Shown: positions 1-64,000 of the stretch, in pieces
Layout: each line of letters opens with the position of its first letter
Position numbering within the stretch: position 1 is the first letter of the stretch
NCBI GenBank assembly: GCA_018714105.1
Contig: DVNW01000021.1
Span: 63,900 to 127,899 of the forward strand
Length of the DNA: 64,000 nt
Direction of reading: 5' to 3'
From: Candidatus Faecicola pullistercoris
GTDB lineage: Bacteria; Bacillota; Clostridia; Christensenellales; CAG-917
Made by a program: the position numbers and the translations under genes
Notes under the pieces: model-generated
Databases searched by the model: none
What the model saw: the letters and a program-made list of their open reading frames with translations, nothing else
What the model was told of the DNA's origin: nothing

Positions 1-1169
1 CTTTATCGGGCGCCTTGTTTCACAGCCGCGAGCCGGCCATAGGCGCTATGGGGCTTTATTCCAACGCGGGTATTTCGGCGTCGTTTACCATGCTGCTTTT
101 ACTGATACTGTTTGCGTTTACGGGTAACGGGCTGCTCGGAATAGTCGACATCACCATGCAGGACACTTATTCGAGGTTTGACTCCGATTATATTGTAATA
201 TCGTCATCAAACGATACGGAGCAGGGATATTCCGCGCTTCAAGACTATCTGGCCGCCGACGGGGTTACCGACGGGTGCCTTTTCAAAAAAACGTATTTCA
301 ATTATTTATATAAGTCGGACGGAACCGAATTACCCGAAACGGTCACCTCATACGCCGTTTCGGGAGGTAAGGATTTAAAATATTTTTCGCTGAACTGTAC
401 CGACAGTATGGTAGAGGAATTTGACGGAGTTCGGCACCCGATTATGATAACTTATTTCATGTCGCGAGAATACGGCATTAATCAGGGGGATACCGTAGTT
501 CTGAAAGACGCGACAGGAAATCCGTCTCCGGAATTGACCGTTGCCGCGATTGATACCACGGTTACGGCATGGGATTATACCGTGGTCTTTCTGATTGACG
601 ATTTGAAAACGAATGGAAGCCCCGTTCAGGCGGCTAACAGTTTCTGGCTTAACGGAGAAGCCGATTTCGACTTGCTCAGGCTTGCGGTTGACGGGGATGG
701 GGAAATTCTTTTTAAAACGGACGATTATTATCCGCTTCCGACCGCCAACGACGACCTCAGAGGCCTTCTGGCAGTATTTACCGGATTTGTTTATGTGCTT
801 ACGGCGGTGGCTTTGGCCAACCTTATTACCGTTACCGCATTTCAGCGCAAACACGAATTCGGCGTACTTGCATTGGCCGGAATGACGCCTTCAGGACAGG
901 TCAGAACAGTGGCTTTCGAGGCGGCGGAACTTGCAATTTCGGGCTTTGTTGCGGGAGCTCTTATTACTTTCGGGCTTAACAGGACTACGCCCGTTATGGC
1001 GGCGATGGTGGGGAGATACGTAATGGCGCAAGGTTTTACTTCGCAGACCATAACGATTCCGGCCTTGTGTACGGTACTGTTTGCGGCGGTATGGCTGACG
1101 GCTAACGCATTTGCGTCGAAAAAAGCCGAGCGCGGCGGGCTGGTGCATAACAGATTTTCGGGAGATTAG
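1..1169 (+). CDS. ABC transporter permease, FtsX-like domain (5' end probably outside the window)
   Basis: The frame is open from the window edge. The C-terminal part has the FtsX pattern (TAFQRKHEFGVLALAGMTPSGQVRTVAFEAAELAISGFVAGALITFGL) followed by further TM helices. A hairpin terminator follows. Confidence 0.7.
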   Translation, partial: LSGALFHSREPAIGAMGLYSNAGISASFTMLLLLILFAFTGNGLLGIVDITMQDTYSRFDSDYIVISSSNDTEQGYSALQDYLAADGVTDGCLFKKTYFNYLYKSDGTELPETVTSYAVSGGKDLKYFSLNCTDSMVEEFDGVRHPIMITYFMSREYGINQGDTVVLKDATGNPSPELTVAAIDTTVTAWDYTVVFLIDDLKTNGSPVQAANSFWLNGEADFDLLRLAVDGDGEILFKTDDYYPLPTANDDLRGLLAVFTGFVYVLTAVALANLITVTAFQRKHEFGVLALAGMTPSGQVRTVAFEAAELAISGFVAGALITFGLNRTTPVMAAMVGRYVMAQGFTSQTITIPALCTVLFAAVWLTANAFASKKAERGGLVHNRFSGD

Positions 1170-1175
1170 CAAAAC

Positions 1176-1202
1176 AAAAAATCGGGTAGTACCCGATTTT
1201 TT
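1176..1202. terminator. bidirectional intrinsic terminator between convergent genes
   Basis: aaaaatcggg-tagta-cccgattttt: a GC stem flanked by an A-run and a T-run, so it reads as a terminator on both strands. Confidence 0.6.
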
Positions 1203-1227
1203 GATTGTCCAGTGCGTTTTTGCCGCT

Positions 1228-1911
1228 TTATTTCTTTTTGGAAGGCAACTTCATTTTTTCTTTCATTTCGTTGAGTTTTGCCTGTGTTTCGGCTTTTTTG
1301 GCGGCTTGCTGTTCTTTCTTTATTTCCTTCTGCGCTTGTTTTTCTTCCTCTTCCTTGGCCTTCTTTTCCGCTTTCTTTTGCTTGCGTTTGAGTTTGATTC
1401 CGCCTTTAAGTATTTTTATGAGCTTCATTATTATGTAAAAGACGGCCATACCTCCCGATACTACACAGGTAGCTATTGCGACTATTCTGCGTATGCCGCT
1501 GTCGCCGGCCGCGTCCAAAGCGATAAGTGTGGCGGTTACAAGGTTTATAAGGAACATTATTTTCTTTATTATCGCAATTGTGTTTTTGGTGGTTTTGACG
1601 GCGTATTTATATTCACCCGTGGCTTTTTTGAACTTACGTTTGTCGTTTAAGGTCAGTATTATTACCAGCCCGAATGTAATGACGAATATTACGAGCGCTA
1701 TTATTACGAAAGGCCGGTAGGGGCTGGTTTCGCTGCTTTTCATAAAGCTGGCGACCGTGGATGCGATAAACAGCAGCAGCGAAAGTATGTTGAAAATCAT
1801 GAATATGCTTATCTTACGTTTTTTCTCTTTTTCAGGCGCTTTTTGCTGCGTTCTGTCGGGGGATTGATCGGCGACTTTGACGGGCGCGTTCTTGTTGGTT
1901 TTTTCAGCCAT
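1228..1911 (-). CDS. hypothetical multi-pass membrane protein with Lys/Glu-rich C-terminal tail
   Basis: The second ATG (1911) sits 6 nt after the RBS taaggaga. There are several hydrophobic helices, then a KRKQKKAEKKAKEEEEKQAQKEIKKEQQAAKKAE tail. I recognise no family. Confidence 0.55.
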   Translation of the reverse strand: MAEKTNKNAPVKVADQSPDRTQQKAPEKEKKRKISIFMIFNILSLLLFIASTVASFMKSSETSPYRPFVIIALVIFVITFGLVIILTLNDKRKFKKATGEYKYAVKTTKNTIAIIKKIMFLINLVTATLIALDAAGDSGIRRIVAIATCVVSGGMAVFYIIMKLIKILKGGIKLKRKQKKAEKKAKEEEEKQAQKEIKKEQQAAKKAETQAKLNEMKEKMKLPSKKK

Positions 1912-2014
1912 GTGCATTCTCCTTACGGATTTGGAATTTTATAAATATATTATAGCAAATATTTTTGTTTTTTGCTACCGTATGCAATAATTTTTACGCC
2001 CGACTCTTATTGTG

Positions 2015-2043
2015 TGGACAATTCCCTGCGCGCGGTGTATAAT
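2015..2043 (+). promoter_or_regulatory. sigma-A type promoter upstream of the ClC gene
   Basis: TGGACA, a 17-nt spacer, then TATAAT preceded by gtg (TGn-like). Confidence 0.45.
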
Positions 2044-2079
2044 AAAACTTGCGAAAACAACTTTTAATTTAGAGGGCTT

Positions 2080-3729
2080 ATGGACGACAACACCAGAAAA
2101 TCAGGGGCCTTTCGCTATAAAGACTATTTTCTTAATATCTTTTTACCTATTTTGTGTTATTGCGGCGGTACGGGAATTATCGTCGGGATTTTTATTTCGT
2201 TTTATCTGTACGGAGCGAACTGGCTGCTTCAGAAGTCGGTGTGGATTTATTCGTTTGTTGCGGCTAATCCCGGATATATCCCTCTGCTGTTCGCGGGGCT
2301 GACAGCGCTTGCGCTTCTCATGCGTCTGCTTTTTAAATTTATACCCGAAGTTACGGGCAGCGGTATTCCGCAGACCGAGGGATTGCTGAGAGGCATCATC
2401 ACTTTTAAATGGCTTAAAATACTTTTGGGTACGCTTATCGGCGGATATATATCGTTTTTTGCGGGCTTGCCTCTCGGCAGCGAGGGCCCGTCCGTGCAGA
2501 TGGGGGCTTGCCTCGCGCAAGGGGCCAGCGAACTTACCGATAACAAAAGAGCTTGGCGCAGATACGTTTACACCGGAGGCGCTAGTGCCGGTCTGGCAGT
2601 CGCGTGCAATGCTCCGCTGACGGGTATAGTATTCGCCCTTGAAGAAGCGCATAAACGCATTACGCCCATGATTCTGCTGTCGGCGGGCGCGTCCGTGCTT
2701 ACGGGCACGCTGGTTTCGGCTTTTATTAACAAGCACGTGCTTAAAACCGGCGGGTATATGTTCCCCCTGGAAAACCTGGTAGCGCCCAATATCAAGTATG
2801 TGTGGATGCTGCTTTTGCTGGGCGTTCTGGTAGGACTGCTTGCCGCCGTTTACAATCTCGTTATATTCCGTTTCAAAAAACCCGGCGCAAAAAAAAGCGT
2901 TCCGCTTACGCTTAAACTCATAGCCGTTTTCGTGCTTACTGGCGTCGCGGGCTTGTTTCTTCCGCAAGTTCTCGGCGGAGGCCATGAACTCGTAAACGAT
3001 ATTTTAAACAACAATATCAGCTGGGTAATCATATCGATTGTGCTTGTTGTAAAGTTTATCCTTATATTGCTGTGTTCCAATTCGGGCGCAACGGGAGGTA
3101 TGTTTATCCCCATGCTGGCCCTGGGCGCACTGATAGGGGCTCTGTGCGGTAAACTGTTTATGCTTTGGGGACTGCCGCCCGAGTCGTTTAACGTAATAGT
3201 AGTTATCGGAATGACTGCTTTTATGGGGGCCGTAGTCAGAGCTCCAGTTACCGCAATGATTCTGGTTATCGAACTTACGGGACAGCTGGCGGGATTTTTG
3301 CTTACGGGCATTACAATTTTTACGGCGATGTTTGTAATAGAAATTCTTAACGTCGAGCCGCTTTACGATAAACTTTTAAGCATTATCCTGAAACAAAATC
3401 GTTCCGCCGCGCCTAAGTCCATATTCTATATCGACATGGTTGTCAAAGAAGGTGCTTTCGTTGTGGGCAAAAGCGTAAGGGATATTCTTTGGCCCGCGCG
3501 TACTCTCGTTCTTAAAATTACCAACCTGTCGTCGGCTAAGGCGGGCACCGATAAGGACGGCGAAAAGAAAATCAAGCCCGATGACCTCTTTACCGTTCAA
3601 ATCGAAACCGCGCGCCTCTTTGAGGATATTGATTACCTCATCGACCTGTTCGGTAAGGACAGTCTCGTTGCCGTTAAATCCGACGAAGCACTGGTCAAAC
3701 AGAATTTGCCCGACCGAGAAAATCTGTGA
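2080..3729 (+). CDS. ClC family chloride channel / H+-Cl- antiporter with C-terminal TrkA-C (RCK_C)-like domain
   Basis: ClC signature segments GSGIPQ, GSEGPSVQMG, GIVFALEE and GGMFIPMLALGA. About 10 TM helices, then a soluble tail of about 100 aa. Confidence 0.85.
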   Translation: MDDNTRKSGAFRYKDYFLNIFLPILCYCGGTGIIVGIFISFYLYGANWLLQKSVWIYSFVAANPGYIPLLFAGLTALALLMRLLFKFIPEVTGSGIPQTEGLLRGIITFKWLKILLGTLIGGYISFFAGLPLGSEGPSVQMGACLAQGASELTDNKRAWRRYVYTGGASAGLAVACNAPLTGIVFALEEAHKRITPMILLSAGASVLTGTLVSAFINKHVLKTGGYMFPLENLVAPNIKYVWMLLLLGVLVGLLAAVYNLVIFRFKKPGAKKSVPLTLKLIAVFVLTGVAGLFLPQVLGGGHELVNDILNNNISWVIISIVLVVKFILILLCSNSGATGGMFIPMLALGALIGALCGKLFMLWGLPPESFNVIVVIGMTAFMGAVVRAPVTAMILVIELTGQLAGFLLTGITIFTAMFVIEILNVEPLYDKLLSIILKQNRSAAPKSIFYIDMVVKEGAFVVGKSVRDILWPARTLVLKITNLSSAKAGTDKDGEKKIKPDDLFTVQIETARLFEDIDYLIDLFGKDSLVAVKSDEALVKQNLPDRENL

Positions 3730-3807
3730 GTTAATTTTGGATTTCACGTGTATTTTCTTGACTAATTCCCCGCCTTGTGATAATATAATATCACTTTACG
3801 ATGCCTT

Positions 3808-3883
3808 GGGGGTGTAGCTCAACTGGTAGAGCGCTTGAATGGCATTCAAGAGGTAAGGGGTTCGACCCCCCTCATCTCCACCA
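3808..3883 (+). tRNA. tRNA-Ala (anticodon GGC), CCA encoded
   Basis: Manual cloverleaf: acceptor gggggtg/catctcc with G3:U70, D arm gctc-aactggta-gagc, anticodon arm cttga-atGGCat-tcaag, T arm agggg-ttcgacc-cccct, discriminator A plus CCA. Confidence 0.9.
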
Positions 3884-3952
3884 CCAAAACCGAACGGGAA
3901 AGCCGTTCGGTTTTTTTATGTTGGCGGGGGACGGGCTGCGCCCCGAAAGGCC
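3866..3952 (+). repeat. direct repeat copy 1 (tRNA-Ala 3' end + terminator + about 33 nt)
   Basis: 3866-3919 is identical to 4030-4083 (54 nt). Similarity continues with a few mismatches and one 1-nt indel to 3952/4117. Confidence 0.9.
3886..3917 (+). terminator. intrinsic terminator of tRNA-Ala
   Basis: aaaa-ccgaacgg-gaaag-ccgttcgg-ttttttt. Confidence 0.8.
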
Positions 3953-4029
3953 TTGCGCCTTTCCGAACCCCCGGGCTGACGCGATTGGCCCGAGGCAGCA
4001 ATCGCTGTTCCGTCGTAAAACTCCTTACG

Positions 4030-4117
4030 CCCCCCTCATCTCCACCACCAAAACCGAACGGGAAAGCCGTTCGGTTTTTTTATTTCGGCAGGGGGACGGG
4101 CTACGCCCCGAAAGACC
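4030..4117 (+). repeat. direct repeat copy 2 (orphan tRNA-Ala 3' fragment + second terminator copy)
   Basis: Same as copy 1, offset by 164 nt. No T-stem 5' strand or tRNA body precedes it, so it is a tRNA 3' fragment and not a second tRNA. Confidence 0.9.
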
Positions 4118-4321
4118 CAGGCAAACAAGGGTAGCATAGATTAGGCAATTGACCCGTGTACAAATATTGTTAAACTGTCCCGAAAACGGTGCATTGAATG
4201 TTCTAAAATATACTTATTAAGGGAAGCGTTGCTCCGCATGAGTAATTTAATAAATTTGGAAAAGCTGCAAAATGCATGACAATATATTATAGGCATGGTA
4301 GAATAAATAAGGAGTAAGCAT

Positions 4322-5317
4322 ATGTCGTTAGAAGCAAAGAAAACACTTATATTCCGATTATATCAGGTGCTGTACGAGTATTCTGACGCAGATCGCCCTT
4401 TAACACAAAGTAAAATAATAGAACTATTGGAAAAAAATTACGGCATCGAGGCCGAAAGAAAGGCGATAGGAAGAAATGTTTCGTACCTTACGGAAATGGG
4501 GATTGATATTGTCGGCACCCCTAAGGGGTGTTATCTTGCAGAACGGCATTTTGAGCATTCCGAGCTGCGCGTTTTAATAGACAGCATATTGTGCAGTCGT
4601 CATATAAATCCGAGTCATTCGGGAGCACTTATAGAAAAACTCATAAAATTCGGCGGACGCAATTTCAAAGCCCACGTCAAGCACGTTTTTTCCGTAAACG
4701 ATTGGAGCAAGTCCGAAAATCAGGAATTTTTTTATAATATCGACCTTATTGACGAAGCTATAGAAAAAGAAGTGCAGATAACGTTCGATTACAATAAGTA
4801 CGGTATCGATAAAAAACTTCATAAATCCAAGTCGCACAAAGTCAGTCCCTATCAGATGATACTGCGTAATCAGCATTATTTTCTTATGGCTTATGAGGAG
4901 TATTGGGGGAATATGGCGTTTTACAGGGTGGATAAAATCAGCAACATAAGCGTTAAGAAAACACCGCGTACGCCTTTACGCGAAATAAAAGGTTATGAGC
5001 GCGGTATCAATTATAAAGAGCTTGCGCTGTCCCGACCGTATATGTATTCGGATAAACCCGAAACAATAACGCTGACGTGCCCCGAATGGTTTTTCGACGA
5101 AGTGGTCGACTGGTTCGGAACTGATGTAGCAGTTAAAAAGGCGGACGGAAATATGATTCAGGTGACTTTGACGGCAAGTCCCAGAGCAATGTCATATTGG
5201 GCAATGCAGTACTGCAATTATGCGGAAGTTGTGTCGCCGCCGCATCTGCGTGACGGCATAAAAGACAAACTCGCCTCCGCAGCGGAAAAATACAGGCGGG
5301 AAAAACAGGATAATTAA
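4322..5317 (+). CDS. WYL domain transcriptional regulator (N-terminal wHTH, WYL, C-terminal WCX-like domain)
   Basis: RBS aaggag. The N-terminal HTH segment is LTQSKIIELLEKNYGIEAERKAIGRNVSYLTEMG. The WYL-type core is VSPYQMILRNQHYFLMAYEEYWGNMAFYRVDKISNI. The C-terminal segment is YAEVVSPPHLRDGIKDKL. Confidence 0.8.
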   Translation: MSLEAKKTLIFRLYQVLYEYSDADRPLTQSKIIELLEKNYGIEAERKAIGRNVSYLTEMGIDIVGTPKGCYLAERHFEHSELRVLIDSILCSRHINPSHSGALIEKLIKFGGRNFKAHVKHVFSVNDWSKSENQEFFYNIDLIDEAIEKEVQITFDYNKYGIDKKLHKSKSHKVSPYQMILRNQHYFLMAYEEYWGNMAFYRVDKISNISVKKTPRTPLREIKGYERGINYKELALSRPYMYSDKPETITLTCPEWFFDEVVDWFGTDVAVKKADGNMIQVTLTASPRAMSYWAMQYCNYAEVVSPPHLRDGIKDKLASAAEKYRREKQDN

Positions 5318-5558
5318 AGCCGAAAACTGCAAATATTCGACACAAACCGAAAGCCACAGTTTAAGTATTACGAATAATTGCTTCCGTTTTAAAAACGCTG
5401 TCGTAAGGACGGCGTCCTGCATATAAGGGCGGTTTAATGTTTAAAACTGAACCATATTGTTCTGAGTTTGGAAGGTTCAGAACCAGGATTAGCTCAAATT
5501 TTTGCATAAATTGCGTAAGTGAGGCGATTTTTGATTGATTTCGATATCTGTGCGCGCG

Positions 5559-5592
5559 ACAATGTCCTTTTTTAGGGTCATTGTTTTTTTTA
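5559..5592 (+). terminator. terminator-like hairpin plus T-run just upstream of the mini-DnaE gene
   Basis: acaatg...cattgt imperfect stem followed by ttttttttatt; it lies 30 nt before the ATG at 5622. Confidence 0.3.
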
Positions 5593-5621
5593 TTATTATG
5601 GTAACGGAGGTTTATACTTTT

Positions 5622-6641
5622 ATGAATAATACCGAAAATAATGCGACAAATGAGAAGATGCTTGCGGATGCCGACGCAATAGAAAAGGTGATTGCCGAGC
5701 TTCCCGTTTTGACAAGGCAAGGGACAATTGGCATTGTGAATATTCAAAGGGCATTGAGATGCGGATACGCGACGGCTGCAAAGATATACGATTTGATAAA
5801 AGATAAAAGCCGAATAAAGATAGAAAAGAGTTTTTTTGAACTTGACGCAAAAAGGCAAATGCTTTATCTTGAACAAATCCTGAACGACGCCCTGCCCGAC
5901 AGCGGATATACTCCGGACGAGGTGTATGAGAGGCTTTATAAAGAGATGGCGGTCATAGAGAGCCTCGGTATGGCGGCGGACTTTTTGTTTGCGCGGTCCG
6001 TTGCCGAAATTTTGCGCGAACTGAACCAAGCTCCGTGCTTTGTAGGGATAGGGTGTTGCTCTCTTGTGGCGTTTATGATCGGCATTACGGAGCCTGAACT
6101 CGATCCTATCGAACACGGACTCATCTTCGAACGCGGTTTCGGAGACGGCAAAAAGCCCGAAATGCCGTTTTCCTTCTTTGTTTCTCCCGAAACCGTGCCT
6201 GAATTTACGGAACGTATGAATAAGATTTACGGAGATACGCTTTCATTCAGACGCGACGGCGGATTAGTTTTGTCCGTAGGGGATACAAGCGTTACCGTTA
6301 TAGACACGATTGAACCTCTCCGACAGTCGTATGCCGGCATCGAGGAGTCAATCAATGACTCCGGCATAGCGGTATTTCAGGAAGACTATATGCGTATCAT
6401 GCATTACGCGGCAGGCTACGACTATACCGAGGCCGACAACATACGCAAAACAATAGGGAAGCGCAAAACGGAACAAATCGAAAAATACCGAAGGGAGTTT
6501 GTACGCAAGGCGGCGCATGGTCTTTCGCTTGCGGAAAGTCAGCGTTTGTTTGCCGAAATTGAATTCAAATTGAAACACGCCTGTTGCAAGGCGTATGTTC
6601 TGTCGGCAAAAACCGTTCTCGACGCCCTCTGTTTTGATTAA
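5622..6641 (+). CDS. FtsK-gamma-like winged helix fused to a truncated, catalytically inactive DNA polymerase III alpha (DnaE)-like fragment
   Basis: RBS ggagg. IGIVNIQRALRCGYATAAKIYDLIKDK resembles the FtsK gamma domain. ERLYKEMAVIESLG..DFLF..VGIGCCSLVAFMIGITEPELDPIEHGLIFERGF and VFQEDYMRIMHYAAGYDYTEADNIRKTIGKRKTEQIEKYRREF match conserved DnaE core motifs. The PDxDxDF catalytic aspartate position reads PEMPFSFF. Confidence 0.65.
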   Translation: MNNTENNATNEKMLADADAIEKVIAELPVLTRQGTIGIVNIQRALRCGYATAAKIYDLIKDKSRIKIEKSFFELDAKRQMLYLEQILNDALPDSGYTPDEVYERLYKEMAVIESLGMAADFLFARSVAEILRELNQAPCFVGIGCCSLVAFMIGITEPELDPIEHGLIFERGFGDGKKPEMPFSFFVSPETVPEFTERMNKIYGDTLSFRRDGGLVLSVGDTSVTVIDTIEPLRQSYAGIEESINDSGIAVFQEDYMRIMHYAAGYDYTEADNIRKTIGKRKTEQIEKYRREFVRKAAHGLSLAESQRLFAEIEFKLKHACCKAYVLSAKTVLDALCFD

Positions 6642-6655
6642 ATTTTCTTTAATTC

Positions 6656-6686
6656 AAAACCCCGCGCCGAAAAGCGCGGGGTTTTT
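6656..6686. terminator. bidirectional intrinsic terminator between convergent island genes
   Basis: aaaa-ccccgcgc-cgaaaa-gcgcgggg-ttttt. Confidence 0.8.
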
Positions 6687-6707
6687 AGTTCAGGCTGGTT
6701 ATAAACG

Positions 6708-7853
6708 TCAGTGGGTATTATTTAATCCGAGTTGTCTGAGTATATTTTTTGCCACATTGTCAATCATTTTTTCCTTATTGTCAATCATTTTTTCCTTTTC
6801 GGTATCTTCTTCAAAATACCATTTTACAACGGGGTTGTCTGCTCCCGATAACTTTGTGAGATTGATTTTGCAATTTTCATTAGCGTTTTCCTTGTCGGAT
6901 TGTTGGTTCGGATCAAGATTTAGTTCGTCTTTAAACCATTCGGGCTTTATGTACCACCATTTGTCCCCTTTTTGGCAATACAAGTTTGTGTAGTATGCTA
7001 CACGGCCAACTTCTTCATTATTATTTCCATGGTTTATTTTATAGATTTTGGGTTTGATTTTAGACATATCATAGCCTAGACTGCTAAGCTTGGACGTCAA
7101 AGCCTCAAAAAACGCGGTTCTTATTTGTTCCTTTACTGTATCCATACCGTCTGCCAATGCGCAGGCAGCCTTAAAGGTGTCCGCTTTGTTTATCATTTCA
7201 AGTATTTTTTCTGCATTCATTATATTTTTTGTCTCCTTCGTCAGAATTTCGCAATATTGACTTATCAGTCCGTTTTTGTTTGATTTTTCCAAATCTCCCA
7301 GCCATTTAGTCAGTTCTGCAAAGGAAAGATTGTAATATTCGGTGTTGTCGAGCGAGCATTTTTTTTCGCATTCGGAACAAGTGGTTTTATTTGCAGACCG
7401 TCCTGTCGGAGTAAGGAAAATCAGAGTAAATTGTTTGTTTGATTTTTGCAGATACCGATGATATCTTAAAAGTTGTGTCGGTTGTTCGCCCGCGCGCCAT
7501 TTAACTTCGATTGCGACGATATATTTTTCCGCTTCGAAATATAAGTCAATGCGTCCGTTCTTGGATTTCGGGCAGTCCGACATGGCAGGACAAAAGAATT
7601 CGCATTGGCTGCTACACAATTTACCTGCATTTTTGTTCTCGTTCAGTTTAAAAAGCTTTATAAAACTATCCCAATTATTATCAATCAGATATTTCAAAAA
7701 TCTGCTGTGAAATAATTCTTTATTTTCTATGTTCAGAATTTGGAAAATGTTATCGTTCGAAACGGAGCCGTATTCAAGTTCGGTCGTTTTCGGACAGCTT
7801 AGCAGCTCTTTGATTGCCTGTTGAAAATCATCAGTTTGATTATTATTCCCCAT
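6708..7853 (-). CDS. PD-(D/E)xK nuclease family protein (PDDEXK_4-like)
   Basis: Start at MGNNNQ with RBS ggagagg. N-terminal NIFQILNIENKELFHSRFLKYLID, then GRIDLYFEAEKYIVAIEVKWRAGEQPTQLLRYHRYL (D...E-x-K core). The C-terminal half has no family I recognise. Confidence 0.7.
   Translation of the reverse strand: MGNNNQTDDFQQAIKELLSCPKTTELEYGSVSNDNIFQILNIENKELFHSRFLKYLIDNNWDSFIKLFKLNENKNAGKLCSSQCEFFCPAMSDCPKSKNGRIDLYFEAEKYIVAIEVKWRAGEQPTQLLRYHRYLQKSNKQFTLIFLTPTGRSANKTTCSECEKKCSLDNTEYYNLSFAELTKWLGDLEKSNKNGLISQYCEILTKETKNIMNAEKILEMINKADTFKAACALADGMDTVKEQIRTAFFEALTSKLSSLGYDMSKIKPKIYKINHGNNNEEVGRVAYYTNLYCQKGDKWWYIKPEWFKDELNLDPNQQSDKENANENCKINLTKLSGADNPVVKWYFEEDTEKEKMIDNKEKMIDNVAKNILRQLGLNNTH
6756..6797 (-). 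repeat. perfect 21-bp tandem duplication inside the nuclease gene 3' end
   Basis: attgtcaatcattttttcctt occurs twice back to back and encodes KEKMIDN-KEKMIDN. Confidence 0.95.
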
Positions 7854-7905
7854 AAAGTCCTCTCCTTTGTGTATATAAAAATTATAACAATCAGTTTTCG
7901 CAGTG

Positions 7906-8391
7906 TCAAGAATAGACGTGCCATTTGGTGATTTTGTAGGAGTATTCGTGAGACGACCAGGCGCGATAGCCCTTGTTGCTTTGCGCGTGCAAAAACGCCT
8001 CGTCTCCGGGGGCAAGCGTTACGAAACTTGCTTGGTCGCTTCCGAGCAGGTTGCCGTCCGCGTAGAAGTTGGCTTCAAACGAAACCTTTTTGGTGGTGTT
8101 TGAGGTGTTTTTGACCTTGACGACGACGATGGGGTACAGATTGTTGCCTATTATCGTGTAATAAGGATTTGTTACAAGATGTTCTTCCAGAATCTCGATT
8201 CCGCTCATACCGTTTCCGAACGATAAGGCGATTATTATGATTACCGCCACGACTGCAATCGCCACTATGATAAATTTCTTTCTGCCGCCGGAAATATTAT
8301 CTTTGGTCGGTTCGGAACAGGCGCCGAATTGCAAAGACTGCCAGTCTTTAATCATATCGTTAAGGTTATTGTTTATATTGTTTTCTTGCAT
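7906..8391 (-). CDS. single-pass membrane protein with small beta-rich ectodomain (FxLYD/DUF4352-like)
   Basis: Start at MQENNINN with RBS aggagg. TM helix FIIVAIAVVAVIIIIALSF. The C-terminal segment VVVKVKNTSNTTKKVSFEANFYADGNLLG resembles the FxLYD-type domain. It lies 52 nt upstream of the nuclease gene on the same strand. Confidence 0.55.
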   Translation of the reverse strand: MQENNINNNLNDMIKDWQSLQFGACSEPTKDNISGGRKKFIIVAIAVVAVIIIIALSFGNGMSGIEILEEHLVTNPYYTIIGNNLYPIVVVKVKNTSNTTKKVSFEANFYADGNLLGSDQASFVTLAPGDEAFLHAQSNKGYRAWSSHEYSYKITKWHVYS

Positions 8392-8500
8392 GTTGCACCT
8401 CCTGAGCCAATTATAACTTACTTCTCGGTGCTTTTTTGTCGCATTGGGGTAGCTAATATACAATTGTGTGACGATGCAGTAAGAACAAGGAGGAATTTTT

Positions 8501-9076
8501 ATGCATTTGACTGAACTTATAGAAAAATCATATATCGTTGCGGTAGACATCGGCAAAATCGTTCGTCATGGCAAAAGCAAAATATTGTATATAAGTGCCG
8601 TCAAGGTGTGCGGATGGAGAGCATGTAAAGATATTAAGTACGATAAACTGAATAATGTTGGAAGTTTTTATCGACGCATTTCCTATAGGCGCATATTCTG
8701 CGCCGGCGCAGACAGCAAAAAAACTCGTATAAATGTCGAGCACGGGGAATGTGATTTGCATACGGCATTATTAGGCTTCAAAAATTTTTTGGGCGATGCA
8801 ATTTTGGTTGGGTATGATTTCAAAAGGTTTGATTCCTTGTTGATCAGTTCAGGAAAAAAATATAAAATAGATTTTGACAATCGCAGGTTGGACACACTCG
8901 ACATTGCTAAAACGATGTTTAAAGACAAAGTAAAACTATATGATTTGTATTTTCTGCACCGTATGTGTTCGTGCAAATATATACAGCCCGATAATCTGTG
9001 TTATCCGGCAATTGCAACTGCGGAGTTGTTGGCAGGATTAGCTGTACGCGATGAGTATGTACATGATAATTACTGA
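8501..9076 (+). CDS. DnaQ/PolC-type (DEDD) 3'-5' exonuclease fold protein with degenerate active site
   Basis: RBS aggagg. YIVAVDIG..ISAVKV (Exo I, DxE reads DIG), GDAILVGYDFKRFDSLLI (Exo II, HN reads YD, FD kept), RLDTLDIAK, CYPAIATAELLAGL (Exo III, H reads Y and the Asp is missing). Confidence 0.6.
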   Translation: MHLTELIEKSYIVAVDIGKIVRHGKSKILYISAVKVCGWRACKDIKYDKLNNVGSFYRRISYRRIFCAGADSKKTRINVEHGECDLHTALLGFKNFLGDAILVGYDFKRFDSLLISSGKKYKIDFDNRRLDTLDIAKTMFKDKVKLYDLYFLHRMCSCKYIQPDNLCYPAIATAELLAGLAVRDEYVHDNY

Positions 9077-9248
9077 TTTTTATTTTTCGGGTTGCAGTTA
9101 TTCACGCTCGCATTGATTTATACCTTCGTTGCTCGGAGAAAACATTGAAAGAGGAAAAGACAGAGACTTGTATTTTCAGCGCTTTGTATTATAATTACAA
9201 TGAATTGCGCAATTACATTTAAATTGTCTTGATTTAAGGGGGATTCAG

Positions 9249-9470
9249 CGGTAAAGGAAAATATCTGACACGCAAAGCATTTGAAGGGACTCTTTACCTG
9301 CGGAAATATTTTTCAGGGGAAAAGCCGCCTTTTCGGACGCCGTAGGGCATTGTATAGCGGATTGTCTGAAACAATATGCGGAAGACCTGTATTCGGACGT
9401 CGAATTCGAGCAGAAATGAGCAAAGTACTCGCATGTGAGTCCCTTTACGAAAGAGTCGCTCTTGTACCGC
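9249..9470 (+). pseudogene. dead internal fragment of an asparagine synthetase (asnB-like) gene
   Basis: It aligns base for base with 18740-18962 of the intact asnB (222 vs 223 nt). There is one 1-nt deletion and a TGA in the original frame. Similarity stops abruptly at both ends. Confidence 0.85.
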
Positions 9471-9863
9471 TATTATTAAATTAACACGAAAGTGCGGAAC
9501 AGACGGAAAAAAGGAAACGCATATACCTGACTTACATATGCCTCAGCCGTAGCTACGTATATATTTGCTTATACAAATTATAATAGCGCGAGGTTTGCAC
9601 CTGGGATGTGAAAGCAAAGACAATATTACTTTGTTAAACAACAAACAGATTATAAACATCTCTGCTTGCAATTGTTTTTTATGTCGGCGGGGGAATATTA
9701 ATATTAAAACCTGAAAAATGTCGGAGATTCGGTAAAACATAAAAAGAGAATATAAAAATGATAATGCTATAATGAAATACGGGTAGCTTTTTCCGTAATA
9801 GCGATTTTCAAAATTGACGTTTGCTTGAAAGCTATGTTATTTCGGATTTTAACATATGGAGTG

Positions 9864-9892
9864 AAAAAACCGAGTGGACGTCTCGGTTTTTT
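9864..9892 (-). terminator. intrinsic terminator at the end of the minus-strand nitrogen operon
   Basis: aaaaaaccgag-tggacgt-ctcggtttttt immediately after the ANTAR gene stop. Confidence 0.75.
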
Positions 9893-9902
9893 GGTTATGC
9901 GG

Positions 9903-10487
9903 TTATTTATAGGTGTTTATGATGTTTCGGGCGATTTCGGATTTGGTGAGGCAGCGGTCCATGGCTTGCTTTTCGATATAGCGGTGGGCGTCCTCCTCGG
10001 ACATTTTAAGCACGTCTATCAGAAGCCATTTTGCGCGGTTTACGGTGCGGATTTCTTCCATTTTATCCTTTACGGACGATACGGTTTTTTCATAGCGTCT
10101 GAGGCGTTCGCGCGTGGCGCACACAAAGTCGAGCGCCTGCGCAACCATTTGAGGCGAAGTGGGTTTTGGCAGAGTCAGCACGCCGAATTCGCTTACTTTG
10201 GAATAGGTCTGCGGATAGACGTCCGCTTTTACGAATACGAGTGCTACCGAGTTTTTTTCGTTGCAGACGTCGATGGCGAGTTTTATGCCGAAGTCGTCGG
10301 GAAGGGGCGAGTTTACGATTACTATATCGTAGTCTCTTTCCAGCATGGCGCGCTTAGCCTGCGAGACCGAAAGTACGGTTTTGACGGGGAAAAAGCGGTT
10401 TTCGCGGAGTACCGACGACAGAGAAGAGGTAAACTTCTCCGTTGACGATACCGTTAAAACGCTGTAAATCCGCTCTTTGAGCGCCAT
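9903..10487 (-). CDS. ANTAR-domain RNA-binding antiterminator with pseudo-receiver domain
   Basis: C-terminal ANTAR pattern EEIRTVNRAKWLLIDVLKMSEEDAHRYIEKQAMDRCLTKSEIARNII. In the N-terminal CheY-like fold the DD pocket reads SS and the phospho-acceptor Asp reads Asn (DIVIVNSPLPDD). Confidence 0.8.
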   Translation of the reverse strand: MALKERIYSVLTVSSTEKFTSSLSSVLRENRFFPVKTVLSVSQAKRAMLERDYDIVIVNSPLPDDFGIKLAIDVCNEKNSVALVFVKADVYPQTYSKVSEFGVLTLPKPTSPQMVAQALDFVCATRERLRRYEKTVSSVKDKMEEIRTVNRAKWLLIDVLKMSEEDAHRYIEKQAMDRCLTKSEIARNIINTYK

Positions 10488-10500
10488 AGTTCCTCCGTTA

Positions 10501-11712
10501 TTAAAGTTTGCAGTAAATCTGAATTAAAGATTCGGGCAGACAACTTTTTACAAAGTCGCTGTCGGCCGCAATGCGTTTAGCCTCGGCAAGGGAAGCGGGC
10601 AGGGTTTTGAACCGTGCGGTTACGCTTTTGTCCGCCGCAAAAAGGTTTATGTCGGCGGGTTCGGGCAGTTCGGCGCGGCGTTCTATACCGTCGAGTCCCG
10701 CGTATATAAGCAATGCAAACGCAAGGTAGGGGTTGCATGCGGGGTCGGGAGAACGCAGTTCGGCGCGGCTGTACTCGCCCGTCGCCGCGGGAATGCGTAT
10801 GAGTTGCGAGCGGTTTTCGCCCGACCAGGATATATATTTAGGCGCCTTGTTGTTGCCGAGCCGTGAGTATGACGCTTCGGTAGGATTGAGAAACAGAGTA
10901 ATATCGGCAATCCTGTCGAGTATGCCCGCGATGACGTAAGGCATAAGCTGTTTGTTTTTGCCTTCTCCGGCGGAGATATTGATATGAAGGCCGTTGCCGG
11001 GCATGCTTTGCAAGGGCTTGGCCGAGAAATCGGCGTACAGACCGTTGCGCGCGGCAACCGTTCTGACTACCGATTTGAAAGTTACCGAATTGTCCGCCGC
11101 TACAAGAGGAGAGGAATATCTGAAATCGATTTCATTCTGTCCGGGGCCTTCCTCGTGGTGCGAGCTTTCGGGCATAATATCCATCTGTTCGAGAGTAAGG
11201 CATATTTCGCGTCTTACGTTTTCGCCCTTGTCCTCGGGCGCGATATCCATGTATCCGGCGTTGTCGTAAGGCACGGTTGTGGGCAGACCGTTTTCGTCGA
11301 GTCTGAAAAGGTAAAACTCCATTTCCGAGCCGAAGTTAAAAGAGTAACCCGCTTTTGCGGCGTCGCTTACGGCTTTGGCCAGTATGTTGCGGGTATCGTT
11401 TTCGAAAGGAGTGCCGTCGGGATAAGATACGTTGCAGTATAACCTTACCACTCTGCCGTGTTCGGGTCGCCACGGAAGCACGGACAGCGTGGAGGAATCG
11501 GGATGCAGAAAGAGGTCGGAATGTACTTCGCCTCCGAAACCTTTTATGGCCGAAGCGTCTATGGCAATGCCGTGCCTGAAAGCCCTTTCGAGTTCGGAGG
11601 GCATTATCGATACGTTTTTCTGAACGCCGAAGGGGTCGCAGAACGCAAGACGTATGAATTTGACGTCCTCTTCTTTTACGAATTGCATTACTTCTTTTGC
11701 CGTGTAATTCAT
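10501..11712 (-). CDS. glnA: glutamine synthetase, short type I-like form (403 aa)
   Basis: GS N-terminal beta-grasp (VKFIRLAFCDPFGVQKN) and catalytic domain (FGSEMEFYLF, HHEEGPGQNEIDF, NGLHINIS, RSPDPACNPYLAFA). Confidence 0.85.
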   Translation of the reverse strand: MNYTAKEVMQFVKEEDVKFIRLAFCDPFGVQKNVSIMPSELERAFRHGIAIDASAIKGFGGEVHSDLFLHPDSSTLSVLPWRPEHGRVVRLYCNVSYPDGTPFENDTRNILAKAVSDAAKAGYSFNFGSEMEFYLFRLDENGLPTTVPYDNAGYMDIAPEDKGENVRREICLTLEQMDIMPESSHHEEGPGQNEIDFRYSSPLVAADNSVTFKSVVRTVAARNGLYADFSAKPLQSMPGNGLHINISAGEGKNKQLMPYVIAGILDRIADITLFLNPTEASYSRLGNNKAPKYISWSGENRSQLIRIPAATGEYSRAELRSPDPACNPYLAFALLIYAGLDGIERRAELPEPADINLFAADKSVTARFKTLPASLAEAKRIAADSDFVKSCLPESLIQIYCKL

Positions 11713-11727
11713 AATATCACCTATATA

Positions 11728-12447
11728 TCAGTTTTCGACGTACATCTGTTTGTACGGGTTAGAGCTGTTTGGAGTAATTACGGTAAAACCGTCTTTCAGC
11801 AGTTCGGCTTCGTTGCAGCCGAAGAGCGCGCAATACTTGGCGACGTAAGGTTTTATCTCTTTAACGTCGGCAGGGGTAGCGGGGGCTGCGGTAACCTGCC
11901 CGGGAAAAACGATACCGGCCGAGTCGCCTCGCAAAAAAACTTTGCCGCCGTGCATTCCCGTACACGGGAAGTTTCCCACAATATTTCTGCCGTCGGTGTG
12001 CCTGCCCAGAACGATTATCAGGCCGCCCGCCTGATATTCGCCCAGAAAACTGCCGCACCTGCCGCCTATTACCATGACGGGCAGTTTGTCGCCGTATGCT
12101 TTCATGTGGATGCCTGCGCGGTAACCCGCGTTGCCCTTTACGAATATCTGTCCTCCGCGCATCGAGTATCCGGCGGCGTCGCCTACGTTTCCGTGTACGA
12201 TTATTTCGCCCGCGTTCATCGTGTCGCCCACGGCGTCCTGCGCGTTTGCGTGTACCGTTATGACGGCGCCGTTCAGATAGGCTCCGAGCGCGTTTCCGGG
12301 TATCCCGTCAATTTCCACCGTCTTATCGCTTAATCCCGCGCCGATAAACCGCTGTCCCAGACAGTGGGTTATCCGTACGGTATCGTCCGCCTTACGGATA
12401 GCTTCGTTTAAAAGACCTTCGGCGTAGTCTGTAACTTTTATTTCCAT
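11728..12447 (-). CDS. GXGXG-motif protein (glutamate synthase alpha-subunit C-terminal domain homologue)
   Basis: Repeated beta-helix pattern GNALGAYLNGAVITVHANAQDAVGDTMNAGEIIVHGNVGDAAGYSMRGGQIFVKGNAGYRAG. Confidence 0.8.
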   Translation of the reverse strand: MEIKVTDYAEGLLNEAIRKADDTVRITHCLGQRFIGAGLSDKTVEIDGIPGNALGAYLNGAVITVHANAQDAVGDTMNAGEIIVHGNVGDAAGYSMRGGQIFVKGNAGYRAGIHMKAYGDKLPVMVIGGRCGSFLGEYQAGGLIIVLGRHTDGRNIVGNFPCTGMHGGKVFLRGDSAGIVFPGQVTAAPATPADVKEIKPYVAKYCALFGCNEAELLKDGFTVITPNSSNPYKQMYVEN

Positions 12448-12500
12448 ATTATATCATACCTCGCGTGTTTTTATATTAATTTTGAAGCTGTTTTTTAAAA

Positions 12501-14006
12501 TTACTCGCCCGCGTGCGCTATGCCGAGTATCGACAGTTCCTTGTCGTTAAGGCCTATACCTCTCAGCATAAGCCTGTTGCCCCTGAGCGCCTCTATGGAA
12601 TTTATTCCCATGCCGCCCATCATTTCCATGATTTCTCTGCGCCATGCGGTGAGAAGATTGACAAGCCTTTCGCTGCCCGTACGTGAGTCGAGTCGTTTTA
12701 CAAGGTCGGGATGCTGGGTGGCAATGCCCCAGTTGCACTTTCCGCTCTGGCAGTTGCGGCACAAATGGCAGCCCATGGCGATAAGCGCGGCGGTAGCTAT
12801 ATAGCAGGCGTCCGCGCCCAGCGCAATGGCTTTGACCACGTCCGCGGCGTTTCTTATACTGCCGCCGGCTATAAGCGATACGTTGTTGCGTATTCCTTCT
12901 TCGCGAAGCCGTTTGTCAACCGCGGCAAGGGCCAGTTCTACGGGAATACCCACGTTGTCTCTGATTCTGGTAGGCGCGGCGCCCGTGCCGCCACGATAAC
13001 CGTCTACGGCGATAATATCCGCTCCGCTGCGGGCTATGCCGCTTGCAATCGCGGCTATGTTATGTACGGCCGCAACCTTTACGATAACGGGCTTTCTGTA
13101 TCCGGTAGCTTCTTTTAACGAATATACCAGCTGACGCAGGTCCTCTATCGAATATATGTCGTGATGCGGGGCGGGGGATATGGCGTCCGAACCCTCGGGT
13201 ATCATGCGTGTGCGCGATACGTCACCCACTATTTTGGAACCCGGCAGGTGCCCGCCTATGCCGGGCTTTGCTCCCTGTCCTATTTTGATTTCGATAGCCG
13301 CGCCCGTTTCGAGATAATCCTTATGCACGCCGAAACGGCCCGAGGCGACCTGAACCACGGTATTTTTGCCGTAGAGGTAAAAGTTCTCGTTCAGGCCGCC
13401 TTCGCCGGTATTGTAAAAGGTACCCAGTCTGGTGGCGGCTATGGCCAGACTTTCGTGCGCGTTATAGCTTATCGAGCCGTAGCTCATGGCCGAAAACATT
13501 ACGGGAAGGGACAGTTCCAGCTGAGGCGGAATTTCGCATTTTAAATTTCCGTTTTCGTCTCTTTGGGCAGAAGAGGGTTTTTTGCCCAGAAAAACCTTGG
13601 TTTCCATAGGCTCGCGCAGCGGATCTATCGAAGGATTGGTTACCTGCGACGCGTTAATCAGTATTTTGTCCCAATACACGGGTTGCGGGCAGGGATTGCC
13701 CATGGACGACAGCAGTACTCCGCCGCTGGCCGCCTGTTTGTAAATTTCCTTCACGGTTGCGTCGTTCCAGTTGGCGTTGTCTTTTAAATTGCAATTGCTT
13801 TTTACAATTTTAATAGCATGTACAGGGCATACGGCGACACACCTCTGACAGTTTACGCATGCAGTGTCGTCCGATATCATGACGTCGCCTTTCTGAGAAT
13901 ACGAATGCACGCCGTTTGAACACTCTTTTTCGCATATTCTGCATTTTGTACAGCGCAAATCGTTTCTTAAAACCTCGTATTCGGGATATATAAAATCAGC
14001 TTGCAT
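12501..14006 (-). CDS. glutamate synthase-related FMN-binding protein with N-terminal 2x[4Fe-4S] ferredoxin motifs
   Basis: CTKCRICEKEC and CVNCQRCVAVCP motifs, then the GltB FMN domain (GQGAKPGIGGHLPG, DGYRGGTGAAP, LIAGGSIRNAADV). Confidence 0.85.
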   Translation of the reverse strand: MQADFIYPEYEVLRNDLRCTKCRICEKECSNGVHSYSQKGDVMISDDTACVNCQRCVAVCPVHAIKIVKSNCNLKDNANWNDATVKEIYKQAASGGVLLSSMGNPCPQPVYWDKILINASQVTNPSIDPLREPMETKVFLGKKPSSAQRDENGNLKCEIPPQLELSLPVMFSAMSYGSISYNAHESLAIAATRLGTFYNTGEGGLNENFYLYGKNTVVQVASGRFGVHKDYLETGAAIEIKIGQGAKPGIGGHLPGSKIVGDVSRTRMIPEGSDAISPAPHHDIYSIEDLRQLVYSLKEATGYRKPVIVKVAAVHNIAAIASGIARSGADIIAVDGYRGGTGAAPTRIRDNVGIPVELALAAVDKRLREEGIRNNVSLIAGGSIRNAADVVKAIALGADACYIATAALIAMGCHLCRNCQSGKCNWGIATQHPDLVKRLDSRTGSERLVNLLTAWRREIMEMMGGMGINSIEALRGNRLMLRGIGLNDKELSILGIAHAGE

Positions 14007-15100
14007 TAATATTTACCTTCCTTTACCTTTACTATCACGGCTTCGCCGCCCTCGGGCGAGTATATTTCGCCGACTTCTTTTTCCATGGCGCGGATAGAGG
14101 CTTCTTCGCTGGAAACATAGACGACGTCGTCCTTTTCCGCCATTACCATGGAGCGCAGTTTGAGTCTGTCGTTAAGAGCCATAAGTCCGCCTTCGAAACC
14201 CAGCACTATGGAAAAAGGCCCCGTTATTAAAAGCCCCGAATATACAGTTCTCAGATAAGTCAGTATGCGTTTTTCCTCTTCCTGCTTGCGGCTTATCGTG
14301 GACCAGAACGGAGCGGCTATCACGGCGGCCGCTTCTTTCAGCGTCAGCTTTTGTCTTCGGGTAAGATAATCTATCGCGTAGGTGATTACCTCGGTATCCG
14401 TTTGAAGAGTGCATTTATAGCCGAACATTTCTATAAAGCGTCTGTTTGCGTCGTATGAGGATATCTCGCCGTTGTGCACTACCGAAAAGTCGAGCAGGCC
14501 GAAGGGGTGGGCGCCGCCCCACCAGCCAGGGGTATTGGTAGGGTATCGGCCGTGCGCCGTCCAGCAGTAGGCTTCGTATTCGTCCAGGCGGTAAAATTCG
14601 CCGACGTCCTCGGGATAGCCCACTGCCTTGAAAATGCCCATGTTTTTACCGCTGGAAACTATACAGGTTCCTTTAAACGTGCTGTTTATATGCATTACGG
14701 AGCGCGCTACGAATTCCCGCTCGTCCAGCTGAGCGGCGGCAAGCCGGGATTTCAGCGGCGCGAGAAAATAGCGGTATATTATAGGTTCGTCGGTGATAAG
14801 AGGCGTTTTTCTTACCGGTATGGGTTCGGCCTGTACTATTTCGTAACTGTCTTTCAGAAAGGCTTCGGTTTCCTTTCTGCAAAGCGTGTTTTCGAAAAAC
14901 ACGTGAAAAGCGTAAAACCGGGCGTATTCGGGATATATTCCGTATCCCGCAAAGCCGCCGCCCAGTCCGTTGGATCGCGCGTGCATGGGAATCATGCTTT
15001 TTATGATGCCCGAACCGTCCTGCCTGTTTCCTTCTCTTGAGATTACCGCCGATATAGCGCAACCCGAAGGTATTCTTACTTGTCCTTCTTTTAAGTTCAT
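14006..15100 (-). CDS. class II (Ntn) glutamine amidotransferase, GltB N-terminal domain homologue
   Basis: Start chosen at MNLKEGQVRIPSGCAIS. VVHNGEISSYDANRRF is typical of the GATase-2 family. Its stop overlaps the ATG of the downstream gene (TAATG). Confidence 0.75.
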   Translation of the reverse strand: MNLKEGQVRIPSGCAISAVISREGNRQDGSGIIKSMIPMHARSNGLGGGFAGYGIYPEYARFYAFHVFFENTLCRKETEAFLKDSYEIVQAEPIPVRKTPLITDEPIIYRYFLAPLKSRLAAAQLDEREFVARSVMHINSTFKGTCIVSSGKNMGIFKAVGYPEDVGEFYRLDEYEAYCWTAHGRYPTNTPGWWGGAHPFGLLDFSVVHNGEISSYDANRRFIEMFGYKCTLQTDTEVITYAIDYLTRRQKLTLKEAAAVIAAPFWSTISRKQEEEKRILTYLRTVYSGLLITGPFSIVLGFEGGLMALNDRLKLRSMVMAEKDDVVYVSSEEASIRAMEKEVGEIYSPEGGEAVIVKVKEGKY

Positions 15101-15125
15101 AACGTATTCCTTTGTAGGTTTTTGG

Positions 15126-15186
15126 TAATAAAAAAGCAAAGGCGCACTTTTCATAGAGTATATACTCCTGAAATGAACGCCTTTGC
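15126..15186 (-). promoter_or_regulatory. 5'-proximal leader hairpin plus U-run (terminator/attenuator-like) of the minus-strand nitrogen operon
   Basis: On the minus strand: gcaaaggcg-ttcat..gagta-ta-tactc..atgaa..-cgcctttgc followed by ttttttatta. It starts about 8 nt after the predicted TSS. Confidence 0.55.
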
Positions 15187-15199
15187 TCATTTGTTAAGG

Positions 15200-15228
15200 A
15201 TTATAGCATAAGAGGCAGGCGCTGTCAA
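15200..15228 (-). promoter_or_regulatory. consensus sigma-A promoter for the GATase/GltB/GlnA/ANTAR operon
   Basis: The minus strand reads TTGACA, a 17-nt spacer, then TATAAT (perfect consensus hexamers). Confidence 0.7.
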
Positions 15229-15282
15229 CAATCGCACAGGCTGCGCGGCGTAAAAATTTTTTAAAAAAATATCCGAAAACCG

Positions 15283-15312
15283 TTGACAAATCCAAAAAAG
15301 GTCTTGTATAAT
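15283..15312 (+). promoter_or_regulatory. near-consensus sigma-A promoter for glnN-asnB-pyrG
   Basis: TTGACA, an 18-nt spacer, then TATAAT. Confidence 0.65.
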
Positions 15313-15328
15313 TCCTAGCATAAAAAGG

Positions 15329-15380
15329 CAAAGGCGTCTTTGAGATACCACTCTCGAAGGCGCCTTTGTCTATATTTTTA
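15329..15380 (+). promoter_or_regulatory. 5'-proximal leader hairpin (17-bp stem, hexaloop) plus U-rich tract upstream of glnN
   Basis: caaaggcgtctttgaga-taccac-tctcgaaggcgcctttg followed by tctatattttta. It shares the caaaggcg/cgcctttg stem base with the divergent leader. Confidence 0.55.
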
Positions 15381-15404
15381 TATTTTAACAAGGAGAATTA
15401 CATT

Positions 15405-17501
15405 ATGCAAACGGTAGCAGATTATTTCGGAAGTATGGTATTTGACGACCGCGTTATGCGCGCAACGCTTTCGGCGGAAGTTTACAGAAGTCTCAAAAAG
15501 ACTATTGACCAGGGAGCGCAACTCGATTTATCCGTTGCCAACGCCGTCGCGTCCGCAATGAAGGACTGGGCGGTTTCGAAGGGCGCTACTCACTATACGC
15601 ATTGGTTTCAGCCGCTGACGGGTATCACGGCCGAAAAGCACGACAGCTTTATAACGCCCGCTCCCGACGGCAGAGTAATAATGGAATTTTCGGGCAAGGA
15701 ACTTATCAAAGGCGAACCCGACGCCTCGTCCTTTCCCTCGGGCGGACTGAGAGCCACCTTCGAGGCTCGCGGATATACCGCATGGGACCCGACTTCGTAC
15801 GCGTTTATCAAGGGCAAAACGCTTTGTATACCTACTGCGTTCTGTTCGTACGGCGGAGACGCTCTCGACAAGAAAACCCCGCTTCTGCGTTCGATGGAGG
15901 CGCTCAACAGGCAGGCTATGCGTATCCTTAAACTGTTCGGGAACAAAAACGTAAAATGCGTTAGAACGTCGGTAGGGCCCGAACAGGAATATTTCCTTGT
16001 GCCCAAGGAGCTTTACGACAAGCGCAAGGACCTGATTTACACGGGGCGCACTCTGTTCGGCGCCAAACCGCCGAAGGGGCAGGAAATGGACGACCATTAT
16101 TTCGGCGTCATCAAGCCGCGCGTGGCCGCGTTCATGGACGACCTCAACGAGGAACTCTGGAAACTCGGCGTACTGGCCAAAACCGAACATAACGAAGTTT
16201 CGCCGGCTCAACACGAACTCGCGCCCGTATTTTCAACCACAAACATAGCGACGGACCATAACCAGCTTACTATGGAAATTATGCAGAAGGTGGCGGCAAG
16301 ACACGGCCTGGTTTGCCTGCTGCACGAAAAGCCTTTTGCCGGCGTGAACGGAAGCGGCAAACATAACAACTGGTCCATAGCCACGGACAAGGGAGTAAAC
16401 CTGCTTACCCCCGGCGAAACGCCTCACGAAAACGCGCAGTTCCTGCTTTTCCTTTGCGCCGTATTAAAGGCCGTGGACGATTATCAGGACCTTCTGCGCA
16501 TAGCAGTGGCGACTGCCGGCAACGACCACAGGCTTGGCGCGAACGAAGCTCCTCCCGCAGTGGTTTCGGTATTTTTGGGAGACGAGCTGACCGCAATACT
16601 CGACGCCATAGAAAACGACCTTCCTTACAGCGGGACAAAAAAGAAACTTCTTAAACTCGGCGTAGACGTTCTGCCACTGTTCCCGAAAGACACAACCGAC
16701 AGAAACCGTACTTCACCGTTCGCTTTTACCGGTAATAAGTTTGAGTTCCGTATGTTGGGCTCTTCAAACAGCATTGCCTGCGCAAACATTATGCTTAACA
16801 GCGCGGTGGCCGAATCGCTTAAAATTTATGCCGACAGACTTGAAGACGCCAAGGACTTCAACACGGCCCTTCACGCCATGATCAAAAAGACGATTAAGGA
16901 CCATAAGCGCATAATATTCAACGGCAACGGCTATGACGACGCCTGGATAGAAGAGGCAACTCTGAAGCGCGGATTGCTGAATTATCCCACTACGCCGGAC
17001 TGTATGCCTCACCTGATGGATAAAAAGAACGTGGATATGCTTACTTCTCACGGCGTTTATTCGGAAAAGGAACTTGCTTCCAGATGCGACATAATGCTTG
17101 AAAACTACTGCAAGACTGTTGTTATAGAAGCGTCTACCATGATAGACATGGCGCAGAAACAGATTATTCCCGCAGTGGAAAAATACGCGGCGTCGGTAGC
17201 GCGGGCGGCGGTTTCCAAACAGACTTTGTTACCCGACATCGACTGCGGCTACGAAAAAGAACTGGTAAAGACGCTTTCATGCCTGACGGCTCAGGCCTCG
17301 GCAAAAACAGCCGCTCTCAAAGCGGCGTTGGAAAAGGTCAGGGTGGCTTCTTCCGTTACCGAAGAGGCGTTTGCCATACGGGACGGGCTTCTGCCTGCGA
17401 TGAACGAGCTCAGGGCTGTCGCGGACGAGGCGGAAACGCGTACTGCCGAAGAATTCTGGCCCTTCCCGACGTACGGCGAACTGCTTTTCGGCGTCAGATA
17501 A
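15405..17501 (+). CDS. glnN: glutamine synthetase type III (698 aa), copy 1
   Basis: Start at MQTVADYF with RBS aaggaga. GS-III length and motifs ([56 protein letters not shown]). Confidence 0.9.
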
Positions 17502-17522
17502 AATATCGAGGGAGATAGGTAT

Positions 17523-20725
<3,203 letters not shown>

Positions 20726-20738
20726 CGCCGATACAAAA

Positions 20739-20768
20739 CTTCCGACGCCCGTTCGGAAGTTTTTTATT
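20739..20768 (+). terminator. intrinsic terminator after pyrG
   Basis: cttccga-cgcccgt-tcggaag-ttttttatt. This is the first terminator after the glnN promoter. Confidence 0.75.
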
Positions 20769-20858
20769 CGGCCCGATTTTGCAGTCAACGGCCGGCAAAT
20801 AGTTGTATTGAGTACTTATTTGTGTTATAATGACACCGTTTGAAAAGAGGTAAGGTTT

Positions 20859-21563
20859 ATGCTTCCCGACTATCGCACGGCTTCCGGAAAACAAAAACTG
20901 ACGCTTGCGCTCATTTTATTCGCAAGCTATTTCAAGATCGGTCTTTTCACCTTTGGCGGCGGGTACGCCATGATTGCGCTTATCGAAAGGGAATTCGTAA
21001 GCAGAAAAAAGTGGATAACCACTCCCGAGCTTTACGAAATCATCGCGATATCCGAATCCACTCCCGGGCCTATAGCAATTAACTGCGCTACCTTCGTAGG
21101 GTATAAAATATTGAAATTTTACGGTTCTTTTCTGGCGACGCTTGCCGTTTGCATACCGTCTTTTGTGATAATTTACCTGATTTCGGTATTCTACGACGCC
21201 TTTATGGCGCTTACCGCGGTGCAGTACGCTTTCGAGGGAATAAAGGTCGGAATCGCCGTAATGATTACGACGGCGGGCGTAAAAATGATAAAACAGGCCG
21301 AAAAAGACGCCTTTGCCAAGGGCGTTTTCCTTCTTTCGTTTGCTGCGGCAGTGGCGATAGATATATTCAAACTCAACTTTTCCACCATATACCTTATATT
21401 GATAGGCGGCGCGCTGGGTATAACGTTACAGCTGATATCCGACGTCGTAAAGAGGAAGAAGAATCCGCCGACGTCGAAAGACGGAGATATACCCGACGGC
21501 GCGAACGGAGAAACTCCGTTTTCGGGGGATGCGCGGGAGCGATCGGAGGAGGAAGGGAAATGA
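20859..21563 (+). CDS. chrA: chromate transporter family protein (short-chain, half 1)
   Basis: FGGGYAMIALIEREFV and ESTPGPIAIN motifs. Its stop overlaps the start of the second half-gene. Confidence 0.8.
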   Translation: MLPDYRTASGKQKLTLALILFASYFKIGLFTFGGGYAMIALIEREFVSRKKWITTPELYEIIAISESTPGPIAINCATFVGYKILKFYGSFLATLAVCIPSFVIIYLISVFYDAFMALTAVQYAFEGIKVGIAVMITTAGVKMIKQAEKDAFAKGVFLLSFAAAVAIDIFKLNFSTIYLILIGGALGITLQLISDVVKRKKNPPTSKDGDIPDGANGETPFSGDARERSEEEGK

Positions 21564-22138
21564 ACGTTTATCTCGAACTTTTTCTGGTGTTTCTCAAAAT
21601 AGGCGCGGTGTCATTCGGCGGCGGATACGGTATGATTTCCTTGCTTTCGCAGGAAGTAACCTCGCGAGGCTGGCTGACGGACGACGCGTTGTGGAATTAC
21701 ATCGCCATAGCCGAGTCCACGCCCGGCCCGATTGCGGTAAACATAGCCACTTTTATAGGAAGCGCGCAAGGCGGTTTCTGGGGAAGCCTGCTGGCCACCA
21801 CTGGCATAGTACTGCCCGCGTTCTGTATAATACTTATAATTGCTACCGTTTTTAAAAATTTCAGTAAAAACAAATACGTCAAGGCGGCCTTTACGGGTAT
21901 TACTCCCGTAATATGGGGGCTGATAATTTCCACGGGACTGCTTCTGGTCGTAAAATGCCTGTACGCAAATTATAACGATTTCGAGGTAAAAGGAGACTTT
22001 AACTGGCGCGCGCTGATAATACTGACAATAGTGATTGCGGTTACCGTATGTTACCGATTAATGCGCAGGAAAAGCATGCCGCCGATAGCCGTTATATTGA
22101 TTTCCGCTGCAGCGGGAATGGTATACTTTATACCTTAA
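21560..22138 (+). CDS. chrA: chromate transporter family protein (short-chain, half 2)
   Basis: Start at MNVYLELFLVFLKIGAVSFGGGYGM (ATGA overlap). ESTPGPIAVN motif. Confidence 0.8.
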   Translation: MNVYLELFLVFLKIGAVSFGGGYGMISLLSQEVTSRGWLTDDALWNYIAIAESTPGPIAVNIATFIGSAQGGFWGSLLATTGIVLPAFCIILIIATVFKNFSKNKYVKAAFTGITPVIWGLIISTGLLLVVKCLYANYNDFEVKGDFNWRALIILTIVIAVTVCYRLMRRKSMPPIAVILISAAAGMVYFIP

Positions 22139-22169
22139 TAAGCATTTTATACTTGTAATATAATATGAT

Positions 22170-22199
22170 AAAGTCCGTTTTTGCGGACTTTATTTTTTT
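22170..22199 (+). terminator. intrinsic terminator after the chrA pair
   Basis: aaagtccg-tttttg-cggacttt-attttttt. Confidence 0.7.
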
Positions 22200-22257
22200 A
22201 GTCCGGCCGGTGTTTACAAACGCGGAGCGAAGCGCATATATTGTAAAAGAGGTATTT

Positions 22258-23223
22258 ATGGTAAACAAGAACGGAAAATTTTGCGGTTTATCTAGCGGTG
22301 ATTTATGCGGTAAATGCGCCGGACACTGTATAATACGATTCGTAACCGGACCTGCAGGGCCTGCAGGGCCTGCAGGTCCTGCGGGCGCGGACGGCAAGGA
22401 CGGACTCGACGGGCCCACGGGGCCTCAGGGCGCAACGGGCGCAACAGGGCCTGCGGGAGCAACAGGGCCTGCGGGAGCCGACGGGGCGACGGGCGCAACC
22501 GGCCCTGCCGGATTCGAAGCGGTTAACCCTTACGAATTGTACGTGAGGGCGGGTAATACGGGCGGCGACGGTTCGCGGACAAATCCCTTTGCAACAGTGC
22601 AGGAGGCGTACGCCCGAGTATTGCCGCACGGCACCGTCATAATAGAGGCGGGAGACTATCCTTTTACCCAAACGCTTAACTTTGCCAAGGACGACGTAAC
22701 CGTATTCGGCCGTAACGGGGCGCGTATAATATTGCAGGCGGCGACGATTCCCTTTCTGATTACGGGCAGCAATTTCACTTTGTCGGGGCTTACTTTCACA
22801 AGCGACAACCCGTATCCCGTAGAGTTCGTGCAGATAGGGGGAGACAACGCTCTCGTGGACGGAAACGTGTTTTTCGGACCCGACCAATCGGGCCCGTCTA
22901 CCGGTTGGGTAGTAAACAGGGGCGTGGTTACACAGAATTCGGTAAGCGGACTCAGAATGATTAACAATCTGTTTTACTCGCTAAGGCAGCCGGCATATTT
23001 CAATCCTTCCTCTTCGGGGAACGTGCTGTACAATACCGTTTACAATACTCGCGGTTTTGTGGTGGACGGAGCGTTTATGCAGTTTTCGGGTAATTCCTGG
23101 GGCTCGCCCGCCAATGCCGTGGATATAGCTTTGCTTTCGGGCACTACGTCGGGCGTGCCGTACGATTCCGTCCCTGCTCTGGAAGCGTCGAATTCTTCCG
23201 CAAACGTAAGCGACCAGAGATAA
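22258..23223 (+). CDS. collagen-like (G-X-Y) repeat protein with C-terminal right-handed beta-helix (pectate-lyase/DUF1565-like) domain
   Basis: Start at MVNKNGK. A Cys-rich N-terminus (CGLSSGDLCGKCAGHC), 18 G-X-Y triplets, then NPFATVQEAYARV..GTVIIEAGDY..FTLSGLTF..NALVDGNVF, typical of parallel beta-helix proteins. Confidence 0.7.
   Translation: MVNKNGKFCGLSSGDLCGKCAGHCIIRFVTGPAGPAGPAGPAGADGKDGLDGPTGPQGATGATGPAGATGPAGADGATGATGPAGFEAVNPYELYVRAGNTGGDGSRTNPFATVQEAYARVLPHGTVIIEAGDYPFTQTLNFAKDDVTVFGRNGARIILQAATIPFLITGSNFTLSGLTFTSDNPYPVEFVQIGGDNALVDGNVFFGPDQSGPSTGWVVNRGVVTQNSVSGLRMINNLFYSLRQPAYFNPSSSGNVLYNTVYNTRGFVVDGAFMQFSGNSWGSPANAVDIALLSGTTSGVPYDSVPALEASNSSANVSDQR
22348..22512 (+). repeat. G-X-Y coding tandem repeats (9-nt periodicity, GPA/GAT units)
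   Basis: ggacctgcagggcctgcagggcctgcaggtcctgcgggc... encodes GPAGPAGPAGPAGADGKDGLDGPTGPQGATGATGPAGATGPAGADGATGATGPAG. Confidence 0.9.
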
Positions 23224-23230
23224 ACGGGTG

Positions 23231-23266
23231 TTGACTGTCGGCAAATATATGTTATAATTATAACAT
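23231..23266 (+). promoter_or_regulatory. promoter of the GH3 gene overlapped by an 18-bp perfect palindrome (putative operator)
   Basis: TTGACT, a 16-nt spacer, then TATAAT. The palindrome ATGTTATAATTATAACAT (23249-23266) covers the -10 box. Confidence 0.5.
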
Positions 23267-23289
23267 CAATAATATCCGGCGGTAAAATT

Positions 23290-25722
23290 ATGAGCGGACT
23301 TTTAGACAAAATCAAAGAAAAAATAGGCAATCTGGCAAACGCCACCGTAGGCAATACCCTTGCGCAAAAAGAAAACGCGCAGGCCGACGGACAAGCCTTA
23401 CAGGTGAAAAAAGAACATTCCGAAACTCTTTTGCGGGCGGCGGCAGAGGGCGCAGTTCTGCTTAAAAACAAAGGCGTTCTTCCCCTGAAAGGAAGAACCA
23501 CGGTATTCGGAAGGTGCCAGTACGATTGGTTTTATACGGGTTACGGTTCGGGCGGCGACGTTATCGCGCCTTATAAAAGAGATCTGATAAAAGGACTGCT
23601 TGACTACGGCGCCGATATCGACAGGGATACGGCGGAATTATATCGCAGACTCGTAAAAGACAATCCCGCAAAGCACGGAGTATGGGGCCACTGGCCGCGC
23701 TGTCACGAAGAATTTATGCTTCCCGACGCCGTATATAACGCGGCGGCGGACAGGTCGGAGTGCGCCGTGGTGGTTATAGGCCGATCGTCGGGCGAGGACA
23801 GGGAAAACCTAGAAAAAAAGGGCAGTTACTATCTGACGGACAACGAAATAATACTGCTTGATAAAGTTACCGAGCGCTTTAAGAAAACGGCCGTAGTGTT
23901 CAATATCGGCAGCCTTATCGATTTTTCCTTTATAGAGGAGCGTTACGGCGATAAAATAGGCGCAGCGCTGATCGTATGGCAGGGCGGCATGGAAAGCGGC
24001 AACGCTGCCGCCGCTTTGCTGACGGGAGCGATAAGCCCGTCGGGAAGACTGTCCGATACGGTGGCGGTAAAATACGGGTATTATCCCTCAGCGCCATTTT
24101 TCGGAGCAAAAAAACGCAATTTTTACAGCGAGGATATTTACGTAGGGTACAGGTATTTTGAAACTTTTTACAAGGATCGCGTACTGTATCCGTTCGGGTA
24201 CGGTTTAAGTTATACGACATTCGAAAATTCCTTTGTTTTTTCAAAAACCGACGATTACAATGCAGTTTTAAAATATAAAGTTAAGAATACGGGTAAATAT
24301 GCTTCCAAACAAGTAATACAGGTCTACGTAAAAAAACCGGCAGGATTCTTGAACAAGCCCGCCAGAGAGCTGGTCGCGTTCAAAAAGACGGGTGAAATAG
24401 CGCCCGGGGCCGAAGAAGAAGGCGAAATCGCTTTGAATCTGCAATATGCAGCCTGTTTCGACGGCGAAGGCAAAACGGAATTTCCGTTCAGGTTCGTGCT
24501 TGAAAAAGGCATTTACGAGTTTTTCGCGGGAGAAAACGTCAGGGAAGCCGTAAAAGCAGGCGAATGGGAAGTCCCGAAAACCCTTGCCGTATCGGAAGAA
24601 AGCCGTTGCGCTACGGCCGAATCGGCATTTTCGGTGCTTGACGACGATAACGGCAAGCCCGTTTTCAGACGGCTTGAAGAAAAACCGTTCAATCTGAAAG
24701 ATTATATAGAACGGAACTTGCCGCCTAAAATTCCGCAGACGGGCGACAAGGGGTTTAAGTTAAAAGACGTCAAGAACGGCACAATTACCGCCGAAGAATT
24801 CGTCGCTCAGCTTTCGGTTGAGGAACTGGAAGCTCTCAGCCGCGGAGAAGGCGGTATGGACAGCCCTCTGGGCCCGAAAGGCAATGCCGGCGTTTTCGGA
24901 GGAGTTTTGCCCTCGCTGAGGGAAAAGGGAATTCCGCCCGTTACCACTACCGACGGGCCTTCGGGTATCCGTCTTAAAGCGCAGTGTTCGCTTATTCCGA
25001 CAGGTACTTTGCTTGCATGCACTTTCAATACCGAGCTGGTTGAAGAAGTATTCGCCCTGATAGGAAACGAAATGAAGGAGCGTAAATCCGACGTACTTCT
25101 GGCGCCGGGCATGAATATACACCGCAATCCGTTATGCGGAAGAAACTTCGAATACTATTCCGAAGATCCGTTGCTTACGGGCAAAACGGGCGCTGCCGCG
25201 GTACGGGGATTACAGTCCGCAGGCGTTGCGGCATGTCCCAAGCATTTCGCTTGCAACAATCAGGAATATAACCGTAACAAAAACGATTCGGCCGTATCGT
25301 CGAGGGCGTTGAGGGAGATATATCTCAAAGGTTTCGAAATCTGCGTAAAGGAAAGCAGGCCCTTGTGCATAATGACTTCGTATAACAAAATCAACGGAGT
25401 ATGGGCGCACTACAATTACGAACTTTGCAGCATCGTTCTCAGAAAAGAATGGGGATTCGACGGACTTATCATGACCGACTGGTGGATGCAACCTTCTAAA
25501 ATGCCCGAATATCCCGCTCTTAAAAACAATGCTTACCGCATCAGGGCAGGGGTAAATCTGCTGATGCCGGGCGGAAAATCCTTCTTCAATAAAAAGGCCG
25601 ACGGTTCGGCTCTCAGAGTGTCGGACGCTTCGGCAACCCTTACCGTTGCCGAACTTCAGCGCAACGCCGTATTCGTGCTAGACGCGGTAATGCGCTCCGG
25701 GGCGTTCGGCAGGGACGACTGA
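23290..25722 (+). CDS. glycoside hydrolase family 3 (beta-glucosidase/xylosidase-like), permuted domain order
   Basis: The GH3 C-terminal-type alpha/beta sandwich and Fn3-like region come first. The catalytic N-type domain comes last (KHFACNNQEYNRN, GLIMTDWW with the putative nucleophile Asp). Confidence 0.8.
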   Translation: MSGLLDKIKEKIGNLANATVGNTLAQKENAQADGQALQVKKEHSETLLRAAAEGAVLLKNKGVLPLKGRTTVFGRCQYDWFYTGYGSGGDVIAPYKRDLIKGLLDYGADIDRDTAELYRRLVKDNPAKHGVWGHWPRCHEEFMLPDAVYNAAADRSECAVVVIGRSSGEDRENLEKKGSYYLTDNEIILLDKVTERFKKTAVVFNIGSLIDFSFIEERYGDKIGAALIVWQGGMESGNAAAALLTGAISPSGRLSDTVAVKYGYYPSAPFFGAKKRNFYSEDIYVGYRYFETFYKDRVLYPFGYGLSYTTFENSFVFSKTDDYNAVLKYKVKNTGKYASKQVIQVYVKKPAGFLNKPARELVAFKKTGEIAPGAEEEGEIALNLQYAACFDGEGKTEFPFRFVLEKGIYEFFAGENVREAVKAGEWEVPKTLAVSEESRCATAESAFSVLDDDNGKPVFRRLEEKPFNLKDYIERNLPPKIPQTGDKGFKLKDVKNGTITAEEFVAQLSVEELEALSRGEGGMDSPLGPKGNAGVFGGVLPSLREKGIPPVTTTDGPSGIRLKAQCSLIPTGTLLACTFNTELVEEVFALIGNEMKERKSDVLLAPGMNIHRNPLCGRNFEYYSEDPLLTGKTGAAAVRGLQSAGVAACPKHFACNNQEYNRNKNDSAVSSRALREIYLKGFEICVKESRPLCIMTSYNKINGVWAHYNYELCSIVLRKEWGFDGLIMTDWWMQPSKMPEYPALKNNAYRIRAGVNLLMPGGKSFFNKKADGSALRVSDASATLTVAELQRNAVFVLDAVMRSGAFGRDD

Positions 25723-25783
25723 AAAAAGGTCCGCGTTCGGGAGGAAGAGCGCGCTTAAAAATATGCCTTTTTTCTTCCCGCTA

Positions 25784-25812
25784 TTGATATTTAGTATTTT
25801 GTTTGCTATAAT
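25784..25812 (+). promoter_or_regulatory. strong sigma-A promoter dedicated to the giant helicase gene
   Basis: TTGATA, a 17-nt spacer ending in tgc (extended -10), then TATAAT. A leader of about 85 nt follows, with a ggcgca/tgcgcc hairpin. Confidence 0.6.
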
Positions 25813-25900
25813 TTATATAATGGATTTTTACTCTGTGTTTGCAGGGCGCACTTAACCGGGCCTTGCGCCGCAATTTTATTACCATTTCAAAGGAGCTTTT

Positions 25901-28900
25901 ATGGCGCAGAATGTTAAAGAGCAACCCAAAACAACGGAAAATATTGTAGAAATCTCGCTGGATTGCAGCAGCGTGGTAAGTTATTTCAGTATCCAGAACG
26001 ACATCAGTCCTATTAAACGCCTGTATCTAAAAAATACTTCGGCGGAAGACATAGAGGGCGTAAAAATAAAGGTTACGTCAACGCCCGATTTTATCATACC
26101 GTTCGAAACGGAACAAAGCGTTCTGCCCCGCAAGACGAACCTCAAATTCGAACTGCCCGTCAAGCTGTCGCCTCTGTTTATGGTGGCGGCGGACAGACGC
26201 ACCGAGGGCGAACTGACCGTGGAAGTTATTGCGGAGGACAAAGTCGTAGCGTCAAAAAGCTGTAAGACGGACATACTGGCTTACAACGAGTGCAATTACG
26301 GGCTTAATCCCGAGTCGGTAGCGTCTTTCGTAAAGCGCACGGCGCAGATAAATTCGCTTATTACCGAAATAAGTCAAAAACTCAAAAACTGGAATTTCGA
26401 TTCGTACGGCGGTTACAACGGCAACCGCAACAACGTAAGAAACTATTTTGCCGCTTGTTTCAGCGTTTTGTCGGACAAGCATTTTATCGATTGCGGAAGC
26501 AGTTCTTCAGGCGACAGCGAAATGGTGCAGAGTCATAAGGAGATTTTGGCTTCCAAGGTTGCCACTCCGCTCGAAACCGCGCTGTTGCTGGCGTCGCTTA
26601 TCGAGGCTAACGGCCAGAATGCGGTGATTGCAAAAATAGACGGCAAATGGTTTACCGGCGTCTTTTTGGTAAACGAATGTCTGCCCATGGTCGTAAGCGA
26701 CGACGCGGACACTATCATCAAAAAGGCCGAAAAAGGGGTGAACGATTTTACTCTCGTGAGTGTGGCCGACGTATTTACGGGGCTGGCCTTCGACAAGGCC
26801 GAAAAGAGCGCGCTGGCGTTTTTGCGAAAGGCGCAGACGGTCGATTTTATCGTAGACGTAAAGCGCGCGCGCATTATGCATATATATCCGCTGCCCGAGA
26901 GGGTTTCGGGTAAGAACGGATACGACCTTGTAAGCAGCAAGGATTACGTTACCTCCGTCGCGCCGAAGCAGATTACCGAATATAAAGGAGACGTGGCGGG
27001 GCAAAAGGAAATCAACCGTATCACCCAGTGGGAAAGACGCCTGCTCGATATGGATATGAGAAACGCCTTGCTGAATTTCAAGGACTCCAAAACGGCGGTG
27101 AAGCTGCTGGTGCCCGGACTTGACGATTTCGTGGCCGCAATGTGGGAGAACAGAACCTACGTTCTGGACCCCAAACCGAAAGACGGCGCGGCCGCTCTGG
27201 AAAAGATAACCGAGGGTTTTGAAAGAAGCAGTTTCTTAAAGCCTTTTGCCGATTACGTGGTTTATGAGTACAAAAATAAACGGTTATTATCCGTTTACGA
27301 TAAGAAAGAACACGACGCCACTCTTCTGAGGCTGTTCAGGAAAGAGTGTTCGATACAGGAAGAAACGGGTACCATGACGCTTTATCTGGCGGCAGGGTTT
27401 TTAAAATGGAAGGAAGACGAAAACGCCGAAGAAAAATACGCGCCTCTTTTGCTGTATCCCGTATCCATGACAAAAAAAGGCGTAGCCGTCCCCGTTTACA
27501 CGCTTGACGTCAACGTCGACGATATCCGCCTGAACAGTACTCTGCTTGAATTTTTGTATCAGGAGTTTAACCTCGATATCAGAGGGCTTGCCACCGTGGA
27601 GCTCGATTCGCAACAGGCCGTAATGTCCATAATAGCAAGGCTGAAAAGGGAAATAGTCGGCTTTAAGGGTTGGGAAATTCTGGGCAACGTCTTTCTGTCG
27701 AGTCTGTCGTTTGCGAATTACCAGCTTTGGTACGACGTCAAATACCGTTCGGACAGGTTCAGGGAACACCCGATTATCAATTCTCTTATCAACAACAAGC
27801 TCGAACTGCCGTCCGACGCCTTCGATTTGTCCGAACGCAGCAGCGACGAGGCCTATACGGCCGAGGAACGCATGTATCTGCCCATATCGGCCGATTCGTC
27901 GCAGTACAGCGCCATATACGACAGCCTTTCCAAGAGTTTTGTTCTTCACGGGCCTCCCGGCACGGGTAAATCGCAGACCATTACCAACATTATAGCCAAT
28001 AACATCGTCAGGGGCAGGAGGGTGCTGTTCGTAGCCGAGAAGATGGCCGCGCTTTCCGTCGTTCACCATCGCCTGCAAACCATAGGCCTGGGGGATTTCT
28101 GTCTGGAACTGCATTCCAACAAAACCAACAAAAATACCGTTCTGGCGCAGATTGTCAATACTCTGTCGCTGGCGGACCAGCCGCAGGAAAACCTTAGCGA
28201 CGACAAACTTGCCGACATCAACGCGGCGGTAGATAAATTACAGAAAGAACTCGACGCCATTCACCGCAAACGCTATCTGGGAATATCCCTTTATCAGGCG
28301 ATACTGGGATACTTTGAAAATCAGGATTCGCCCGACTGCCTGCGTATAGACAGTCTGTTTTACGAAAAACTCGTAGAAAGCTCGTTTGCCAAATATCTCG
28401 ATATTCTTACGGAGCTGACGCTGCGGGCAAAAGAGTGCGGCAATATAGAAAAATCGCCGTTCAGGCACATAGGCGGATTTGTCTACGACGAAAAATGGAA
28501 CGCGCAGGGCAGCGCCGTTTTGGAAATCTACGGCATGGAGCTCAGACATCTCAGACAATACGCAAGAAGTCTGCTTCCTTTGTTCAACATGCGCACGGTA
28601 TCGCTTACGCAGGTCAAACTTAAAGCTTTGTACGATATATGCGAGGCGCTTAAAGAGGATTACGTGGCGCGTTATTTCAAGTCGTCCGATAGCCTTAAAA
28701 ATCCCAAAGGAATAGTCGATTCGTATATAGAAGCCGGTAAAAAATCGCAGATAATGATGAGCGAATATACCGCGCGTTACGGCATTTTCCCCACCTCGGT
28801 GTCCGAGGAGGAACTCGAAGAAGCCGTAAACAAAGGCAATTACGGCAGAAACCTCAAAAAGGCCGTTCCGTCCTCGGTGGATAAGAAGGACAGGCACGCC

Positions 28901-31552
28901 TTCGCCGAATTTCTGCTGCGTTGCGTCAAGACCGGACAGGTGCGCGCAAAGAGGGCGTCCGAGCTTGCAGGCATACTGGGAGTGGACGTTTCCGACGCAG
29001 CCACGCTGGACAGGTGCGCCGAGCGGCTCGATAAACTGTACCGCGACGCCGAAAGACTGTATGCCGAACTCAATACCGAACTTTTCAACCAAAGCTGCGC
29101 GCAGATAGTCAGGTACGGATACAATTCTTTCACCGAGTACTATATGTACGCTTACGAAAACTGCATGCGTGCGGAAGGAGCTTTCTGCGAAATATTCAAC
29201 ACGTCAGGGTACAGCGGCGGTAACGATCTCAACGCAAAAATCGAGTACATAGCCAACATACAAAAGAATTTCGGCTATATTCCCAACTGGTGCAGGTATC
29301 AGGAAATAGTTGAAAAGTGCCGTCAGAGCGGCCTCGATTTCGTGCTTGAACCGCTAAGCGAAGGCGAAATTTCGGCGGCGGACGTGCTCAGATGCTTCAA
29401 AAAGTGCGTATATCTTAATTTTATCCGCAGCGAGCTTCTGCTCGACGACGAGCTTTGCCAGTTCTCGGGACTTACGCTCGAAGAAACGGCAAACCGCTTC
29501 AAGGACCTCGCCGACGAGTACGAACGCCTTACCAGAACGGAGCTTTACAACAAGCTGGTGGCAAATATACCGCGTCCCGAAAGCGAGGGCGAACACAATC
29601 TGGAAAGGGTACTGCTGATGAGAGCGGAGAAATCCAACATGAAGGGTACTACGCTTCGCAATCTCTTTGCAAAAATACCCAATCTTTTAAAAGCCTGCTG
29701 TCCGTGTATGCTTATGAGTCCCACTTCGGTAACTCAGTTTCTGGACATAGACCTTGAAAAATTCGACCTCGTGATTTTCGACGAAGCGTCGCAGATTCCC
29801 ACTTGTAAAGCGGTTGGCAGCATCGTGCGCGCCAAAAACGTTATCGTTGTAGGCGACCCGCAACAGCTTCCGCCCACTACCTTTTTCAGCGCGGACTATA
29901 AAGACGACGAACATTACGAAGTCGAGGACCTCGAAAGCATACTCGAAGACTGTCTTGCTCTCGGCATGCCGCAGAATTACCTGTCCTGGCACTATCGCTC
30001 GCTTCATGAAAGCCTTATCGCTTTTTCTAACGCCATGTTCTACAACAACGGGCTGCATACTTTCCCGTCGCCGAACGAGCTTAACAGCAAAGTGTCCTTT
30101 AAATACATCGACGGCATTTACGAGCGCGGCGGTACCAAATACAATAAAAAGGAAGGCGACGAGCTGGTGGCCGACGTCATCGCGCGACTTAAAAACCCCG
30201 CGGAGAAAAAACACAGCATAGGCATAGTTACCTTTAACACGGCTCAGCAGATTTACATAGAAAATCAGCTTGCCAAGCGCATACACGAATGCGGTCTGGA
30301 CGCGGCGGCTTACGACGTCGACGAGCCGCTTTTCGTAAAGAACCTGGAAAACGTTCAGGGCGACGAGAGAGACGTTATTCTGTTCAGCGTGGGATACGGC
30401 CCCGATAAGAACGGCAGACTTTCGCTCAATTTCGGCCCCATAAACCAGAGCGGCGGATACAAGCGTCTTAACGTAGCCGTAACGCGTGCGCGCTGTGAAA
30501 TGGTCGTATACAGCGCGATTACCGGCAATATGATAGACCTCAGCCGTACCACAAGTAAGGGCGTCGAGTGTCTTAAAGCGTTCCTCGAATATGCCGAACG
30601 CGGCAAGGAAATGCTTGCTTTCGACAGTAAGGATATCACGGGCAGAGCGGCGGGTATCGGCGAGCTTATAGGAAAAGAACTTAAAGACAGGGGAATTCTG
30701 TGCGACTATAACGTGGGAGTTTCCGATTTCAAAATCGACGTCGCCGTGGTGGATCCCAAAAACAAGGATAAATACATTCTCGCAATCATCGCGGACAGCG
30801 AAAACAGCGTAAAACTCAAAGGAGTCAAGGACCGCGTAAGCATGCAGACGAAAATTCTGCGTAAGCTCGGCTGGAATATCTATCAGCTGTGGACGGTGAA
30901 TTATTTCAACAATCCGCGCAGGGAAATTGCCAAGATAAAGGATTATATAGCCACGCTCACGCAGAAGAGAGTGCTGAGCAAAAAAGTCATACGCGATACC
31001 GTTGCAAAATACCGCGTGCCCTATAAGGCGTATCCTTATAAACCCATGACAAGGCAGGGAACGGATTTCGTGCTGGATATCGCCAACGAGGAAAAAATCA
31101 AGGAAAGAATCCGCGCCGTTATCGACAGGGAATCGCCGGTGGAAGGGCATTATCTGTTCGACAAACTGCTGAATATGTACAATATCCCGGCTAACGCAAA
31201 AAGAGCTTCGGCCGCCCTTGCCGCATTTCTGGCAGACTTCGACAATTTCAAAAAGACGGTTGACGGCAAAGTATTCTACGTGGACAAGCCCGTCGATACC
31301 TTCAGACCTTCGGATGGCAAAATAAAAAGGGATATAGCCAAAGTGTATCCCGATGAGATAATAGCCGCGGTAAAATGCGCGGTGGAAAGCAACATAGGCC
31401 TGGATAAAGAAGCCGTTGTCAAGGAGGTAATCAATCTGTTCGGTTACGGCAAGAAGACTAAGTCGGCGGCAGACTGGATTAACCGCGCGATAGAAAACGC
31501 CGTGAACGAACACGTGCTTATGATAACGGTGGACGGAGTGCTTTCCACTTAA
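25901..31552 (+). CDS. hheA: 1883-aa DUF4011-type SF1 (Upf1-like) helicase with C-terminal restriction-endonuclease-like and DUF3320-like regions; HheA-like
   Basis: RBS aaggag. WERRLLDMDMRNALLNFK (DUF4011 hallmark), Walker A LHGPPGTGKSQT (about aa 684), Walker B VIFDEASQ (about aa 1291), VVGDPQQLPPT, HYRSLHESLI, NVQGDERDVILFS, RLNVAVTRAR, then GILCDYNVGVSDFKIDVAVVDPKNKDKYILAIIADS. The hheA symbol is tentative and comes from remembered architecture only. Confidence 0.7.
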   Translation: MAQNVKEQPKTTENIVEISLDCSSVVSYFSIQNDISPIKRLYLKNTSAEDIEGVKIKVTSTPDFIIPFETEQSVLPRKTNLKFELPVKLSPLFMVAADRRTEGELTVEVIAEDKVVASKSCKTDILAYNECNYGLNPESVASFVKRTAQINSLITEISQKLKNWNFDSYGGYNGNRNNVRNYFAACFSVLSDKHFIDCGSSSSGDSEMVQSHKEILASKVATPLETALLLASLIEANGQNAVIAKIDGKWFTGVFLVNECLPMVVSDDADTIIKKAEKGVNDFTLVSVADVFTGLAFDKAEKSALAFLRKAQTVDFIVDVKRARIMHIYPLPERVSGKNGYDLVSSKDYVTSVAPKQITEYKGDVAGQKEINRITQWERRLLDMDMRNALLNFKDSKTAVKLLVPGLDDFVAAMWENRTYVLDPKPKDGAAALEKITEGFERSSFLKPFADYVVYEYKNKRLLSVYDKKEHDATLLRLFRKECSIQEETGTMTLYLAAGFLKWKEDENAEEKYAPLLLYPVSMTKKGVAVPVYTLDVNVDDIRLNSTLLEFLYQEFNLDIRGLATVELDSQQAVMSIIARLKREIVGFKGWEILGNVFLSSLSFANYQLWYDVKYRSDRFREHPIINSLINNKLELPSDAFDLSERSSDEAYTAEERMYLPISADSSQYSAIYDSLSKSFVLHGPPGTGKSQTITNIIANNIVRGRRVLFVAEKMAALSVVHHRLQTIGLGDFCLELHSNKTNKNTVLAQIVNTLSLADQPQENLSDDKLADINAAVDKLQKELDAIHRKRYLGISLYQAILGYFENQDSPDCLRIDSLFYEKLVESSFAKYLDILTELTLRAKECGNIEKSPFRHIGGFVYDEKWNAQGSAVLEIYGMELRHLRQYARSLLPLFNMRTVSLTQVKLKALYDICEALKEDYVARYFKSSDSLKNPKGIVDSYIEAGKKSQIMMSEYTARYGIFPTSVSEEELEEAVNKGNYGRNLKKAVPSSVDKKDRHAFAEFLLRCVKTGQVRAKRASELAGILGVDVSDAATLDRCAERLDKLYRDAERLYAELNTELFNQSCAQIVRYGYNSFTEYYMYAYENCMRAEGAFCEIFNTSGYSGGNDLNAKIEYIANIQKNFGYIPNWCRYQEIVEKCRQSGLDFVLEPLSEGEISAADVLRCFKKCVYLNFIRSELLLDDELCQFSGLTLEETANRFKDLADEYERLTRTELYNKLVANIPRPESEGEHNLERVLLMRAEKSNMKGTTLRNLFAKIPNLLKACCPCMLMSPTSVTQFLDIDLEKFDLVIFDEASQIPTCKAVGSIVRAKNVIVVGDPQQLPPTTFFSADYKDDEHYEVEDLESILEDCLALGMPQNYLSWHYRSLHESLIAFSNAMFYNNGLHTFPSPNELNSKVSFKYIDGIYERGGTKYNKKEGDELVADVIARLKNPAEKKHSIGIVTFNTAQQIYIENQLAKRIHECGLDAAAYDVDEPLFVKNLENVQGDERDVILFSVGYGPDKNGRLSLNFGPINQSGGYKRLNVAVTRARCEMVVYSAITGNMIDLSRTTSKGVECLKAFLEYAERGKEMLAFDSKDITGRAAGIGELIGKELKDRGILCDYNVGVSDFKIDVAVVDPKNKDKYILAIIADSENSVKLKGVKDRVSMQTKILRKLGWNIYQLWTVNYFNNPRREIAKIKDYIATLTQKRVLSKKVIRDTVAKYRVPYKAYPYKPMTRQGTDFVLDIANEEKIKERIRAVIDRESPVEGHYLFDKLLNMYNIPANAKRASAALAAFLADFDNFKKTVDGKVFYVDKPVDTFRPSDGKIKRDIAKVYPDEIIAAVKCAVESNIGLDKEAVVKEVINLFGYGKKTKSAADWINRAIENAVNEHVLMITVDGVLST

Positions 31553-31569
31553 TCGGTTTAAAACAAATA

Positions 31570-31604
31570 AAAGGAACGGGGTTGTCCCGTTCCTTTATTT
31601 TTAT
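31570..31604. terminator. bidirectional terminator between the helicase gene and glnN copy 2
   Basis: aaaggaacggg-gttgt-cccgttccttt flanked by A/T runs on both sides. Confidence 0.8.
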
Positions 31605-31611
31605 GCTATGG

Positions 31612-33708
31612 TTATTTTACGCTGAACAGCAACTCGCCGTAAGTCGGGAACGGCCAGAATTTTGCGGCGGTGTTGAGTTCCATTTCGTCGGCTACCGCCC
31701 GAAGTTCTTTCATTGCGGGGATCACTCTGTCGCGATAGCTTTCGGCCGCTTTTGCTCCTTCGCCGAATCCGTGAGTTTCAAAGAGCGCGGTTTCCAGAAG
31801 TTTGAGTTTTTTGCTTCCGCTGGAATACAGTCCGCTCAGTTTTGCCACGAGGGCGGTCTCTTCCTCGGAGGATATGAAATTGTCTACCGCGCGCTTTGCG
31901 GCGATTTCTTCGCAAAGCTCTTTGATGTATTCGCTTACTGCGGGCAGAATTTCCTTTTTCATCATATCCGACATGGTAAGAGCCTCGATATTCATTACCT
32001 TGCAGTAGTTTTCGGTAAGAATTTCCTGCCTGGACCTGAGTTCGGCTTCGGTAAAGACGCCGTGCCGAGCAAACAGAGCCATGTTCTTTTCAAAAGTGTA
32101 GCACGGGAGTACGTCGGCCGTGCTCTTGTAATTGAGTAAGCCGCGTTTACCCGCTTCTTCCAGCCACTCTGCCGAGTAGTTGTTGCCGTTGAAGATGATG
32201 CGTTTGTGAGCCTTTATGGTTTTTCTTATTATTCTGGTGATGGCGTCGTTAAAGTTTTCGTCGCTGTTTTCAAGCTCGTCCGCAAATATTTTCAGCGTAT
32301 CGGCAACGGCCGTGTTTATAACGGTGTTGGAATCGGCAATCGAAAAGGCCGAACCCAGCATCCTGAACTCGAATTTGTTGCCCGTAAACGCAAAAGGAGA
32401 GGTGCGGTTTCTGTCCGTGCTGTCCTTAGGCAGCTGGGGCATGACGTGCACGCCTATTTCCACGTTGCATTTCGCTCTGCGGCTGTAAGTGCGGTCTTCT
32501 TCAATTGCCGAAAGAATACCGTCCAGCTCCTCGCCGAGATATATCGAAACGATTGCGGGCGGCGCTTCGTTGGCTCCCAGTCTGTGGTCGTTGCCCGCGC
32601 TTGCCGCCGTCAGCCTCAACAAATCCTGATAGTCGTCAACGGCCTTGATTACCGCCGACAGGAACAGCAGGAACTGAGCGTTGTCGTACGGGCTGTTTCC
32701 GGGTTCGAGCAGGTTAATGCCCGTATCGGTGGAAAGCGACCAATTATTATGTTTACCGCTTCCGTTTACGCCTTCAAACGGCTTTTCGTGCAAAAGACAC
32801 GTGAGTCCGTGACGCACGGCAACCTTTTTCATGACCTCCATGGTAAGCTGATTGTGGTCGTTGGCTATGCTTGTAGGCGTATATATGGGCGCCAGCTCGT
32901 GCTGCGAGGGAGCAACTTCGTTATGCTTGGTTTTGGCCGAAATGCCGAGTTTCCAAAGTTCCTCGTCAAGGTCCTTCATGTATGCGGCTACGCGCGGTTT
33001 GATCGCGCCGAAGTAGTGGTCTTCCAGTTCCTGTCCTTTCGGGGGACGGGCGCCGAACAGCGTCCTGCCCGTGTACATTATATCCTTGCGCATGCCGCAG
33101 ATTTTGCCGTCGATAAGGAAATATTCCTGCTCGGGCCCCGCGGTGGGAATAACTTTTTTAACGTCGTTCTTTCCGAAAAGGCGCAGTATCCTCAATGCCT
33201 GTTTATTGATGGCTTCGATGGACTTTAAAAGAGGGGTTTTTTTGTCGAGGGCCTCGCCCGTGTAAGAGCAGAACGCAGTCGGAATACACAGTATTCCGTC
33301 TTTTATGAACGCGTAGGACGTCGGATCCCATGCTGTATATCCGCGCGCCTCGAAAGTCGCCCTGAGCCCGCCCGACGGAAAGGACGAAGCGTCGGGTTCG
33401 CCTTTAATAAGCTCCTTGCCGGAAAACTCCATTATAACCCTTCCGTCGCTTGTGGGGCTGATGAACGAATCGTGCTTTTCGGCGGTTACGCCCGTCATGG
33501 GCTGGAACCAATGCGTATAATGAGTTACGCCTTTTTCGATGGCCCAATCCTTCATGGCGCCGGCAACGACGTCAGCGACTTCGCGCGATAAGCTTCTGTC
33601 CTCGGCTATGCATTTTTTTAGCTCGTTATAAGTTGCGGCAGGCAGCCGTTTTTTCATAACCGCGTCGTTAAACGCCATCGAGCCGAATATTTCCGACATA
33701 GGAACCAT
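31612..33708 (-). CDS. glnN: glutamine synthetase type III (698 aa), copy 2
   Basis: Same length and motifs as 15405-17501. Long identical peptide stretches ([40 protein letters not shown]) but many synonymous differences at the DNA level. Confidence 0.9.
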
Positions 33709-33832
33709 GGTGTTTCTCCTTAATCAAAAACTTATTTTTAATATTTTAGCATACAGAAGAGTTCTTTCGCAATACAATTTGCGCAATTTGAACAATTTTG
33801 CCGTAAGTATAATCAAAAAACGCACTGATAGT

Positions 33833-34489
33833 TCAGTCGTCTTCCATCAGATCCTCGTTTTTGATGCTGTAAGGCATGTTGAGATGGCGCCACATGGCTA
33901 ACAGGCGTATTGCCGTTACCACGAACGGAGTGATTACCGACGCCATATTAAGCGAAACGAACCTGTTGAGCACGTAAAACAGCAGAGTGCCTATAATTGC
34001 GGCAACGGCGTAAATTTCCTTTCTCATAACGACGGGCCTTCTGCCCGCAAGTAAATCGCGCATGATGCCGCCTCCTACCGCGGTAATCGTGCCTACGAAA
34101 ATCACAAGCCATAAATTGCCTGCATATCCGGTAGTTACCGCCGCTGAACAGCCTACCGCGGTAAAAACGCCCAGGCCGAACGCGTCGAACACCATAATGT
34201 ACGTTTTCATGACCTTTATATCGTGAAGCCTGAGTTTTGTGTCGAACGCTTTGAACAGTACGAGCGACAATGTAGCCGATATCATGGTTACCACTATGGG
34301 CACGGGGTCGGTAAACGGAACGGGCGGAGTAATTCCCAGCACGAGGTCGCGTACTATACCGCCTCCCATCGAACAGCAAATGGATACGACGTAAATCCCG
34401 AATATGTCGAGTTTGTATTCTATTCCTACAAGTACTCCGGCTATCGCAAAGGCAAACAGGCCTATGATTTCGAGTATTTTGAACAACAT
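33833..34489 (-). CDS. TRIC/UPF0126 family membrane protein (trimeric intracellular cation channel-like)
   Basis: Start at MLFKILEIIGLFAFAIAG. Duplicated GGGIVRDLVLG / GGGIMRDLLAG motifs. Confidence 0.75.
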   Translation of the reverse strand: MLFKILEIIGLFAFAIAGVLVGIEYKLDIFGIYVVSICCSMGGGIVRDLVLGITPPVPFTDPVPIVVTMISATLSLVLFKAFDTKLRLHDIKVMKTYIMVFDAFGLGVFTAVGCSAAVTTGYAGNLWLVIFVGTITAVGGGIMRDLLAGRRPVVMRKEIYAVAAIIGTLLFYVLNRFVSLNMASVITPFVVTAIRLLAMWRHLNMPYSIKNEDLMEDD

Positions 34490-34647
34490 AAAACAATCCT
34501 CTGGGTTTTTCGGTGATATTATAATTAAAAGCGGACGTTTTGGCAACCGTTTAGGCATATATTTTATATGCAATATAAAAAGATTGAGTCCGCCTGTTGT
34601 GTTGAAAGGATTAATGTGTTATAATTTTTTAAAAGGAAGGACGCACG

Positions 34648-37236
34648 ATGTATTATAAATCTCTTAACGGAAAATGGCAATTCAAAGGCGGCGAAGACAA
34701 GGTCTGGCTGGACGCGACGGTACCCGGGTGCAATTATACCGACCTCATGGATAACGGAATTATAAAAGACCCGTTCGAGGGTATGAACGAAAAGGATTCT
34801 CTGTGGCCTGCAGAGAAGAACTATACGTATAAGCGCACGTTCGACGCCGATGAAGAACTTATGCGGGCCGCCGACGTTCTGCTTAAGTGCGATATGCTGG
34901 ATACTCTGGCGACGGTGCGGATAAACGGAGAAAAGGCGGCGGTTTCCCGAAATTGTCATACGGGCCTGTGCGTGTCCGTCAAAGAATTTCTTAAAGAAGG
35001 CGAAAACCTTATAGAAGTGGAGTTTGATTCGCCCGTAGCTTACATCAAATCCAAACAGGCGGCGGATAAGATGCCCCTTAACATGAACGGCCTTAACGGC
35101 GCTCCTCACATAAGAAAACCTCAGTGTCATTTCGGGTGGGACTGGGGCCCGACATTGCCCCCTTCGGGTATAGCGGGGGACATAGGTTTGCAGGCCGTCG
35201 GCGAAGCGGTGATAAAGGGGCTGGATTTAAGCCAGTCTCATGGTGACGGCAAAGCCGAAATACGCGCGTTTATGCGCACCGAAATTTACTCGGCCTCCGG
35301 ACTTAAAGCGGTGTATGCGCTTTATTCGCCGCAAGACGAGCTTATTGACGTTAAAGAGTGTAATTTCGACACATATGCGTGCTTTGAAATAGACAGCCCC
35401 GAATTGTGGTGGCCCAACGGCCACGGAGAACAACCTCTTTATACCGTAAAGGCCGTTATCGACAAGGACGGCGTGCCCGTGGACGAAATATCCAAACGCG
35501 TAGGCATCAGGACAATCGTGCTGGATACGGATAAGGACGAGTTCGGCTCGCAGTTCGCATTCAAGGTAAACGGCGTGCCCGTGTTTGCCAAAGGCGCGAA
35601 CTGGATACCCGCCGACAGTTTTATTACGCGATTTACCAAAGAAAAAACCGAAAGCTTCATACTTGCGGCAAAGCGCGCGAACATGAACATGCTGCGCGTA
35701 TGGGGAGGCGGTTATTACGAATCCGACGATTTTTACGATTTCTGCGACAGATACGGCATTATGGTGTGGCAGGATTTCGCGTTCGCTTGCGCGCCTTATC
35801 CTTTTTACGATAAGCAGTTCGAAAAAAACGTTCTGGAAGAAGTCGAATATAACGTCGACAGACTGAAACATCATGCCTGTCTTGCGCTGTGGTGCGGCAA
35901 TAACGAAATTGAAATCATGTCCGCCGCATGGCTGCAAAGGCGCAAACTTATCGAATACACCGAAATTTTCTTTTATCATACCTTGCCGGAAACGCTTAAA
36001 AACGTTTACGCTCTTTCGGGACAGCTTCTGAAAACGGCCGTGCCTTACAATTATATTCCCGGTTCGCCCACTTCGGGCGAGTTTATGAAAAAGGTCAATT
36101 CCGACGCTTCGGGCGATACCCATTTGTGGAGCGTATGGCACGGTCTGCAACCGCTTAACTATTACAGGACGCGGTTTACCCGCTTCTGTTCGGAGTTCGG
36201 CCTCGAATCCATACCCGACATGCGTACCGTCAGATATTTTGCCGGCGACGGGGAGCAGTCGCTTACTTCGCCCGTCTTTAACGCGCATCAGAAGTGCGGA
36301 AGCGGCAATATGAAAATCAAATATTACATAACAACCAAATTCCGACTGGCCGAAAAGATGGAGGACCTTGTCTATCAGTCGCAGATAGTGCAGGCCGAAT
36401 GCGTGCGCGAAGCAACCGAACACTGGCGCATAAATCAGGGCAGATGCAACGGTTCGCTGTTCTGGCAGCTTAACGATTGCTGGCCCGTAAACAGCTGGTC
36501 GTCAATCGATTATTTCGGCAGATATAAGGCTTTGCAATACGCGGCAAGGACTTTCAACGCTCCCGTTACGCTCAGCCTCTTTTCCGAGAAGAACGGAGCT
36601 GATCTTTACATTATCAACGATACCGCTTCCGAATTCGGCGGAAGGATAGTAAACAGGCTGATTACTTTCGACGGCGTGTGCCTGTATTACGAAGATTTTA
36701 ACATTTCGGCAAAGCCCGCTTCTTCGACTCGGGTTACGGCACTCGATTATTCCACGGTAATTATGCCCGAAACCACGCTCGGAAAACTGCTGAAAGCCAA
36801 CGGTTACCGTCTGGTTATGGTAAGCGATCTGCTGGACGGCGACGGCGAACGCATTTGCAGAAAGACGCTTTTGTTCAGACAGGAAAAATTCCTGGAAATG
36901 CCCGCAGAGAAAATTTCCGTAGACCTGCGGGAGGAAGAGGACGGTTTTTATATTACGCTGCTTTCTTCAAAATATCAGAGGTTCGTAAACGTTAGGCCCG
37001 CCGACGGCTGTCTGCCTATGAGCGACAACTTCTTCGATCTGCTCCCCAACGAACCTTATACCGTAGTGGCGCCAAAAGAGGGCAGGACGCTTAAAGAGTT
37101 TAAATCCGCATTGTCCGTTAAGTCGCTTAAAGACGTAGTTCCGTTCAGGAAAAAGTATAAAGACGACTTAATGAGGCTGAAAATATTCGTTAAACCGTAT
37201 AATCTGGCAAACTGGTTTTATTACAAGTTTACCTGA
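34648..37236 (+). CDS. glycoside hydrolase family 2, beta-mannosidase-like
   Basis: 862 aa. WWPNGHGEQPLY, MLRVWGGGYYE, WCGNNEIE (acid/base Glu region), LWSVWHG. Confidence 0.8.
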   Translation: MYYKSLNGKWQFKGGEDKVWLDATVPGCNYTDLMDNGIIKDPFEGMNEKDSLWPAEKNYTYKRTFDADEELMRAADVLLKCDMLDTLATVRINGEKAAVSRNCHTGLCVSVKEFLKEGENLIEVEFDSPVAYIKSKQAADKMPLNMNGLNGAPHIRKPQCHFGWDWGPTLPPSGIAGDIGLQAVGEAVIKGLDLSQSHGDGKAEIRAFMRTEIYSASGLKAVYALYSPQDELIDVKECNFDTYACFEIDSPELWWPNGHGEQPLYTVKAVIDKDGVPVDEISKRVGIRTIVLDTDKDEFGSQFAFKVNGVPVFAKGANWIPADSFITRFTKEKTESFILAAKRANMNMLRVWGGGYYESDDFYDFCDRYGIMVWQDFAFACAPYPFYDKQFEKNVLEEVEYNVDRLKHHACLALWCGNNEIEIMSAAWLQRRKLIEYTEIFFYHTLPETLKNVYALSGQLLKTAVPYNYIPGSPTSGEFMKKVNSDASGDTHLWSVWHGLQPLNYYRTRFTRFCSEFGLESIPDMRTVRYFAGDGEQSLTSPVFNAHQKCGSGNMKIKYYITTKFRLAEKMEDLVYQSQIVQAECVREATEHWRINQGRCNGSLFWQLNDCWPVNSWSSIDYFGRYKALQYAARTFNAPVTLSLFSEKNGADLYIINDTASEFGGRIVNRLITFDGVCLYYEDFNISAKPASSTRVTALDYSTVIMPETTLGKLLKANGYRLVMVSDLLDGDGERICRKTLLFRQEKFLEMPAEKISVDLREEEDGFYITLLSSKYQRFVNVRPADGCLPMSDNFFDLLPNEPYTVVAPKEGRTLKEFKSALSVKSLKDVVPFRKKYKDDLMRLKIFVKPYNLANWFYYKFT

Positions 37237-37282
37237 TTACGGTTTGCGCAACAATTTTAAAAGTAAAAGGAAGTGAAACGCA

Positions 37283-38209
37283 ATGGGCAGAACGGCTGAC
37301 TGCATTCTGGAACTTATAGGACACACTCCGCTTATGCGGCTTGAAAGAATAGAAAGCAAATACGGGCTGGAAAGCAGAATTTACGCAAAACTCGAATGCT
37401 TCAACCCTTTGGGCTCGATAAAGGACAGAGTGGCTTACAATATGATTTGCGACGCGCGCGACAAAGGCAGACTCAAGCCGGGCGCGCTGATTATCGAACC
37501 CACAAGCGGCAATACGGGCATAGGCCTTGCGTACTGCTCGGCGGTTATGGGCTATAAGCTCATACTTACGATGCCCGATACCATGAGCGTGGAGAGGCGT
37601 CGTCTTCTTAAAGCGTTGGGCGCGGAAATAGTGCTCACTCCCGGCGCAAAGGGAATGACGGGCGCAATCGAGGAGGCCGAAAGGCTTAACGCACTCAATC
37701 CGGGCAGCGTTATTATGGGGCAGTTCGACAATCCCGCAAATCCCGCGACGCACGAGAAGACAACGGGCCCCGAGATACTTCTTCAAGCCGAAGGGCGGAT
37801 AGATTATTTTGTTGCCACCGTGGGTACGGGCGGCACTTTTACGGGCGTGTCGAGAGCCTTGAAGGCAAGCCTGCCTTCGGTGAAAGCCGTAGCGGTAGAA
37901 CCTGCGTCGTCTGCCGTGCTTTCGGGCAAAAAAGCGGGACCTCACGGAATACAGGGTATAGGCGCGGGTTTCGTGCCTTCCGTACTGGACGTGTCGCTTA
38001 TCGACGAAATCATTACCGTTGAAGACCGTACGGCTTACGAATACACGGCCGAAATCGCGAGGACGGAGGGTATTCTTGCAGGAATAAGCTCGGGCGCGGC
38101 GCTTGCGGCGGCAATCGAAATCGCAAAAACCAAAAAAGACAAAACCATCGTAACGGTATTTCCCGATTCCGGCGAGCGATATCTGTCCACGGGGATTTTC
38201 GACAAATGA
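37283..38209 (+). CDS. cysK: cysteine synthase A (O-acetylserine sulfhydrylase)
   Basis: LIGHTPLMRL, NPLGSIKDR (PLP lysine), TSGNTGIGLA, GTGGTFTG. Confidence 0.9.
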   Translation: MGRTADCILELIGHTPLMRLERIESKYGLESRIYAKLECFNPLGSIKDRVAYNMICDARDKGRLKPGALIIEPTSGNTGIGLAYCSAVMGYKLILTMPDTMSVERRRLLKALGAEIVLTPGAKGMTGAIEEAERLNALNPGSVIMGQFDNPANPATHEKTTGPEILLQAEGRIDYFVATVGTGGTFTGVSRALKASLPSVKAVAVEPASSAVLSGKKAGPHGIQGIGAGFVPSVLDVSLIDEIITVEDRTAYEYTAEIARTEGILAGISSGAALAAAIEIAKTKKDKTIVTVFPDSGERYLSTGIFDK

Positions 38210-38904
38210 GCGTGCTTGTCGCCATAGGCGGAGGAGAACTCAGACAGAAAACCACGGCGGCCATAGACGCTTACGTTGCGCGGCTTGCGGCAGAAAGGGC
38301 GGCTCCCGAAAGGGGCTACGCGCTTTTCGTGGGAACGGCCAGCCACGACAGCCTGCCCTATTTCAATACGTTCAGAAAGACTTATACTTCGGATTACAAC
38401 CTCAAAGCCGACGTCGCCGTTATTACCAAAGATATGATGTCGTATGAAAAAATCAGCGGCAAGTTTCAAAAGGCGGATATGATTTACGTGGGAGGAGGCG
38501 ACACCTTGTTTATGCTGGATAAATGGCGCGAAACAGGGGTTGACAAGCTCATTTTGGACGCTTATCGCCGCGGAGTGATAATTTGCGGGCTTTCGGCAGG
38601 AGCAATCTGCTGGTTTGAAAAAATGTATTCCGACAGCGTAAAAGAGGACGCAGGGACGGATTCGCCTTATGCTTTATACGACGGACTGGGGGTTGTCGGG
38701 GGACTTGTCACGCCGCACTTCAACCTCAGGGAAAAGGACTTTTTCGACGCTATGATCAAGGGCGGATATACCTCGGCTTACGCCATAGAGGACAACGCCG
38801 CTCTGGTGTTTAATGACGGGCGGCCGGTAAGGAGCCTGTCTTCGGGCGGCAGAGCATGGCTTATAACGCAAAATAACGGCCGAATCGAGAAAACGCCCCT
38901 GTAA
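38206..38904 (+). CDS. peptidase S51 (dipeptidase E-like) family protein
   Basis: ATGA overlap with cysK. IYVGGGDTLFMLDKW and GLSAGAICWFE (GxSAG nucleophile elbow). Confidence 0.7.
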   Translation: MSVLVAIGGGELRQKTTAAIDAYVARLAAERAAPERGYALFVGTASHDSLPYFNTFRKTYTSDYNLKADVAVITKDMMSYEKISGKFQKADMIYVGGGDTLFMLDKWRETGVDKLILDAYRRGVIICGLSAGAICWFEKMYSDSVKEDAGTDSPYALYDGLGVVGGLVTPHFNLREKDFFDAMIKGGYTSAYAIEDNAALVFNDGRPVRSLSSGGRAWLITQNNGRIEKTPL

Positions 38905-38912
38905 AACCCGAT

Positions 38913-38940
38913 AAAAAAAGCAGGCAGCCGCCTGCTTTTT
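38913..38940. terminator. bidirectional terminator between convergent genes
   Basis: aaaaaa-gcaggc-agcc-gcctgc-ttttt. Confidence 0.75.
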
Positions 38941-38958
38941 GTTTTGTTTAAAACGGCG

Positions 38959-40194
38959 TTATTTGCCGAAGCCTTCCTTGTCGAATATATCGACTGCGGC
39001 GAGAGCCACGTCAAGGCCCAGTCGGAAAGTTTCGGGGCACATGTTGTCCGCGGTGTCTTTTTCGTTGTGGTAATAGTCGGCGGGGGTGGGGTCCATCGCG
39101 GCGAGGCAGGTTGCCTTTATGCCCGCTTTGGTGATGGCCGCGGCGTCCGAAGCGCCGAAATATACCGACGCGTGCGGAAGGGGATGGCCTATAGCCGCGG
39201 AAGCCTTGTCGAGAAGGGTTACGGCGTCGGCGTCGTGTTTTACGGTGCCCGTCAGGTCTCTGACGTAAATAGAGGTATGTTCGTAATCTCTCAGAGTTTC
39301 GAGGCCTATGAATACGGTGTCGATACCGCTGTCGGCAATTTCCTTTTTGTGCTTTTTGGCCCAGGCTTTTGCTCCTCTGAGGCCGGCTTCTTCCGAGCCG
39401 GTGGCGACTACTTCCACCTGAGTGTTTTCAAGAGTTATTCCGCTGTCTTTAAGACATTTGAGCACGGCTACCGAGGCGAGCACGCCCGTGAGATTGTCGT
39501 TTGCGCCCGGGACCACGGTTTTGAAAGTGCAGAAGAAGTATACCCCTATGTAGAAGGGAACGAATACGGCGTTGGCAATCATCATCCACAGAGGGGTTGC
39601 GCCTTTTATAAGAGCTACAAGGAAAGTGATAATTGCAAAAGCCAGTCCCGCTATAGCCGGAACGAGTACGGTATACATCACTTTCGGGCCTTTTTCAAGC
39701 AATATCCAGCGGTATGCCGAGTCGGTATGGCCGCTGAAAACTATACGGCGTTTGACTTCGCCCGACGGTTTTTTTACCGCGCAGAGGTTTGAAGACGTCC
39801 GACGCGGAAGCAGAAAATCTATAAAAGGTATGTACATCAGAAATTCGAGCAGCAGTATGACGAGGGAAAGCACGGCCAGAACGAGGCTTACTATTCTGCC
39901 TGCGAGCGCCGCCGTTTCACCCGCATAAGCGAGAAACTGACAGGCTACCGCTATAACCATCATAACCGAAATTATTTTGGTAAAGCCCACAAGGCCGTGA
40001 GGCGAAACTCTGAACTCCTCGATTTCCGCGCTGTCGGCATAGCCCTTGTCGAGCATTTCCTTTCTGAGCCATTCCTGCGTTCTGCGTTCGTTTGCCGAGC
40101 CCGATTCCCTGGGGCCGATTTCTTCGCAGATATACTTAATCGACTTTAAGGAATAATCCACGGCGTCTTGCCTAATTTGTTCGTTAACGTCCAT
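38959..40194 (-). CDS. membrane-embedded M28 family metallopeptidase
   Basis: RBS aggaga. FSGHTDSAY, GSEEAGLRGAKAW, internal TM helices, C-terminal HNEKDT. Confidence 0.75.
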   Translation of the reverse strand: MDVNEQIRQDAVDYSLKSIKYICEEIGPRESGSANERRTQEWLRKEMLDKGYADSAEIEEFRVSPHGLVGFTKIISVMMVIAVACQFLAYAGETAALAGRIVSLVLAVLSLVILLLEFLMYIPFIDFLLPRRTSSNLCAVKKPSGEVKRRIVFSGHTDSAYRWILLEKGPKVMYTVLVPAIAGLAFAIITFLVALIKGATPLWMMIANAVFVPFYIGVYFFCTFKTVVPGANDNLTGVLASVAVLKCLKDSGITLENTQVEVVATGSEEAGLRGAKAWAKKHKKEIADSGIDTVFIGLETLRDYEHTSIYVRDLTGTVKHDADAVTLLDKASAAIGHPLPHASVYFGASDAAAITKAGIKATCLAAMDPTPADYYHNEKDTADNMCPETFRLGLDVALAAVDIFDKEGFGK

Positions 40195-40384
40195 AATTTT
40201 CTCCTGAATAATATTTTGTTATATTTCAGTATAACACAGATTTTCCGTCGGTGTCGAGCGTTAAAAGTAGACAATCGGGCCGCCTAAGGCCGATTATTTT
40301 CGGTAAACGCATAATCCGCTCTATTTATTGCATTTTGGCGCGGGGTTTAGTATAATGGTTTAAAATCTTTAATACGGGGTTTTT

Positions 40385-40903
40385 ATGCTGTACATAGTAA
40401 GACATTGCAGGACGGACTGGAACGAGCTGCGCAAAGTTCAGGGCAGGACGGACGTTCCTCTTAACGCTACGGGCAGAAAACAGGCCGAAGAGCTTGCCCT
40501 CAGGTTTGCGGACAAGGATTTTGCCGAAGTATACAGCTCTCCGCTGTCGAGGGCGGCGGAAACCGCGCGCATAATTTCGGGCAGGAAGCCCGTAACCGAC
40601 GAAAGACTCTCCGAAAGGCTTTTCGGGGCGCTGGAAGGGCAATCCAAAGAAAGCGAGCAGTTTACCGCATTTTGGAGCCTCGACGACGAGCTTAAAATGC
40701 CCGGAACGGAAACTATAGCATGTACCGCGGAACGAGTCAGGGAAGTTACTGACGAGCTTATCGCCCGAAGCAGGGAAAAAGACGTGCTGGCCGTAACGCA
40801 CGGCGGCGTCCTCATGGTGCTCAACTATATCCTTAAAGGCAGGCCCGCCGGCGGCAATCTGACGGAGTATCTGCCCGACAACGCCGAAATCATCGTATTA
40901 TAA
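40385..40903 (+). CDS. histidine phosphatase family protein (phosphoglycerate mutase-like)
   Basis: LYIVRHCRTDWN (RHG-type motif), SSPLSRAAETA, VLAVTHGGVL. Confidence 0.8.
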   Translation: MLYIVRHCRTDWNELRKVQGRTDVPLNATGRKQAEELALRFADKDFAEVYSSPLSRAAETARIISGRKPVTDERLSERLFGALEGQSKESEQFTAFWSLDDELKMPGTETIACTAERVREVTDELIARSREKDVLAVTHGGVLMVLNYILKGRPAGGNLTEYLPDNAEIIVL

Positions 40904-40931
40904 AAAAACCGCCGACGGCGGTTTATCTTTT
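40903..40931. terminator. bidirectional terminator between convergent genes
   Basis: aaaccgcc-gac-ggcggttt with flanking A/T runs. It overlaps the stop codon of the minus-strand gene. Confidence 0.6.
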
Positions 40932-41669
40932 TCTCGAACCGAGTATGGCAAGAAGTCGCAGCAGGTACAGCAGCGACATGGAAAAACTCATCACATAGGT
41001 AAGCGCGGCCACCGTCAGTACTTTTCTCACGCTTGCCCATTCGGTATTTGAAAGTATATTGCTTCGGGTAAGCAGAGAGTGCGCGCGCTTACTGGCGTTG
41101 AATTCCACCGGAAGGGTGACAAGAGTAAACAGGGTATATACGCCATAGAACACTATGCCCACGAAAAGCACGAAAGTACCTATGGAATAAAGAGTCTGGA
41201 ACATTGTCATCAGAAGCCCGACCAGGACTATTATCGTGGAATACCTTGCCGTAAAGTTGCATACGGGCACAAGGGCGGTGCGGATTTTAACAAACAAATA
41301 ATCGTTGGCGTGCTGAATCGCGTGGCCGCATTCGTGCGCGGCTACTCCCAACGCCGAAGCGGAACATACGCCGAAAACGGCTTCCGAAAGATAAACAGTG
41401 TTGGTTTTCGGGTTGAAATGGTCGGTAAGCGTGCCTTTGCATTGCTTTACGTCCACATGAAAGAGCCCCGCCTCGTCAAGTATTTTCCGGGCGGCTTGGC
41501 TTCCGGTAAGCCCGGAGGCCGGCTTTATCGTGTTGTATTTTGCGAAAACCGTTTTTACGGCGCTGCTTATTATGAAAGTGAGTATCATCATGGGAATGAT
41601 GATAACAAAAGTAAGGTTATACGCGCCGTCGAAAGATATTGCGGCAAGAGCCGCAGATGCAGGCAACAT
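40923..41669 (-). CDS. YugP-like membrane zinc metallopeptidase
   Basis: RBS aaggagga. HECGHAIQH zinc motif, with N- and C-terminal TM helices. Confidence 0.75.
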   Translation of the reverse strand: MLPASAALAAISFDGAYNLTFVIIIPMMILTFIISSAVKTVFAKYNTIKPASGLTGSQAARKILDEAGLFHVDVKQCKGTLTDHFNPKTNTVYLSEAVFGVCSASALGVAAHECGHAIQHANDYLFVKIRTALVPVCNFTARYSTIIVLVGLLMTMFQTLYSIGTFVLFVGIVFYGVYTLFTLVTLPVEFNASKRAHSLLTRSNILSNTEWASVRKVLTVAALTYVMSFSMSLLYLLRLLAILGSRKR

Positions 41670-41862
41670 CTCGTCCTCCTTCGCTATAATATACTATTAT
41701 ACATATAAAAATATTAAAACACAATTTAATTACAATACGCTTTATTTATTTGCGACAAAATTTTTGAAATAAATCGTTGTTTTTTTACCATATTCCCCCT
41801 GCGTACGTTTGACTTTATCCGATATTGATTTTATAATATACAAAAAACAGGAGGTGTTTGAT

Positions 41863-42216
41863 ATGGCTACTTCAAAGCAAACCAAAACTGCTAAAACCGA
41901 CAATACCTGTGCCGTTACTTTCACTGCTGTTCTCAACAGAGCCGACCTTGCGGACAAACTTTATATATGCGGCAACGATGCTAAACTCGGCGGCTGGAAT
42001 GCCGAAAAAGCGGTTGCTCTTACCAAAAAAGGCGAAGGCACTTTTTCCAAGAGCATAAAACTCGAAAAAGGCAGCAAAATCGAGTTTAAAATTTTAAAGG
42101 CAAAGTGCTGGGACAGCGTTGAAAAAGGCATGTTCGGCGAAGAAATCGTCAATCATACCGTTGTTGCCGACGACAAGGCCGAAAAACAGGTTGTGGTTTA
42201 CAACTTCGAAAAGTAG
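41863..42216 (+). CDS. stand-alone CBM20-like starch/glycogen-binding module protein (117 aa, no signal peptide)
   Basis: RBS aggagg. VTFTAV..LYICGNDAKLGGWNAEKAVAL...GTFSKSIKLEKGSKIEFKILK matches the CBM20 pattern. Confidence 0.6.
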   Translation: MATSKQTKTAKTDNTCAVTFTAVLNRADLADKLYICGNDAKLGGWNAEKAVALTKKGEGTFSKSIKLEKGSKIEFKILKAKCWDSVEKGMFGEEIVNHTVVADDKAEKQVVVYNFEK

Positions 42217-42225
42217 TAATCAATA

Positions 42226-42279
42226 AAAAGGAACGCGTCCGCGTTCTTTTTTATTTTAAAGGGCCGAAAGCCCTTTTTT
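42226..42279 (+). terminator. two tandem intrinsic terminators
   Basis: aaaag-gaacgc-gtcc-gcgttc-tttttt, then aaagggc-cgaaa-gcccttt-ttt. Confidence 0.75.
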
Positions 42280-42446
42280 CTTAAAATAGGAAACAAAATT
42301 TCCGTATACGTATTTACAAAGTCCCGTTAGGTATGCTATACTTATCGTATATAGATAAAAGCGAGCCGTTATAAATGTTTTCGGGAAGATAAACCTTTGT
42401 TTTCGATTGCTTTATATGCCGCTTGCATTCTTTCAGGTGGGCCTTA

Positions 42447-42914
42447 ATGAAAATTCTGTTTATCTGTTCGTCCAATATCTGCCGCAGCCCTTATTGCGAG
42501 TATATGTTAAAAAAACTGCTCGAAGAGCATCCCGTTGCGGCTTCCAAAATCGAATGGATAAAGTCTGCCGCCGTGCTTAACCCCAGCCGCCAGATTCATC
42601 CAAAGGCGCGACTTGCACTGAAAAGGGAGGGCTTTGACGAAAAATATATCGACAGCCACGTGCCCGCGTTCAAATGGTTTGACAGGCAGCGTTTTAAGGA
42701 AGCGGATATAATCGTCGGCATGACGGTGTGGAACATGCTTTGCCTTCCTTTGAAATACTGGCGTAAATACGTTTCTATTTCCACACTCGCTACGGGCAGG
42801 TACAAATCCGTGCCCGACCCCTATCTGATGAAAGATATGGAAGACTATTATAAGGTTATGGACATACTTAAAGCTTATCTTATAAAGTACGTCGATAAGC
42901 TGGATAAGGAATGA
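42447..42914 (+). CDS. low-molecular-weight protein tyrosine/arginine phosphatase family protein
   Basis: MKILFICSSNICRSP (CX5R-S P-loop) and the VPDPY Asp loop. Confidence 0.8.
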   Translation: MKILFICSSNICRSPYCEYMLKKLLEEHPVAASKIEWIKSAAVLNPSRQIHPKARLALKREGFDEKYIDSHVPAFKWFDRQRFKEADIIVGMTVWNMLCLPLKYWRKYVSISTLATGRYKSVPDPYLMKDMEDYYKVMDILKAYLIKYVDKLDKE

Positions 42915-42915
42915 T

Positions 42916-43602
42916 ATGAAACTTACCGTTCTGGGAAATTACGGCCCCTACGCCAAACCGGGCGGCTACGCCACGAGCGGCTATCTCGTGGAAGAGGGCG
43001 ATACCCGTCTCGTACTCGATCTGGGTGCGGGGACGCTTACCAATCTTCTGGACATCGCTCCTCCGGAAACGCTGTCGGGCATATTCGTCAGCCATCTTCA
43101 CTACGACCATATCAGCGACTTGTTTGCCCTCAGGTACGCGCTAGAACAGAAAAATCTTTCCCTGAATCTGTTTCTTGCCGAAGAAGACTGCGACCTGTAC
43201 CGGTTGCTGACGGGGCACAGGTTGTTTAACGTAATTAATATAGACGAGGATACGCGGCTGGAACTGTACGATTTTTCGCTGACGTTTTTGAAAACCCGCC
43301 ATACCGTAACAAATCACGCGGTAAAGATTTCGGGGGCAAAAACGCTTGTTTACAGCGGCGATACAGTTTACTTCGAGGGGCTTGACGACTTTGTCGCGGG
43401 CGCGGACGCTTTTCTGGCGGATTGTACTCAGAAGCCGGGCTCAAAAGTTCCGCACATGACGGTGGACGACGCGTTGCACTTTGCCGACAGCGGCATTAGA
43501 GTACTTGCCACGCATCTTCCGGTGGATTTCGATCCCGAACCGTATTTCGACGGAACGGGCAATATAGAAACGGTTAAATACAAAGGCGTTTATAATATTT
43601 GA
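42916..43602 (+). CDS. MBL-fold metallo-hydrolase
   Basis: VSHLHYDHISD (HxHxDH) and DLGAGT. It starts 1 nt after the previous stop. Confidence 0.75.
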   Translation: MKLTVLGNYGPYAKPGGYATSGYLVEEGDTRLVLDLGAGTLTNLLDIAPPETLSGIFVSHLHYDHISDLFALRYALEQKNLSLNLFLAEEDCDLYRLLTGHRLFNVINIDEDTRLELYDFSLTFLKTRHTVTNHAVKISGAKTLVYSGDTVYFEGLDDFVAGADAFLADCTQKPGSKVPHMTVDDALHFADSGIRVLATHLPVDFDPEPYFDGTGNIETVKYKGVYNI

Positions 43603-43617
43603 CAGAAGGGGGAACTT

Positions 43618-44079
43618 ATGACTATTGTATTCGGCGGTTCTAAAAACAGCGGCAAAAGCACTATCGCCACCGCGCTTAACGAGCAACTGGGCTACAAAAT
43701 GCTGTCGGGCAGGGATTACGAGAAACTTGCTCGCAGCGAGGAAGAAGCATGGCGCGAGTTCGTTAAACTTATGCAGGACGAGTCAAAGCAGTTGCTCTAC
43801 ATTCTGCACGACAGAAAAAAATACGACGAATTGTTCGGAAAACCCAACGTATTCTGCGTTAAAATCAAGGTTCCGTTCGAAACGGTTTGCAGCAGCCTTT
43901 GCAGCAGACTGGGAGTGGACGAAGTGCCCGGATACCTTATAGGCGATCTCGAAGACGAATACAACACCTGGGCGGACGCTCCTTCGGACGCCGAGTTTGA
44001 CGGCAACGGCGACATATCGGGTATAATAACGGCCATACGTGCGGCCGTTCAGGCAAAAGCCGCGGCAACGGCAAAATAG
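43618..44079 (+). CDS. small P-loop NTPase/kinase-like hypothetical protein
   Basis: GGSKNSGKST Walker A at the N-terminus; otherwise no family I recognise. Confidence 0.5.
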   Translation: MTIVFGGSKNSGKSTIATALNEQLGYKMLSGRDYEKLARSEEEAWREFVKLMQDESKQLLYILHDRKKYDELFGKPNVFCVKIKVPFETVCSSLCSRLGVDEVPGYLIGDLEDEYNTWADAPSDAEFDGNGDISGIITAIRAAVQAKAAATAK

Positions 44080-44448
44080 TTTTGTCCCGCATCGGACGGT
44101 GAGGCACCGACAGGGTCCGTTTTTCGCTACGAAAAACGGGCTTTTATATAATTATAAAACCGATTCGTCCATAATTTAAGACGTAAAAAGCCGCTCTTCG
44201 GGCTTGTTAAAAAAATCACTTTCGAGCGTTATTTTTTTAACTTGCGGTTTTTTGCGAAAACACGCGCGATTTGTTAAAAAAATAGCAATTCTTATGCTGT
44301 TTTTCGGATATTTTATAAGAAATTTTAAGCCTTTTACCAAATATGATTATTTAAATTATTTTACTTTTCTGCGGGTAAATGTTATCATTAAATAAGAAAA
44401 AGTTTTTCTTTTTCGTTTTCAAATCGTCAATATTTTACGGAGGCTGTT

Positions 44449-45741
44449 TTGAATCTTACTTTCCGCAACGGCGCTCATCCGCCGGCTAAAAAAGAACTGA
44501 CAGAAAATATACCTCTTAAAGAGATGCCCACCCCCGATGAGGTGGCTATTTCTCTGTCTCAGCACATAGGCGCTCCCGCTCAGCCCGTGGTTCAGGTCGG
44601 CGACGAGGTAAAAGCGGGTACCCTTATCGGAAGAGCGGCCGGCTTTGTTTCGTCCAATATCTATTCTTCCGTATCGGGCACGGTCAAAGGCTTTAAAACT
44701 TTGCCTACGGCAAACGGCGGCAAGGCTCAGCACGTGGTTATCGAAAACGACGGCCTGTACCGCACGCAGACTCTGCCTCTGGTAAATCCCACCAAGGAAA
44801 ACATTGTCGCACGGGTGCAGGAAGCGGGCATAGTAGGTATGGGCGGCGCGACATTTCCGACGCACGTCAAACTTTCGCCCTCAAAGCCCGTGGACACCCT
44901 TATCATCAACGCGGCCGAGTGCGAACCCTACATAACCTGCGATTACCGCCTGCTTATAGAGGAAACGACGGTGTTTATAAAGGGCGTCGAGTTTCTGATG
45001 AAGGCGCTGGGCGTAAAGAAGGCCTATATCGGCATTGAAAAAAACAAGCCCGAGGCAATCAGAAGGCTTATATCTTACTGCCCGTTCAATATCGTGGTTA
45101 AGCCGTTGAAGGTCAAATATCCGCAAGGGGCGGAAAAACAGCTTATTTACGCAATTACCAAACGCAAGGTTCCCGCAGGCGGGCTACCTATGGACGTAGG
45201 CTGCGTGGTGGACAACGTGCATACGGCGTATTCGATAGCTCAGGCCGTTCTGTACGGCGAGCCCTGCTATCGCAGAGCGATGACGATATCGGGCAGGGGA
45301 ATACATAATCCCGGAAACTACTGGGTCAGAAACGGCGTTTCGTTCAGATACCTGCTGGATCAGGTCAAGGGAGGCGAACCGTATCCCGTTATTCAGAAGG
45401 TTATATCGGGCGGTCCCATGATGGGCTTTGCGCAGGTAGACCTCGACCCGTGTACTACAAAGGGCAGCTCCTCGTTACTGTTTATGGTACCCGAGGATAT
45501 CGAAATCCGTACCGAAAGCCCCTGCATCAACTGCGCGAGATGCGCAATGGCCTGTCCTATGATGCTCATGCCCATGTTCATCGAAAAGGCAGTACTCGAA
45601 AACGATGCAAAAGCGGCTAAGGACAGAGGCGCGCTCAACTGTATCGAATGCGGTTGCTGCGCTTACGAATGCCCGGCGAAACGGCCTCTCGTTCAGGCTA
45701 TGCGCATGGCTAAACGCATTATCAAGGAAAAGGGGGTCTGA
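44449..45741 (+). CDS. rnfC: Rnf electron transport complex subunit C
   Basis: TTG start after ggagg. GAHPPAKKELT, SQHIGAPAQP, two 4Fe-4S motifs (CINCARCAMACP, CIECGCCAYECP). Confidence 0.9.
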   Translation: MNLTFRNGAHPPAKKELTENIPLKEMPTPDEVAISLSQHIGAPAQPVVQVGDEVKAGTLIGRAAGFVSSNIYSSVSGTVKGFKTLPTANGGKAQHVVIENDGLYRTQTLPLVNPTKENIVARVQEAGIVGMGGATFPTHVKLSPSKPVDTLIINAAECEPYITCDYRLLIEETTVFIKGVEFLMKALGVKKAYIGIEKNKPEAIRRLISYCPFNIVVKPLKVKYPQGAEKQLIYAITKRKVPAGGLPMDVGCVVDNVHTAYSIAQAVLYGEPCYRRAMTISGRGIHNPGNYWVRNGVSFRYLLDQVKGGEPYPVIQKVISGGPMMGFAQVDLDPCTTKGSSSLLFMVPEDIEIRTESPCINCARCAMACPMMLMPMFIEKAVLENDAKAAKDRGALNCIECGCCAYECPAKRPLVQAMRMAKRIIKEKGV

Positions 45742-45747
45742 GGCAGT

Positions 45748-46773
45748 ATGTATACTAAATATCTCGTTTCCAGTTCTCCGCACATAGCAAGCAAAAAGAC
45801 CACCAAAAACATAATGATAGACGTGGTCATATCGCTTATACCGTGTATGATTGCAAGCATACTGATTTACGGATTCAATCCGTTGTTCAACATTATACTT
45901 GCCACGGTGGGCTCTACGGCGGGTGAGAGCATTTACAGCCTGATGCGTAAAAGACGAAATACGATAGAGGACTGGTCGGCAATAGTTACCGGCGTTATTC
46001 TGGGCCTTAATCTGCCGCCGGCCATTCCTTTCTATATGCCCGTGATAGGCGGTATTTTCGCTACGCTCATCGTTAAGATGTTATTCGGAGGAATAGGCCG
46101 CAACTTTGCTAATCCGGCAATTACGGCAAGGATTTTCCTTCTGCTGGCATGGGGCGCGTCGATGACGGCTTACGTTGCGCCCATAGACCTATCCAAAGGT
46201 TTTTCCGAAATGTTCAAGTACGTCGGACTCAGCAGTTCGGAAATTGCAGACCTTACTTCGGCCACTCCGCTCAGTTATCTTAAAGACGGCAACTACGGCG
46301 CGGTATCCAATCTCGATCTCTTCCTCGGACGTATCGGAGGCAGTGCGGGCGAGGTGTGCGCGATAGCCGTTCTTATCGGTTTCGTGTATCTGTACGTAAG
46401 AAGGATTATAGACGCCAAAATCCCCGTGATTTTCGTGGCGACCGCCGCTATTTGCGCGCTGGCGTTCTACGGCGACGTCAATATGATTCTGCCCACCGTG
46501 CTTTCGGGCGGGCTTCTGTTCGGCGCGGTGTTCATGGCAACGGATTACGCCACTTCTCCCAACACGCCGTGGGGCGTGGTCATATACGCCGTAGGATGCG
46601 GCTTCCTGACCGTGCTTTTCCGTAAATTCGGCCGTATGCCCGAGGGCGTCTCGTTTGCCATACTCATAATGAACATCGTTACTCCTCTTCTGGACAAGTA
46701 CATTTATCCCAGGCCTTTCGGATACAAACGTCCCAAAAAGGTCAAACCCGCAAAGGAGGAATGCGCAAAATGA
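45748..46773 (+). CDS. rnfD: Rnf complex subunit D
   Basis: SSSPHI N-terminus, TSATPL FMN-attachment region, polytopic membrane protein. Confidence 0.9.
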   Translation: MYTKYLVSSSPHIASKKTTKNIMIDVVISLIPCMIASILIYGFNPLFNIILATVGSTAGESIYSLMRKRRNTIEDWSAIVTGVILGLNLPPAIPFYMPVIGGIFATLIVKMLFGGIGRNFANPAITARIFLLLAWGASMTAYVAPIDLSKGFSEMFKYVGLSSSEIADLTSATPLSYLKDGNYGAVSNLDLFLGRIGGSAGEVCAIAVLIGFVYLYVRRIIDAKIPVIFVATAAICALAFYGDVNMILPTVLSGGLLFGAVFMATDYATSPNTPWGVVIYAVGCGFLTVLFRKFGRMPEGVSFAILIMNIVTPLLDKYIYPRPFGYKRPKKVKPAKEECAK

Positions 46774-47309
46774 AAGATATGATTAAAACGGTAACCGTTT
46801 TGTGCGTTATTTCCCTTATCGCAGGCGCTCTGCTCGGGCTAGTAAACGAAATTACTTTCATAAGCGACGAGGAAATACTCAATTCCAAACTCAAAACCGC
46901 CTACGCGGCGGAAGCCTTTACACCCGTTCAGACGGCATCGGAAGAAGGGCTTTTGGGCGTTTACTCTCCTGACGGCGCGGACGGAGTTTACGTATATTAC
47001 GTAACCGACGAGGGCTACGGCGGCGAAATAAAACTGCTGGTTACGGTGGAGAATAATCTGCTTACCAAAATCGTCAAAGTCGAGGCCGGGGAGACGGCAG
47101 GTCTGGGCGATAACGCTTTTAAGGACAAGTTCCTTTCGCAGTTTTACGGTACCGATATTTCCACTGCCGAAACCTATCCCGCGTTTCCCGACAAAACTTC
47201 GGGAGTGGATGCGGTAAGCGGCGCTACGATAACTTCAAACGCCATGTTGCGTATGATAAACCTCGTTATCGTGTCGCATAAGGCGATTTTACAAGGGGAG
47301 GCGGCATGA
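46770..47309 (+). CDS. rnfG: Rnf complex subunit G
   Basis: Start chosen 9 nt after aaggagga. N-terminal TM helix, VDAVSGATITS FMN-binding motif. Confidence 0.85.
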   Translation: MKDMIKTVTVLCVISLIAGALLGLVNEITFISDEEILNSKLKTAYAAEAFTPVQTASEEGLLGVYSPDGADGVYVYYVTDEGYGGEIKLLVTVENNLLTKIVKVEAGETAGLGDNAFKDKFLSQFYGTDISTAETYPAFPDKTSGVDAVSGATITSNAMLRMINLVIVSHKAILQGEAA

Positions 47310-47980
47310 TGAAAAAACACGATTCCAAACTTAAAATACTTACTAACGGCCTTATTAAAAACAACCCCACTTTCAGGCTCGTTCTGGGTACGTGCCCCAC
47401 GCTGGCGGTTACTACGAGCGCTATAAACGGTCTGGGCATGGGGCTTGCCACTACCTTTGTTCTTATATGTAGCAACGCGCTGATTTCTCTTCTCAGGAAA
47501 GTGATTCCCGACAAGGTAAGAATACCCGCGTACGTGCTTATAATAGCAACCTTCGTTACAATCGTACAGATGGTAATGCGCAAGTATATTCCTTCGCTTT
47601 ACGAAAGCCTGGGACTGTTTATACCCCTGATAGTCGTTAACTGTATAATTCTTGCCAGAGCCGAGGCGTTCGCCTCCGTTAATCCCGTGGGCGACAGCAT
47701 TCTTGACGGCTTGGGCATAGGCGCGGGCTTCACGGTAAGTCTGACCTGCATGGGGCTGCTGCGCGAATTTTTTGGCGCGGGTACTTTCTTCGGTATGGAA
47801 GTGGGCGCGCTGCCAAACGTGGCTATGTCCGTTTTCGTTATACCCGCGGGCGGCTTTATCATGTTCGGGCTGTTAATGGCGCTTATAAACTTCGTTTCCG
47901 GAAAAATAGAACTCAAACGGCAGGTTCCCGTCTACGAGCAGACCGACGACGATATGCCGGAGGAGGTTTTGAATGACTAA
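47306..47980 (+). CDS. rnfE: Rnf complex subunit E
   Basis: NGLIKNNPTFRLVLGTCPTLAVTT pattern. Confidence 0.9.
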   Translation: MMKKHDSKLKILTNGLIKNNPTFRLVLGTCPTLAVTTSAINGLGMGLATTFVLICSNALISLLRKVIPDKVRIPAYVLIIATFVTIVQMVMRKYIPSLYESLGLFIPLIVVNCIILARAEAFASVNPVGDSILDGLGIGAGFTVSLTCMGLLREFFGAGTFFGMEVGALPNVAMSVFVIPAGGFIMFGLLMALINFVSGKIELKRQVPVYEQTDDDMPEEVLND

Positions 47981-48548
47981 TATCCTTATAATTATAGTCG
48001 GAGCCGTTTTCGTAAACAACTTCGTTCTGAGCCAGTTTCTGGGTATATGTCCCTTCCTCGGCGTTTCAAAGAAAACCGAAACCGCTTTGGGTATGGGATT
48101 TGCCGTCATATTCGTCATGGGCGTGGCAAGCCTGTTTACCTTTGCGGTAAACAAGTATCTGCTTTTACCCCTTAACCTCGAATACATACAGACGATAGCC
48201 TTTATTCTTATTATCGCGGCCCTCGTTCAGCTGGTGGAAATGGTAATCAAGAAGTTCAGCCCTTCGCTTTACAATGCTTTGGGCGTGTATCTGCCGCTTA
48301 TAACCACTAACTGCGCCGTTCTGGGCGTTGCGCTCATGAACGTCGAGGACGGATACAATATGCTGGAAGCCTTTATCAACGGCGTGTTCTCGGGCGTAGG
48401 CTTTACCGTTGCAATAGTGCTTCTTGCCGGCGTAAGGGAAAAGCTGCAGCGAAGCGATATTCCCGAAGCGTTCAGGGGGTTCCCCATAACGCTTATTGCC
48501 GCCTCCATTATCAGTATGGCGTTTGTAGCTTTCGGCGGTTTGGTTTAG
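47973..48548 (+). CDS. rnfA: Rnf complex subunit A
   Basis: FVNNFVLSQFLGICPFLGVSKK pattern. Confidence 0.9.
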   Translation: MTNILIIIVGAVFVNNFVLSQFLGICPFLGVSKKTETALGMGFAVIFVMGVASLFTFAVNKYLLLPLNLEYIQTIAFILIIAALVQLVEMVIKKFSPSLYNALGVYLPLITTNCAVLGVALMNVEDGYNMLEAFINGVFSGVGFTVAIVLLAGVREKLQRSDIPEAFRGFPITLIAASIISMAFVAFGGLV

Positions 48549-48560
48549 GAGGTCGGAGAT

Positions 48561-49373
48561 ATGTTGATTGCAGCTATTCAGTTTAAAGCAATATTATGGC
48601 CTACGGTTATTCTTGTAGCTCTTTCCTTCGTGTTCGCGATACTGCTTGCATATCTCGGCAAAAAACTTGCCGTCAAGCGCGACGAGAAAATCGATATGGT
48701 TCTGGAAAAACTCGCTGGCGCAAACTGCGGCGCGTGCGGATATCCCGGTTGCGACGGCTTTGCGAAAGCGCTTGTCGAGGGTAAGGCCAAAATAGGCGAG
48801 TGCAACGCTACGCCCATGGCCAACAAAAACGAAATCGCCAAAATACTGGGCGTGGATAACAACAGCGTTCCCACTATCGTGGTTTGTGCCTGCCGCGGCG
48901 GAAACGACGCAAAAGATAAATATTATTATCAGGGCTACGGCGATTGTCGATCGATGGAAATGCTGTCGGGCGGCAGAAAAATGTGCGCCTGGGGCTGTAT
49001 GGGTATGGGAAGCTGTACCAAGGAGTGCCATGACAACGCAATTCAGATTAACGACGGCGGCTATTCCGAGATCGACCGCAAGAAATGTATAGGTTGCGGA
49101 CGTTGCGTAGCCGTATGTCCCAAAAAGATTTTAAAACGCATACCCGCTACTGCTAAGGTGTACGTCGCGTGTTCCAATCATCAGAGGGGTAAGGACGTCA
49201 AGGCGGTATGCAAAAAAGGGTGTCTCGGTTGCGGACTGTGCGCGAAGATTTGTCCGTCCGGCGCGATAGAAATGGTGGATAACCTTCCCGTTATCGATTA
49301 TTCCAAATGTACCGGTTGCGGACTGTGCGCGGGAAAATGCCCCGTGAAATGCATAGTTAAAATCGACGAATAA
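48561..49373 (+). CDS. rnfB: Rnf complex subunit B (polyferredoxin)
   Basis: N-terminal TM helix, CGACGYPGCDGFA, several CxxCxxCxxxCP motifs. Confidence 0.9.
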   Translation: MLIAAIQFKAILWPTVILVALSFVFAILLAYLGKKLAVKRDEKIDMVLEKLAGANCGACGYPGCDGFAKALVEGKAKIGECNATPMANKNEIAKILGVDNNSVPTIVVCACRGGNDAKDKYYYQGYGDCRSMEMLSGGRKMCAWGCMGMGSCTKECHDNAIQINDGGYSEIDRKKCIGCGRCVAVCPKKILKRIPATAKVYVACSNHQRGKDVKAVCKKGCLGCGLCAKICPSGAIEMVDNLPVIDYSKCTGCGLCAGKCPVKCIVKIDE

Positions 49374-49389
49374 CTCAACATTTAAACAG

Positions 49390-49415
49390 AGGGCCGTGAG
49401 GCCCTTTATTTTTTA
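49390..49415 (+). terminator. intrinsic terminator after the rnf operon
   Basis: agggcc-gtga-ggccct-ttatttttt. Confidence 0.75.
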
Positions 49416-49611
49416 TTTCTTAAAGGGCTCATAATTTTCAACCGCATTTTTAATGTTTTTGCCGTTTTGTCAATAATTTTGTCGGTTTAGGATTCAAAAA
49501 AGTTTGGCTACCCCCCTATACAAACATTTAATTATATGCTATAATTAATAAAAGTTTTATTTCTATTTAAAATATAATACGGTTATTGCACCGCTTTTAA
49601 AGGAGTTGTCA

Positions 49612-51126
49612 ATGGAAAAAATCGCTATTATCGACCTCGGGTCCAACTCGGCAAGGCTGGTTCTGGTAAACATTATCGAAGGCGGCTATTTCGTCGTTTT
49701 CGACGAACTTAAGGAATCGGTTCGCCTTGCGCAGGATATGGAGTGGGACGGGTTCTTGAAGCCGCAGAGGATTGCGCAGACGATTAAGACGCTTAAAATG
49801 TTCAGAAGGCTTTGCGACGCTAACAATATCGACAAAATTTACGCTTACGCCACCGCGGCGGTAAGAAGGGCAAAAAATCAGAAGAGTTTTCTGGACGAAG
49901 TCGCCGTCACGTGCGGAATTAAAATACAGGTGCTTACAAAAGAAGAGCAGGCTTCTCTCGTATATCAGGGCGTAATCAATTCGCTCGACGTGCCTAAAGG
50001 GCTGATTATGGATATAGGCGGCGGAAGCACGCAGTTTATTTATTACAGCAGAAAAAACATTCTTGCCTGCGAAACCTTACAATTCGGCTCGGTTACTCTT
50101 ACCGACCTATTCAAAAACGACAACATCTCGCCCGCGGAACGCAATAAACGAATAGAGGAATTCATAAAAGAGCATCTCGATAAAATCGAGTGGCTCAAGA
50201 CGGTTGAACCCGACGTTCAGTTCGTAGGGGTAGGGGGCAGTTTCAGAAATCTCGGCAGGATAAGCAGGATAATCAAGAAATATCCTTTCGACATGATGCA
50301 TAATTATCATCTGCCCGCCGACGAGTTCAACAATATTTACGACCGCATCAAATGCCTCGATCTCGAAAAGACGCAGAAAATCAAAGGCCTTTCAAACGGA
50401 AGGGCGGACATATTCCCCAGCGCGCTGGCCGTTATCAAGTCCGTCATGGATTACCTCGGTTTCCAAAATATCATCGTAAGCGGCTGCGGGCTCAGGGAAG
50501 GCGCTATGTTCCATCACGCCGTACCCAGTACGGACGAGAAACCTTTGTCCGATATTCTCGGCCACAGTTTGCAGACGCTGATGCATTATTTCGATATCAA
50601 TATTCCGCATGCCGAACACGTCTACAATCTGTCGATGCAGCTTTTCAAACAGCTTAAAGTTCTTCATAAGCTGCCGAGGGCTTATATCAAGGTGCTCAGA
50701 GTCGCGGCTCTTCTGCACGACAGCGGTATGCGCATAAAGTACTACGACCATCATAAGCACAGCAGTTATATTATTCTCAACAGCAATCTGTACGGTATCA
50801 GTCACAAGGACCTTATTATGGCTTCGTTCGTGGCGGGCGGTCACCGCAAAAGCGATTTCAACGACGCCGATATGCTGAAGTACAGAGTAATGTTTACGGA
50901 GGACGACGTCGACGCAATCAAGAAACTGTCCGTAATTTTAAGGATAGCCGAAAGTTTCGACCGCAGTATGAGCGGGCTCATCACGGGCATCAACTGCGAC
51001 GTTCTCGGCGACAGCGTAATTATGAAAACCGAAACCGAGGGCGATTGCAGCCTGGAAATCAAAGACGCGCTTACGGGCGCATCCGAATTCAAGAGGGCTT
51101 ACAAGAAAAACCTCGAAATACTCTGA
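49612..51126 (+). CDS. Ppx/GppA family phosphatase with C-terminal HD domain
   Basis: IAIIDLGSNSARLV, DIGGGSTQ, LLHDSGM. Confidence 0.85.
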   Translation: MEKIAIIDLGSNSARLVLVNIIEGGYFVVFDELKESVRLAQDMEWDGFLKPQRIAQTIKTLKMFRRLCDANNIDKIYAYATAAVRRAKNQKSFLDEVAVTCGIKIQVLTKEEQASLVYQGVINSLDVPKGLIMDIGGGSTQFIYYSRKNILACETLQFGSVTLTDLFKNDNISPAERNKRIEEFIKEHLDKIEWLKTVEPDVQFVGVGGSFRNLGRISRIIKKYPFDMMHNYHLPADEFNNIYDRIKCLDLEKTQKIKGLSNGRADIFPSALAVIKSVMDYLGFQNIIVSGCGLREGAMFHHAVPSTDEKPLSDILGHSLQTLMHYFDINIPHAEHVYNLSMQLFKQLKVLHKLPRAYIKVLRVAALLHDSGMRIKYYDHHKHSSYIILNSNLYGISHKDLIMASFVAGGHRKSDFNDADMLKYRVMFTEDDVDAIKKLSVILRIAESFDRSMSGLITGINCDVLGDSVIMKTETEGDCSLEIKDALTGASEFKRAYKKNLEIL

Positions 51127-51665
51127 TGATTTATCTTGCATCGGCCTCGCCCCGGCGCAGGGAACTGCTTAAAGAAATTATTCCCGACTTCCGGATCGTG
51201 GGGTCGGACGCGGAAGAAATTGCCGACGCGGACCCCGTGTTTACCGTAACGCAGAACGCAATCCGCAAGGCGTCGGCCGTCGGTTGCGGAAGAGGCGATA
51301 CGGTTATCGCAGCCGATACCGTCGTATGGCTTGAAGGACGGTTGCTTCTGAAACCCCGCTCCGAAAGCGAGGCGCTTGCCATGCTTAAATCGCTTGCGGG
51401 CAGAACTCATTTCGTATATACGGGTTACGCTATCCGCACCGACAGCGCTACGGTAGCGGATTTCGATTGTTCGGAGGTATATATTCATCCGATGACGGAG
51501 CGTCAAATAGCCGATTACGTTGCTACGGGCAGTCCTATGGACAAGGCGGGCGCTTACGGCATTCAGGACGGATTTATTAAATACGATTTGAAGGGCAGCT
51601 TTTCAAACGTAATGGGCTTGCCCGTCGAAAAACTTCGCAACTCTTTATCGCTTATCGGGTTGTAG
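51126..51665 (+). CDS. maf: Maf family nucleotide pyrophosphatase
   Basis: MIYLASASPRRRELL. ATGA-type overlap with the upstream stop. KAGAYGIQ. Confidence 0.9.
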   Translation: MIYLASASPRRRELLKEIIPDFRIVGSDAEEIADADPVFTVTQNAIRKASAVGCGRGDTVIAADTVVWLEGRLLLKPRSESEALAMLKSLAGRTHFVYTGYAIRTDSATVADFDCSEVYIHPMTERQIADYVATGSPMDKAGAYGIQDGFIKYDLKGSFSNVMGLPVEKLRNSLSLIGL

Positions 51666-51676
51666 CAGGAGGAAAT

Positions 51677-52675
51677 ATGGCTATTATCGAACTTGCCGTA
51701 GATATAGGCACTACCAATATTACCGTTTTTCAAAAGGGTAAAGGCATAGTATTACAGGAGCCTACCGTCGCGATTGCGGCGTCCAGAAAAAACAAACTCG
51801 AACTCCTCGAAACGGGCAGGGCCGCCGAAAAGGCTTTATCGGCCTCTCTCGGAAGCGCTCAGGTCATATACCCCGTCAAGGAAGGCATTATAGTGCACGA
51901 GGAATGCGCCAGGCTCATTCTTAAAGATTTTCTGAAAAGAATTATCCCCGAAAGGATTTTCGCGCCCACCGTCAAGGCGGTAGTGCTGATACCTTGCGGG
52001 CTTTCGATAGCCGAGCGGAGAGCTGTGGAAAACGTATGCGTGCGCGCAGGAATCCGCGAGGTCACTCTTGTGGAAAGCCCTCTCGCACTGATAGCTTATA
52101 CCAACAGTATAGGCGGCCTTTTCGTCGATATAGGCGGAGGCACGTCGGAAATTGCCTGCGTTTCAAGAAGAGGTATAGCCTCGGGAGTAACGCTTAATAT
52201 CGCCGGCAACGCTTTTAATGCCAGAATTATAGATCACGTTGCCGACAAATACGGCCTTAAAATAGGCGATTATACGGCCGAACAGCTTAAAACAGAGGTC
52301 GGCTCTATGCTGGATAACGACGTAAACGAACTGACTATAAGCGGGCGCGACAGACTGACGGGCGAACCCCGAACGGTAACCGTATGCGCAAGAGACGTGA
52401 AAGACGCCCTTGCTCCCGTAGCGGACAATATTATAGAGGTAATAATGCACGTTCTCAACATGGCTCCTCCCGAGCTTCTGAACGAAATACGCAAAAAAGG
52501 TATATTCTTCTCGGGCGGAAGCGCAAGACTTGTAGGGCTAAGCGAGTATATTAGTGTGAGAATAGATTTGCCCGTAACCGAACTCGACGCCCTTACCGAA
52601 GCCGTCGCTCTCGGCGGCGGAAGGCTTCTGGAAGAGCCCGAGCTATTAGCGCAGCTGCTTAACATAAAAAGATGA
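51677..52675 (+). CDS. mreB: MreB/Mbl-type actin-like rod-shape protein
   Basis: LAVDIGTTNITVF..GKGIVLQEPTV, VDIGGGTSEIA, GIFFSGGSA. Confidence 0.8.
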   Translation: MAIIELAVDIGTTNITVFQKGKGIVLQEPTVAIAASRKNKLELLETGRAAEKALSASLGSAQVIYPVKEGIIVHEECARLILKDFLKRIIPERIFAPTVKAVVLIPCGLSIAERRAVENVCVRAGIREVTLVESPLALIAYTNSIGGLFVDIGGGTSEIACVSRRGIASGVTLNIAGNAFNARIIDHVADKYGLKIGDYTAEQLKTEVGSMLDNDVNELTISGRDRLTGEPRTVTVCARDVKDALAPVADNIIEVIMHVLNMAPPELLNEIRKKGIFFSGGSARLVGLSEYISVRIDLPVTELDALTEAVALGGGRLLEEPELLAQLLNIKR

Positions 52676-52694
52676 TTTTAAATTTTCCGAATCG

Positions 52695-52721
52695 CGGCGG
52701 CTTTTAAGCCGCCGTTTTTTT
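52695..52721 (+). terminator. intrinsic terminator after mreB
   Basis: cggcggc-ttttaa-gccgccg-ttttttt. Confidence 0.75.
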
Positions 52722-52823
52722 ATATTATATTTAATATATAAAACAGTCAAATGTTACATATTAACCCCGTATTTTGTAAAATTCGACATTTTAAACATAT
52801 TATAATTTTTCGGGAGGCAAACT

Positions 52824-53609
52824 ATGGCCAGAAAAATTGTAGTTACATCGGGCAAAGGAGGCGTCGGGAAAACCACGGTTACGGCCTGCCTGGGCGGAGC
52901 GCTGGCGGACGCGGGCAGAAAGGTCGTGCTTATAGACGCAGATATAGGACTTAACAATCTGGACGTTGTGCTGGGTATCGAGAATAAGGTCGTTTACGAT
53001 ATTCTCGACGTCATAAAATGCCGTTGCAGAATCAAGCAGGCATTAGTCCGTGATTTTGACCGTCCCGAACTGTTCGTTCTTCCGTCGGCCAAACTGTCGG
53101 ACAGTCCGCTGATAACCGCGCAGGCTTTCAGAAATATTGTGAGCTCGCTCGATAAATATTTCGATTACGTTATTATCGATTGCCCCGCCGGTATAGACAA
53201 CGGTTTCCACCGTGCGGTTTCGGGCGCGGAGCAGGCTCTGGTGGTAACCACTCCGTCGGTTTCGGCTATACGCGACGCCGATAAGGTGTTTAATCTGTTG
53301 GGCGGATATTCCTTAAGCTCTGCCGATCTGGTAGTAAACAGAATACGTCACGATATGGTCCGCAGAGGCGAAATGATGTCGGCGGGAGATATTTCAAGGC
53401 TTCTTCGCGCGCCGGTTGCGGGTATTATTCCCGAAGACGACAACGTATCGCTTTATTCGGGGATAGGGCGTCTGCCCGTCAATTCGGCTTCCGCAACGGC
53501 ATTTTACGACCTTGCGCGTTCGGTGGAAACAGGCCAACCCTGCCTCGGTGAGGGCGCTTCTTACAGGAGGGAAAGTCTTTTCGGCAGACTTAAAAGAATA
53601 TTCAGGTAA
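52824..53609 (+). CDS. minD: septum site-determining ATPase MinD
   Basis: IVVTSGKGGVGKTT deviant Walker A, IIDCPAG, C-terminal amphipathic tail LFGRLKRIF. Confidence 0.9.
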   Translation: MARKIVVTSGKGGVGKTTVTACLGGALADAGRKVVLIDADIGLNNLDVVLGIENKVVYDILDVIKCRCRIKQALVRDFDRPELFVLPSAKLSDSPLITAQAFRNIVSSLDKYFDYVIIDCPAGIDNGFHRAVSGAEQALVVTTPSVSAIRDADKVFNLLGGYSLSSADLVVNRIRHDMVRRGEMMSAGDISRLLRAPVAGIIPEDDNVSLYSGIGRLPVNSASATAFYDLARSVETGQPCLGEGASYRRESLFGRLKRIFR

Positions 53610-53611
53610 TT

Positions 53612-53854
53612 ATGAAAAAACTGGTTAAAGATATGGTACTGCGTACCCGCAATATACTTATTTCGGATAAGACAATGGCGCCCGAGGGTTTCGAGCAGAT
53701 GATAAAAAGCGATTGCAACGCGCTTTTGGAAAATTATTTCGAACTTTGTCCTTCGGCTACCGAAATCCAAATCGAATTCAAGGACGGTTTTTACGAAATT
53801 ACCGTTACGGCAAAGGCTTTTCAGGTCAGAAACTGCGGCAAAAGCGCGCTATGA
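53612..53854 (+). CDS. minE: cell division topological specificity factor MinE (short form)
   Basis: Position directly after minD, 80 aa, and an EQMIKSDCNALLENYFELCPSATEIQIEFKDGFYEITVTA pattern like the MinE C-terminal domain. Confidence 0.65.
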   Translation: MKKLVKDMVLRTRNILISDKTMAPEGFEQMIKSDCNALLENYFELCPSATEIQIEFKDGFYEITVTAKAFQVRNCGKSAL

Positions 53855-54685
53855 GTTTTTGCCCGCAATATCGCCGACGCGTGCCGAAAGCGGAAATGCG
53901 GTCGCATAAGTCATAAGTTCTTCTTCCGAAATACGATTAACGGGCTTTCCCCGTTCGTTCACGATAACAAAAATTTTGATATGGCGGCTGTCTACGGTGC
54001 GCAGCAACCGTCTGAGCGTAGTATTGCGTGAGACGTATTCCACGCATTCCTTTACGCCCAGCTCGTAATTTTTGGTGAGGGGCGAATTTTTAAACACGTG
54101 CTCGTACATCTGTCTGCGCGGCTCGGTAAGCGCGCCTATCAGCAGAAAGACGCCCATAACCGCCATGGTAGGGTTGGGTTTGTCGGCAAGCGAGGCAAAG
54201 AAGACGCAAATCAGAATAACGGAAAGAATTATGCCGCAGATTTTAAGAATTTTTATAGTCCTTGCGGTATTTTTACAAAACCCCTTAACGATTCTCGAAC
54301 CGTCAAGCGGAAAAGCGGGCAACAGATTGAAAAAGCCCAGAAAAATATTGTATTTGTAAAATTCGGCCGTGTAATTGAAGGTTTCGGGAGCAAGCCACCA
54401 TATTCCCGCTGTAAAAAGAGCAAGGCAGAAATTTGCCGCCGGTCCGGCGGCCGCGACAATGACCTCCGAAACGCTGTCAAGCTTGTCGTCGCAATTAAGC
54501 ACGGCTCCGTACGGCATAAGGGTAACGTAACCCGTTCTGAAGCCTTGCAGCTTTGCCGCCGCGGCGTGAGCGAGTTCGTGCAGCAATACCGCGGTAATGG
54601 CAGACAAAAACGCCAAACTCTCGCCGAGGGCAATCGTCACCGCGGCGAGAGCAATAAACAGCGGGTGTATTTTAATTTTGGGCAT
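53849..54685 (-). CDS. M50 site-2 protease (SpoIVFB-like)
   Basis: LHELAHAAAA (HExxH), NLLPAFPLDGSRI, a C-terminal CBS-like region. Its 3' end overlaps the minE 3' end by 6 nt. Confidence 0.8.
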   Translation of the reverse strand: MPKIKIHPLFIALAAVTIALGESLAFLSAITAVLLHELAHAAAAKLQGFRTGYVTLMPYGAVLNCDDKLDSVSEVIVAAAGPAANFCLALFTAGIWWLAPETFNYTAEFYKYNIFLGFFNLLPAFPLDGSRIVKGFCKNTARTIKILKICGIILSVILICVFFASLADKPNPTMAVMGVFLLIGALTEPRRQMYEHVFKNSPLTKNYELGVKECVEYVSRNTTLRRLLRTVDSRHIKIFVIVNERGKPVNRISEEELMTYATAFPLSARVGDIAGKNS

Positions 54686-54692
54686 ATCTTGT

Positions 54693-54935
54693 CTATTTTA
54701 CAAAAGCGCCTATTAATCCTGTTAGATTTTCATTTAAACCCGCTATTTGGGTAATATTGTAAATCAGAAATCCCAAAGAAACCGCAATGCCGATAGCCAG
54801 CGGTATCATAAGCATATCTATAGCGTCAAGTTTTTTCAATTTTATTCTGCGTTTTTTTTCGGGTTTGACGTCGTATTCGAGATACTCGTTGGGAATTGTT
54901 GTGCTGTCGATTAATCTTACATCTTCGTTTTTCAT
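54693..54935 (-). CDS. small single-pass membrane protein upstream of the M50 protease
   Basis: Start at MKNEDV, 5-6 nt after agaggtg. TM helix MLMIPLAIGIAVSLGFLIYNI. It ends 7 nt before the protease gene. Confidence 0.5.
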   Translation of the reverse strand: MKNEDVRLIDSTTIPNEYLEYDVKPEKKRRIKLKKLDAIDMLMIPLAIGIAVSLGFLIYNITQIAGLNENLTGLIGAFVK

Positions 54936-55062
54936 TTTATCACCTCTGTTCAAATTTATATGCGTGTTCCGCGCGCATTATTACACCGACCATTTGCCTT
55001 GACTTTTGAAAGGTTATACTATACAATTATTTATTATTATATTAGTATTAATAGGAGCTGTT

Positions 55063-56004
55063 ATGAATTATATAGGTATCGATATCGGCGGCATGTCGAT
55101 AAAGGGCGGCATTGTTTCATCCGCAGGCGAAATTCTGAAAAAAGAGGTTGTTACCACCAACCCGTGGGCCGACGACGACGTAATCGTCGGGGATATAGCT
55201 TCGCTTATCAAATCTCTTATAGGCGACGGTGCGGAAAGCGTCAAAGGCATAGGCCTGGGAATTCCCGGTACGGTGGACGGCAAAAAAGGCCGTGTTTCGG
55301 TTACGCCCAACATAAACCTCACGGGTACCTGCCTTGTAAAGAAGCTGCATGCCTATTTTCCGGACGTTCCGATAAAAATAAGCAACGACGCCAACTGTGC
55401 GGCGCTGGGAGAAGCGCTTTTCGGCAGCGAGAAACTAGACGACGCTGTTCTGGTTACCTTGGGTACGGGCGTGGGTACGGGTATAATTCTGGACGGCAAA
55501 CTGTTCGAAGGCAACGGCGGTGCCGGCGCGGAAGGCGGTCATATGGTAATTAAAACGGGAGGCGAAAAATGCGGTTGCGGCAGACGGGGCTGCTGGGAGG
55601 CTTATGCCTCGGCCAGCGCGCTTATACGTCAGACGCGCATGGCCGCCGAAAAGAATCCCGACAGTATTCTTGCCAAGATAGTAAAAGAGGACGGAGAAGT
55701 TAACGGTAAAACGGTTTTCAAGGCTCAGTCGGAAGGTTGTCCCGTCGCTCAAAAAGTTATAAAAAAATACCTCGTGTACGTCGGGGACGGCATAGTCAAC
55801 CTCGTAAACATATTCCGTCCGAAGGCTGTCATTGTCGGCGGCGGCATCAGCAAGGAAGGCGAACGTATCATCAAGCCGTTACAGGCATACGTGAACAGAA
55901 AAGCCTATGCGCCCAAATTCAGCCCCAAGGTTAAAGTCATGCCGGCCACGCTTTTCAACGACGCGGGCATTATAGGGGCGGCCGCGCTGGTTATGGATAT
56001 TTAA
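55063..56004 (+). CDS. glcK: ROK family glucokinase
   Basis: YIGIDIGGMSIKGG, CGCGRRGCWEAYAS zinc motif. Confidence 0.85.
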   Translation: MNYIGIDIGGMSIKGGIVSSAGEILKKEVVTTNPWADDDVIVGDIASLIKSLIGDGAESVKGIGLGIPGTVDGKKGRVSVTPNINLTGTCLVKKLHAYFPDVPIKISNDANCAALGEALFGSEKLDDAVLVTLGTGVGTGIILDGKLFEGNGGAGAEGGHMVIKTGGEKCGCGRRGCWEAYASASALIRQTRMAAEKNPDSILAKIVKEDGEVNGKTVFKAQSEGCPVAQKVIKKYLVYVGDGIVNLVNIFRPKAVIVGGGISKEGERIIKPLQAYVNRKAYAPKFSPKVKVMPATLFNDAGIIGAAALVMDI

Positions 56005-56023
56005 AGGGAATTTATAAGGATAT

Positions 56024-57796
56024 ATGGACGTATTCGGTAAACTTAAAGAAAGTTTATTAAGCGTGGAAAAGCCTGCCAGATATACCGGCGGCGAATATAA
56101 TACTCCCGACGTTTATAAAAAACGCAAGGCCGATATCTGTATATGTTTTCCCGATATATACGAGATAGGCATGAGCAATTTGGGTATAAGCATTCTGTAC
56201 GGAATGCTTAACGACAACCCCGATTTCGTGGCGGAACGGTGTTTCGCACCCTGGCACGATATGGGCGAGCTTTTAAAAAAGAAGGGGCTTCCGCTCTATT
56301 CGCTTGAAAGCAAAAGGCCGCTGACGGAATTCGACGCCGTCGGCTTTTCCATTCAGTACGAACTGCTGTACAGCAATATTTTATACATGCTCGACCTTGC
56401 CGGGATACCTTTTACGGCAAAAGACAGAGGGGAAGAGTATCCTTTTATTATAGCGGGCGGGCCCTGCACGGTAAACCCCGAACCTTTCAGGGACTTTTTC
56501 GATATAATTCAGATAGGCGAGGGAGAGGAAATGCTGACTTCGCTTATGAACCTTATAGCGGAAGGCAAGGAAAAAGGCTTTTCCAAAGAGGAAGTACTCA
56601 AAAGGGCGGCTACAATCGAGGGCGTATACGTACCACGGTTTCACGAAGTCGGCAAAAAAGTGCGAAAAGCCGTCGTAAAAGATTTTGAAAACAGCTATTA
56701 TCCGGTAAAGCCGCTTGTTCCGAACATAGAGATAGTGCACGACAGGGCGGTGCTGGAACTGTACCGTGGCTGCGCGTCGGGCTGCAGATTCTGTCAGGCG
56801 GGTTTTTATTACAGGGCAATAAGAGAGCGGTCGCCGGAAAAACTGCTGTCGCTTGCCGTCCGTTCGCTTGAAAACAGCGGCTTTGACGAAATGTCTATGG
56901 CCAGTCTCAGCACGGGCGATTATTACAAACTGATGCCTCTTATTTCTTCCGTTTCGGACTATATTAAGGATAAGCACGTCAACCTTGCCCTTCCTTCGCT
57001 CAGACTCAGCAGTTTCGAAGGAGCTTTCGCGCTGAACACTCGTATGAATTCGCTTACGTTCGCGCCGGAGGCGGGCAGTCAGCGGCTCAGGGACGTTATA
57101 AACAAAAATATCACCGAAGACGATATCTTCGACAGTGTTTCCGATGCGTTTGACAGAGGATACGACCATCTCAAACTTTATTTCATGATGGGATTGCCTA
57201 CCGAAACGGACGAAGATATTCTTGAAATATGCCGTCTTGTAAAAGATATACGCGAATTGTATATCAAAAAGACGGGTAACAAACGGCTTACGGTTTCGGT
57301 CAGTTGCTCGGTATTCATACCCAAACCTGTTACTCCTTTTCAATGGGAAGAGCAGATTTCGCTTGAGGAGATGCTCAGAAGACAAAACCTTTTGCGCAAT
57401 GCGCTCAGAACGGTCAAAGGAGTGGCGTTCAGCTGGCACGGCGCCGAAACGTCGGTGCTCGAAGCCGTTTTCGCGCGCGGGGACGAAAAGCTCGGCCCCG
57501 TTATTTCGAGCGCGTACGGGAAAGGAGCCAAGTTCGACGGTTGGAGCGAACATTTCAGATGGGACGTATGGCAGGAAGCTTTTTCGGAAAACGGCCTGGA
57601 TATGCGCGATTACGTCAGGGCTCGCGATACCGACCAAACACTGCCATGGGATTTTATCGATACTACGGTCAGAAAGGAATATTTGCTTAAAGAGCGCGAA
57701 AAAGCGTATAACGGCATAACCACCCGCAGTTGCCGCGAAGGGTGCAACGGTTGCGGAGCAAACGGCTCGGTTAAATGTTTCGGAGGCGTTTTATGA
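56024..57796 (+). CDS. TIGR03960-type radical SAM protein (B12-binding-like N-terminal domain)
   Basis: CASGCRFCQAG (CxxxCxxC), 590 aa, followed by its usual DUF2344 partner. Confidence 0.8.
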   Translation: MDVFGKLKESLLSVEKPARYTGGEYNTPDVYKKRKADICICFPDIYEIGMSNLGISILYGMLNDNPDFVAERCFAPWHDMGELLKKKGLPLYSLESKRPLTEFDAVGFSIQYELLYSNILYMLDLAGIPFTAKDRGEEYPFIIAGGPCTVNPEPFRDFFDIIQIGEGEEMLTSLMNLIAEGKEKGFSKEEVLKRAATIEGVYVPRFHEVGKKVRKAVVKDFENSYYPVKPLVPNIEIVHDRAVLELYRGCASGCRFCQAGFYYRAIRERSPEKLLSLAVRSLENSGFDEMSMASLSTGDYYKLMPLISSVSDYIKDKHVNLALPSLRLSSFEGAFALNTRMNSLTFAPEAGSQRLRDVINKNITEDDIFDSVSDAFDRGYDHLKLYFMMGLPTETDEDILEICRLVKDIRELYIKKTGNKRLTVSVSCSVFIPKPVTPFQWEEQISLEEMLRRQNLLRNALRTVKGVAFSWHGAETSVLEAVFARGDEKLGPVISSAYGKGAKFDGWSEHFRWDVWQEAFSENGLDMRDYVRARDTDQTLPWDFIDTTVRKEYLLKEREKAYNGITTRSCREGCNGCGANGSVKCFGGVL

Positions 57797-58473
57797 TAAC
57801 TTTAAAATATAAAAAGCACGATACCGCCGTTTATATTTCGCATATAGACACTTTAAGAGCCATGGTCAGGTCTGTAAGGCGCGCGGGCATAGAAGTGGAT
57901 TTCAGCAAGGGATTCAATCCGCACATGCTGCTGTTTTTCTCGCCGCCGCTCGCGCTCGGCGTAAGCAGCGAGTGCGAATACGTAACCGCCGACTGCAAGG
58001 GCGTAACGCCGGAGGAATTTGTTTCAAGGTACAATGCCGTATGCGCGCCGGGTTTTGAGGCGGTCGCGGCGTTTTATACCCCTAAATCGCCCAATCTGGC
58101 GGGAAGAATACGCGCTGCCGATTACGAATTCTCCTACTCGGCCGATAAGGCGGAGGCCGTTGCCGCAGCGGTAAAAGCCGTGATGACGTCGGACGTTTAC
58201 GAGGTAGGGCAGACGACCAAAGGCGGACCGGTTAAAAAAGAGTGCCGCAAACTTATATACGCCATGGAAGACCTCGGCGGAGTTTTACGGGTTAAACTCG
58301 CCACCGGTAACGATAACCTCAGAGCCGACAGACTTGCCCTTCAAATGAACGAGGATTTCGGTACGGCGTTTGAAGTTACCGGAATAGTCAAAAAAGTTCA
58401 GTACGCCGAACATGACGGCGCTGTTATACCCGCGGACGAATTTTTAGTGAAAACGGGCGAGGAAGTGAAGTAA
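57793..58473 (+). CDS. TIGR03936/DUF2344 radical-SAM-associated protein
   Basis: ATGA overlap with the upstream gene. ISHIDTLRAMVRSVRRAGIEVDFSKGFNPHMLLFFSPPLALG. Confidence 0.75.
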   Translation: MITLKYKKHDTAVYISHIDTLRAMVRSVRRAGIEVDFSKGFNPHMLLFFSPPLALGVSSECEYVTADCKGVTPEEFVSRYNAVCAPGFEAVAAFYTPKSPNLAGRIRAADYEFSYSADKAEAVAAAVKAVMTSDVYEVGQTTKGGPVKKECRKLIYAMEDLGGVLRVKLATGNDNLRADRLALQMNEDFGTAFEVTGIVKKVQYAEHDGAVIPADEFLVKTGEEVK

Positions 58474-58474
58474 T

Positions 58475-59971
58475 ATGAAAAAACTGTTCATCGACTATCA
58501 TCCCAAAAGAGTCAGGGTGGCGATGACCGAAAACGGAGAACTAGTAGAGTTTTATATCGAAAGGGCGTCTCAACCAAAACTCGTGGGCAATATTTATAAG
58601 GGAAGAGTCGTTAACGTGCTTGCGGGAATGAAGGCGGCCTTCGTCAATATCGGCCTTGAGAAAAACGCGTTCTTGTACGTGGGCGAAAGCCTTGTGGACA
58701 GAGCGGACCTTGCAAAGAGTCCTCTTGCCATGCCGCAGAAACTAAAAGTATCGGCGGGCGACGATATCCTTTGTCAGGTTGTCAAAGACCATTTCGGAAC
58801 AAAGGGCGTACGCATTTCGCAGAACGTATCCCTGCCCGGACGCCTTTTGGTTATAATGCCGCAAATGAGCTATATAGGCATTTCGCACAAGATTACCGAC
58901 GAGGACGTAAAGGCCCGTCTGGAAAAGCTGGTGGCGGCCAATTGTCCGCCGAATACTGGGTTTATCGTGCGTACCGAGGCTGCTAAAGCCACCGATGAGG
59001 AAATAGTGGCCGAAATGAAACTACTTATCAACAAGTGGAACAATATCAAAAAAAGCTACGAAAAAACGCCCGAGGGCACCCCGGTTTACGAAGAGGGCGA
59101 TCTCATTTTCCGCACAATCAGGGATTTGCTGAGCAGCGATATAGACGAAATCATCGTCAATAACGAAATCGTTTACCGCGACCTTAACGAGAAACTTTCC
59201 GCGATATACCCCGATAAGGATATTCTGACGCTGTACGAGGGTAAGGATAACTTTTTATATCATTTCAACCTTGCCGGCAAAATTGACAAATTGCTCAAAC
59301 GCAAAGTAGTGCTTAAAAACGGCGCCTACCTTATTGTGGACCGCACGGAAGCGCTTACCGTAATAGACGTCAATACCGGCCGATACGTAGGAGATACCGA
59401 TCTCGAAGAGACGGTTTTTAAGACAAACCTTACCGCGGCGGAGGAAATCGCCAAACAGCTCAGACTGCGCAATATAGGCGGCATAATAGTTATAGACTTT
59501 ATAGATATGGAAAAGGAGGAGCATCAAAAGGAGGTTGTCGAACGGCTGCATAAGGCTTTGCTTGCTGACAGAGTAAGGACCTCTGTGCCCGTTATGACTT
59601 CGCTCGGGCTGGTGGAGCTTACCCGTAAAAAGACGCGCAGCATGATAGACGGCATACTTTTGCGAGAATGCCCGTACTGCCACGGCGACAGTTACGTGTA
59701 TTCGGAAGAGTTCGTTATTATGAAAATCCGTGAATACCTCGTCAATCTGTTCAACGGCGAAAATCCCAAAAACGTGTTGATTACGGTACACCCCGACGTG
59801 TGCGAAAAAATATTCTCGCTGAGATACCTTGCCACGGACTGCATGACGCTGTGGCGCGCAAAGCGCATCTACATTATACCCGACAGCAACATGCATGTGG
59901 ACGATTTTTCGGCCGCGTACAACAACGAATCCGTGCTGACTCTTCCGTCAAGCGCAAGAATGCTTTACTGA
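58475..59971 (+). CDS. rng: Rne/Rng family ribonuclease (RNase G-like)
   Basis: S1 domain NIYKGRVVNVLAGMKAAFVNIG, TVIDVNTG, GGIIVIDFIDM, CPYCHG. Confidence 0.85.
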   Translation: MKKLFIDYHPKRVRVAMTENGELVEFYIERASQPKLVGNIYKGRVVNVLAGMKAAFVNIGLEKNAFLYVGESLVDRADLAKSPLAMPQKLKVSAGDDILCQVVKDHFGTKGVRISQNVSLPGRLLVIMPQMSYIGISHKITDEDVKARLEKLVAANCPPNTGFIVRTEAAKATDEEIVAEMKLLINKWNNIKKSYEKTPEGTPVYEEGDLIFRTIRDLLSSDIDEIIVNNEIVYRDLNEKLSAIYPDKDILTLYEGKDNFLYHFNLAGKIDKLLKRKVVLKNGAYLIVDRTEALTVIDVNTGRYVGDTDLEETVFKTNLTAAEEIAKQLRLRNIGGIIVIDFIDMEKEEHQKEVVERLHKALLADRVRTSVPVMTSLGLVELTRKKTRSMIDGILLRECPYCHGDSYVYSEEFVIMKIREYLVNLFNGENPKNVLITVHPDVCEKIFSLRYLATDCMTLWRAKRIYIIPDSNMHVDDFSAAYNNESVLTLPSSARMLY

Positions 59972-59991
59972 GTATTAACGGAATATTTCGG

Positions 59992-60019
59992 ACCCGCGTG
60001 ATGCGGGTTTTATTTTTTT
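59992..60019 (+). terminator. intrinsic terminator after rng
   Basis: acccgc-gtgat-gcgggt-tttattttttt. Confidence 0.75.
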
Positions 60020-60126
60020 AAGATATAGCCGATATTGTAATTGTAGGGAAAAATATTTTAAAACACTATTGACTTTTGGATACATAACGCTTATTATATA
60101 ATTGTGAATATATTAACGAGGTGCCT

Positions 60127-60687
60127 ATGCCGCCAAAAACACGAATAGGAAAAGAAGAGATAGCCGACGCCGCTTTCGGCCTTATACGCAAAAAAGGGCA
60201 GGCGGCTTTAACGGCCAAATCGCTGGCGGCGGAGCTGAAATGTTCGACGCAGCCCGTCTTCTGGCATTTTGAAAACATGGACGAGGTAAAAGATTGCGCT
60301 TTGAAGCGCGCCGAGGATTATTTTGCCGAATATCTGAAAAAAGAAACCTCTGCGGATAATCCTTATAAAAGCATAGGCCTGAATTACATTGCCTTCGCTA
60401 CCGAAGAAAAACAGCTTTTCAGGCTTTTGTACATGAGCGACAAGGGCGGAAAACCCGATATAATGCAATGGGACGGTAACAGGCCGTTTATATTGGGAGT
60501 CATGGAAAAAAGCGGAATCAAGGGCGATGAGGCGCGCGAAAAGATATTCAGGGAAATGTGGCTTTTTTCGCACGGGATTGCCACGATGATTGCCACCGAC
60601 ACGGCTTTTTTCGGCAAGGACGAAATCGACAGCATGTTGTCGGATGTATATCAAGGACTGGTTTTAAAGTTAAAAAACGACAATTAA
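60127..60687 (+). CDS. TetR/AcrR family transcriptional regulator
   Basis: N-terminal HTH IADAAFGLIRKKGQAALTAKSLAAELKCSTQPVFWHFENMDEV. Upstream promoter TTGACT-17-TATTAT. Confidence 0.8.
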   Translation: MPPKTRIGKEEIADAAFGLIRKKGQAALTAKSLAAELKCSTQPVFWHFENMDEVKDCALKRAEDYFAEYLKKETSADNPYKSIGLNYIAFATEEKQLFRLLYMSDKGGKPDIMQWDGNRPFILGVMEKSGIKGDEAREKIFREMWLFSHGIATMIATDTAFFGKDEIDSMLSDVYQGLVLKLKNDN

Positions 60688-60741
60688 AGTATGTGTTTGC
60701 ATACTTCCCGCTAGGGGTGAAATAAAAACAAGGAGGCTGAA

Positions 60742-62265
60742 ATGAAAAAATACGATGCAGTGGTAATTGGCGCCGGAAACGGCGGATTGGTAGCCGCGAT
60801 AAGACTGTTGCAGGGCGGCGCGAAAGTGCTGCTTGTGGAAAAGCACAACCTGCCCGGCGGATTTGCTACCAGTTTCAGAAGGGGGCGGTTCGAGTTCGAG
60901 GCTTCGCTTCACGAGCTTAACGACTTCGGCACAAAGGAAAACTGCGGCGACGTCAGGGAGCTGTTCGATCAGCTGGGCGTTACCGACAAAATCGACTGGA
61001 TACAGATACCCGAGGCTTACCGAACGATAGTTCGCGCCGAGAATATCGACGCCACCATGCCTTTCGGCGTAAAAGAATTTATCGATAAAATGGAATTTTA
61101 CGTGCCCGGAAGCCGTCCTTCCATGGAAAAATTCTTTGCCCTGGCCGAAGAAATCAGGGCCGCCCAGGCTTACAGCAGCTCGGTAAACGGACAGACGGAC
61201 AGCAAAATAATGGTAAGCGAATACGGCAATTTCGTAAGATGCGGTTCGTATTCGGTAAACGAAGTTTTGAAAGCGCTTAAAATGCCGAAGAAAGCAATAG
61301 ACATTCTCAATGCATACTGGTGCTATCTGGGCGCACATTGCGACGACCTGAGTTTCGTGCATTATGCTTCAATGGTATTGAGGTATATCACGCGCGGCGC
61401 GTCCATGCCGAAAATGCGCTCGCACGAAATTTCGCTTGCCCTTGTCGAGAGAATCAAGGAGCTGGGCGGCGACGTATGGTTCAATACCGAGGCCGTAAAG
61501 ATTTTAACCGGCAAGGAAGGCGAGGTGTCCGGAGTGGTGCTTGCCGACGGCAGGGAGATACCCGTAAAACACGTTGTCGCAAACTGTTCGCCTCACGTCG
61601 TATACGGCCGAATGATGGATAACGTGCCCGAAAAAATCGTACGGGCCACAAATGCCCGCAAGTTCGCGGGGAGAGGGTTTACCATGTTTTTGGGACTTAA
61701 CAAATCGGCCGACGAACTGGGAATCGAAAACCACAATTATTTCCTGTACGACACCATGGATACGGTAAAACAGTACGAGCTCATGAAAAAAATCAAAACC
61801 AACACGGTGCAGGCTACGGTCTGCCTTAACAGGGCTTATCCCGAATGCTCGCCTGAGGGCACGACCATGATGTATTTTACTACTTTGTTCATGTCGGACG
61901 ACTGGGCCGGCGTCAAGCCCGAGGATTATTTCAAAGCCAAAAAATTCGTGGCCGACAATATGATAGACCGCTTTGAAAGGGATACGGGCTGCAGAATCCG
62001 CGACTCGATAGAGGAAGTATCCGTGGCGACGCCCATGACTTACGCGAGATACTGCGGGCATCCCGAGGGCGATATTTACGGCTATGAGTCGCAGTACTGG
62101 GACGGGCTTATGCCCAGGTTGCAGATGATGGCCGAAGACAACATGACAAAGGGCCTGCGCTTTGCGGGCGGATACGCCATGCGCCTGTCGGGTTATTCGA
62201 GCGCGTATTTCTCGGGCGATATTTCGGGCCGTCAGACCGTCGGCGATATTAAAAAGGAGGGTTAA
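60742..62265 (+). CDS. FAD-dependent oxidoreductase of the phytoene desaturase (CrtI-like) family
   Basis: YDAVVIGAGNGGLVAAIRL..VLLVEKHNLPGG dinucleotide-binding motif, 507 aa. Confidence 0.75.
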   Translation: MKKYDAVVIGAGNGGLVAAIRLLQGGAKVLLVEKHNLPGGFATSFRRGRFEFEASLHELNDFGTKENCGDVRELFDQLGVTDKIDWIQIPEAYRTIVRAENIDATMPFGVKEFIDKMEFYVPGSRPSMEKFFALAEEIRAAQAYSSSVNGQTDSKIMVSEYGNFVRCGSYSVNEVLKALKMPKKAIDILNAYWCYLGAHCDDLSFVHYASMVLRYITRGASMPKMRSHEISLALVERIKELGGDVWFNTEAVKILTGKEGEVSGVVLADGREIPVKHVVANCSPHVVYGRMMDNVPEKIVRATNARKFAGRGFTMFLGLNKSADELGIENHNYFLYDTMDTVKQYELMKKIKTNTVQATVCLNRAYPECSPEGTTMMYFTTLFMSDDWAGVKPEDYFKAKKFVADNMIDRFERDTGCRIRDSIEEVSVATPMTYARYCGHPEGDIYGYESQYWDGLMPRLQMMAEDNMTKGLRFAGGYAMRLSGYSSAYFSGDISGRQTVGDIKKEG

Positions 62266-62268
62266 ACT

Positions 62269-63417
62269 ATGGCATTCACGTTCAAAAAACAGATATTCGG
62301 GTTTATGGACCTGCTGCGTTTTAAAAAGATGACCGCAATCCGCAGGGAGAAACTGGCCACGGCGCCCGCCACTCCTTTGCCCGCGACCTATACGGTAAAC
62401 GAGATTGCGGCAGTGCTTCATCCGGGAAATCAGAAGGCCGAGCTCATTAAAATAACTTCGGAGACCGCGGATACCAAAACTTATACCTTCCGACTGTCGA
62501 AAAAGATGTTTTTCAGAGCGGGACAATACGTTACCGTAAAGACCGCGATAGGGCAGAGCCTTGTTGCCAGACCTTACGCAATATCCTCGTCGCCGCTTAC
62601 CGCGCTTAATAAAAGCGAACTGTCGGTAACAGTAAAAAAGGCAGGCTATTTCAGCGAATGGCTTTTCGACAACGCCAAAGAAGGCGACGAATTCGTCATA
62701 GGGGACCCTTCGGGCGAATTCTTTTACGAGCCGATTAAAGACCGTCCGAACGTAGTCGCGCTTGCCGGCGGCAGCGGCATCACTCCGTTTTTCAGCATGG
62801 CTCAGGCCATAGCAGAGGGAACGGAAGATTTCAGCCTGACTCTTATCTACGGCGCGAAAACAGAAAAGGACATCATATTCAAAGACAAAATCGACAAGCT
62901 TGTTTCGGACAGGTTCAAAGTGGTCTACGTACTGTCAGACGAGAAGAAGGATGGCTACGAAAGCGGCTTCATAACGCGCGAAATCATACAAAAATACGCT
63001 CCCGAAACCTATACTGTCATGCTTTGCGGACCGCAGGCCATGTACGCTTTCGCGGATAAGGAGCTTGAAAAGCTGGGAATGGGCGGCAAATACGTCAAAC
63101 ACGAGGCAAATTGCGTGGGCAGAAGAGACGTTAAACCCGCCGTGTATAAACTTAAAGTCAATATTAAAGACCAAAGCTGCGAAATCCCCGCGGCGGCGGA
63201 GGAAACCCTACTGGTCGCAATGGAACGGGCGGGACTCAGGGTTCCGTCCAAATGCCGCGCGGGCGGATGCGGCTTCTGCCACAGCAAGCTTGAAAGCGGT
63301 AAGTTCAGTATTGCGGGCGCGGACAAACGCCGTCTTGCCGACGCAAAATTCGGATATATTCACCCGTGTTGCAGCTATCCCGATTCGGATATGGAAATAA
63401 CCGTTCCCGAAGGCTGA
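62269..63417 (+). CDS. ferredoxin-NAD(P) reductase-like flavoprotein with C-terminal plant-type 2Fe-2S domain
   Basis: RPYAISSSP (RxYS), LAGGSGITPF, C-terminal CRAGGCGFCHS...HPCCSYP. Confidence 0.75.
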   Translation: MAFTFKKQIFGFMDLLRFKKMTAIRREKLATAPATPLPATYTVNEIAAVLHPGNQKAELIKITSETADTKTYTFRLSKKMFFRAGQYVTVKTAIGQSLVARPYAISSSPLTALNKSELSVTVKKAGYFSEWLFDNAKEGDEFVIGDPSGEFFYEPIKDRPNVVALAGGSGITPFFSMAQAIAEGTEDFSLTLIYGAKTEKDIIFKDKIDKLVSDRFKVVYVLSDEKKDGYESGFITREIIQKYAPETYTVMLCGPQAMYAFADKELEKLGMGGKYVKHEANCVGRRDVKPAVYKLKVNIKDQSCEIPAAAEETLLVAMERAGLRVPSKCRAGGCGFCHSKLESGKFSIAGADKRRLADAKFGYIHPCCSYPDSDMEITVPEG

Positions 63418-63432
63418 TTCTGCCTACGGCAC

Positions 63433-63462
63433 AAAAGCGGCGCCGACGCGCCGCTTTTTTTT
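63433..63462 (+). terminator. intrinsic terminator
   Basis: aaaa-gcggcg-ccgacg-cgccgc-tttttttt. Confidence 0.75.
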
Positions 63463-63524
63463 ATATTATAATAATATATTATAAATTTTTATCAATCGTT
63501 TGACATAACGGTTTTTTTATGGTA

Positions 63525-63600
63525 AATTTATTGTCGAGCCGCTTGTTCGGGGTATTCAAGCGCGCAAGCCACCCCGCGACAGCGAGACTGGAAAGAGGAG
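63525..63600 (+). promoter_or_regulatory. structured leader upstream of rplU (possible L21 leader element)
   Basis: gtcg..cggggt-attcaagcgcgcaagcc-accccg..cgac nested pairing directly before the RBS ggaggt. Firmicute rplU operons are known to carry an L21 leader. Confidence 0.35.
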
Positions 63601-63611
63601 GTAATATTTCA

Positions 63612-63920
63612 ATGTATGCTATTGTTGCTACCGGCGGTAAGCAGGTTAAGGTAGAAAAAGACCAGATTATAAAGGTCGAAAAACTTAACGCCGAAAAAGG
63701 CGCTACCGTTAAGCTCGACGCTCTCATGATAGTCGACGGCGCGGATATCGTTACCGGCAATCCCATCAAAGGCGCATACGTCGAGGCAGAGGTTTTATAT
63801 CAGGACAAGTTCGACAAGGTTATCGTTTACAAGTACAAAGCCAAGAAGAACGAGAGAAAACGCCAAGGCCATCGTCAACCGTATACGGCATTGAAGGTTG
63901 TCAATATCGTTAAAAAGTAA
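63612..63920 (+). CDS. rplU: 50S ribosomal protein L21
   Basis: MYAIVATGGKQVKVEKDQIIKVEKL, 102 aa. Confidence 0.95.
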   Translation: MYAIVATGGKQVKVEKDQIIKVEKLNAEKGATVKLDALMIVDGADIVTGNPIKGAYVEAEVLYQDKFDKVIVYKYKAKKNERKRQGHRQPYTALKVVNIVKK

Positions 63921-64000
63921 TGACAAAAGTTACTTTCTTTAAGAAAGAGGGCAAAATTACGGCAATAGAGTGCAAAGGCCATACGGGCTACGCCGAACGC
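63920..64000 (+). CDS. prp: ribosomal-processing cysteine protease Prp (YsxB-like), 3' end outside the window
   Basis: MTKVTFFKKEGKITAIECKGHTGYAE, in the canonical position between rplU and rpmA. Confidence 0.75.
   Translation, partial: MTKVTFFKKEGKITAIECKGHTGYAER

Follow-up and report, generated by a model that had tools for sequence, protein, structure and literature searches.

We identified a locus at positions 4118-9863 of the window (the whole 64,000-nucleotide stretch of DNA analysed here) that looks like a so far undescribed anti-phage system. Comparison across lineages shows a conserved frame consisting of a WYL regulator, then a small and catalytically dead relative of DnaE (mini-DnaE), then an antisense FxLYD membrane protein. 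It also shows two slots for exchangeable cargo, namely the gap between the WYL and mini-DnaE genes and that between the mini-DnaE and membrane-protein genes. The usual cargo of this frame is a PD-(D/E)xK nuclease matching the PADLOC model PDC-S26, and a nuclease of this type is what the window carries. We see about an even chance that the locus is a WYL-switched defence module whose effector is the nuclease and in which the dead polymerase is a partner without catalytic function. The host is an uncultured gut Clostridium, in whose DNA the following features were located:

3808..3883, + strand: tRNA-Ala(GGC), integration hotspot left of the locus (ARAGORN; Rfam 62.7 bits)
3866..3952, + strand: att-like unit, copy 1 (tRNA 3' end, terminator hairpin and next ~40 nt; direct repeat families D1 and D3)
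4030..4117, + strand: att-like unit, copy 2, scar of another integrated element (95% identical to copy 1)
4176..4193, no strand: imperfect palindrome TGTCCCG-AAAA-CGGTGCA, probable WYL operator (related palindromes in relatives)
4322..5317, + strand: wHTH-WYL-WCX transcription regulator (Pfam WYL and WCX; PADLOC WYL, E 7e-25)
5622..6641, + strand: mini-DnaE, N-terminal winged helix, dead palm and partial fingers of a C-family polymerase
6651..6690, no strand: bidirectional terminator hairpin where the convergent mini-DnaE and nuclease genes meet (inverted repeat I10)
6708..7853, - strand: PD-(D/E)xK nuclease under diversifying selection (Pfam PDDEXK_4; PADLOC PDC-S26)
7881..7909, - strand: consensus sigma-70-type promoter before the nuclease gene (TTGACA, 17 nt, TG-n-TATAAT)
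7906..8391, - strand: single-pass membrane protein with a C-terminal FxLYD domain (NCBIfam FxLYD_dom, E 1.8e-5)
8501..9076, + strand: exo-like protein, probably of DEDDh-derived fold, optional member of the locus (weak DEDDh profile matches)
9250..9416, + strand: asnB fragment, frameshifted (Asn_synthase, E 1.9e-8)
9675..9694, + strand: third, partial 20-nt copy of the post-terminator sequence (19/20 identical to 3912-3931)

All five open reading frames are intact and each is preceded by a Shine-Dalgarno-like site, while the GC content of 4118-9863 (0.407) is below that of every other 5.7-kb window sampled over the 64 kb. The first-pass annotation had described just such an AT-rich island of five intact genes with ribosome-binding sites, lacking any integrase, recombinase, transposase or relaxase. 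Indeed, none of these was matched by the five frames in Pfam, PHROGs or NCBIfam, and the long spacer at 9077-9900, read in six frames, held only the dead asnB fragment, also noted at first pass, which shares 82% identity with residues 407-462 encoded by the intact asnB (17523-19100). As for the proposed bounds of the island, the duplication of the tRNA-Ala 3' end with its terminator is real (3866-3930 versus 4030-4094, 95% identical), but the tandem copies mark a hotspot of other elements and not the island's ends. The att-like unit is present once in L098, twice in the window and three times in L096, and foreign DNA in other strains stops exactly at a partial copy of the tRNA-Ala 3' end. Strain-specific cargo in L099 and L102 is joined at window position 4039/4040, the L100 junction lies inside the tRNA-Ala at 3839, and upstream of the locus are found a serine recombinase in L099 and an integrase in L100. 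The 20-nt copy at 9675-9694, which had no match in 100 shuffles and is not expected by chance, is possibly the right-end scar of the island.

Mini-DnaE has in common with DnaE (Pol III alpha) its fold and two sequence blocks, one where the palm begins and one where the fingers end, which include the GIxxFQEDxM and ADxIR motifs. It matches Pfam DNA_pol3_alpha over positions 18-102 of 260 (E 1.2e-10) and DNA_pol3_finger over positions 112-163 of 166 (E 3e-12). The AlphaFold model has a pLDDT of 80.5, and a Foldseek comparison with the PDB ranks 14 Pol III alpha chains first and two PolC chains next, each with a probability of 1.0 (best E 9e-8). Unlike DnaE, which has ~1,100-1,200 aa, mini-DnaE has 339 aa and no PHP domain, thumb, beta-clamp motif or OB/tau-binding region, with ~248 DnaE residues swapped for 38. 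No family member keeps an acidic residue at either catalytic aspartate, non-acidic residues having taken their place, and the N-terminus has gained a winged helix. The dead Pol III alpha fold recognized at first pass thus stands, whereas the accompanying FtsK-gamma-like winged helix is a weak call (18 bits against a cut-off of 30.6) that is nevertheless seen again in two other family members. Some members also carry a truncated exonuclease domain: in four clusters of distant members an N-terminal exonuclease-like extension is fused to the winged helix and mini-DnaE, and of these P0050 was scanned and matches RNase_T (E 1.6e-11).

The mini-DnaE family is found in gut Clostridia and falls into ~19 clusters at 50% identity, with constant architecture and conserved motifs down to 24% identity; the closer members (A1) share an invariant GCCS motif that varies in more distant ones. 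So small a family, all of it from uncultured gut Clostridia, makes for thin sampling of lineages. Homologues are intact and under purifying selection (omega 0.17-0.32 between species, ~0.2), so mini-DnaE is not decaying. Its polymerase-like part exists as two allele classes (dS 0.58) inside one species. A solo clade (L004, L010, L015) has mini-DnaE without WYL regulator or nuclease, and the dS of 0.15 between solo genes, compared with ~1.1 for flanking genes, indicates recent horizontal exchange. Lacking any known beta, tau or epsilon binding site, mini-DnaE cannot mimic those replisome interfaces. Nothing in the analysis favours a decoy or sensor role for the replicase-derived proteins, as suggested at first pass, over other non-catalytic roles.

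The identity of the WYL regulator was upheld by Pfam scores above both curated cut-offs (WYL 34 bits, WCX 24.7 bits). The protein is 100% identical in 10/10 strains and has an omega of ~0.05 between species. It is like BrxR/CapW regulators in its domain set (wHTH-WYL-WCX), in heading its locus and in the predicted palindromic operator ahead of its own gene, while in sequence it resembles solved WYL proteins only marginally (E 0.009). CapW is a single-stranded DNA sensor that de-represses its own immune operon (PMC11662680), and many defence systems co-localise with BrxR homologues (PMC9122601). The palindrome at 4176-4193 is the probable operator of the WYL protein: it occurs once in the 64-kb window, borders a promoter-like site (4149-4176) and has related palindromes upstream of the WYL genes in L093, L095, L191 and L193 (five lineages with the window), the L193 copy being perfect (ATGTACCG-TTTT-CGGTACAT). 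No operator copies were found ahead of the nuclease or exo-like gene in the 64-kb window. Unlike BrxR/CapW, the window protein would directly control a pseudo-polymerase and no recognised immune effector.

The nuclease with an intact core reported at first pass was recovered (PDDEXK_4 at 68 bits; GRID...EVK invariant across all alleles), but the statement that no named module is matched was not: the protein matches PDC-S26, in which PDDEXK_4 is PF14281, over nearly its full length (E 9e-32) and with the D...ExK core intact. Nucleases of 433 aa and 501 aa beside mini-DnaE elsewhere also match this model. PDC-S26 is a computational candidate, whereas here the nuclease consistently occurs together with a WYL regulator and a pseudo-polymerase. 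Seven nuclease alleles occur in the 10 strains whose WYL protein is identical, with pairwise dN/dS of 0.85-2.7. Across these strains the whole nuclease shows 129 non-synonymous and 22 synonymous minimal changes, residues 151-300 show 83 and 8 (p=0.004), and Fisher tests against neighbouring genes give p ~1e-11. Since the synonymous rate equals that of the neighbours, this pattern reflects selection and not hypermutation, and the surface of the nuclease evolves under diversifying selection; the two papers found to mention PDC-S26 report no such selection within a species. The nuclease promoter has 12/12 hexamer matches plus an extended -10 element. The nuclease also recombines independently of mini-DnaE alleles, as L105 combines the nuclease allele of L098 with the other class of mini-DnaE.

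The membrane protein is single-pass as annotated, with one transmembrane segment and an FxLYD domain scoring above cut-off; conservation of its C-terminal domain amounts to 85-87% among the five closest lineages, and its gene adjoins mini-DnaE in eight lineages. For the last frame, read at first pass as a dead DnaQ/PolC-type exonuclease, DEDDh matches exist but are weak (PADLOC 2e-4, NCBIfam 7.7e-6, PDB profile 0.045) and under any curated threshold. The best of them are Cas2-DEDDh or CRISPR-associated DEDDh proteins (PDB 8fyc, E 0.045), and the frame has no CRISPR context. By manual reading the ExoI glutamate apparently corresponds to an invariant glycine. Given these weak matches and an AlphaFold pLDDT of 35, the exo-like fold and dead status are plausible, not established, and homology to the fused exonuclease domain is not demonstrable (hhalign probability 1.6%). 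The window species, L095 and L111 have the gene and several lineages lack it; in 2/10 strains (L099 and L100) it is cut down to 93 aa.

The WYL regulator and the antisense FxLYD membrane protein accompany mini-DnaE over ~10 lineages, and a WYL gene is found wherever upstream DNA is present (window, L093, L095, L191, L193, L007), the solo group excepted. PDC-S26 nucleases occur with mini-DnaE in the window species, L008/L193, L191, L013, L007 and L012, in three subtypes, two gene orders and different genomic contexts; homologues of the PDD1 nuclease (51% and 54% identity) adjoin both mini-DnaE and WYL in 2/2 contexts looked up. The nuclease is absent from L093, L095 and L111, which keep the frame. 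The five-gene system first envisaged is thereby reduced to a conserved WYL, mini-DnaE and membrane-protein frame, with an exchangeable nuclease under its own promoter and an optional exo-like gene. Mini-DnaE loci have known defence genes as neighbours: strain L102 has pAgo, an AlwI-like restriction enzyme and GmrSD directly upstream, L191 has retron III-A, L095 has SoFic and a KAP NTPase, and L093 has IetA. Every gene is intact, between-species omega values lie at 0.05-0.3, and no prophage replication module, resident integrase or adjacent replication genes were found at the locus; the mini-DnaE family is absent from the phage, plasmid and viral collections searched. The refutation checks set by the first-pass annotation (co-occurrence, neutral decay, prophage origin) came out in favour of a functional linked module.

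The locus is similar in architecture to CapW-type CBASS operons, which comprise WYL, a Pol-beta-fold nucleotidyltransferase and a nuclease or membrane effector. The DnaE palm and CD-NTases belong to one Pol-beta-like nucleotidyltransferase superfamily. Unlike CBASS, the locus has no PADLOC match to a CD-NTase and the catalytic carboxylates are absent; Foldseek matches of mini-DnaE to CdnD are faint (probability 0.35), and no SAVED, Cap4 or other cyclic-nucleotide sensor domains were found in the five frames by Pfam and PADLOC scans.

Since the nuclease reassorts independently of mini-DnaE, it could be an independent single-gene system merely lodged at the locus, in which case a stand-alone PDC-S26 defence would occupy a permissive slot beside a separate WYL, mini-DnaE and membrane-protein module of other function. 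Such neighbours would fit the nuclease's own consensus promoter and terminator, the three lineages that keep the frame without it, the lack of a WYL operator ahead of it, and the status of PDC-S26, which we take to be filed by PADLOC as a single-gene candidate. We nevertheless think this unlikely, given that mini-DnaE is found with three different PDC-S26 subtypes, that PDD2 lies inside the WYL/mini-DnaE unit (gaps of ~15 nt to WYL and ~90 nt to mini-DnaE), and that all 32 clusters of PDD1 homologues stem from samples of the same kind, both of those looked up adjoining mini-DnaE. We consider rather improbable a WYL-controlled DNA-damage tolerance or repair cassette with the dead polymerase as scaffold, in which the nuclease, exonuclease-like and UDG-like partners would process lesions. 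The partner domains are all of DNA-repair type (PD-(D/E)xK, DEDD and the UDG superfamily, the last seen in L012 and weakly in L008, with a DNA_alkylation neighbour in L193), and WYL regulators such as DriD, PafBC and SiwR drive DNA-damage regulons and sense single-stranded DNA. ImuB, the catalytically dead polymerase that serves as scaffold in the ImuA-ImuB-DnaE2 mutasome, is alike in concept, being a polymerase fold without catalysis in a DNA-damage/conflict cassette; unlike mini-DnaE, it has a Y-family fold and partners an active DnaE2, and the locus has no active polymerase, ImuA or LexA/PafBC context. A patchy and partly horizontal distribution, the lowest GC in the window and a location in defence islands argue against repair, and strong diversifying selection on the nuclease would be unexpected for a repair enzyme.

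A toxin-antitoxin or addiction pair, in which the nuclease would be a toxin neutralised by mini-DnaE or the membrane protein, could explain why the nuclease and mini-DnaE genes are tightly linked and convergent, why both vary between strains far more than their neighbours and why the nuclease promoter looks constitutive. It is very unlikely in our view, as one nuclease allele occurs with mini-DnaE alleles only 78% identical (L098, L105) with no co-varying interface, mini-DnaE is commonly found without a nuclease, and a protein of its size and complex fold is unlike typical antitoxins. The decaying phage or integrative-element replication module proposed as an alternative at first pass, with mini-DnaE and the exo-like frame as pseudogene remnants, we regard as scarcely credible. 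Although the tRNA-adjacent, AT-rich setting with short flanking direct repeats and no integrase, the asnB fragment at one end, the truncated exo-like gene of two strains and a frameshifted solo mini-DnaE copy in L011 could be read that way, this is rejected on the constant, motif-conserving architecture over ~19 clusters and the omega of ~0.2; neither a full-length relative of mini-DnaE in the phage, plasmid and viral collections searched nor adjacent replication genes were found.

For the WYL-switched defence module, we hypothesize that the WYL protein represses the WYL/mini-DnaE transcription unit and would release it upon binding single-stranded DNA from infection or DNA damage, as CapW does. 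Mini-DnaE, presumably unable to polymerise but retaining the DNA-binding cleft of a polymerase with an added winged helix, may act as a non-catalytic partner on primer-template or 3'-end DNA, where it could sense replication intermediates or direct or license the cargo nuclease. The nuclease would be the effector and cleave invading DNA, and its variable C-terminal half would serve either for recognition or as the site that phage inhibitors target. The exo-like protein might be an optional second accessory binding 3' ends. More generally, the locus is horizontally acquired accessory DNA beside a tRNA-Ala integration hotspot, now fixed in the species, and its role is most likely anti-phage or anti-plasmid defence.

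The island at 4118-9863 holds five intact ORFs beside a tRNA-Ala gene, each preceded by a Shine-Dalgarno-like site, as the first-pass annotation had described. Its features are as follows.

3808-3883: tRNA-Ala gene, beside the island
3912-3931, 4076-4095 and 9675-9694: direct repeats of tRNA-proximal sequence, flanking the island
4322-5317: WYL regulator
5622-6641: mini-DnaE, a predicted dead, shrunken C-family polymerase (pseudo-polymerase)
6708-7853, minus strand: PD-(D/E)xK nuclease with a predicted intact core
7906-8391: single-pass membrane protein, in which an FxLYD domain was also found
8501-9076: exonuclease-like (exo-like) ORF
9250-9416: frameshifted, dead asnB fragment

With a GC content of 0.407, the island lies below every other sampled 5.7-kb window of the 64 kb, which bears out its description as AT-rich, and the asnB fragment and the membrane protein were both confirmed. 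We also agree that an integrase is lacking: none of the five ORFs matched an integrase, recombinase or transposase, the spacer at 9077-9900 contains the asnB fragment only, and the island has no integrase or recombinase of its own within 4118-9863. The asnB fragment matches residues 407-462 of the intact asnB at 17523-19100, 8 kb downstream, with 82% identity; it is a partial copy of the host's own gene rather than foreign DNA.

The mini-DnaE is a real, conserved pseudo-enzyme. Of the earlier proposal that it fuses a DnaE remnant to an FtsK-gamma-like winged helix, the first half stands as a Pol III alpha palm and fingers; the N-terminal winged helix gives weak matches of 18-26 bits, below the cut-off, which recur in three members of the family, and it is missing from many distant members. 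Pfam places the polymerase-like part on PF07733 (positions 18-102 of 260, the start of the palm) and PF17657 (112-163 of 166, the end of the fingers), and the NCBIfam DnaE equivalogs score 41-76 bits against cut-offs of 434-1806. In a Foldseek search with its AlphaFold model (pLDDT 80.5), the best 14 PDB matches were Pol III alpha, followed by two PolC chains, with probability 1.0 throughout, and in a viral fold library the model matched full-size phage DnaE only. The 339-aa protein aligns to Thermus aquaticus DnaE over residues 378-489 and 738-817 only, with approximately 248 DnaE residues (part of the palm, thumb and proximal fingers) reduced to 38; the PHP domain, thumb, beta-clamp-binding and OB/tau-binding regions are absent.

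That this protein is catalytically dead was predicted from the window alone and extends to its relatives. The position of the PDxDxD motif reads E-x-P-F-S-F-F-V, Asp or Glu is absent from the aligned catalytic positions in all members compared (23/23), and the third catalytic Asp of DnaE falls inside the deleted segment. The family nevertheless retains motifs of its own, namely GCCS (invariant in the closer members), DPIEHGLIFERGF, FQEDYM and GY.Y.EA..IR, and omega is approximately 0.2 within the species and 0.17-0.32 between species, values that exclude the neutral decay offered as an alternative in the first-pass annotation. About half of the family ends exactly in [FYLM]-P-F (P0022, P0030, P0031, P0047, P0050, P0052, P0053, P0056, P0058 and P0059, all mini-DnaE family proteins), unlike the window protein, whose C-terminus (6621-6641) is LCFD. 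This ending resembles the IPF/LPF tip of SSB; a likelier counterpart would be the 'YP' motif, conserved in DnaE, at the place where the mini-DnaE is cut short.

The mini-DnaE family is rare and confined to uncultured gut Clostridia. A word-seeded search yielded 36 clusters, at identities from 100% down to 26%, whose full-length members are nearly all 334-353 aa. When 1.84 billion representatives were searched exhaustively with an HMM, about 19 clusters (at 50% identity) gave one contiguous match (259-450 aa), while more than 7,000 ordinary DnaE proteins matched in two distant stretches, with a sharp gap between them and the mini-DnaE family. Its hosts, among them Candidatus Limadaptatus and Candidatus Stercoripulliclostridium, are uncultured Clostridia from the chicken gut; a scan of GTDB found mini-DnaE in three species, and one of JGI metagenomes found a single true member (L111; L-numbers denote related loci). 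Searches of IMG/VR, INPHARED phages and PLSDB plasmids yielded full-size DnaE genes only, and no mini-DnaE.

Across the contexts of about ten lineages, mini-DnaE recurs with WYL regulators and PDC-S26 nucleases, the co-occurrence by which the first-pass annotation had proposed to judge the locus. The frame has a fixed order (WYL, mini-DnaE and an antisense FxLYD membrane protein) with two slots for cargo. In the first slot, which separates WYL from mini-DnaE, the window and L193 have no cargo, L191, L013 and L007 have a 433-aa PDC-S26 nuclease, and L093, L095 and L008 have an unrelated gene of 220 or 240 aa. In the second, which separates mini-DnaE from the membrane gene, the window species, L008/L193 and L191 have the 381-aa nuclease type, and L093, L095, L013 and L111 have no cargo. 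The more distant mini-DnaE of L012 (33% identity) has a 501-aa PDC-S26-like nuclease before it and a UDG-superfamily gene (4050-4922, 290 aa, E 8.5e-9) after it. L191 has two PDC-S26 nucleases flanking one mini-DnaE, of 433 aa (9334-10635) and 382 aa (7001-8149). Neither the 220-aa gene (L093, 3927-4589) nor the 240-aa gene of L095 has a Pfam or PADLOC match; the 240-aa family (L095 7188-7910, L008 2-580) shows a weak UDG-superfamily match by way of the L008 homologue (E 0.01).

Mini-DnaE also travels alone. In a clade of three loci (L004, L010 and L015) the gene occurs by itself, at 8001-9047, between a GH2 mannosidase and a MatE transporter. These solo genes differ by a dS of 0.15, against about 1.1 for the flanking genes of the same genomes, which indicates recent transfer of the mini-DnaE gene alone between species. 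Within the window species, the polymerase-like part falls into two allele classes separated by a dS of 0.58, approximately the distance between species, while the winged-helix part is common to both; together with the solo-gene dS, the two classes point to frequent horizontal exchange. At the same site as the solo clade, L011 has a frameshifted mini-DnaE copy; ORFs of 457 and 121 aa considered there as partners were rejected, as they overlie a broken GH2 gene.

The nuclease is assigned to PDDEXK_4 (PF14281; 68.3 bits against a cut-off of 22.3, residues 34-201), and its predicted catalytic D...(D/E)xK residues, read as GRID...AIEVKW, are invariant in seven alleles, in agreement with the intact core claimed for it. 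It also matches the HMMs of the PADLOC candidate system PDC-S26 (E 9.4e-32, residues 25-354 of 381), so the earlier statement that the locus resembles no named defence module does not hold for this gene; the other nuclease subtypes found beside mini-DnaE, PDD2 and PDD3, match PDC-S26 likewise. A search for solved structures similar to the nuclease gave spurious matches only.

This nuclease is under diversifying selection. The exact window WYL protein occurs on 21 contigs, and our selection analysis covers ten loci, all ten strains having been chosen through that protein. The WYL gene shows 0 non-synonymous and 10 synonymous segregating changes across these loci, and the same loci encode mini-DnaE and the nuclease in seven protein versions each. 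Nucleotide identity of the window to L001 is 97-100% in the flanks and 66-95% only between about 5850 and 7900. Pairwise dN/dS of the nuclease is 0.85-2.7, with a dS of 0.016-0.087 that matches neighbouring genes. Its segregating sites are distributed over the codon positions as 71:47:45, and a minimum of 129 non-synonymous against 22 synonymous changes is required, a departure from the neighbouring genes with a Fisher p of about 1e-11. Alignment columns 151-300 alone hold 83 non-synonymous and 8 synonymous changes (binomial p 0.004 against neutrality), and hardly any change falls in the catalytic core (residues 97-150). The nuclease also diverges most in a second species, at 79% identity against 90-97% for the other proteins of the locus, and window-like nucleases form 90%-identity clusters of only 1-3 sequences each. 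This nuclease type (PDD1) comprises at least 12 protein clusters, of 71-86% identity. We attribute this variability to selection rather than targeted mutagenesis because neither an elevated synonymous rate nor a biased substitution spectrum accompanies it. A diversity-generating retroelement or other hypermutation was considered for the nuclease and rejected, as there is no reverse transcriptase and no adenine-specific spectrum, and the synonymous rate of the variable segment equals that of its neighbours. Only the allele of the window and L097 carries a 21-nt tandem duplication (6746-6787, in the minus-strand gene) that adds an extra EKEKMID heptapeptide near the C-terminus.

The regulator exceeds the Pfam cut-offs for both WYL (34.0 bits against 21.8) and WCX (24.7 against 23.9), confirming its identification, and matches the PADLOC WYL models (E 7e-25), one of which spans residues 12-309; an N-terminal HTH_11 was detected in the L007 homologue only (E 4e-4, below the cut-off). 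In five lineages the WYL gene is preceded by a palindrome of the type TGTACCG-N4-CGGTACA, a putative operator. In the window it occupies 4176-4193, abuts a promoter-like site and has no second copy in the 64 kb. Where cargo lies between WYL and mini-DnaE, gaps of approximately 15 nt to WYL and 90 nt to mini-DnaE suggest that the three form one transcription unit. A separate consensus promoter, which includes an extended -10 element, precedes the window nuclease (7909 to 7881, minus strand), and the nuclease and mini-DnaE genes have a bidirectional terminator in common.

The exo-like ORF is a less constant companion. It gives weak DEDDh-type matches (PADLOC DEDDh 2e-4; PDB profile E 0.045), 25 bits against NCBIfam PRK08517 with a cut-off of 247, and no match to Pfam RNase_T; its AlphaFold model, built on a 7-sequence alignment, is unusable (pLDDT 34.6). 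On manual reading, VAVDIGK would place a Gly where the ExoI Glu is expected, in a region outside all of the profile alignments. Only the window species, L095 and L111 have the gene together with the frame, and a deletion cuts it to 93 aa in two of the ten strains (L099 and L100), so it is dispensable in nature. The asnB fragment and the third repeat copy are lost with the same deletion (equivalent to about 8780-9725). Four distant mini-DnaE clusters carry a fused N-terminal exonuclease-like extension, and this fusion links the two domain classes; the extension of P0050, the one scanned as such, matches RNase_T (E 1.6e-11) over the ExoI and ExoII part only. Homology between the separate exo-like gene and the fused domain was considered and set aside, as a profile-profile probability of 1.6% permits no claim.

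The tRNA-Ala 3' end is duplicated with its terminator, as claimed, and the 164-nt unit so formed (the att copy) has a copy number of one in L098, two in the window and three in L096. Elsewhere in the species, the boundary of foreign DNA coincides exactly with an incomplete copy of the tRNA 3' end, and we therefore interpret the tandem copies as scars of a hotspot used by other elements. The cargo of the region equivalent to 3839-4117 comprises a serine recombinase and SNF2 helicase element in L099, a tyrosine integrase element in L100, and GmrSD, an AlwI-like restriction enzyme, pAgo (E 1e-170) and a pAgo-associated nuclease in L102. The L099 and L100 integrases belong to these other elements, to the left of the att copy, and the WYL locus lies to the right of all tandem att copies in every strain. 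The post-terminator sequence recurs as a 20-nt copy at 9675-9694, where none is expected by chance, and this copy may be the right-hand scar of the island's own ancient insertion.

In other lineages the module adjoins retron III-A (L191), SoFic and a KAP NTPase (L095), or an IetA-like ATPase (L093); the L191 retron (PRTase and RT, E 1.7e-127) is next to the WYL gene. The window has a second defence-type gene at 25901-31552 (plus strand), whose 1,883-aa product combines DUF4011 with an SF1 helicase (AAA_11/AAA_12) and a nuclease domain of the MTES_1575 type and matches PADLOC PDC-S37 (E 5e-293) and Hhe (E 3e-138). It lies within the stretch between two type III glutamine synthetase paralogues at 15366-17501 (plus strand) and 31612-33708 (minus strand).

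Sequence comparison thus establishes a module that is conserved, selected, horizontally exchanged and situated in defence islands, with a fast-evolving nuclease whose predicted catalytic core is intact. For its function, we give roughly an even chance to a role in defence, in which the nuclease would be the effector, the pseudo-polymerase would act as a DNA-binding partner without catalysis, and the WYL protein would be a switch responding to single-stranded DNA, by analogy with CapW/BrxR (PMC11662680, PMC9122601). The idea of a replisome decoy is weakened in one respect, since mini-DnaE is without all of the known beta, tau and epsilon interfaces; any mimicry could extend only to the DNA or nucleotide cleft.

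Several other explanations were weighed against a defence role. The nuclease and the frame could be independent neighbours, which we consider unlikely; the empty slots and the solo genes are to be set beside the nuclease-side look-up, where both homologues of the window nuclease (2/2; 51% and 54% identity) adjoin mini-DnaE and WYL, and beside the finding that every nuclease context examined has a mini-DnaE, with WYL too wherever the contig reaches far enough. We find it somewhat harder still to credit a DNA-damage cassette with an ImuB-like scaffold, a reading to be considered with both the UDG-superfamily neighbour in L012 and the retron and restriction systems listed for these neighbourhoods. 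A toxin-antitoxin pair is very improbable, the adjacency of nuclease and mini-DnaE standing alongside a frame that persists with its nuclease slot empty, and a decaying replication module, its polymerase dead and its omega that of a constrained gene, deserves almost no credence. CBASS differs in that an active CD-NTase has carboxylates; mini-DnaE is without them and has no PADLOC CD-NTase match, and Pfam and PADLOC scans of the island ORFs found none of the SAVED or Cap4 domains of CBASS cyclic-nucleotide sensing.

Returning to defence, we also put forward, as an unlikely reading, that the pseudo-polymerase is the heart of a new kind of immune module, in which a miniaturised, non-catalytic C-family core operates under an ssDNA-responsive WYL switch. 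As a guard or decoy, it could signal that a phage disturbs or hijacks primer termini and then license interchangeable nucleases, or it could be a dominant-negative replication blocker that aborts infection; a disabled proofreading-exonuclease domain would be fused to it in some lineages and a separate companion in others. To our knowledge, no replicative C-family polymerase has previously been described as shrunken to a non-catalytic module and taken up by a conflict-type locus. The regulator and the nuclease are of known or candidate kinds; the pseudo-polymerase family and the frame-plus-cargo locus were not found in the literature searched, PADLOC or PHROGs, and literature searches combining WYL, inactive polymerase and defence, or PDDEXK_4 and DNA_pol3_alpha, returned nothing relevant.

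The locus ties PDC-S26, an unvalidated PADLOC candidate, to defined partners. Among natural examples of diversifying selection on bacterial nucleases, it gives one of the cleaner signatures, with dozens of amino-acid changes at a normal synonymous rate beside a regulator that is identical between strains, and the variable residues of the nuclease already chart which surface is important. More generally, a frame of fixed regulator, pseudo-polymerase and membrane protein with swappable nucleases could be mined for new effectors.

Follow-up and report, generated by a model that had tools for sequence, protein, structure and literature searches.

A miniature relative of DNA polymerase III alpha, devoid of the catalytic residues, in a WYL-associated island of a gut Clostridia genome

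What use might a bacterium have for a gene that retains only two pieces of the replicative polymerase DnaE, with the catalytic positions replaced? The question is raised by an open reading frame, here termed mini-DnaE, in a 64,000-nucleotide stretch of DNA from Candidatus Faecicola pullistercoris (the whole of that stretch is referred to below as the window). Dead polymerase homologues serve as accessory proteins in the Y family (ImuB) and among the eukaryotic B-family enzymes, and in the literature that we searched no such homologue of the bacterial replicative C family was found. Two large surveys of the C family distinguish PolC and DnaE1-3 and no further groups, active-site-less fragments having been discarded (PMC3919608, PMC12926913). 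Nor did publications on PDC-S26, PDDEXK_4, DNA_pol3_finger or inactive DnaE/WYL proteins yield a description of the mini-DnaE family. The answer that we favour, with slightly less than even confidence, is that mini-DnaE is a dead, domesticated miniature of DnaE that serves, without catalysis of its own, as a subunit of a conflict module built on a nuclease and controlled by a WYL regulator.

Two fragments of a Pol III alpha core

The original prediction described a 339-aa open reading frame with a ribosome-binding site, and both are in place, with a hairpin and T-run on the 3' side (Table 1). The start methionine coincides with that of the homologues, the alignment of which lends no support to a longer frame opening at TTG-5535 (368 aa; database cluster P0001). 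The arms of the hairpin measure 17 nt, are 88% complementary and enclose a 6-nt loop, and the structure is likely a bidirectional terminator.

Table 1. Features of the mini-DnaE locus (positions in the window)
Feature	Position	Strand	Remarks
tRNA-Ala(GGC)	3808..3883	+	left edge of the low-GC island
Duplicated tRNA 3' end and terminator	3866..4117	+	3866-3952 matches 4030-4117
wHTH-WYL-WCX regulator (CapW/BrxR type)	4322..5317	+	directly 5' of mini-DnaE; Pfam WYL 2.9e-8, WCX 3e-5
GGAGG ribosome-binding site	5606..5610	+	read from the sequence; 11 nt 5' of the ATG
mini-DnaE CDS	5622..6641	+	339 aa: wHTH, Pol III alpha palm fragment and finger fragment; predicted to be catalytically dead
FtsK-gamma-like HTH, aa 15-61	5664..5804	+	Pfam FtsK_gamma, sub-threshold
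Palm (nucleotidyltransferase) fragment, aa 95-208	5904..6245	+	= Taq Pol III alpha 377-489, E. coli 320-426
G-I-G-C-C-S loop, aa 142-147	6045..6062	+	position of polymerase G-S-A-A-G-S
P-F-S-F-F, aa 182-186	6165..6179	+	position of the catalytic D-x-D-x-D strand
Finger fragment, aa 247-326	6360..6599	+	= Taq 738-822 (family profile vs PDB)
G+C hairpin, T/A runs at either side	6651..6690	.	inverted repeat I9; the mini-DnaE and nuclease genes converge on it
PD-(D/E)XK nuclease (PDDEXK_4)	6708..7853	-	convergent with mini-DnaE; Pfam 1.1e-18
161-aa single-pass membrane protein, predicted	7906..8391	-	adjoins mini-DnaE in every close relative
191-aa ORF, weakly DEDDh-exonuclease-like	8501..9076	+	degenerate first motif VAVDIGK

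Two Pfam models of Pol III alpha match the protein, each above its Pfam cutoff: DNA_pol3_alpha (PF07733) at aa 96-182 (E 1.2e-10; profile positions 18-102 of 260) and DNA_pol3_finger (PF17657) at aa 247-298 (E 3e-12; profile positions 112-163 of 166). The profile of the mini-DnaE family, compared with the PDB, retrieves Taq Pol III alpha (2hpi) in two separate stretches at E 1.3e-18. Moreover, the top Foldseek matches of the AF2 model (pLDDT 82, pTM 0.75) are Pol III alpha exclusively, with PolC next (TM ~0.53-0.59 over the query), and no likeness to any other enzyme was found by this route. The similarity is thus significant by profile and by predicted structure, and the claim of two non-contiguous Pol III alpha pieces stands. 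With reference to the DnaE-type enzymes of the C family (Taq 2hpi/3e0d, E. coli 2hnh), the homologous parts are the N-terminal half of the palm and a helical segment of the fingers, in which the signatures RLxxEL, G..S-LVAY-GIT..DP...GL(L/I)FER and (Y/F)QE are kept, together with EAD.(L/I)R(R/K)..GK(K/R)K and the K of NKSH on the finger side. However, mini-DnaE retains only about 190 of the roughly 1,160 residues of DnaE, its gene is island-borne rather than universal, and the NCBIfam DnaE models, whose cutoffs lie at 434-1806 bits, give it 75.8 bits at most. Missing relative to DnaE are the PHP domain, the thumb, the second half of the palm, most of the fingers, the (HhH)2/clamp-binding domain, the OB fold and the tau-binding tail; no stretches matching PHP, thumb, (HhH)2/clamp-binding or OB were found outside the two fragments, in agreement with the original prediction, which had listed PHP, the middle region, OB and the clamp/tau-binding tail as absent.

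The catalytic positions were assessed by aligning 92 full-length C-family polymerases to the mini-DnaE family HMM. The columns of P182, S184 and F186 hold aspartate in 85/87, 85/86 and 81/85 polymerases, respectively, and an acidic residue in 0 of 41 family sequences, confirming the proposed replacement of the catalytic aspartates. Within the GS loop, the column of I143 is the GS-motif Ser in 75 of the 92 polymerases, and G142 and S147 align to a conserved G and S; this corrects the original prediction, as no deletion in the loop has to be invoked, the residue lost being the Ser beside G142. No counterpart of Taq 490-737, the segment that holds the third Asp (D618) of the three catalytic carboxylates of Taq (D463, D465 and D618), was found in mini-DnaE when the family profile was compared with the PDB. 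Replacement of the DxDxD acids and of the GS Ser, together with loss of the third-Asp segment and of the thumb, PHP, clamp-binding and OB regions, shows that mini-DnaE, as judged from its sequence, cannot polymerise, as had been claimed. The finger fragment retains QE, R275/K276, K280 and K323.

The mini-DnaE family and its N-terminal domain

Homologues of mini-DnaE are not limited to full-length DnaE. Proteins of the same short architecture (259-450 aa) form about 36 clusters at 90% identity and about 19 at 50%, come from gut Clostridia only, and maintain their architecture down to 24-36% identity. For the family representatives (about 19 at 50%) the matches are single stretches at E<=1e-27; a gap follows, and then full-length DnaE, matched in the same search in two stretches at E>=1e-22. 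By this measure the short family is clearly separate from the full-length enzymes. Purifying selection on the family is indicated by its dN/dS of 0.18-0.32. The family shows that a DnaE active-site module, with its size cut to roughly a quarter, can fold and be selected alone, and mini-DnaE offers a minimal scaffold for studies of the palm-finger interface. Searches of genomes returned mostly full-length dnaE along with three family loci (3 of 185,579 GTDB species representatives), and searches of metagenomes mostly full-length dnaE along with five. In some members (P0030, P0031, P0037, P0041) a DEDDh domain is fused N-terminally (RNase_T E 1.6e-11). A phage or plasmid origin was considered and rejected: tblastn over 50,697 records of phages and 72,556 of plasmids gave full-length DnaE only and no short forms, Foldseek against BFVD gave full-length DnaE polymerases only, and PHROGs gave polymerase families only.

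The N-terminus had been likened to the FtsK gamma winged helix, a comparison that holds in part. Pfam FtsK_gamma (PF09397) matches the whole protein at aa 30-61 (E 0.002, 18.3 bits) and the isolated N-terminal segment somewhat better (E 1.2e-4, 22.2 bits), both below the 30.6-bit gathering cutoff; whole family proteins score 18-26 bits (P0039, for example, 26.4 bits, E 5.6e-6), every one under that cutoff. FtsK_gamma is nevertheless the sole recurring family, matching 9 of 15 family N-termini with a best E of 2.6e-7, and the top PDB profile match of the N-terminus is 2j5p (FtsK gamma), at E 0.31. With the KOPS-reading winged helix of FtsK/SpoIIIE gamma (2j5p), mini-DnaE has in common the helix 2-turn-helix 3 signature (..iS...iQR.l.iGY.rAa.i.d.le), but the wing hairpin seems to be missing in the window protein, for which AF2 places helices at 5-33, 38-45 and 49-60 and no wing strands (pLDDT there 46-76), whereas a wing-like segment is kept in P0039. 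Unlike that of FtsK, the HTH is not joined to a translocase motor. As a recurrent sub-threshold match, the resemblance appears to us real, and FtsK-gamma-like HTH seems the best name for it. Family members of 259-295 aa are without the HTH domain, which is therefore optional across the wider family.

The island, its gene content and its variation between strains

Mini-DnaE lies in an acquired, low-GC island of roughly 5.8 kb beside the tRNA-Ala gene, with a GC of 0.37-0.45 against about 0.5-0.55 in the flanks; an Rfam scan of the island found the tRNA only. The last 20 nt of the tRNA-3'-end duplication reappear at 9675-9694, and the direct repeats at 3866-4117 and 9675-9694 may mark the ends of the island.

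The neighbourhood of mini-DnaE was surveyed in 14 distinct contexts, though many close relatives share ancestry, so that some of the synteny cannot count as independent. The WYL regulator of the window (PADLOC WYL, 7e-25) has orthologues 5' of mini-DnaE at loci L001, L004, L008, L093, L099, L100 and L102, and such a regulator stands upstream in 6 of the 11 contexts in which the DNA extends far enough on that side. In 7 of the 14 contexts mini-DnaE has a PD-(D/E)XK nuclease beside it, in varying positions and orientations; the nuclease adjoins it in L004, L011, L013, L094, L099 and L100 as it does in the window. The window nuclease, in which the D...ExK motif (GRIDL...IEVK) looks intact on inspection, matches the PADLOC candidate PDC-S26 at E 7e-32, as do the neighbours in L004 (1.7e-40) and L094 (1.6e-9). 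The predicted membrane protein stays beside mini-DnaE even without the nuclease gene, and has no family match, PADLOC and PHROG included. A UDG-like protein is adjacent in five contexts (profile vs family-4 UDG 1vk2, E 0.007; L094 UDG, E 8.5e-9), and no remnant of such a gene was found in the spacer of the window at 5318-5621. Other neighbours of a defence type are an IetA-like ATPase, a Schlafen-like helicase with a Dam methylase, and Fic. The 191-aa ORF matches the PADLOC DEDDh model at E 2e-4, a match that weakly suggests a DEDDh assignment; the same model finds the fused N-terminus of P0031 at 7e-12. Matches of the ORF to DEDDh/DnaQ structures in the PDB (E 0.3-0.8) and its hhalign comparison with the fused DEDDh N-termini are not significant, its AF2 pLDDT is 35, and a homologue search returns close relatives only. 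It co-occurs with mini-DnaE in L001, L099, L100 and L103, and we tentatively count it as part of the mini-DnaE module.

Variation within the species was compared in one strain pair, the window and L001. The WYL regulator, an ion channel, GlnA and GltS are 99-100% identical at the amino acid level (dS 0.01-0.09), against 78% for mini-DnaE (dS 0.58, dN/dS <1) and 82% for the nuclease alleles (dN/dS 1.14). Divergence is limited to 5800-6600, the polymerase-like core, and 6700-7900, the nuclease; the HTH segment is 97-98% identical in nucleotides where the core has diverged. Since its own dN/dS is below 1, the divergence of mini-DnaE looks like the import of an old allele and not like demonstrable positive selection. 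The co-divergence of core and nuclease suggests either an interaction between the two proteins or a rapidly evolving antagonist common to both, for example a phage.

Possible roles of mini-DnaE

Because it is conserved, catalytically dead, and lodged in an island that also carries a WYL regulator and a nuclease that evolves fast, mini-DnaE is probably a non-enzymatic partner in phage defence or DNA surveillance; from the gene neighbourhood and the strain-level variation we infer a scaffold or sensor. In such a conflict module, a core made of the first half of the palm and the helical finger segment, predicted to follow an optional FtsK-gamma-like DNA-binding HTH, would serve as a non-enzymatic binding subunit, be it for sensing, targeting or regulation. 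Tethering to DNA would fall to the HTH, and the gutted active-site cleft, with R275/K276/K280/K323 kept and D255/H261 gained, may bind a DNA/nucleotide ligand or a protein partner. The upstream wHTH-WYL-WCX repressor, of a class that elsewhere responds to ssDNA or DNA damage, would switch the module on, and the executing enzymes would be interchangeable: the PD-(D/E)XK nuclease here, UDG-like and DEDDh modules elsewhere. Repressors of the wHTH-WYL-WCX type serve as ssDNA sensors that govern immune operons (PMC11662680), and a variety of defence systems have BrxR-type WYL regulators encoded nearby (PMC9122601). As in the WYL (BrxR/CapW)-regulated defence islands, the regulator is found here at the head of the locus, and mini-DnaE loci likewise exhibit a turnover of modular cargo around a constant regulator; in contrast, none of the described WYL or PDC-S26 systems includes a polymerase-derived subunit. 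The tight link, in gut Clostridia, to a WYL regulator and to fast-diversifying nuclease, glycosylase-like and exonuclease genes points to a new accessory component of islands for defence or DNA surveillance.

Several observations weigh against the conflict-module reading. No PADLOC or PHROG model matches mini-DnaE itself, and one clade (P0026-P0028; L005, L010, L015) stands alone among housekeeping genes, with neither WYL regulator nor nuclease. The co-divergence comes from a single strain pair, and shared ancestry lies behind part of the synteny. PDC-S26 is a single-gene, unvalidated candidate for defence that is normally stand-alone. Lastly, the thumb and (HhH)2, which provide most of the DNA grip of Pol III alpha, are missing. 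A more specific version, which we regard as unlikely but worth stating, would make mini-DnaE the hallmark of an anti-phage system as yet undescribed, a replisome decoy or sensor or a primer-terminus cap that licenses interchangeable effectors under WYL/ssDNA control. The gutted copy of the host replicase's active-site module, joined in some lineages by a truncated epsilon-like DEDDh, would then form a 'pseudo Pol III core' that either acts as decoy or sensor for phage factors attacking the replisome or caps the primer termini of intermediates in phage replication or repair, the DNA-destroying effectors so licensed being the PD-(D/E)XK nuclease and the UDG-like glycosylase.

The neighbouring enzymes are all of a repair type (UDG-like, PD-(D/E)XK, DEDDh), and the dead polymerase module might accordingly bridge repair enzymes to DNA or the replisome in a WYL-controlled response to DNA damage, a role to which we give only a small share of our belief. 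Many family members terminate in [FLYM]PF-COOH, which resembles the C-terminal tip of SSB (...IPF/LPF), where repair proteins dock; this is a lead only, and the window protein is without a C-terminal PF motif. The WYL regulators DriD and PafBC govern non-SOS damage responses (PMC10853764), and ImuB sets a precedent for an inactive polymerase as hub (PMC10421592, PMC6511836). Like mini-DnaE, ImuB is a polymerase fold minus its catalytic carboxylates, kept as a non-enzymatic accessory beside DNA-processing partners. However, it belongs to the Y family and not the C family, and it is near full length, carries a beta-clamp motif and is encoded in LexA-regulated imuA-imuB-dnaE2 cassettes, none of which is seen for mini-DnaE: the QL[SD]LF clamp-binding pentapeptide was not found in the window sequence, nor an imuA or dnaE2 gene in any of the 14 contexts. 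A repair hub also fits poorly with the patchy and narrow distribution in GTDB species representatives, the island-like location, and an extreme allelic divergence between otherwise identical strains that is unusual for housekeeping repair factors.

The joint divergence of the variable core and the nuclease, with the HTH conserved, brings to mind an antitoxin or immunity protein, in which the HTH-bearing mini-DnaE would bind the PD-(D/E)XK nuclease and keep it inactive, perhaps with autoregulation as well, the cognate pair co-diversifying. Many type II antitoxins combine a DNA-binding N-terminus with a variable partner-binding domain, as mini-DnaE may do, and the intact look of the nuclease motif is in keeping with this arrangement. 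We consider it improbable: mini-DnaE persists without the nuclease gene (L013-type, L103, L101, L005), in some contexts a UDG-like protein takes the place of the nuclease as partner, the two genes converge in the window rather than forming an operon, and nucleases of the PDC-S26 type are usually stand-alone.

Conserved residues of the core invite the further proposal, to our minds quite improbable, that E254, D255, H261 and K323 of the finger helices, with S147 and E170, make up a new catalytic or metal centre, for instance one that modifies nucleotides or carries out hydrolysis. Within the family D255 and H261 do not vary, and they are specific to it, the first column being Q in 81 of the 92 polymerases and the second variable, and the close subfamily of the window protein has invariant C145/C146 and C322. 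On the other hand, most of the invariant residues (E108, S147, E170, E254, K323) are inherited from DnaE, in which they are non-catalytic, and the Foldseek results offer no enzyme other than polymerases as a model. A cysteine metal cluster at C145/C146/C322 was also rejected: these cysteines are not conserved across the wider family, and therefore are not a family-defining site.

A decaying dnaE remnant, whether pseudogene or strain-specific deletion product, would account for fragments of a larger gene with its catalytic residues lost, but a functionless relic of this kind is effectively refuted by the intact frame with its ribosome-binding site and terminator, the 259-450 aa architecture kept to 24-36% identity over about 19 clusters at 50%, the dN/dS of 0.18-0.32, the confident and compact AF2 fold and the fusion of other domains (DEDDh, HTH), which bears out the original judgement that random decay fits the pattern less well than domestication.

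Homology and breadth of the mini-DnaE family

The frame of mini-DnaE, a 339-residue relative of Pol III alpha, is unbroken. Homologues all start at ATG, and a GGAGG lies in agreement 11 nt 5' of its own; both support ATG 5622 as the probable start rather than the upstream TTG at 5535, where the 368-aa database cluster representative (P0001) begins. A strong hairpin with T-runs, shared with the convergent downstream gene, follows the ORF. The original prediction had recognized two non-contiguous pieces of Pol III alpha in this protein, and three approaches agree with it. In Pfam, DNA_pol3_alpha matches residues 96-182 (profile 18-102 of 260, E 1.2e-10) and DNA_pol3_finger residues 247-298 (112-163 of 166, E 3e-12). 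The NCBIfam DnaE models, whose cutoffs are 434-1806 bits, score 40-76 bits over two stretches. The family profile aligns with Taq Pol III alpha (2hpi/3e0d; E 1.3e-18), pairing residues 95-208 with Taq 377-489 and residues 247-326 with Taq 738-822. Finally, a confident AlphaFold2 model (pLDDT 82, pTM 0.75), for which 23 family sequences served as input, retrieved only Pol III alpha from the PDB with Foldseek (14 matches, E 1.6e-6 to 1.5e-4), then PolC, and besides these nothing with E < 0.1.

The N terminus had been read as an FtsK gamma domain, which holds in part. FtsK_gamma is the sole recurring Pfam family for these N termini, matching 9 of 15 segments (best E 2.6e-7), but every score obtained falls below the Pfam cutoff of 30.6 bits, including those of the P0039 cluster (26.4 bits) and of mini-DnaE residues 30-61 (E 0.002), and the modeled window protein has three helices and no wing. 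The N-terminal profile finds 2j5p as its top PDB match at E 0.31, and hhalign to an approximate E. coli gamma sequence gave 39% probability. The segment, best termed an FtsK-gamma-like HTH, is optional, as family members of 259-295 aa do without it.

A word-indexed search yielded 36 clusters at 90% identity, with few outside 334-353 aa. When 1.84 billion representatives were searched exhaustively with the HMM, about 19 clusters at 50% identity (259-450 aa, E <= 1e-27) matched over a single full-length stretch, followed by a gap and then by two-stretch matches to full-length DnaE; the short architecture is found in homologues of its own. E108, S147, I155, L167, F169, E254, H261 and K323 are invariant in the broad alignment, and pairwise dN/dS among orthologues is 0.18-0.32. 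Judged by its sequences, mini-DnaE is a family and not debris. About half of the proteins (10 of 18 in the broad alignment, A2; 12 of 23 in the close one, A1) have [FLYM]PF-COOH as their C terminus, after an acidic or polar residue, and so resemble the tip of SSB; the window protein ends in CFD and its closest allele in RFD. The samples are gut metagenomes, and among GTDB species representatives the family occurs in just three (Ca. Limadaptatus stercoripullorum, Ca. Stercoripulliclostridium pullicola and one uncultured Clostridia bacterium). No short forms were found in phage, plasmid or viral-structure collections, and database entries are named only "hypothetical protein."

Loss of the polymerase active site

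We compared alignment columns with 92 full-length C-family polymerases, taken from the representative search and aligned to the family HMM. P182, S184 and F186 occupy columns that hold Asp in 85/87, 85/86 and 81/85 polymerases, respectively, and none of 41 family sequences is acidic at any of the three, bearing out the claim that catalytic aspartates had been replaced. Counted along the Taq profile alignment, the opposing residues are D463, D465 and D467, the first two of which are catalytic in Taq. The third catalytic Asp of Taq, D618, lies within the segment between 489 and 738 that has no counterpart here. With the DxDxD aspartates replaced and the third-Asp segment missing, the predicted protein cannot polymerize by the known mechanism. 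I143 likewise replaces the GS-motif Ser (75/92), in a loop previously aligned as shortened that is instead of full length (G-I-G-C-C-S vs. G-S-A-A-G-S). G142, S147, E170, E254, R275, K276, K280 and K323 are inherited from polymerases; D255 (Gln in 81/92 polymerases) and H261 (variable in polymerases) are family-specific.

A low-GC island with variable neighbors

From ~4000 to ~9900, GC content is 0.37-0.45, vs. ~0.50-0.55 outside. This island begins directly 3' of tRNA-Ala, whose 3' end and terminator, with the next ~40 nt, are duplicated 164 nt downstream; the final 20 nt of the repeat, TTTTTTATGT[T/C]GGCGGGGGA, recur at the far side, and the copies bracket the island. It contains no integrase.

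Features of the window
Feature	Position	Strand	Evidence or content
tRNA-Ala	3808-3883		
tRNA-end repeat	3866-3952, 4030-4117		
wHTH-WYL-WCX regulator	4322-5317	+	domain matches
mini-DnaE	5622-6641	+	Pol III alpha homology
Hairpin	6651-6690		
PD-(D/E)XK nuclease	6708-7853	-	PDDEXK_4 E 1.1e-18; PDC-S26, an unvalidated PADLOC candidate system, E 7e-32
Single-pass membrane protein, 161 aa	7906-8391	-	conserved C-terminal domain, no family match
191-aa ORF	8501-9076	+	weak DEDDh-exonuclease match, PADLOC E 2e-4
20-nt repeat copy	9675-9694		
Nitrogen-assimilation cluster	9903-20725, 31612-33708		
Type III glutamine synthetase	15366-17501	+	
1,883-aa protein	25901-31552	+	DUF4011, SF1 helicase (AAA_11/AAA_12), REase_MTES_1575 nuclease
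Type III glutamine synthetase	31612-33708	-	

The membrane protein adjoins mini-DnaE in all close relatives, nuclease-less ones included. The 191-aa ORF is kept only in close relatives (at least 66% identity), and its DEDDh assignment is weak. The first exonuclease motif is degenerate (VAVDIGK), and the AlphaFold prediction was too poor to use (pLDDT 35).

Gene order at related loci (>, forward; <, reverse; ::, fused)
Locus	Order
Window, L001-L003	WYL > mini > < PDDEXK_4 < TM > DEDDh-like
L099, L100	WYL > UDG-like > mini > < PDDEXK_4 < TM > DEDDh-like (> Fic in L099)
L011	UDG-like > mini > < PDDEXK_4 < TM
L008	WYL > 220-aa D...ExK protein (by eye) > mini < TM, then metallophosphatase + IetA-like ATPase
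L013	PDDEXK_4-type fragment > mini < TM
L103	mini < TM > DEDDh-like
L102	WYL fragment > 261-aa relative of UDG-like protein > mini
L004 (38% identity)	WYL > PDDEXK_4 > DEDDh::HTH::mini
L093	WYL > UDG-like > HTH::mini
L094	501-aa protein with PDDEXK_4 domain > mini > UDG (E 8.5e-9)
L101	Dam methylase > Schlafen-type helicase > mini
L095	LRR protein > mini > 218-aa protein, Rx4H motif (by eye)
L097	PNPase, then DEDDh::HTH::mini
L005, L010, L015	mini stand-alone

Across these contexts, many from related species, mini-DnaE and often the WYL regulator are constant, and the variable cargo is always a DNA-processing enzyme. The UDG-like profile matches family-4 UDG structures (1vk2/1l9g, E 0.007), and the truncated DEDDh domains fused to mini-DnaE in distant relatives match RNase_T (E 1.6e-11) over the first two exonuclease motifs only. 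Between WYL and mini-DnaE lies a slot that is empty in the window (5318-5621) and filled in other genomes, including L099 (5126-5911) and L008 (3927-4589), by a UDG-like, small PD-(D/E)XK-like or PDDEXK_4 gene; it behaves as a cargo-exchange site.

Strain-level divergence and possible role

Against L001, a locus of the same species and the single strain pair compared, the ion channel, WYL regulator, ANTAR regulator, GlnA and GltS are 99-100% identical in amino acids (dS 0.01-0.09; dN/dS not informative). Mini-DnaE is 78% identical (dS 0.58, dN/dS 0.22) and the nuclease 82% (dS 0.085, dN/dS 1.14). A 100-nt sliding comparison limits divergence to 5800-6600, the polymerase-like core, and 6700-7900, where the nuclease is a mosaic of 75-100% identity per 100 nt; the HTH part (5622-5800) is 97-98% identical. 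Such localized allelic replacement or diversification, seen in one strain pair, is a common mark of genes under genetic conflict, and the shared divergence links the core to the nuclease. A 21-nt tandem repeat (6746-6787) encodes KEKMIDN-KEKMIDN at the nuclease's C-terminal end, and its copy number probably differs in L001, given 21 gap columns in that 100-nt bin. L001 also carries ~100 extra bases within 4001-4100 of the tRNA-end repeat region.

Mini-DnaE is a conserved, compact, catalytically dead DnaE derivative borne on an island; WYL, nuclease, UDG-like and DEDDh partners recur beside it, and it is hypervariable between strains. We infer that, within a module under WYL control, it would serve as a non-enzymatic binding subunit; the executing enzymes of that module, nucleases or glycosylase-like proteins, would be interchangeable, and mini-DnaE may sense DNA, its own nuclease or a protein of phage. 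CapW and similar wHTH-WYL-WCX repressors sense ssDNA and de-repress immune operons (PMC11662680), and many defence islands open with a BrxR-type regulator (PMC9122601). An ImuB-like repair scaffold, a role for which the UDG-like neighbors may be weighed, is unlikely though worth entertaining; an antitoxin-like inhibitor of the nuclease, with which the core co-diverges and which some relatives lack, is somewhat less likely still. A re-invented enzyme using E254, D255, H261 and K323, two of them family-specific, seems improbable, and a pseudogene, set beside the intact frame and low dN/dS, can be dismissed almost entirely.

Two systematic surveys of C-family polymerases recognized PolC and DnaE1-3 and nothing else, and both dropped fragments lacking an intact active site (PMC3919608, PMC12926913); our text searches found no description of the family. 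It belongs with a known class, dead polymerases retained as accessory proteins, and we consider it unlikely to be the marker of a novel type of defence. Elsewhere in the window, the 1,883-aa protein is a large helicase-nuclease of a type found in defence islands, and the dense nitrogen-assimilation cluster comprises an ANTAR response regulator, a type I-like glutamine synthetase, glutamate synthase subunits, asparagine synthase and CTP synthase, together with the two type III glutamine synthetase paralogues.

Follow-up and report, generated by a model that had tools for sequence, protein, structure and literature searches.

Among the defence systems described so far, Prometheus stands closest to the locus analysed here. 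Its single protein, ProA, is attributed to van den Berg et al. (2024, Cell Host Microbe 32:1427) in PMC13700489, which also reports ProA of P. aeruginosa as an experimentally validated single-protein defence for which all domains are required. A link of Prometheus to R-loops has been proposed, according to secondary citations. The combination of a transglutaminase, an SF1 helicase, a Vsr nuclease and a double winged-helix region was described as early as 2013 in MTES_1575-type proteins, which additionally contain a HEPN domain (Anantharaman et al. 2013, PMC3710099). Hhe is another large single-gene protein bearing DUF4011, and the eukaryotic SF1B helicases Sen1/senataxin, IGHMBP2 and Upf1 carry a comparable motor.

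The gene described here belongs to a chicken-gut Christensenellales bacterium and encodes a protein of 1883 residues (P0001), which is, judged from its sequence, a divergent member of the catalogued ProA/PDC-S37 ("Prometheus") family and a cousin of Hhe. It can be regarded as a divergent variant of a known family with a proposed function in this host. Like ProA, P0001 is the product of a single gene and presents its parts in the same order, namely an N-terminal module, DUF4011, a helicase with an insert of ~600 aa, MTES_1575 and a DUF3320-type tail; all helicase residues and three Asp residues of the nuclease fold are also common to both. Unlike canonical ProA, represented in our comparisons by four proteins that pass the cut-off of the ProA model, P0001 has Pro and Lys in place of a Cys/His pair, matches DUF3320 below threshold, lacks the ~60-aa linker that precedes DUF3320, and shows 27-32% identity to these proteins in full-length alignment. 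The context differs as well: P0001 occupies a stable chromosomal position with no defence neighbours, whereas some canonical ProA members are found in plasmid or IS contexts.

With the MTES_1575-type proteins P0001 shares a transglutaminase-like module, the SF1 helicase, the founding 'MTES_1575' Vsr-fold and a winged-helix tail overlapping with DUF3320, but its transglutaminase catalytic pair is lost and HEPN was not detected by the Pfam search. The eukaryotic helicases resemble P0001 in the core motifs; they have only the two RecA-like domains in common with it, and their accessory domains differ.

The gene and its expression signals

The gene and the signals around it lie in the window, i.e., the whole stretch of 64,000 nucleotides that was analysed, as follows.

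25784..25812, forward strand: sigma-70-type promoter-like site, TTGATA-17-TATAAT, the -10 being extended by TG (11/12, the top score of the region)
25890..25895, forward strand: ribosome-binding site AAGGAG, read from the sequence, 5 nt upstream of the ATG
25901..31552, forward strand: ORF P0001, 1883 aa, open for 1883 codons, ProA/PDC-S37-like helicase-nuclease-fold protein
31570..31596, both strands: bidirectional intrinsic-terminator-like hairpin, 12 and 11 pairs, a T-run following on either strand

The ORF, the promoter-like site and the bidirectional hairpin are thus present where a preliminary description of this DNA had placed them. That description had also called the gene monocistronic and located outside any classic island; the gene indeed looks monocistronic, it has its own promoter-like site and terminator, and its neighbours in the window are metabolic genes. 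The hairpin at 31570-31596 is common to the ORF and to the convergent gene of glutamine synthetase III (GS-III). Metatranscriptome contigs of at least 99% identity map along the ORF, and a metatranscriptome contig starts at 25812, the very end of the promoter-like site, which weakly supports the promoter. A leader hairpin at ~25840-25868 did not exceed shuffled sequence in stability (z = -0.81) and had no match in Rfam. The G+C content is flat along the whole ORF.

Assignment to the ProA/PDC-S37 family

Profile searches matched P0001 to the NCBIfam model 'anti-phage protein ProA' (NF058533) essentially from end to end, with aa 29-1850 aligned on profile positions 3-1902 of 1903. The score of 1432.7 bits for the protein (1429.2 bits for the genome) falls just under the equivalog cut-off of this model, which is set at 1500 bits. 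The top PADLOC model was PDC-S37 (973.8 bits, E 5e-293), with aa 372-1873 on positions 8-1538 of 1550, and PDC-S37 was the best PADLOC model also for the four reference proteins, whose scores with the ProA model (1772-2255 bits) lie above its cut-off. A literature search for the name PDC-S37 gave no match. More than 5800 homologues were obtained, and the best 120 of these are nearly all of full length.

The preliminary description had proposed a true Hhe (HheA) system, and the strong E-values of the Hhe models (3.3e-198 for NCBIfam Hhe_antiphage, NF042953, and 3.1e-138 for PADLOC Hhe, PDLC02194), together with the DUF4011, SF1 helicase and Vsr-type fold common to both families, are in keeping with it. 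Both matches are confined to aa ~1105-1697 (aa 1108-1695 for the NCBIfam model), where the second helicase half and the Vsr-type fold are homologous, and leave the N-terminal two thirds of P0001 unmatched. Their scores are far too low for membership (661.3 bits against a cut-off of 2000 for the NCBIfam model; 460.4 bits for PADLOC Hhe against 974 for PDC-S37), and the reference ProA proteins give the same pattern with the Hhe models, while ProA is matched from end to end. Hhe membership was rejected on these grounds, the models covering the C-terminal third only, and a true Hhe system appears scarcely credible. What stood of the earlier proposal is the wider group to which it assigned the gene, that of single-gene DUF4011 helicase-nuclease defence candidates.

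The N-terminal module

Residues 1-370, in which the preliminary description had missed a transglutaminase-like module with a lost catalytic pair, are newly assigned here. According to sequence motifs and the structural model, they are predicted to comprise a beta-sandwich and a transglutaminase-like core, whose Cys/His pair has been lost in the Christensenellales branch.

25946..26296, forward strand: N-terminal beta-sandwich (Ig-like) subdomain, aa 16-132, from AlphaFold2 and Foldseek
26309..26950, forward strand: transglutaminase-like alpha/beta core, aa 137-350, with Cys replaced by Pro223 and His by Lys249, and Asp267/Asp268 kept

The AlphaFold2 model of this region, built on an alignment of 74 sequences, reached a mean pLDDT of 92. 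In a Foldseek search the model matched beta-sandwiches (factor XIII, protein 4.2, RhoGDI, CARDB) over ~115-145 columns and essentially nothing else, the transglutaminase core not being recovered, and the N-terminal alignment, run as a profile against the PDB, gave no match. The evidence for the transglutaminase-like call is therefore the Cys/His/Asp motif pattern, weak Pfam matches to Transglut_core or DUF553 in three members that bear the Cys/His pair, the secondary-structure pattern and the architecture given in PMC3710099. In the model, residue 223 forms the N-terminus of a helix (223-236), and a beta-hairpin (241-255) comes next. The Cys/His pair (G-x-C-[LM]-D ... G-H-[AI]-F) is kept in 19-20 of the 87 family members, including all four proteins passing the ProA cut-off, and is lost throughout the Christensenellales branch.

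The helicase core and its helical insert

Downstream of the N-terminal module, DUF4011 is followed by a helicase core that is interrupted by a long insert.

27038..27556, forward strand: DUF4011, aa 380-552 (Pfam PF13195, 113.5 bits, profile 1-158 of 158)
27878..28120, forward strand: first part of RecA-like domain 1, with Walker A; AAA_19, AAA_30 and AAA_11 matches at aa 667-724
28133..29695, forward strand: all-helical insert of ~520-560 aa within RecA-like domain 1, from the AlphaFold2 model, a hallmark of the family
29696..30520, forward strand: rest of the SF1B Upf1-like core, motifs II-VI; AAA_11 at aa 1284-1328 and AAA_12 at aa 1345-1537

The helicase motifs are intact, namely GPPGTGKS, DEASQ, GDPQQLPPT (within VVGDPQQLPPT), QGDERD and VAVTRAR. 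Walker A (GPPGTGKSQT) occupies aa 684-693 and VIFDEASQ aa 1291-1298, and Lys690, Asp1294 and Glu1295 are each present in 87/87 family sequences. AAA_11 (66.7 bits) and AAA_12 (64.9 bits) both score over the Pfam cut-off, as do DUF4011 and MTES_1575; the domain string of the preliminary description was correct, DUF3320 being detected below threshold, and every motif quoted there was located in the translation, including WERRLLDMDMRNALLNFK, NVQGDERDVILFS, HYRSLHESLI, LNVAVTRAR and the 'IIADS' segment. Among solved structures, a PDB sequence search of the helicase placed Sen1, Upf1/NAM7 and IGHMBP2 nearest (E 9e-8 to 2e-5), with the IGHMBP2 match covering aa 662-724.

An insertion of about 600 aa between Walker A and Walker B, noticed earlier, measures 609 residues in P0001 and 609-644 in its relatives. 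The AlphaFold2 model of the insert (aa 725-1283) has a mean pLDDT of 90.4 and contains ~25 helices. The insert had no Pfam match, and a fold search against the PDB returned no significant match (best E 0.027, TM-score at most 0.13); unlike the rest of the Upf1-like core, this ~520-aa helical region is without counterpart in solved structures.

The nuclease-fold domain and the C-terminal tail

The remaining part of the protein contains two regions.

30668..30946, forward strand: Vsr-type restriction-endonuclease-fold domain MTES_1575, aa 1590-1682 (Pfam PF18741, 61.4 bits)
30998..31549, forward strand: C-terminal tail homologous to the DUF3320/double winged-helix region, degenerate, from sub-threshold Pfam matches and alignments

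In P0001 the Glu and the His of the canonical signature h-D ... E-x-D-G-x-x-x-H are absent, and the ExDG position reads I-A-D-S. The earlier reading of these letters was correct, and the motif is degenerate; 84 of the 87 family sequences, however, lack the nuclease Glu (3/87 have it) and the His as well, which makes 'IADS' a trait of the family and not a sign of decay. The Glu is likewise missing from most members that pass the ProA cut-off. Asp1613, Asp1632 and Asp1644 are found in 87/87 family sequences.

The DUF3320 match of the tail (aa 1728-1761) reached 13.6 bits against a cut-off of 25 (E 0.065). In alignments the tail nevertheless lines up with DUF3320 regions that score strongly in a Cohnella protein (73.5 bits) and a Bacteroides protein (58.3 bits), and its assignment as winged-helix follows PMC3710099.

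The lost transglutaminase pair, the absent nuclease Glu and His and the degenerate DUF3320 could be taken as marks of a decaying relic, in which a one-time defence enzyme would be shedding its catalytic centres with no function left to it; a split of the ORF near residue 230 in one relative (G016) would fit this. We consider such decay highly improbable in view of an intact frame of 1883 codons, the full length of nearly all of the best 120 homologues, and the ORFs found in related genomes, which contain no internal stops down to ~35% identity. The ATPase residues and the three Asp are invariant in all 87 family sequences, four strains from independent studies differ by substitutions only, with no indels within the ORF, and the high confidence with which both uncharacterized regions were modelled (pLDDT 92 and 90.4) points to conserved folds.

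Proposed function

The reading that we favour, with a probability of roughly 60%, is that P0001 is a divergent nucleic-acid surveillance protein of the ProA/PDC-S37 type, whose most likely role would be anti-phage or anti-mobile-element defence and which has settled as a stable chromosomal gene. The end-to-end ProA match, the invariant ATPase and Asp residues, the reported validation of ProA in P. aeruginosa, the plasmid-borne family, the patchy occurrence and the intact ORF, which has its own promoter-like site and terminator and to which metatranscriptome contigs map, support this role. The score below the ProA cut-off, the lost Cys/His pair, the degenerate DUF3320, the near absence of defence neighbours, the flat G+C and a locus that is fixed in some genera and partly syntenic count against it.

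As a defence protein, P0001 would work alone as a nucleic-acid surveillance enzyme. Its N-terminal and DUF4011 parts, now presumably non-catalytic, may cooperate with the winged-helix tail in binding or sensing the target. This would likely be either the nucleic acid of an invading phage or plasmid or an R-loop-like intermediate of replication or transcription, as proposed for Prometheus. The helicase would then translocate along the target using ATP, and the Vsr-fold domain could nick or hold the substrate, so that the invader is blocked. ProA reportedly requires every one of its domains; should this hold generally, P0001, with its Cys/His pair lost and DUF3320 degenerate, could not work by an identical mechanism.

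The appropriate label for the gene in annotations is ProA/PDC-S37-like rather than Hhe. As its score is just short of the ProA cut-off, automated pipelines will report no more than a 'DUF4011 domain-containing protein'. To a specialist this placement will bring little surprise, as the family and its architecture are already catalogued. The Christensenellales branch appears to offer a natural separation-of-function variant of Prometheus, in which the transglutaminase-like centre would be dead, whereas the motor is intact and so is a reduced nuclease site. Its comparison with canonical ProA could reveal the role of the N-terminal module, be it that of a sensor or of a protease/transglutaminase effector, and could tell whether defence requires this module. 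That the gene stands stably outside any island in reduced gut genomes is, in turn, relevant to the question whether such 'defence' helicases also have housekeeping roles.

Distribution and genomic context

The wider ProA family is mobile: 613 plasmid records contain homologues, near full length in 18 cases, with one located between IS elements and another among toxin-antitoxin genes. Viral carriage is rare, with relatives in 13 of 2.9 million viral contigs and at most 40% identity.

Within the bacterial family of the host the gene is patchy, being present in ~19 of 73 species. It is fixed in two genera (g10, 9/9; g11, 2/2), varies within two others, g13 and g8, with 3/8 species in one genus and 1/2 in another, and is absent from the sampled species of g15 (0/34, two of them with distant partial matches only), g6 (0/5), g9 (0/3) and g3 (0/3). 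Of the 135 ORFs that flank 34 homologue loci almost none are defence genes: a single locus has Cas9/Cas1, mad3/mad8 match two ORFs at most, and the matches to the GajB model come from 4-5 UvrD-type helicases. The commonest neighbours were ComEC (8 ORFs), HolA (4), UvrD-type helicases (4-5), PyrG and ChrA. The preliminary description had regarded its defence call as weakened if close homologues were core genes of all relatives with no association to defence loci; the relatives are indeed almost without such an association, yet not every member of the bacterial family has the gene.

Neighbours of this kind, which are housekeeping genes and often belong to DNA uptake or replication (ComEC, HolA, UvrD-type), raise the alternative that P0001 is a domesticated housekeeping helicase, a ProA-type protein recruited to genome maintenance in the Christensenellales branch with its defence role gone. 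We hold this to be possible, if on balance unlikely; the tasks of such an enzyme might be R-loop removal, the resolution of transcription-replication conflicts or the processing of incoming or damaged DNA. The branch-wide loss of Cys/His alongside invariant helicase residues and three invariant nuclease-fold Asp would fit domestication, as would the nearest relative of the helicase core, Sen1, a helicase of R-loops and transcription termination. The retention of a 5.6-kb gene in a reduced genome of 1.6 Mb, its presence in every species of g10 and g11 and its flat G+C point the same way. So does a synteny that is partly conserved among genera, with chrA as the immediate upstream neighbour at 6 loci and GS-III or pyrG close by at others. 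Yet the closest homologues (70-72%) share no neighbours at all with the P0001 locus, the wider family is plasmid-borne and labelled anti-phage, and the absence of the gene from most of the bacterial family, together with its variation within g13 and g8, indicates that it is dispensable.

Vertical inheritance was assessed with pyrG as a single marker, a weak test given that pyrG is missing from 14 of the 73 genomes, and the correlation was poor. The genus nearest by pyrG lacks the gene, and the identity among relatives is out of step with the marker, as in G003 (68% for pyrG versus 41% for the P0001 protein), which argues against a housekeeping gene. A congeneric genome that lacks the gene was searched for an empty site (G007 against G019); the upstream neighbour runs into unrelated genes and the downstream neighbour stands at a contig start, and the comparison yielded no clean boundary of an insertion or deletion.

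A bolder conjecture, which we consider rather doubtful, is that an immune helicase-nuclease was domesticated in gut Christensenellales: it would have lost the transglutaminase pair, kept a Sen1/Upf1-like motor and a three-Asp Vsr-fold site, and become resident beside DNA-uptake, replication and metabolic genes as a senataxin-like R-loop or conflict enzyme. The direction might also be the reverse, with a housekeeping protein as the ancestor of Prometheus.

To return to the defence reading, a further point against it is the arrangement GH3-gene-GSIII, which was identical in four independent chicken-gut metagenomes. A locus this constant is also what a housekeeping gene would show, and the gene looks like a resident one more than like a fluctuating defence gene.

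Family placement

The 1883-aa protein encoded at 25901-31552 (+) is, by profile matches and alignment, ProA/PDC-S37-like, a relative of Hhe but not itself Hhe. Its top NCBIfam model was NF058533 'anti-phage protein ProA' (1432.7 bits, aa 29-1850 on positions 3-1902 of 1903) and its top PADLOC model PDC-S37 (973.8 bits, aa 372-1873 on positions 8-1538 of 1550); against the NF058533 cut-off of 1500 bits, the protein falls just outside NCBI's equivalog boundary. Four proteins over this cut-off, from Bacteroides finegoldii (2197 bits), a Klebsiella IncFIB plasmid (2225), an Acinetobacter plasmid (1772) and Cohnella lubricantis (2255), also had PDC-S37 as top PADLOC model, so ProA and PDC-S37 are two names for one family. 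Alignment with these four references spanned the full length of the ProA-like protein (27-32% identity), which together with the model scores argues for ProA/PDC-S37 and against Hhe. True Hhe membership, put forward in the preliminary description as HheA, is scarcely credible: the likeness is confined to the C-terminal part, at aa 1105-1697 in the PADLOC model (460 bits vs 973.8 for PDC-S37), and NCBIfam Hhe_antiphage reached 661 bits against a cut-off of 2000.

The Prometheus system has ProA as its only protein. Citing van den Berg et al. 2024 (Cell Host Microbe 32:1427), PMC13700489 reports experimental validation of ProA in P. aeruginosa and a kinship with enzymes that act on R-loops in eukaryotes; it also gives the protein four domains, each of them required, and a characteristic insertion. 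Judged by sequence, the ProA-like protein shares its family with a validated single-gene defence.

Gene and predicted transcription signals

The reading frame at 25901-31552 (+) is open over 1883 codons, and all protein motifs quoted in the preliminary description were found in its translation. The promoter-like site and bidirectional terminator-like hairpin that it had placed around the gene were likewise recovered:

25784-25812 (+), promoter-like site TTGATA-17-TATAAT with TG extension, 11/12, top site of the region
5 nt 5' of the ATG, AAGGAG ribosome-binding site, read from the sequence
31570-31596, 12-bp hairpin with T-runs on both strands, common to the ProA-like gene and the convergent glutamine synthetase III (GS-III) gene

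Short contigs of at least 99% identity were present across the ORF in three metatranscriptomes at depths like those of the neighbours, one of them starting at 25812, where the -10 hexamer ends. These fit with expression of the gene, as weak evidence, since they are contigs and DNA carry-over is possible. The 5' leader between the predicted promoter and ribosome-binding site carries a GC-rich, terminator-like hairpin at 25840-25880 (+), GCAGGGCG...CGCCGC followed by AAUUUUAUU; its stability was not above that of shuffled sequence (z = -0.81), and an Rfam search gave no match.

Domain anatomy

Domains of the ProA-like protein (Pfam matches over cut-off, or AlphaFold2 model where stated)
aa 16-132, beta-sandwich (AlphaFold2 model)
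aa 137-350, alpha/beta domain, C-terminal to the sandwich (AlphaFold2 model)
aa 380-552, DUF4011
aa ~670-724 (P-loop region) and 1284-1328, AAA_11, split
aa 1345-1537, AAA_12
aa 1590-1682, MTES_1575 Vsr-type nuclease fold

The four Pfam families listed had all been anticipated; the fifth, DUF3320, was absent from the Pfam scan of the protein at E <= 0.01, and the tail scanned alone gave a match below threshold (aa 1728-1761, E 0.065, 13.6 bits vs a cut-off of 25). The helicase core is nearest to Sen1, Upf1 and IGHMBP2, and Lys690, Asp1294 and Glu1295 are invariant in 87/87 family members. The insert of ~520 aa between Walker A and Walker B was modelled confidently as about 25 helices (pLDDT 90.4), with no significant match in a PDB search.

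In the nuclease fold, the 'IADS' reading was correct (Glu replaced by Ile, Gly by Ser), and the downstream His is missing too. The Glu/His pair occurs in only 3/87 family members, one encoded on the Klebsiella plasmid and two on viral contigs, and is lacking also in the Cohnella, Bacteroides and Acinetobacter proteins over the ProA cut-off; 'IADS' is therefore a family trait rather than decay. Asp1613, Asp1632 and Asp1644 are invariant, with Arg1645 in 83/87; conservation of the three Asp residues points to functional constraint at this site. That the gene is a functionless relic is very unlikely.

The N-terminal 370 residues were modelled from 74 homologous N-termini (pLDDT 92, pTM 0.87), and Foldseek matches covered essentially the sandwich alone (factor XIII, protein 4.2, RhoGDI, CARDB). 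In the second domain, G-x-C-[LM]-D, then after ~25 residues G-H-[AI]-F, and D-D occur in 4/4 reference ProA proteins and 19-20/87 family members, which is the Cys-His-Asp signature of transglutaminase-like cysteine enzymes; weak Transglut_core or DUF553 matches were found in three Cys/His-bearing members. Anantharaman et al. 2013 (PMC3710099) reported precisely this arrangement of the ProA family for the founding MTES_1575 protein: a transglutaminase, an SF1 helicase, a Vsr nuclease and a pair of winged-helix domains that overlap DUF3320. Whereas the reference proteins keep Cys/His and a ~60-aa linker before DUF3320, the ProA-like protein has Pro223/Lys249, and its tail aligns to their DUF3320 regions without the linker. 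The same replacements, with Asp267/268 kept, extend through the whole Christensenellales branch of the family, where the transglutaminase-like centre is dead.

Possible role

In this single large protein the SF1B motor is intact, the Vsr-fold site is constrained and the accessory parts are of nucleic-acid-binding type, and the gene has its own predicted transcription signals. We consider a defence-type role about 60% probable. The protein would recognise foreign or aberrant nucleic acid, candidates being DNA of phages or plasmids and an R-loop-like intermediate, and would translocate along it at the expense of ATP, while the Vsr-fold domain may nick or clamp the target; in the Christensenellales branch, the N-terminal module would serve only as a binding or sensing scaffold.

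Genomic context and distribution

The window belongs to a 1.62-Mb Christensenellales assembly from chicken or bird gut. The gene lies 3' of CTP synthase (pyrG), two ChrA halves, a collagen-repeat protein and a GH3 enzyme and 5' of GS-III, a TRIC-type channel, GH2, CysK and an S51 peptidase, with flat G+C along it. Four independent chicken-gut metagenome studies each yielded long contigs with the same GH3-gene-GS-III order (~99% identity, ORF without indel). This stable housekeeping context, like the dead transglutaminase centre, favours a domesticated role in genome maintenance, a tentative and clearly less probable reading than defence. The family, its architecture and its defence label were already known; specific here is a Christensenellales sub-branch in which the transglutaminase-like centre is inactivated, the winged-helix tail is degenerate and the gene lies outside an island in a partly syntenic stretch of chromosome.

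Two diverged, inverted GS-III paralogues, 15366-17501 (+) and 31612-33708 (-), flank a ~14-kb segment with pyrG, chrA, the collagen-repeat gene, GH3 and the ProA-like gene. Both matched the same GS-III genes of relatives in tblastn, and an inversion between the copies is conceivable. The collagen-repeat protein (22165-23223 (+), 352 aa; Pfam Collagen, E 4.7e-9) is encoded between chrA and GH3; one relative (L013/L032) has a 59%-identical homologue of it immediately downstream of its ProA-like gene.

Within the same bacterial family, about 19 of 73 high-quality species genomes encode a full-length homologue.

Species with a full-length homologue, by genus
g10, 9/9
g11, 2/2
g13, 3/8
g8, 1/2
g15, 0/34 (two with distant partial matches only)
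g6, 0/5
g9, 0/3
g3, 0/3

Identity of the protein tracks pyrG poorly: the pyrG-closest genus lacks the gene, and in genome G003 pyrG identity was 68% vs 41% for the ProA-like protein. In six relatives the homologue has chrA directly upstream, and other relatives have GS-III or pyrG no more than 8 kb away; the closest homologues (70-72%) have no neighbours in common with the window locus. The families met most often in the 135 ORFs beside 34 homologue loci were ComEC (8), HolA (4), UvrD-type helicase (4-5), PyrG and ChrA; defence genes comprised Cas9/Cas1 at one locus and mad3/mad8 in at most two ORFs.

pyrG, absent in 14/73 of the high-quality genomes, and the ProA-like gene are jointly present or absent, on different contigs, in g13 (G012, G091, G092 vs G023, G087-G090) and g8 (G007 vs G019), which may reflect sub-lineages differing in genome reduction. 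In a complete 1.53-Mb relative (G016:C1:276632-282231 (-), also L022/L044), the frame breaks near residue 230, leaving two overlapping pieces (aa 15-231 and 230-1880); the break lies inside the dead transglutaminase-like domain and is either a frameshift or a sequencing error. The g8 genome lacking the gene (L110, G019:C13, 7875-14524) has the conserved upstream neighbour followed by five minus-strand ORFs of 481, 388, 570, 212 and 310 aa.

The wider ProA family is mobile. Plasmid records with a homologue numbered 613, and in 18 of these it is near full length; the Klebsiella plasmid copy is flanked by IS elements and the Acinetobacter copy lies amid toxin-antitoxin genes. Carriage by phages was rare (13 viral contigs with a relative). 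The plasmid-labelled, 45.8-kb Bacteroides finegoldii record 'plasmid 29' (L107, NZ_OY725931.1) looks like a chromosome fragment and carries rpsA, glutamine synthetase III, trxB and bglX. The ProA homologue on it (2197 bits) and a convergent 'reverse transcriptase family protein' gene have their ends 1 bp apart, and a GH3 gene and GS-III lie nearby as in the window, probably by coincidence.
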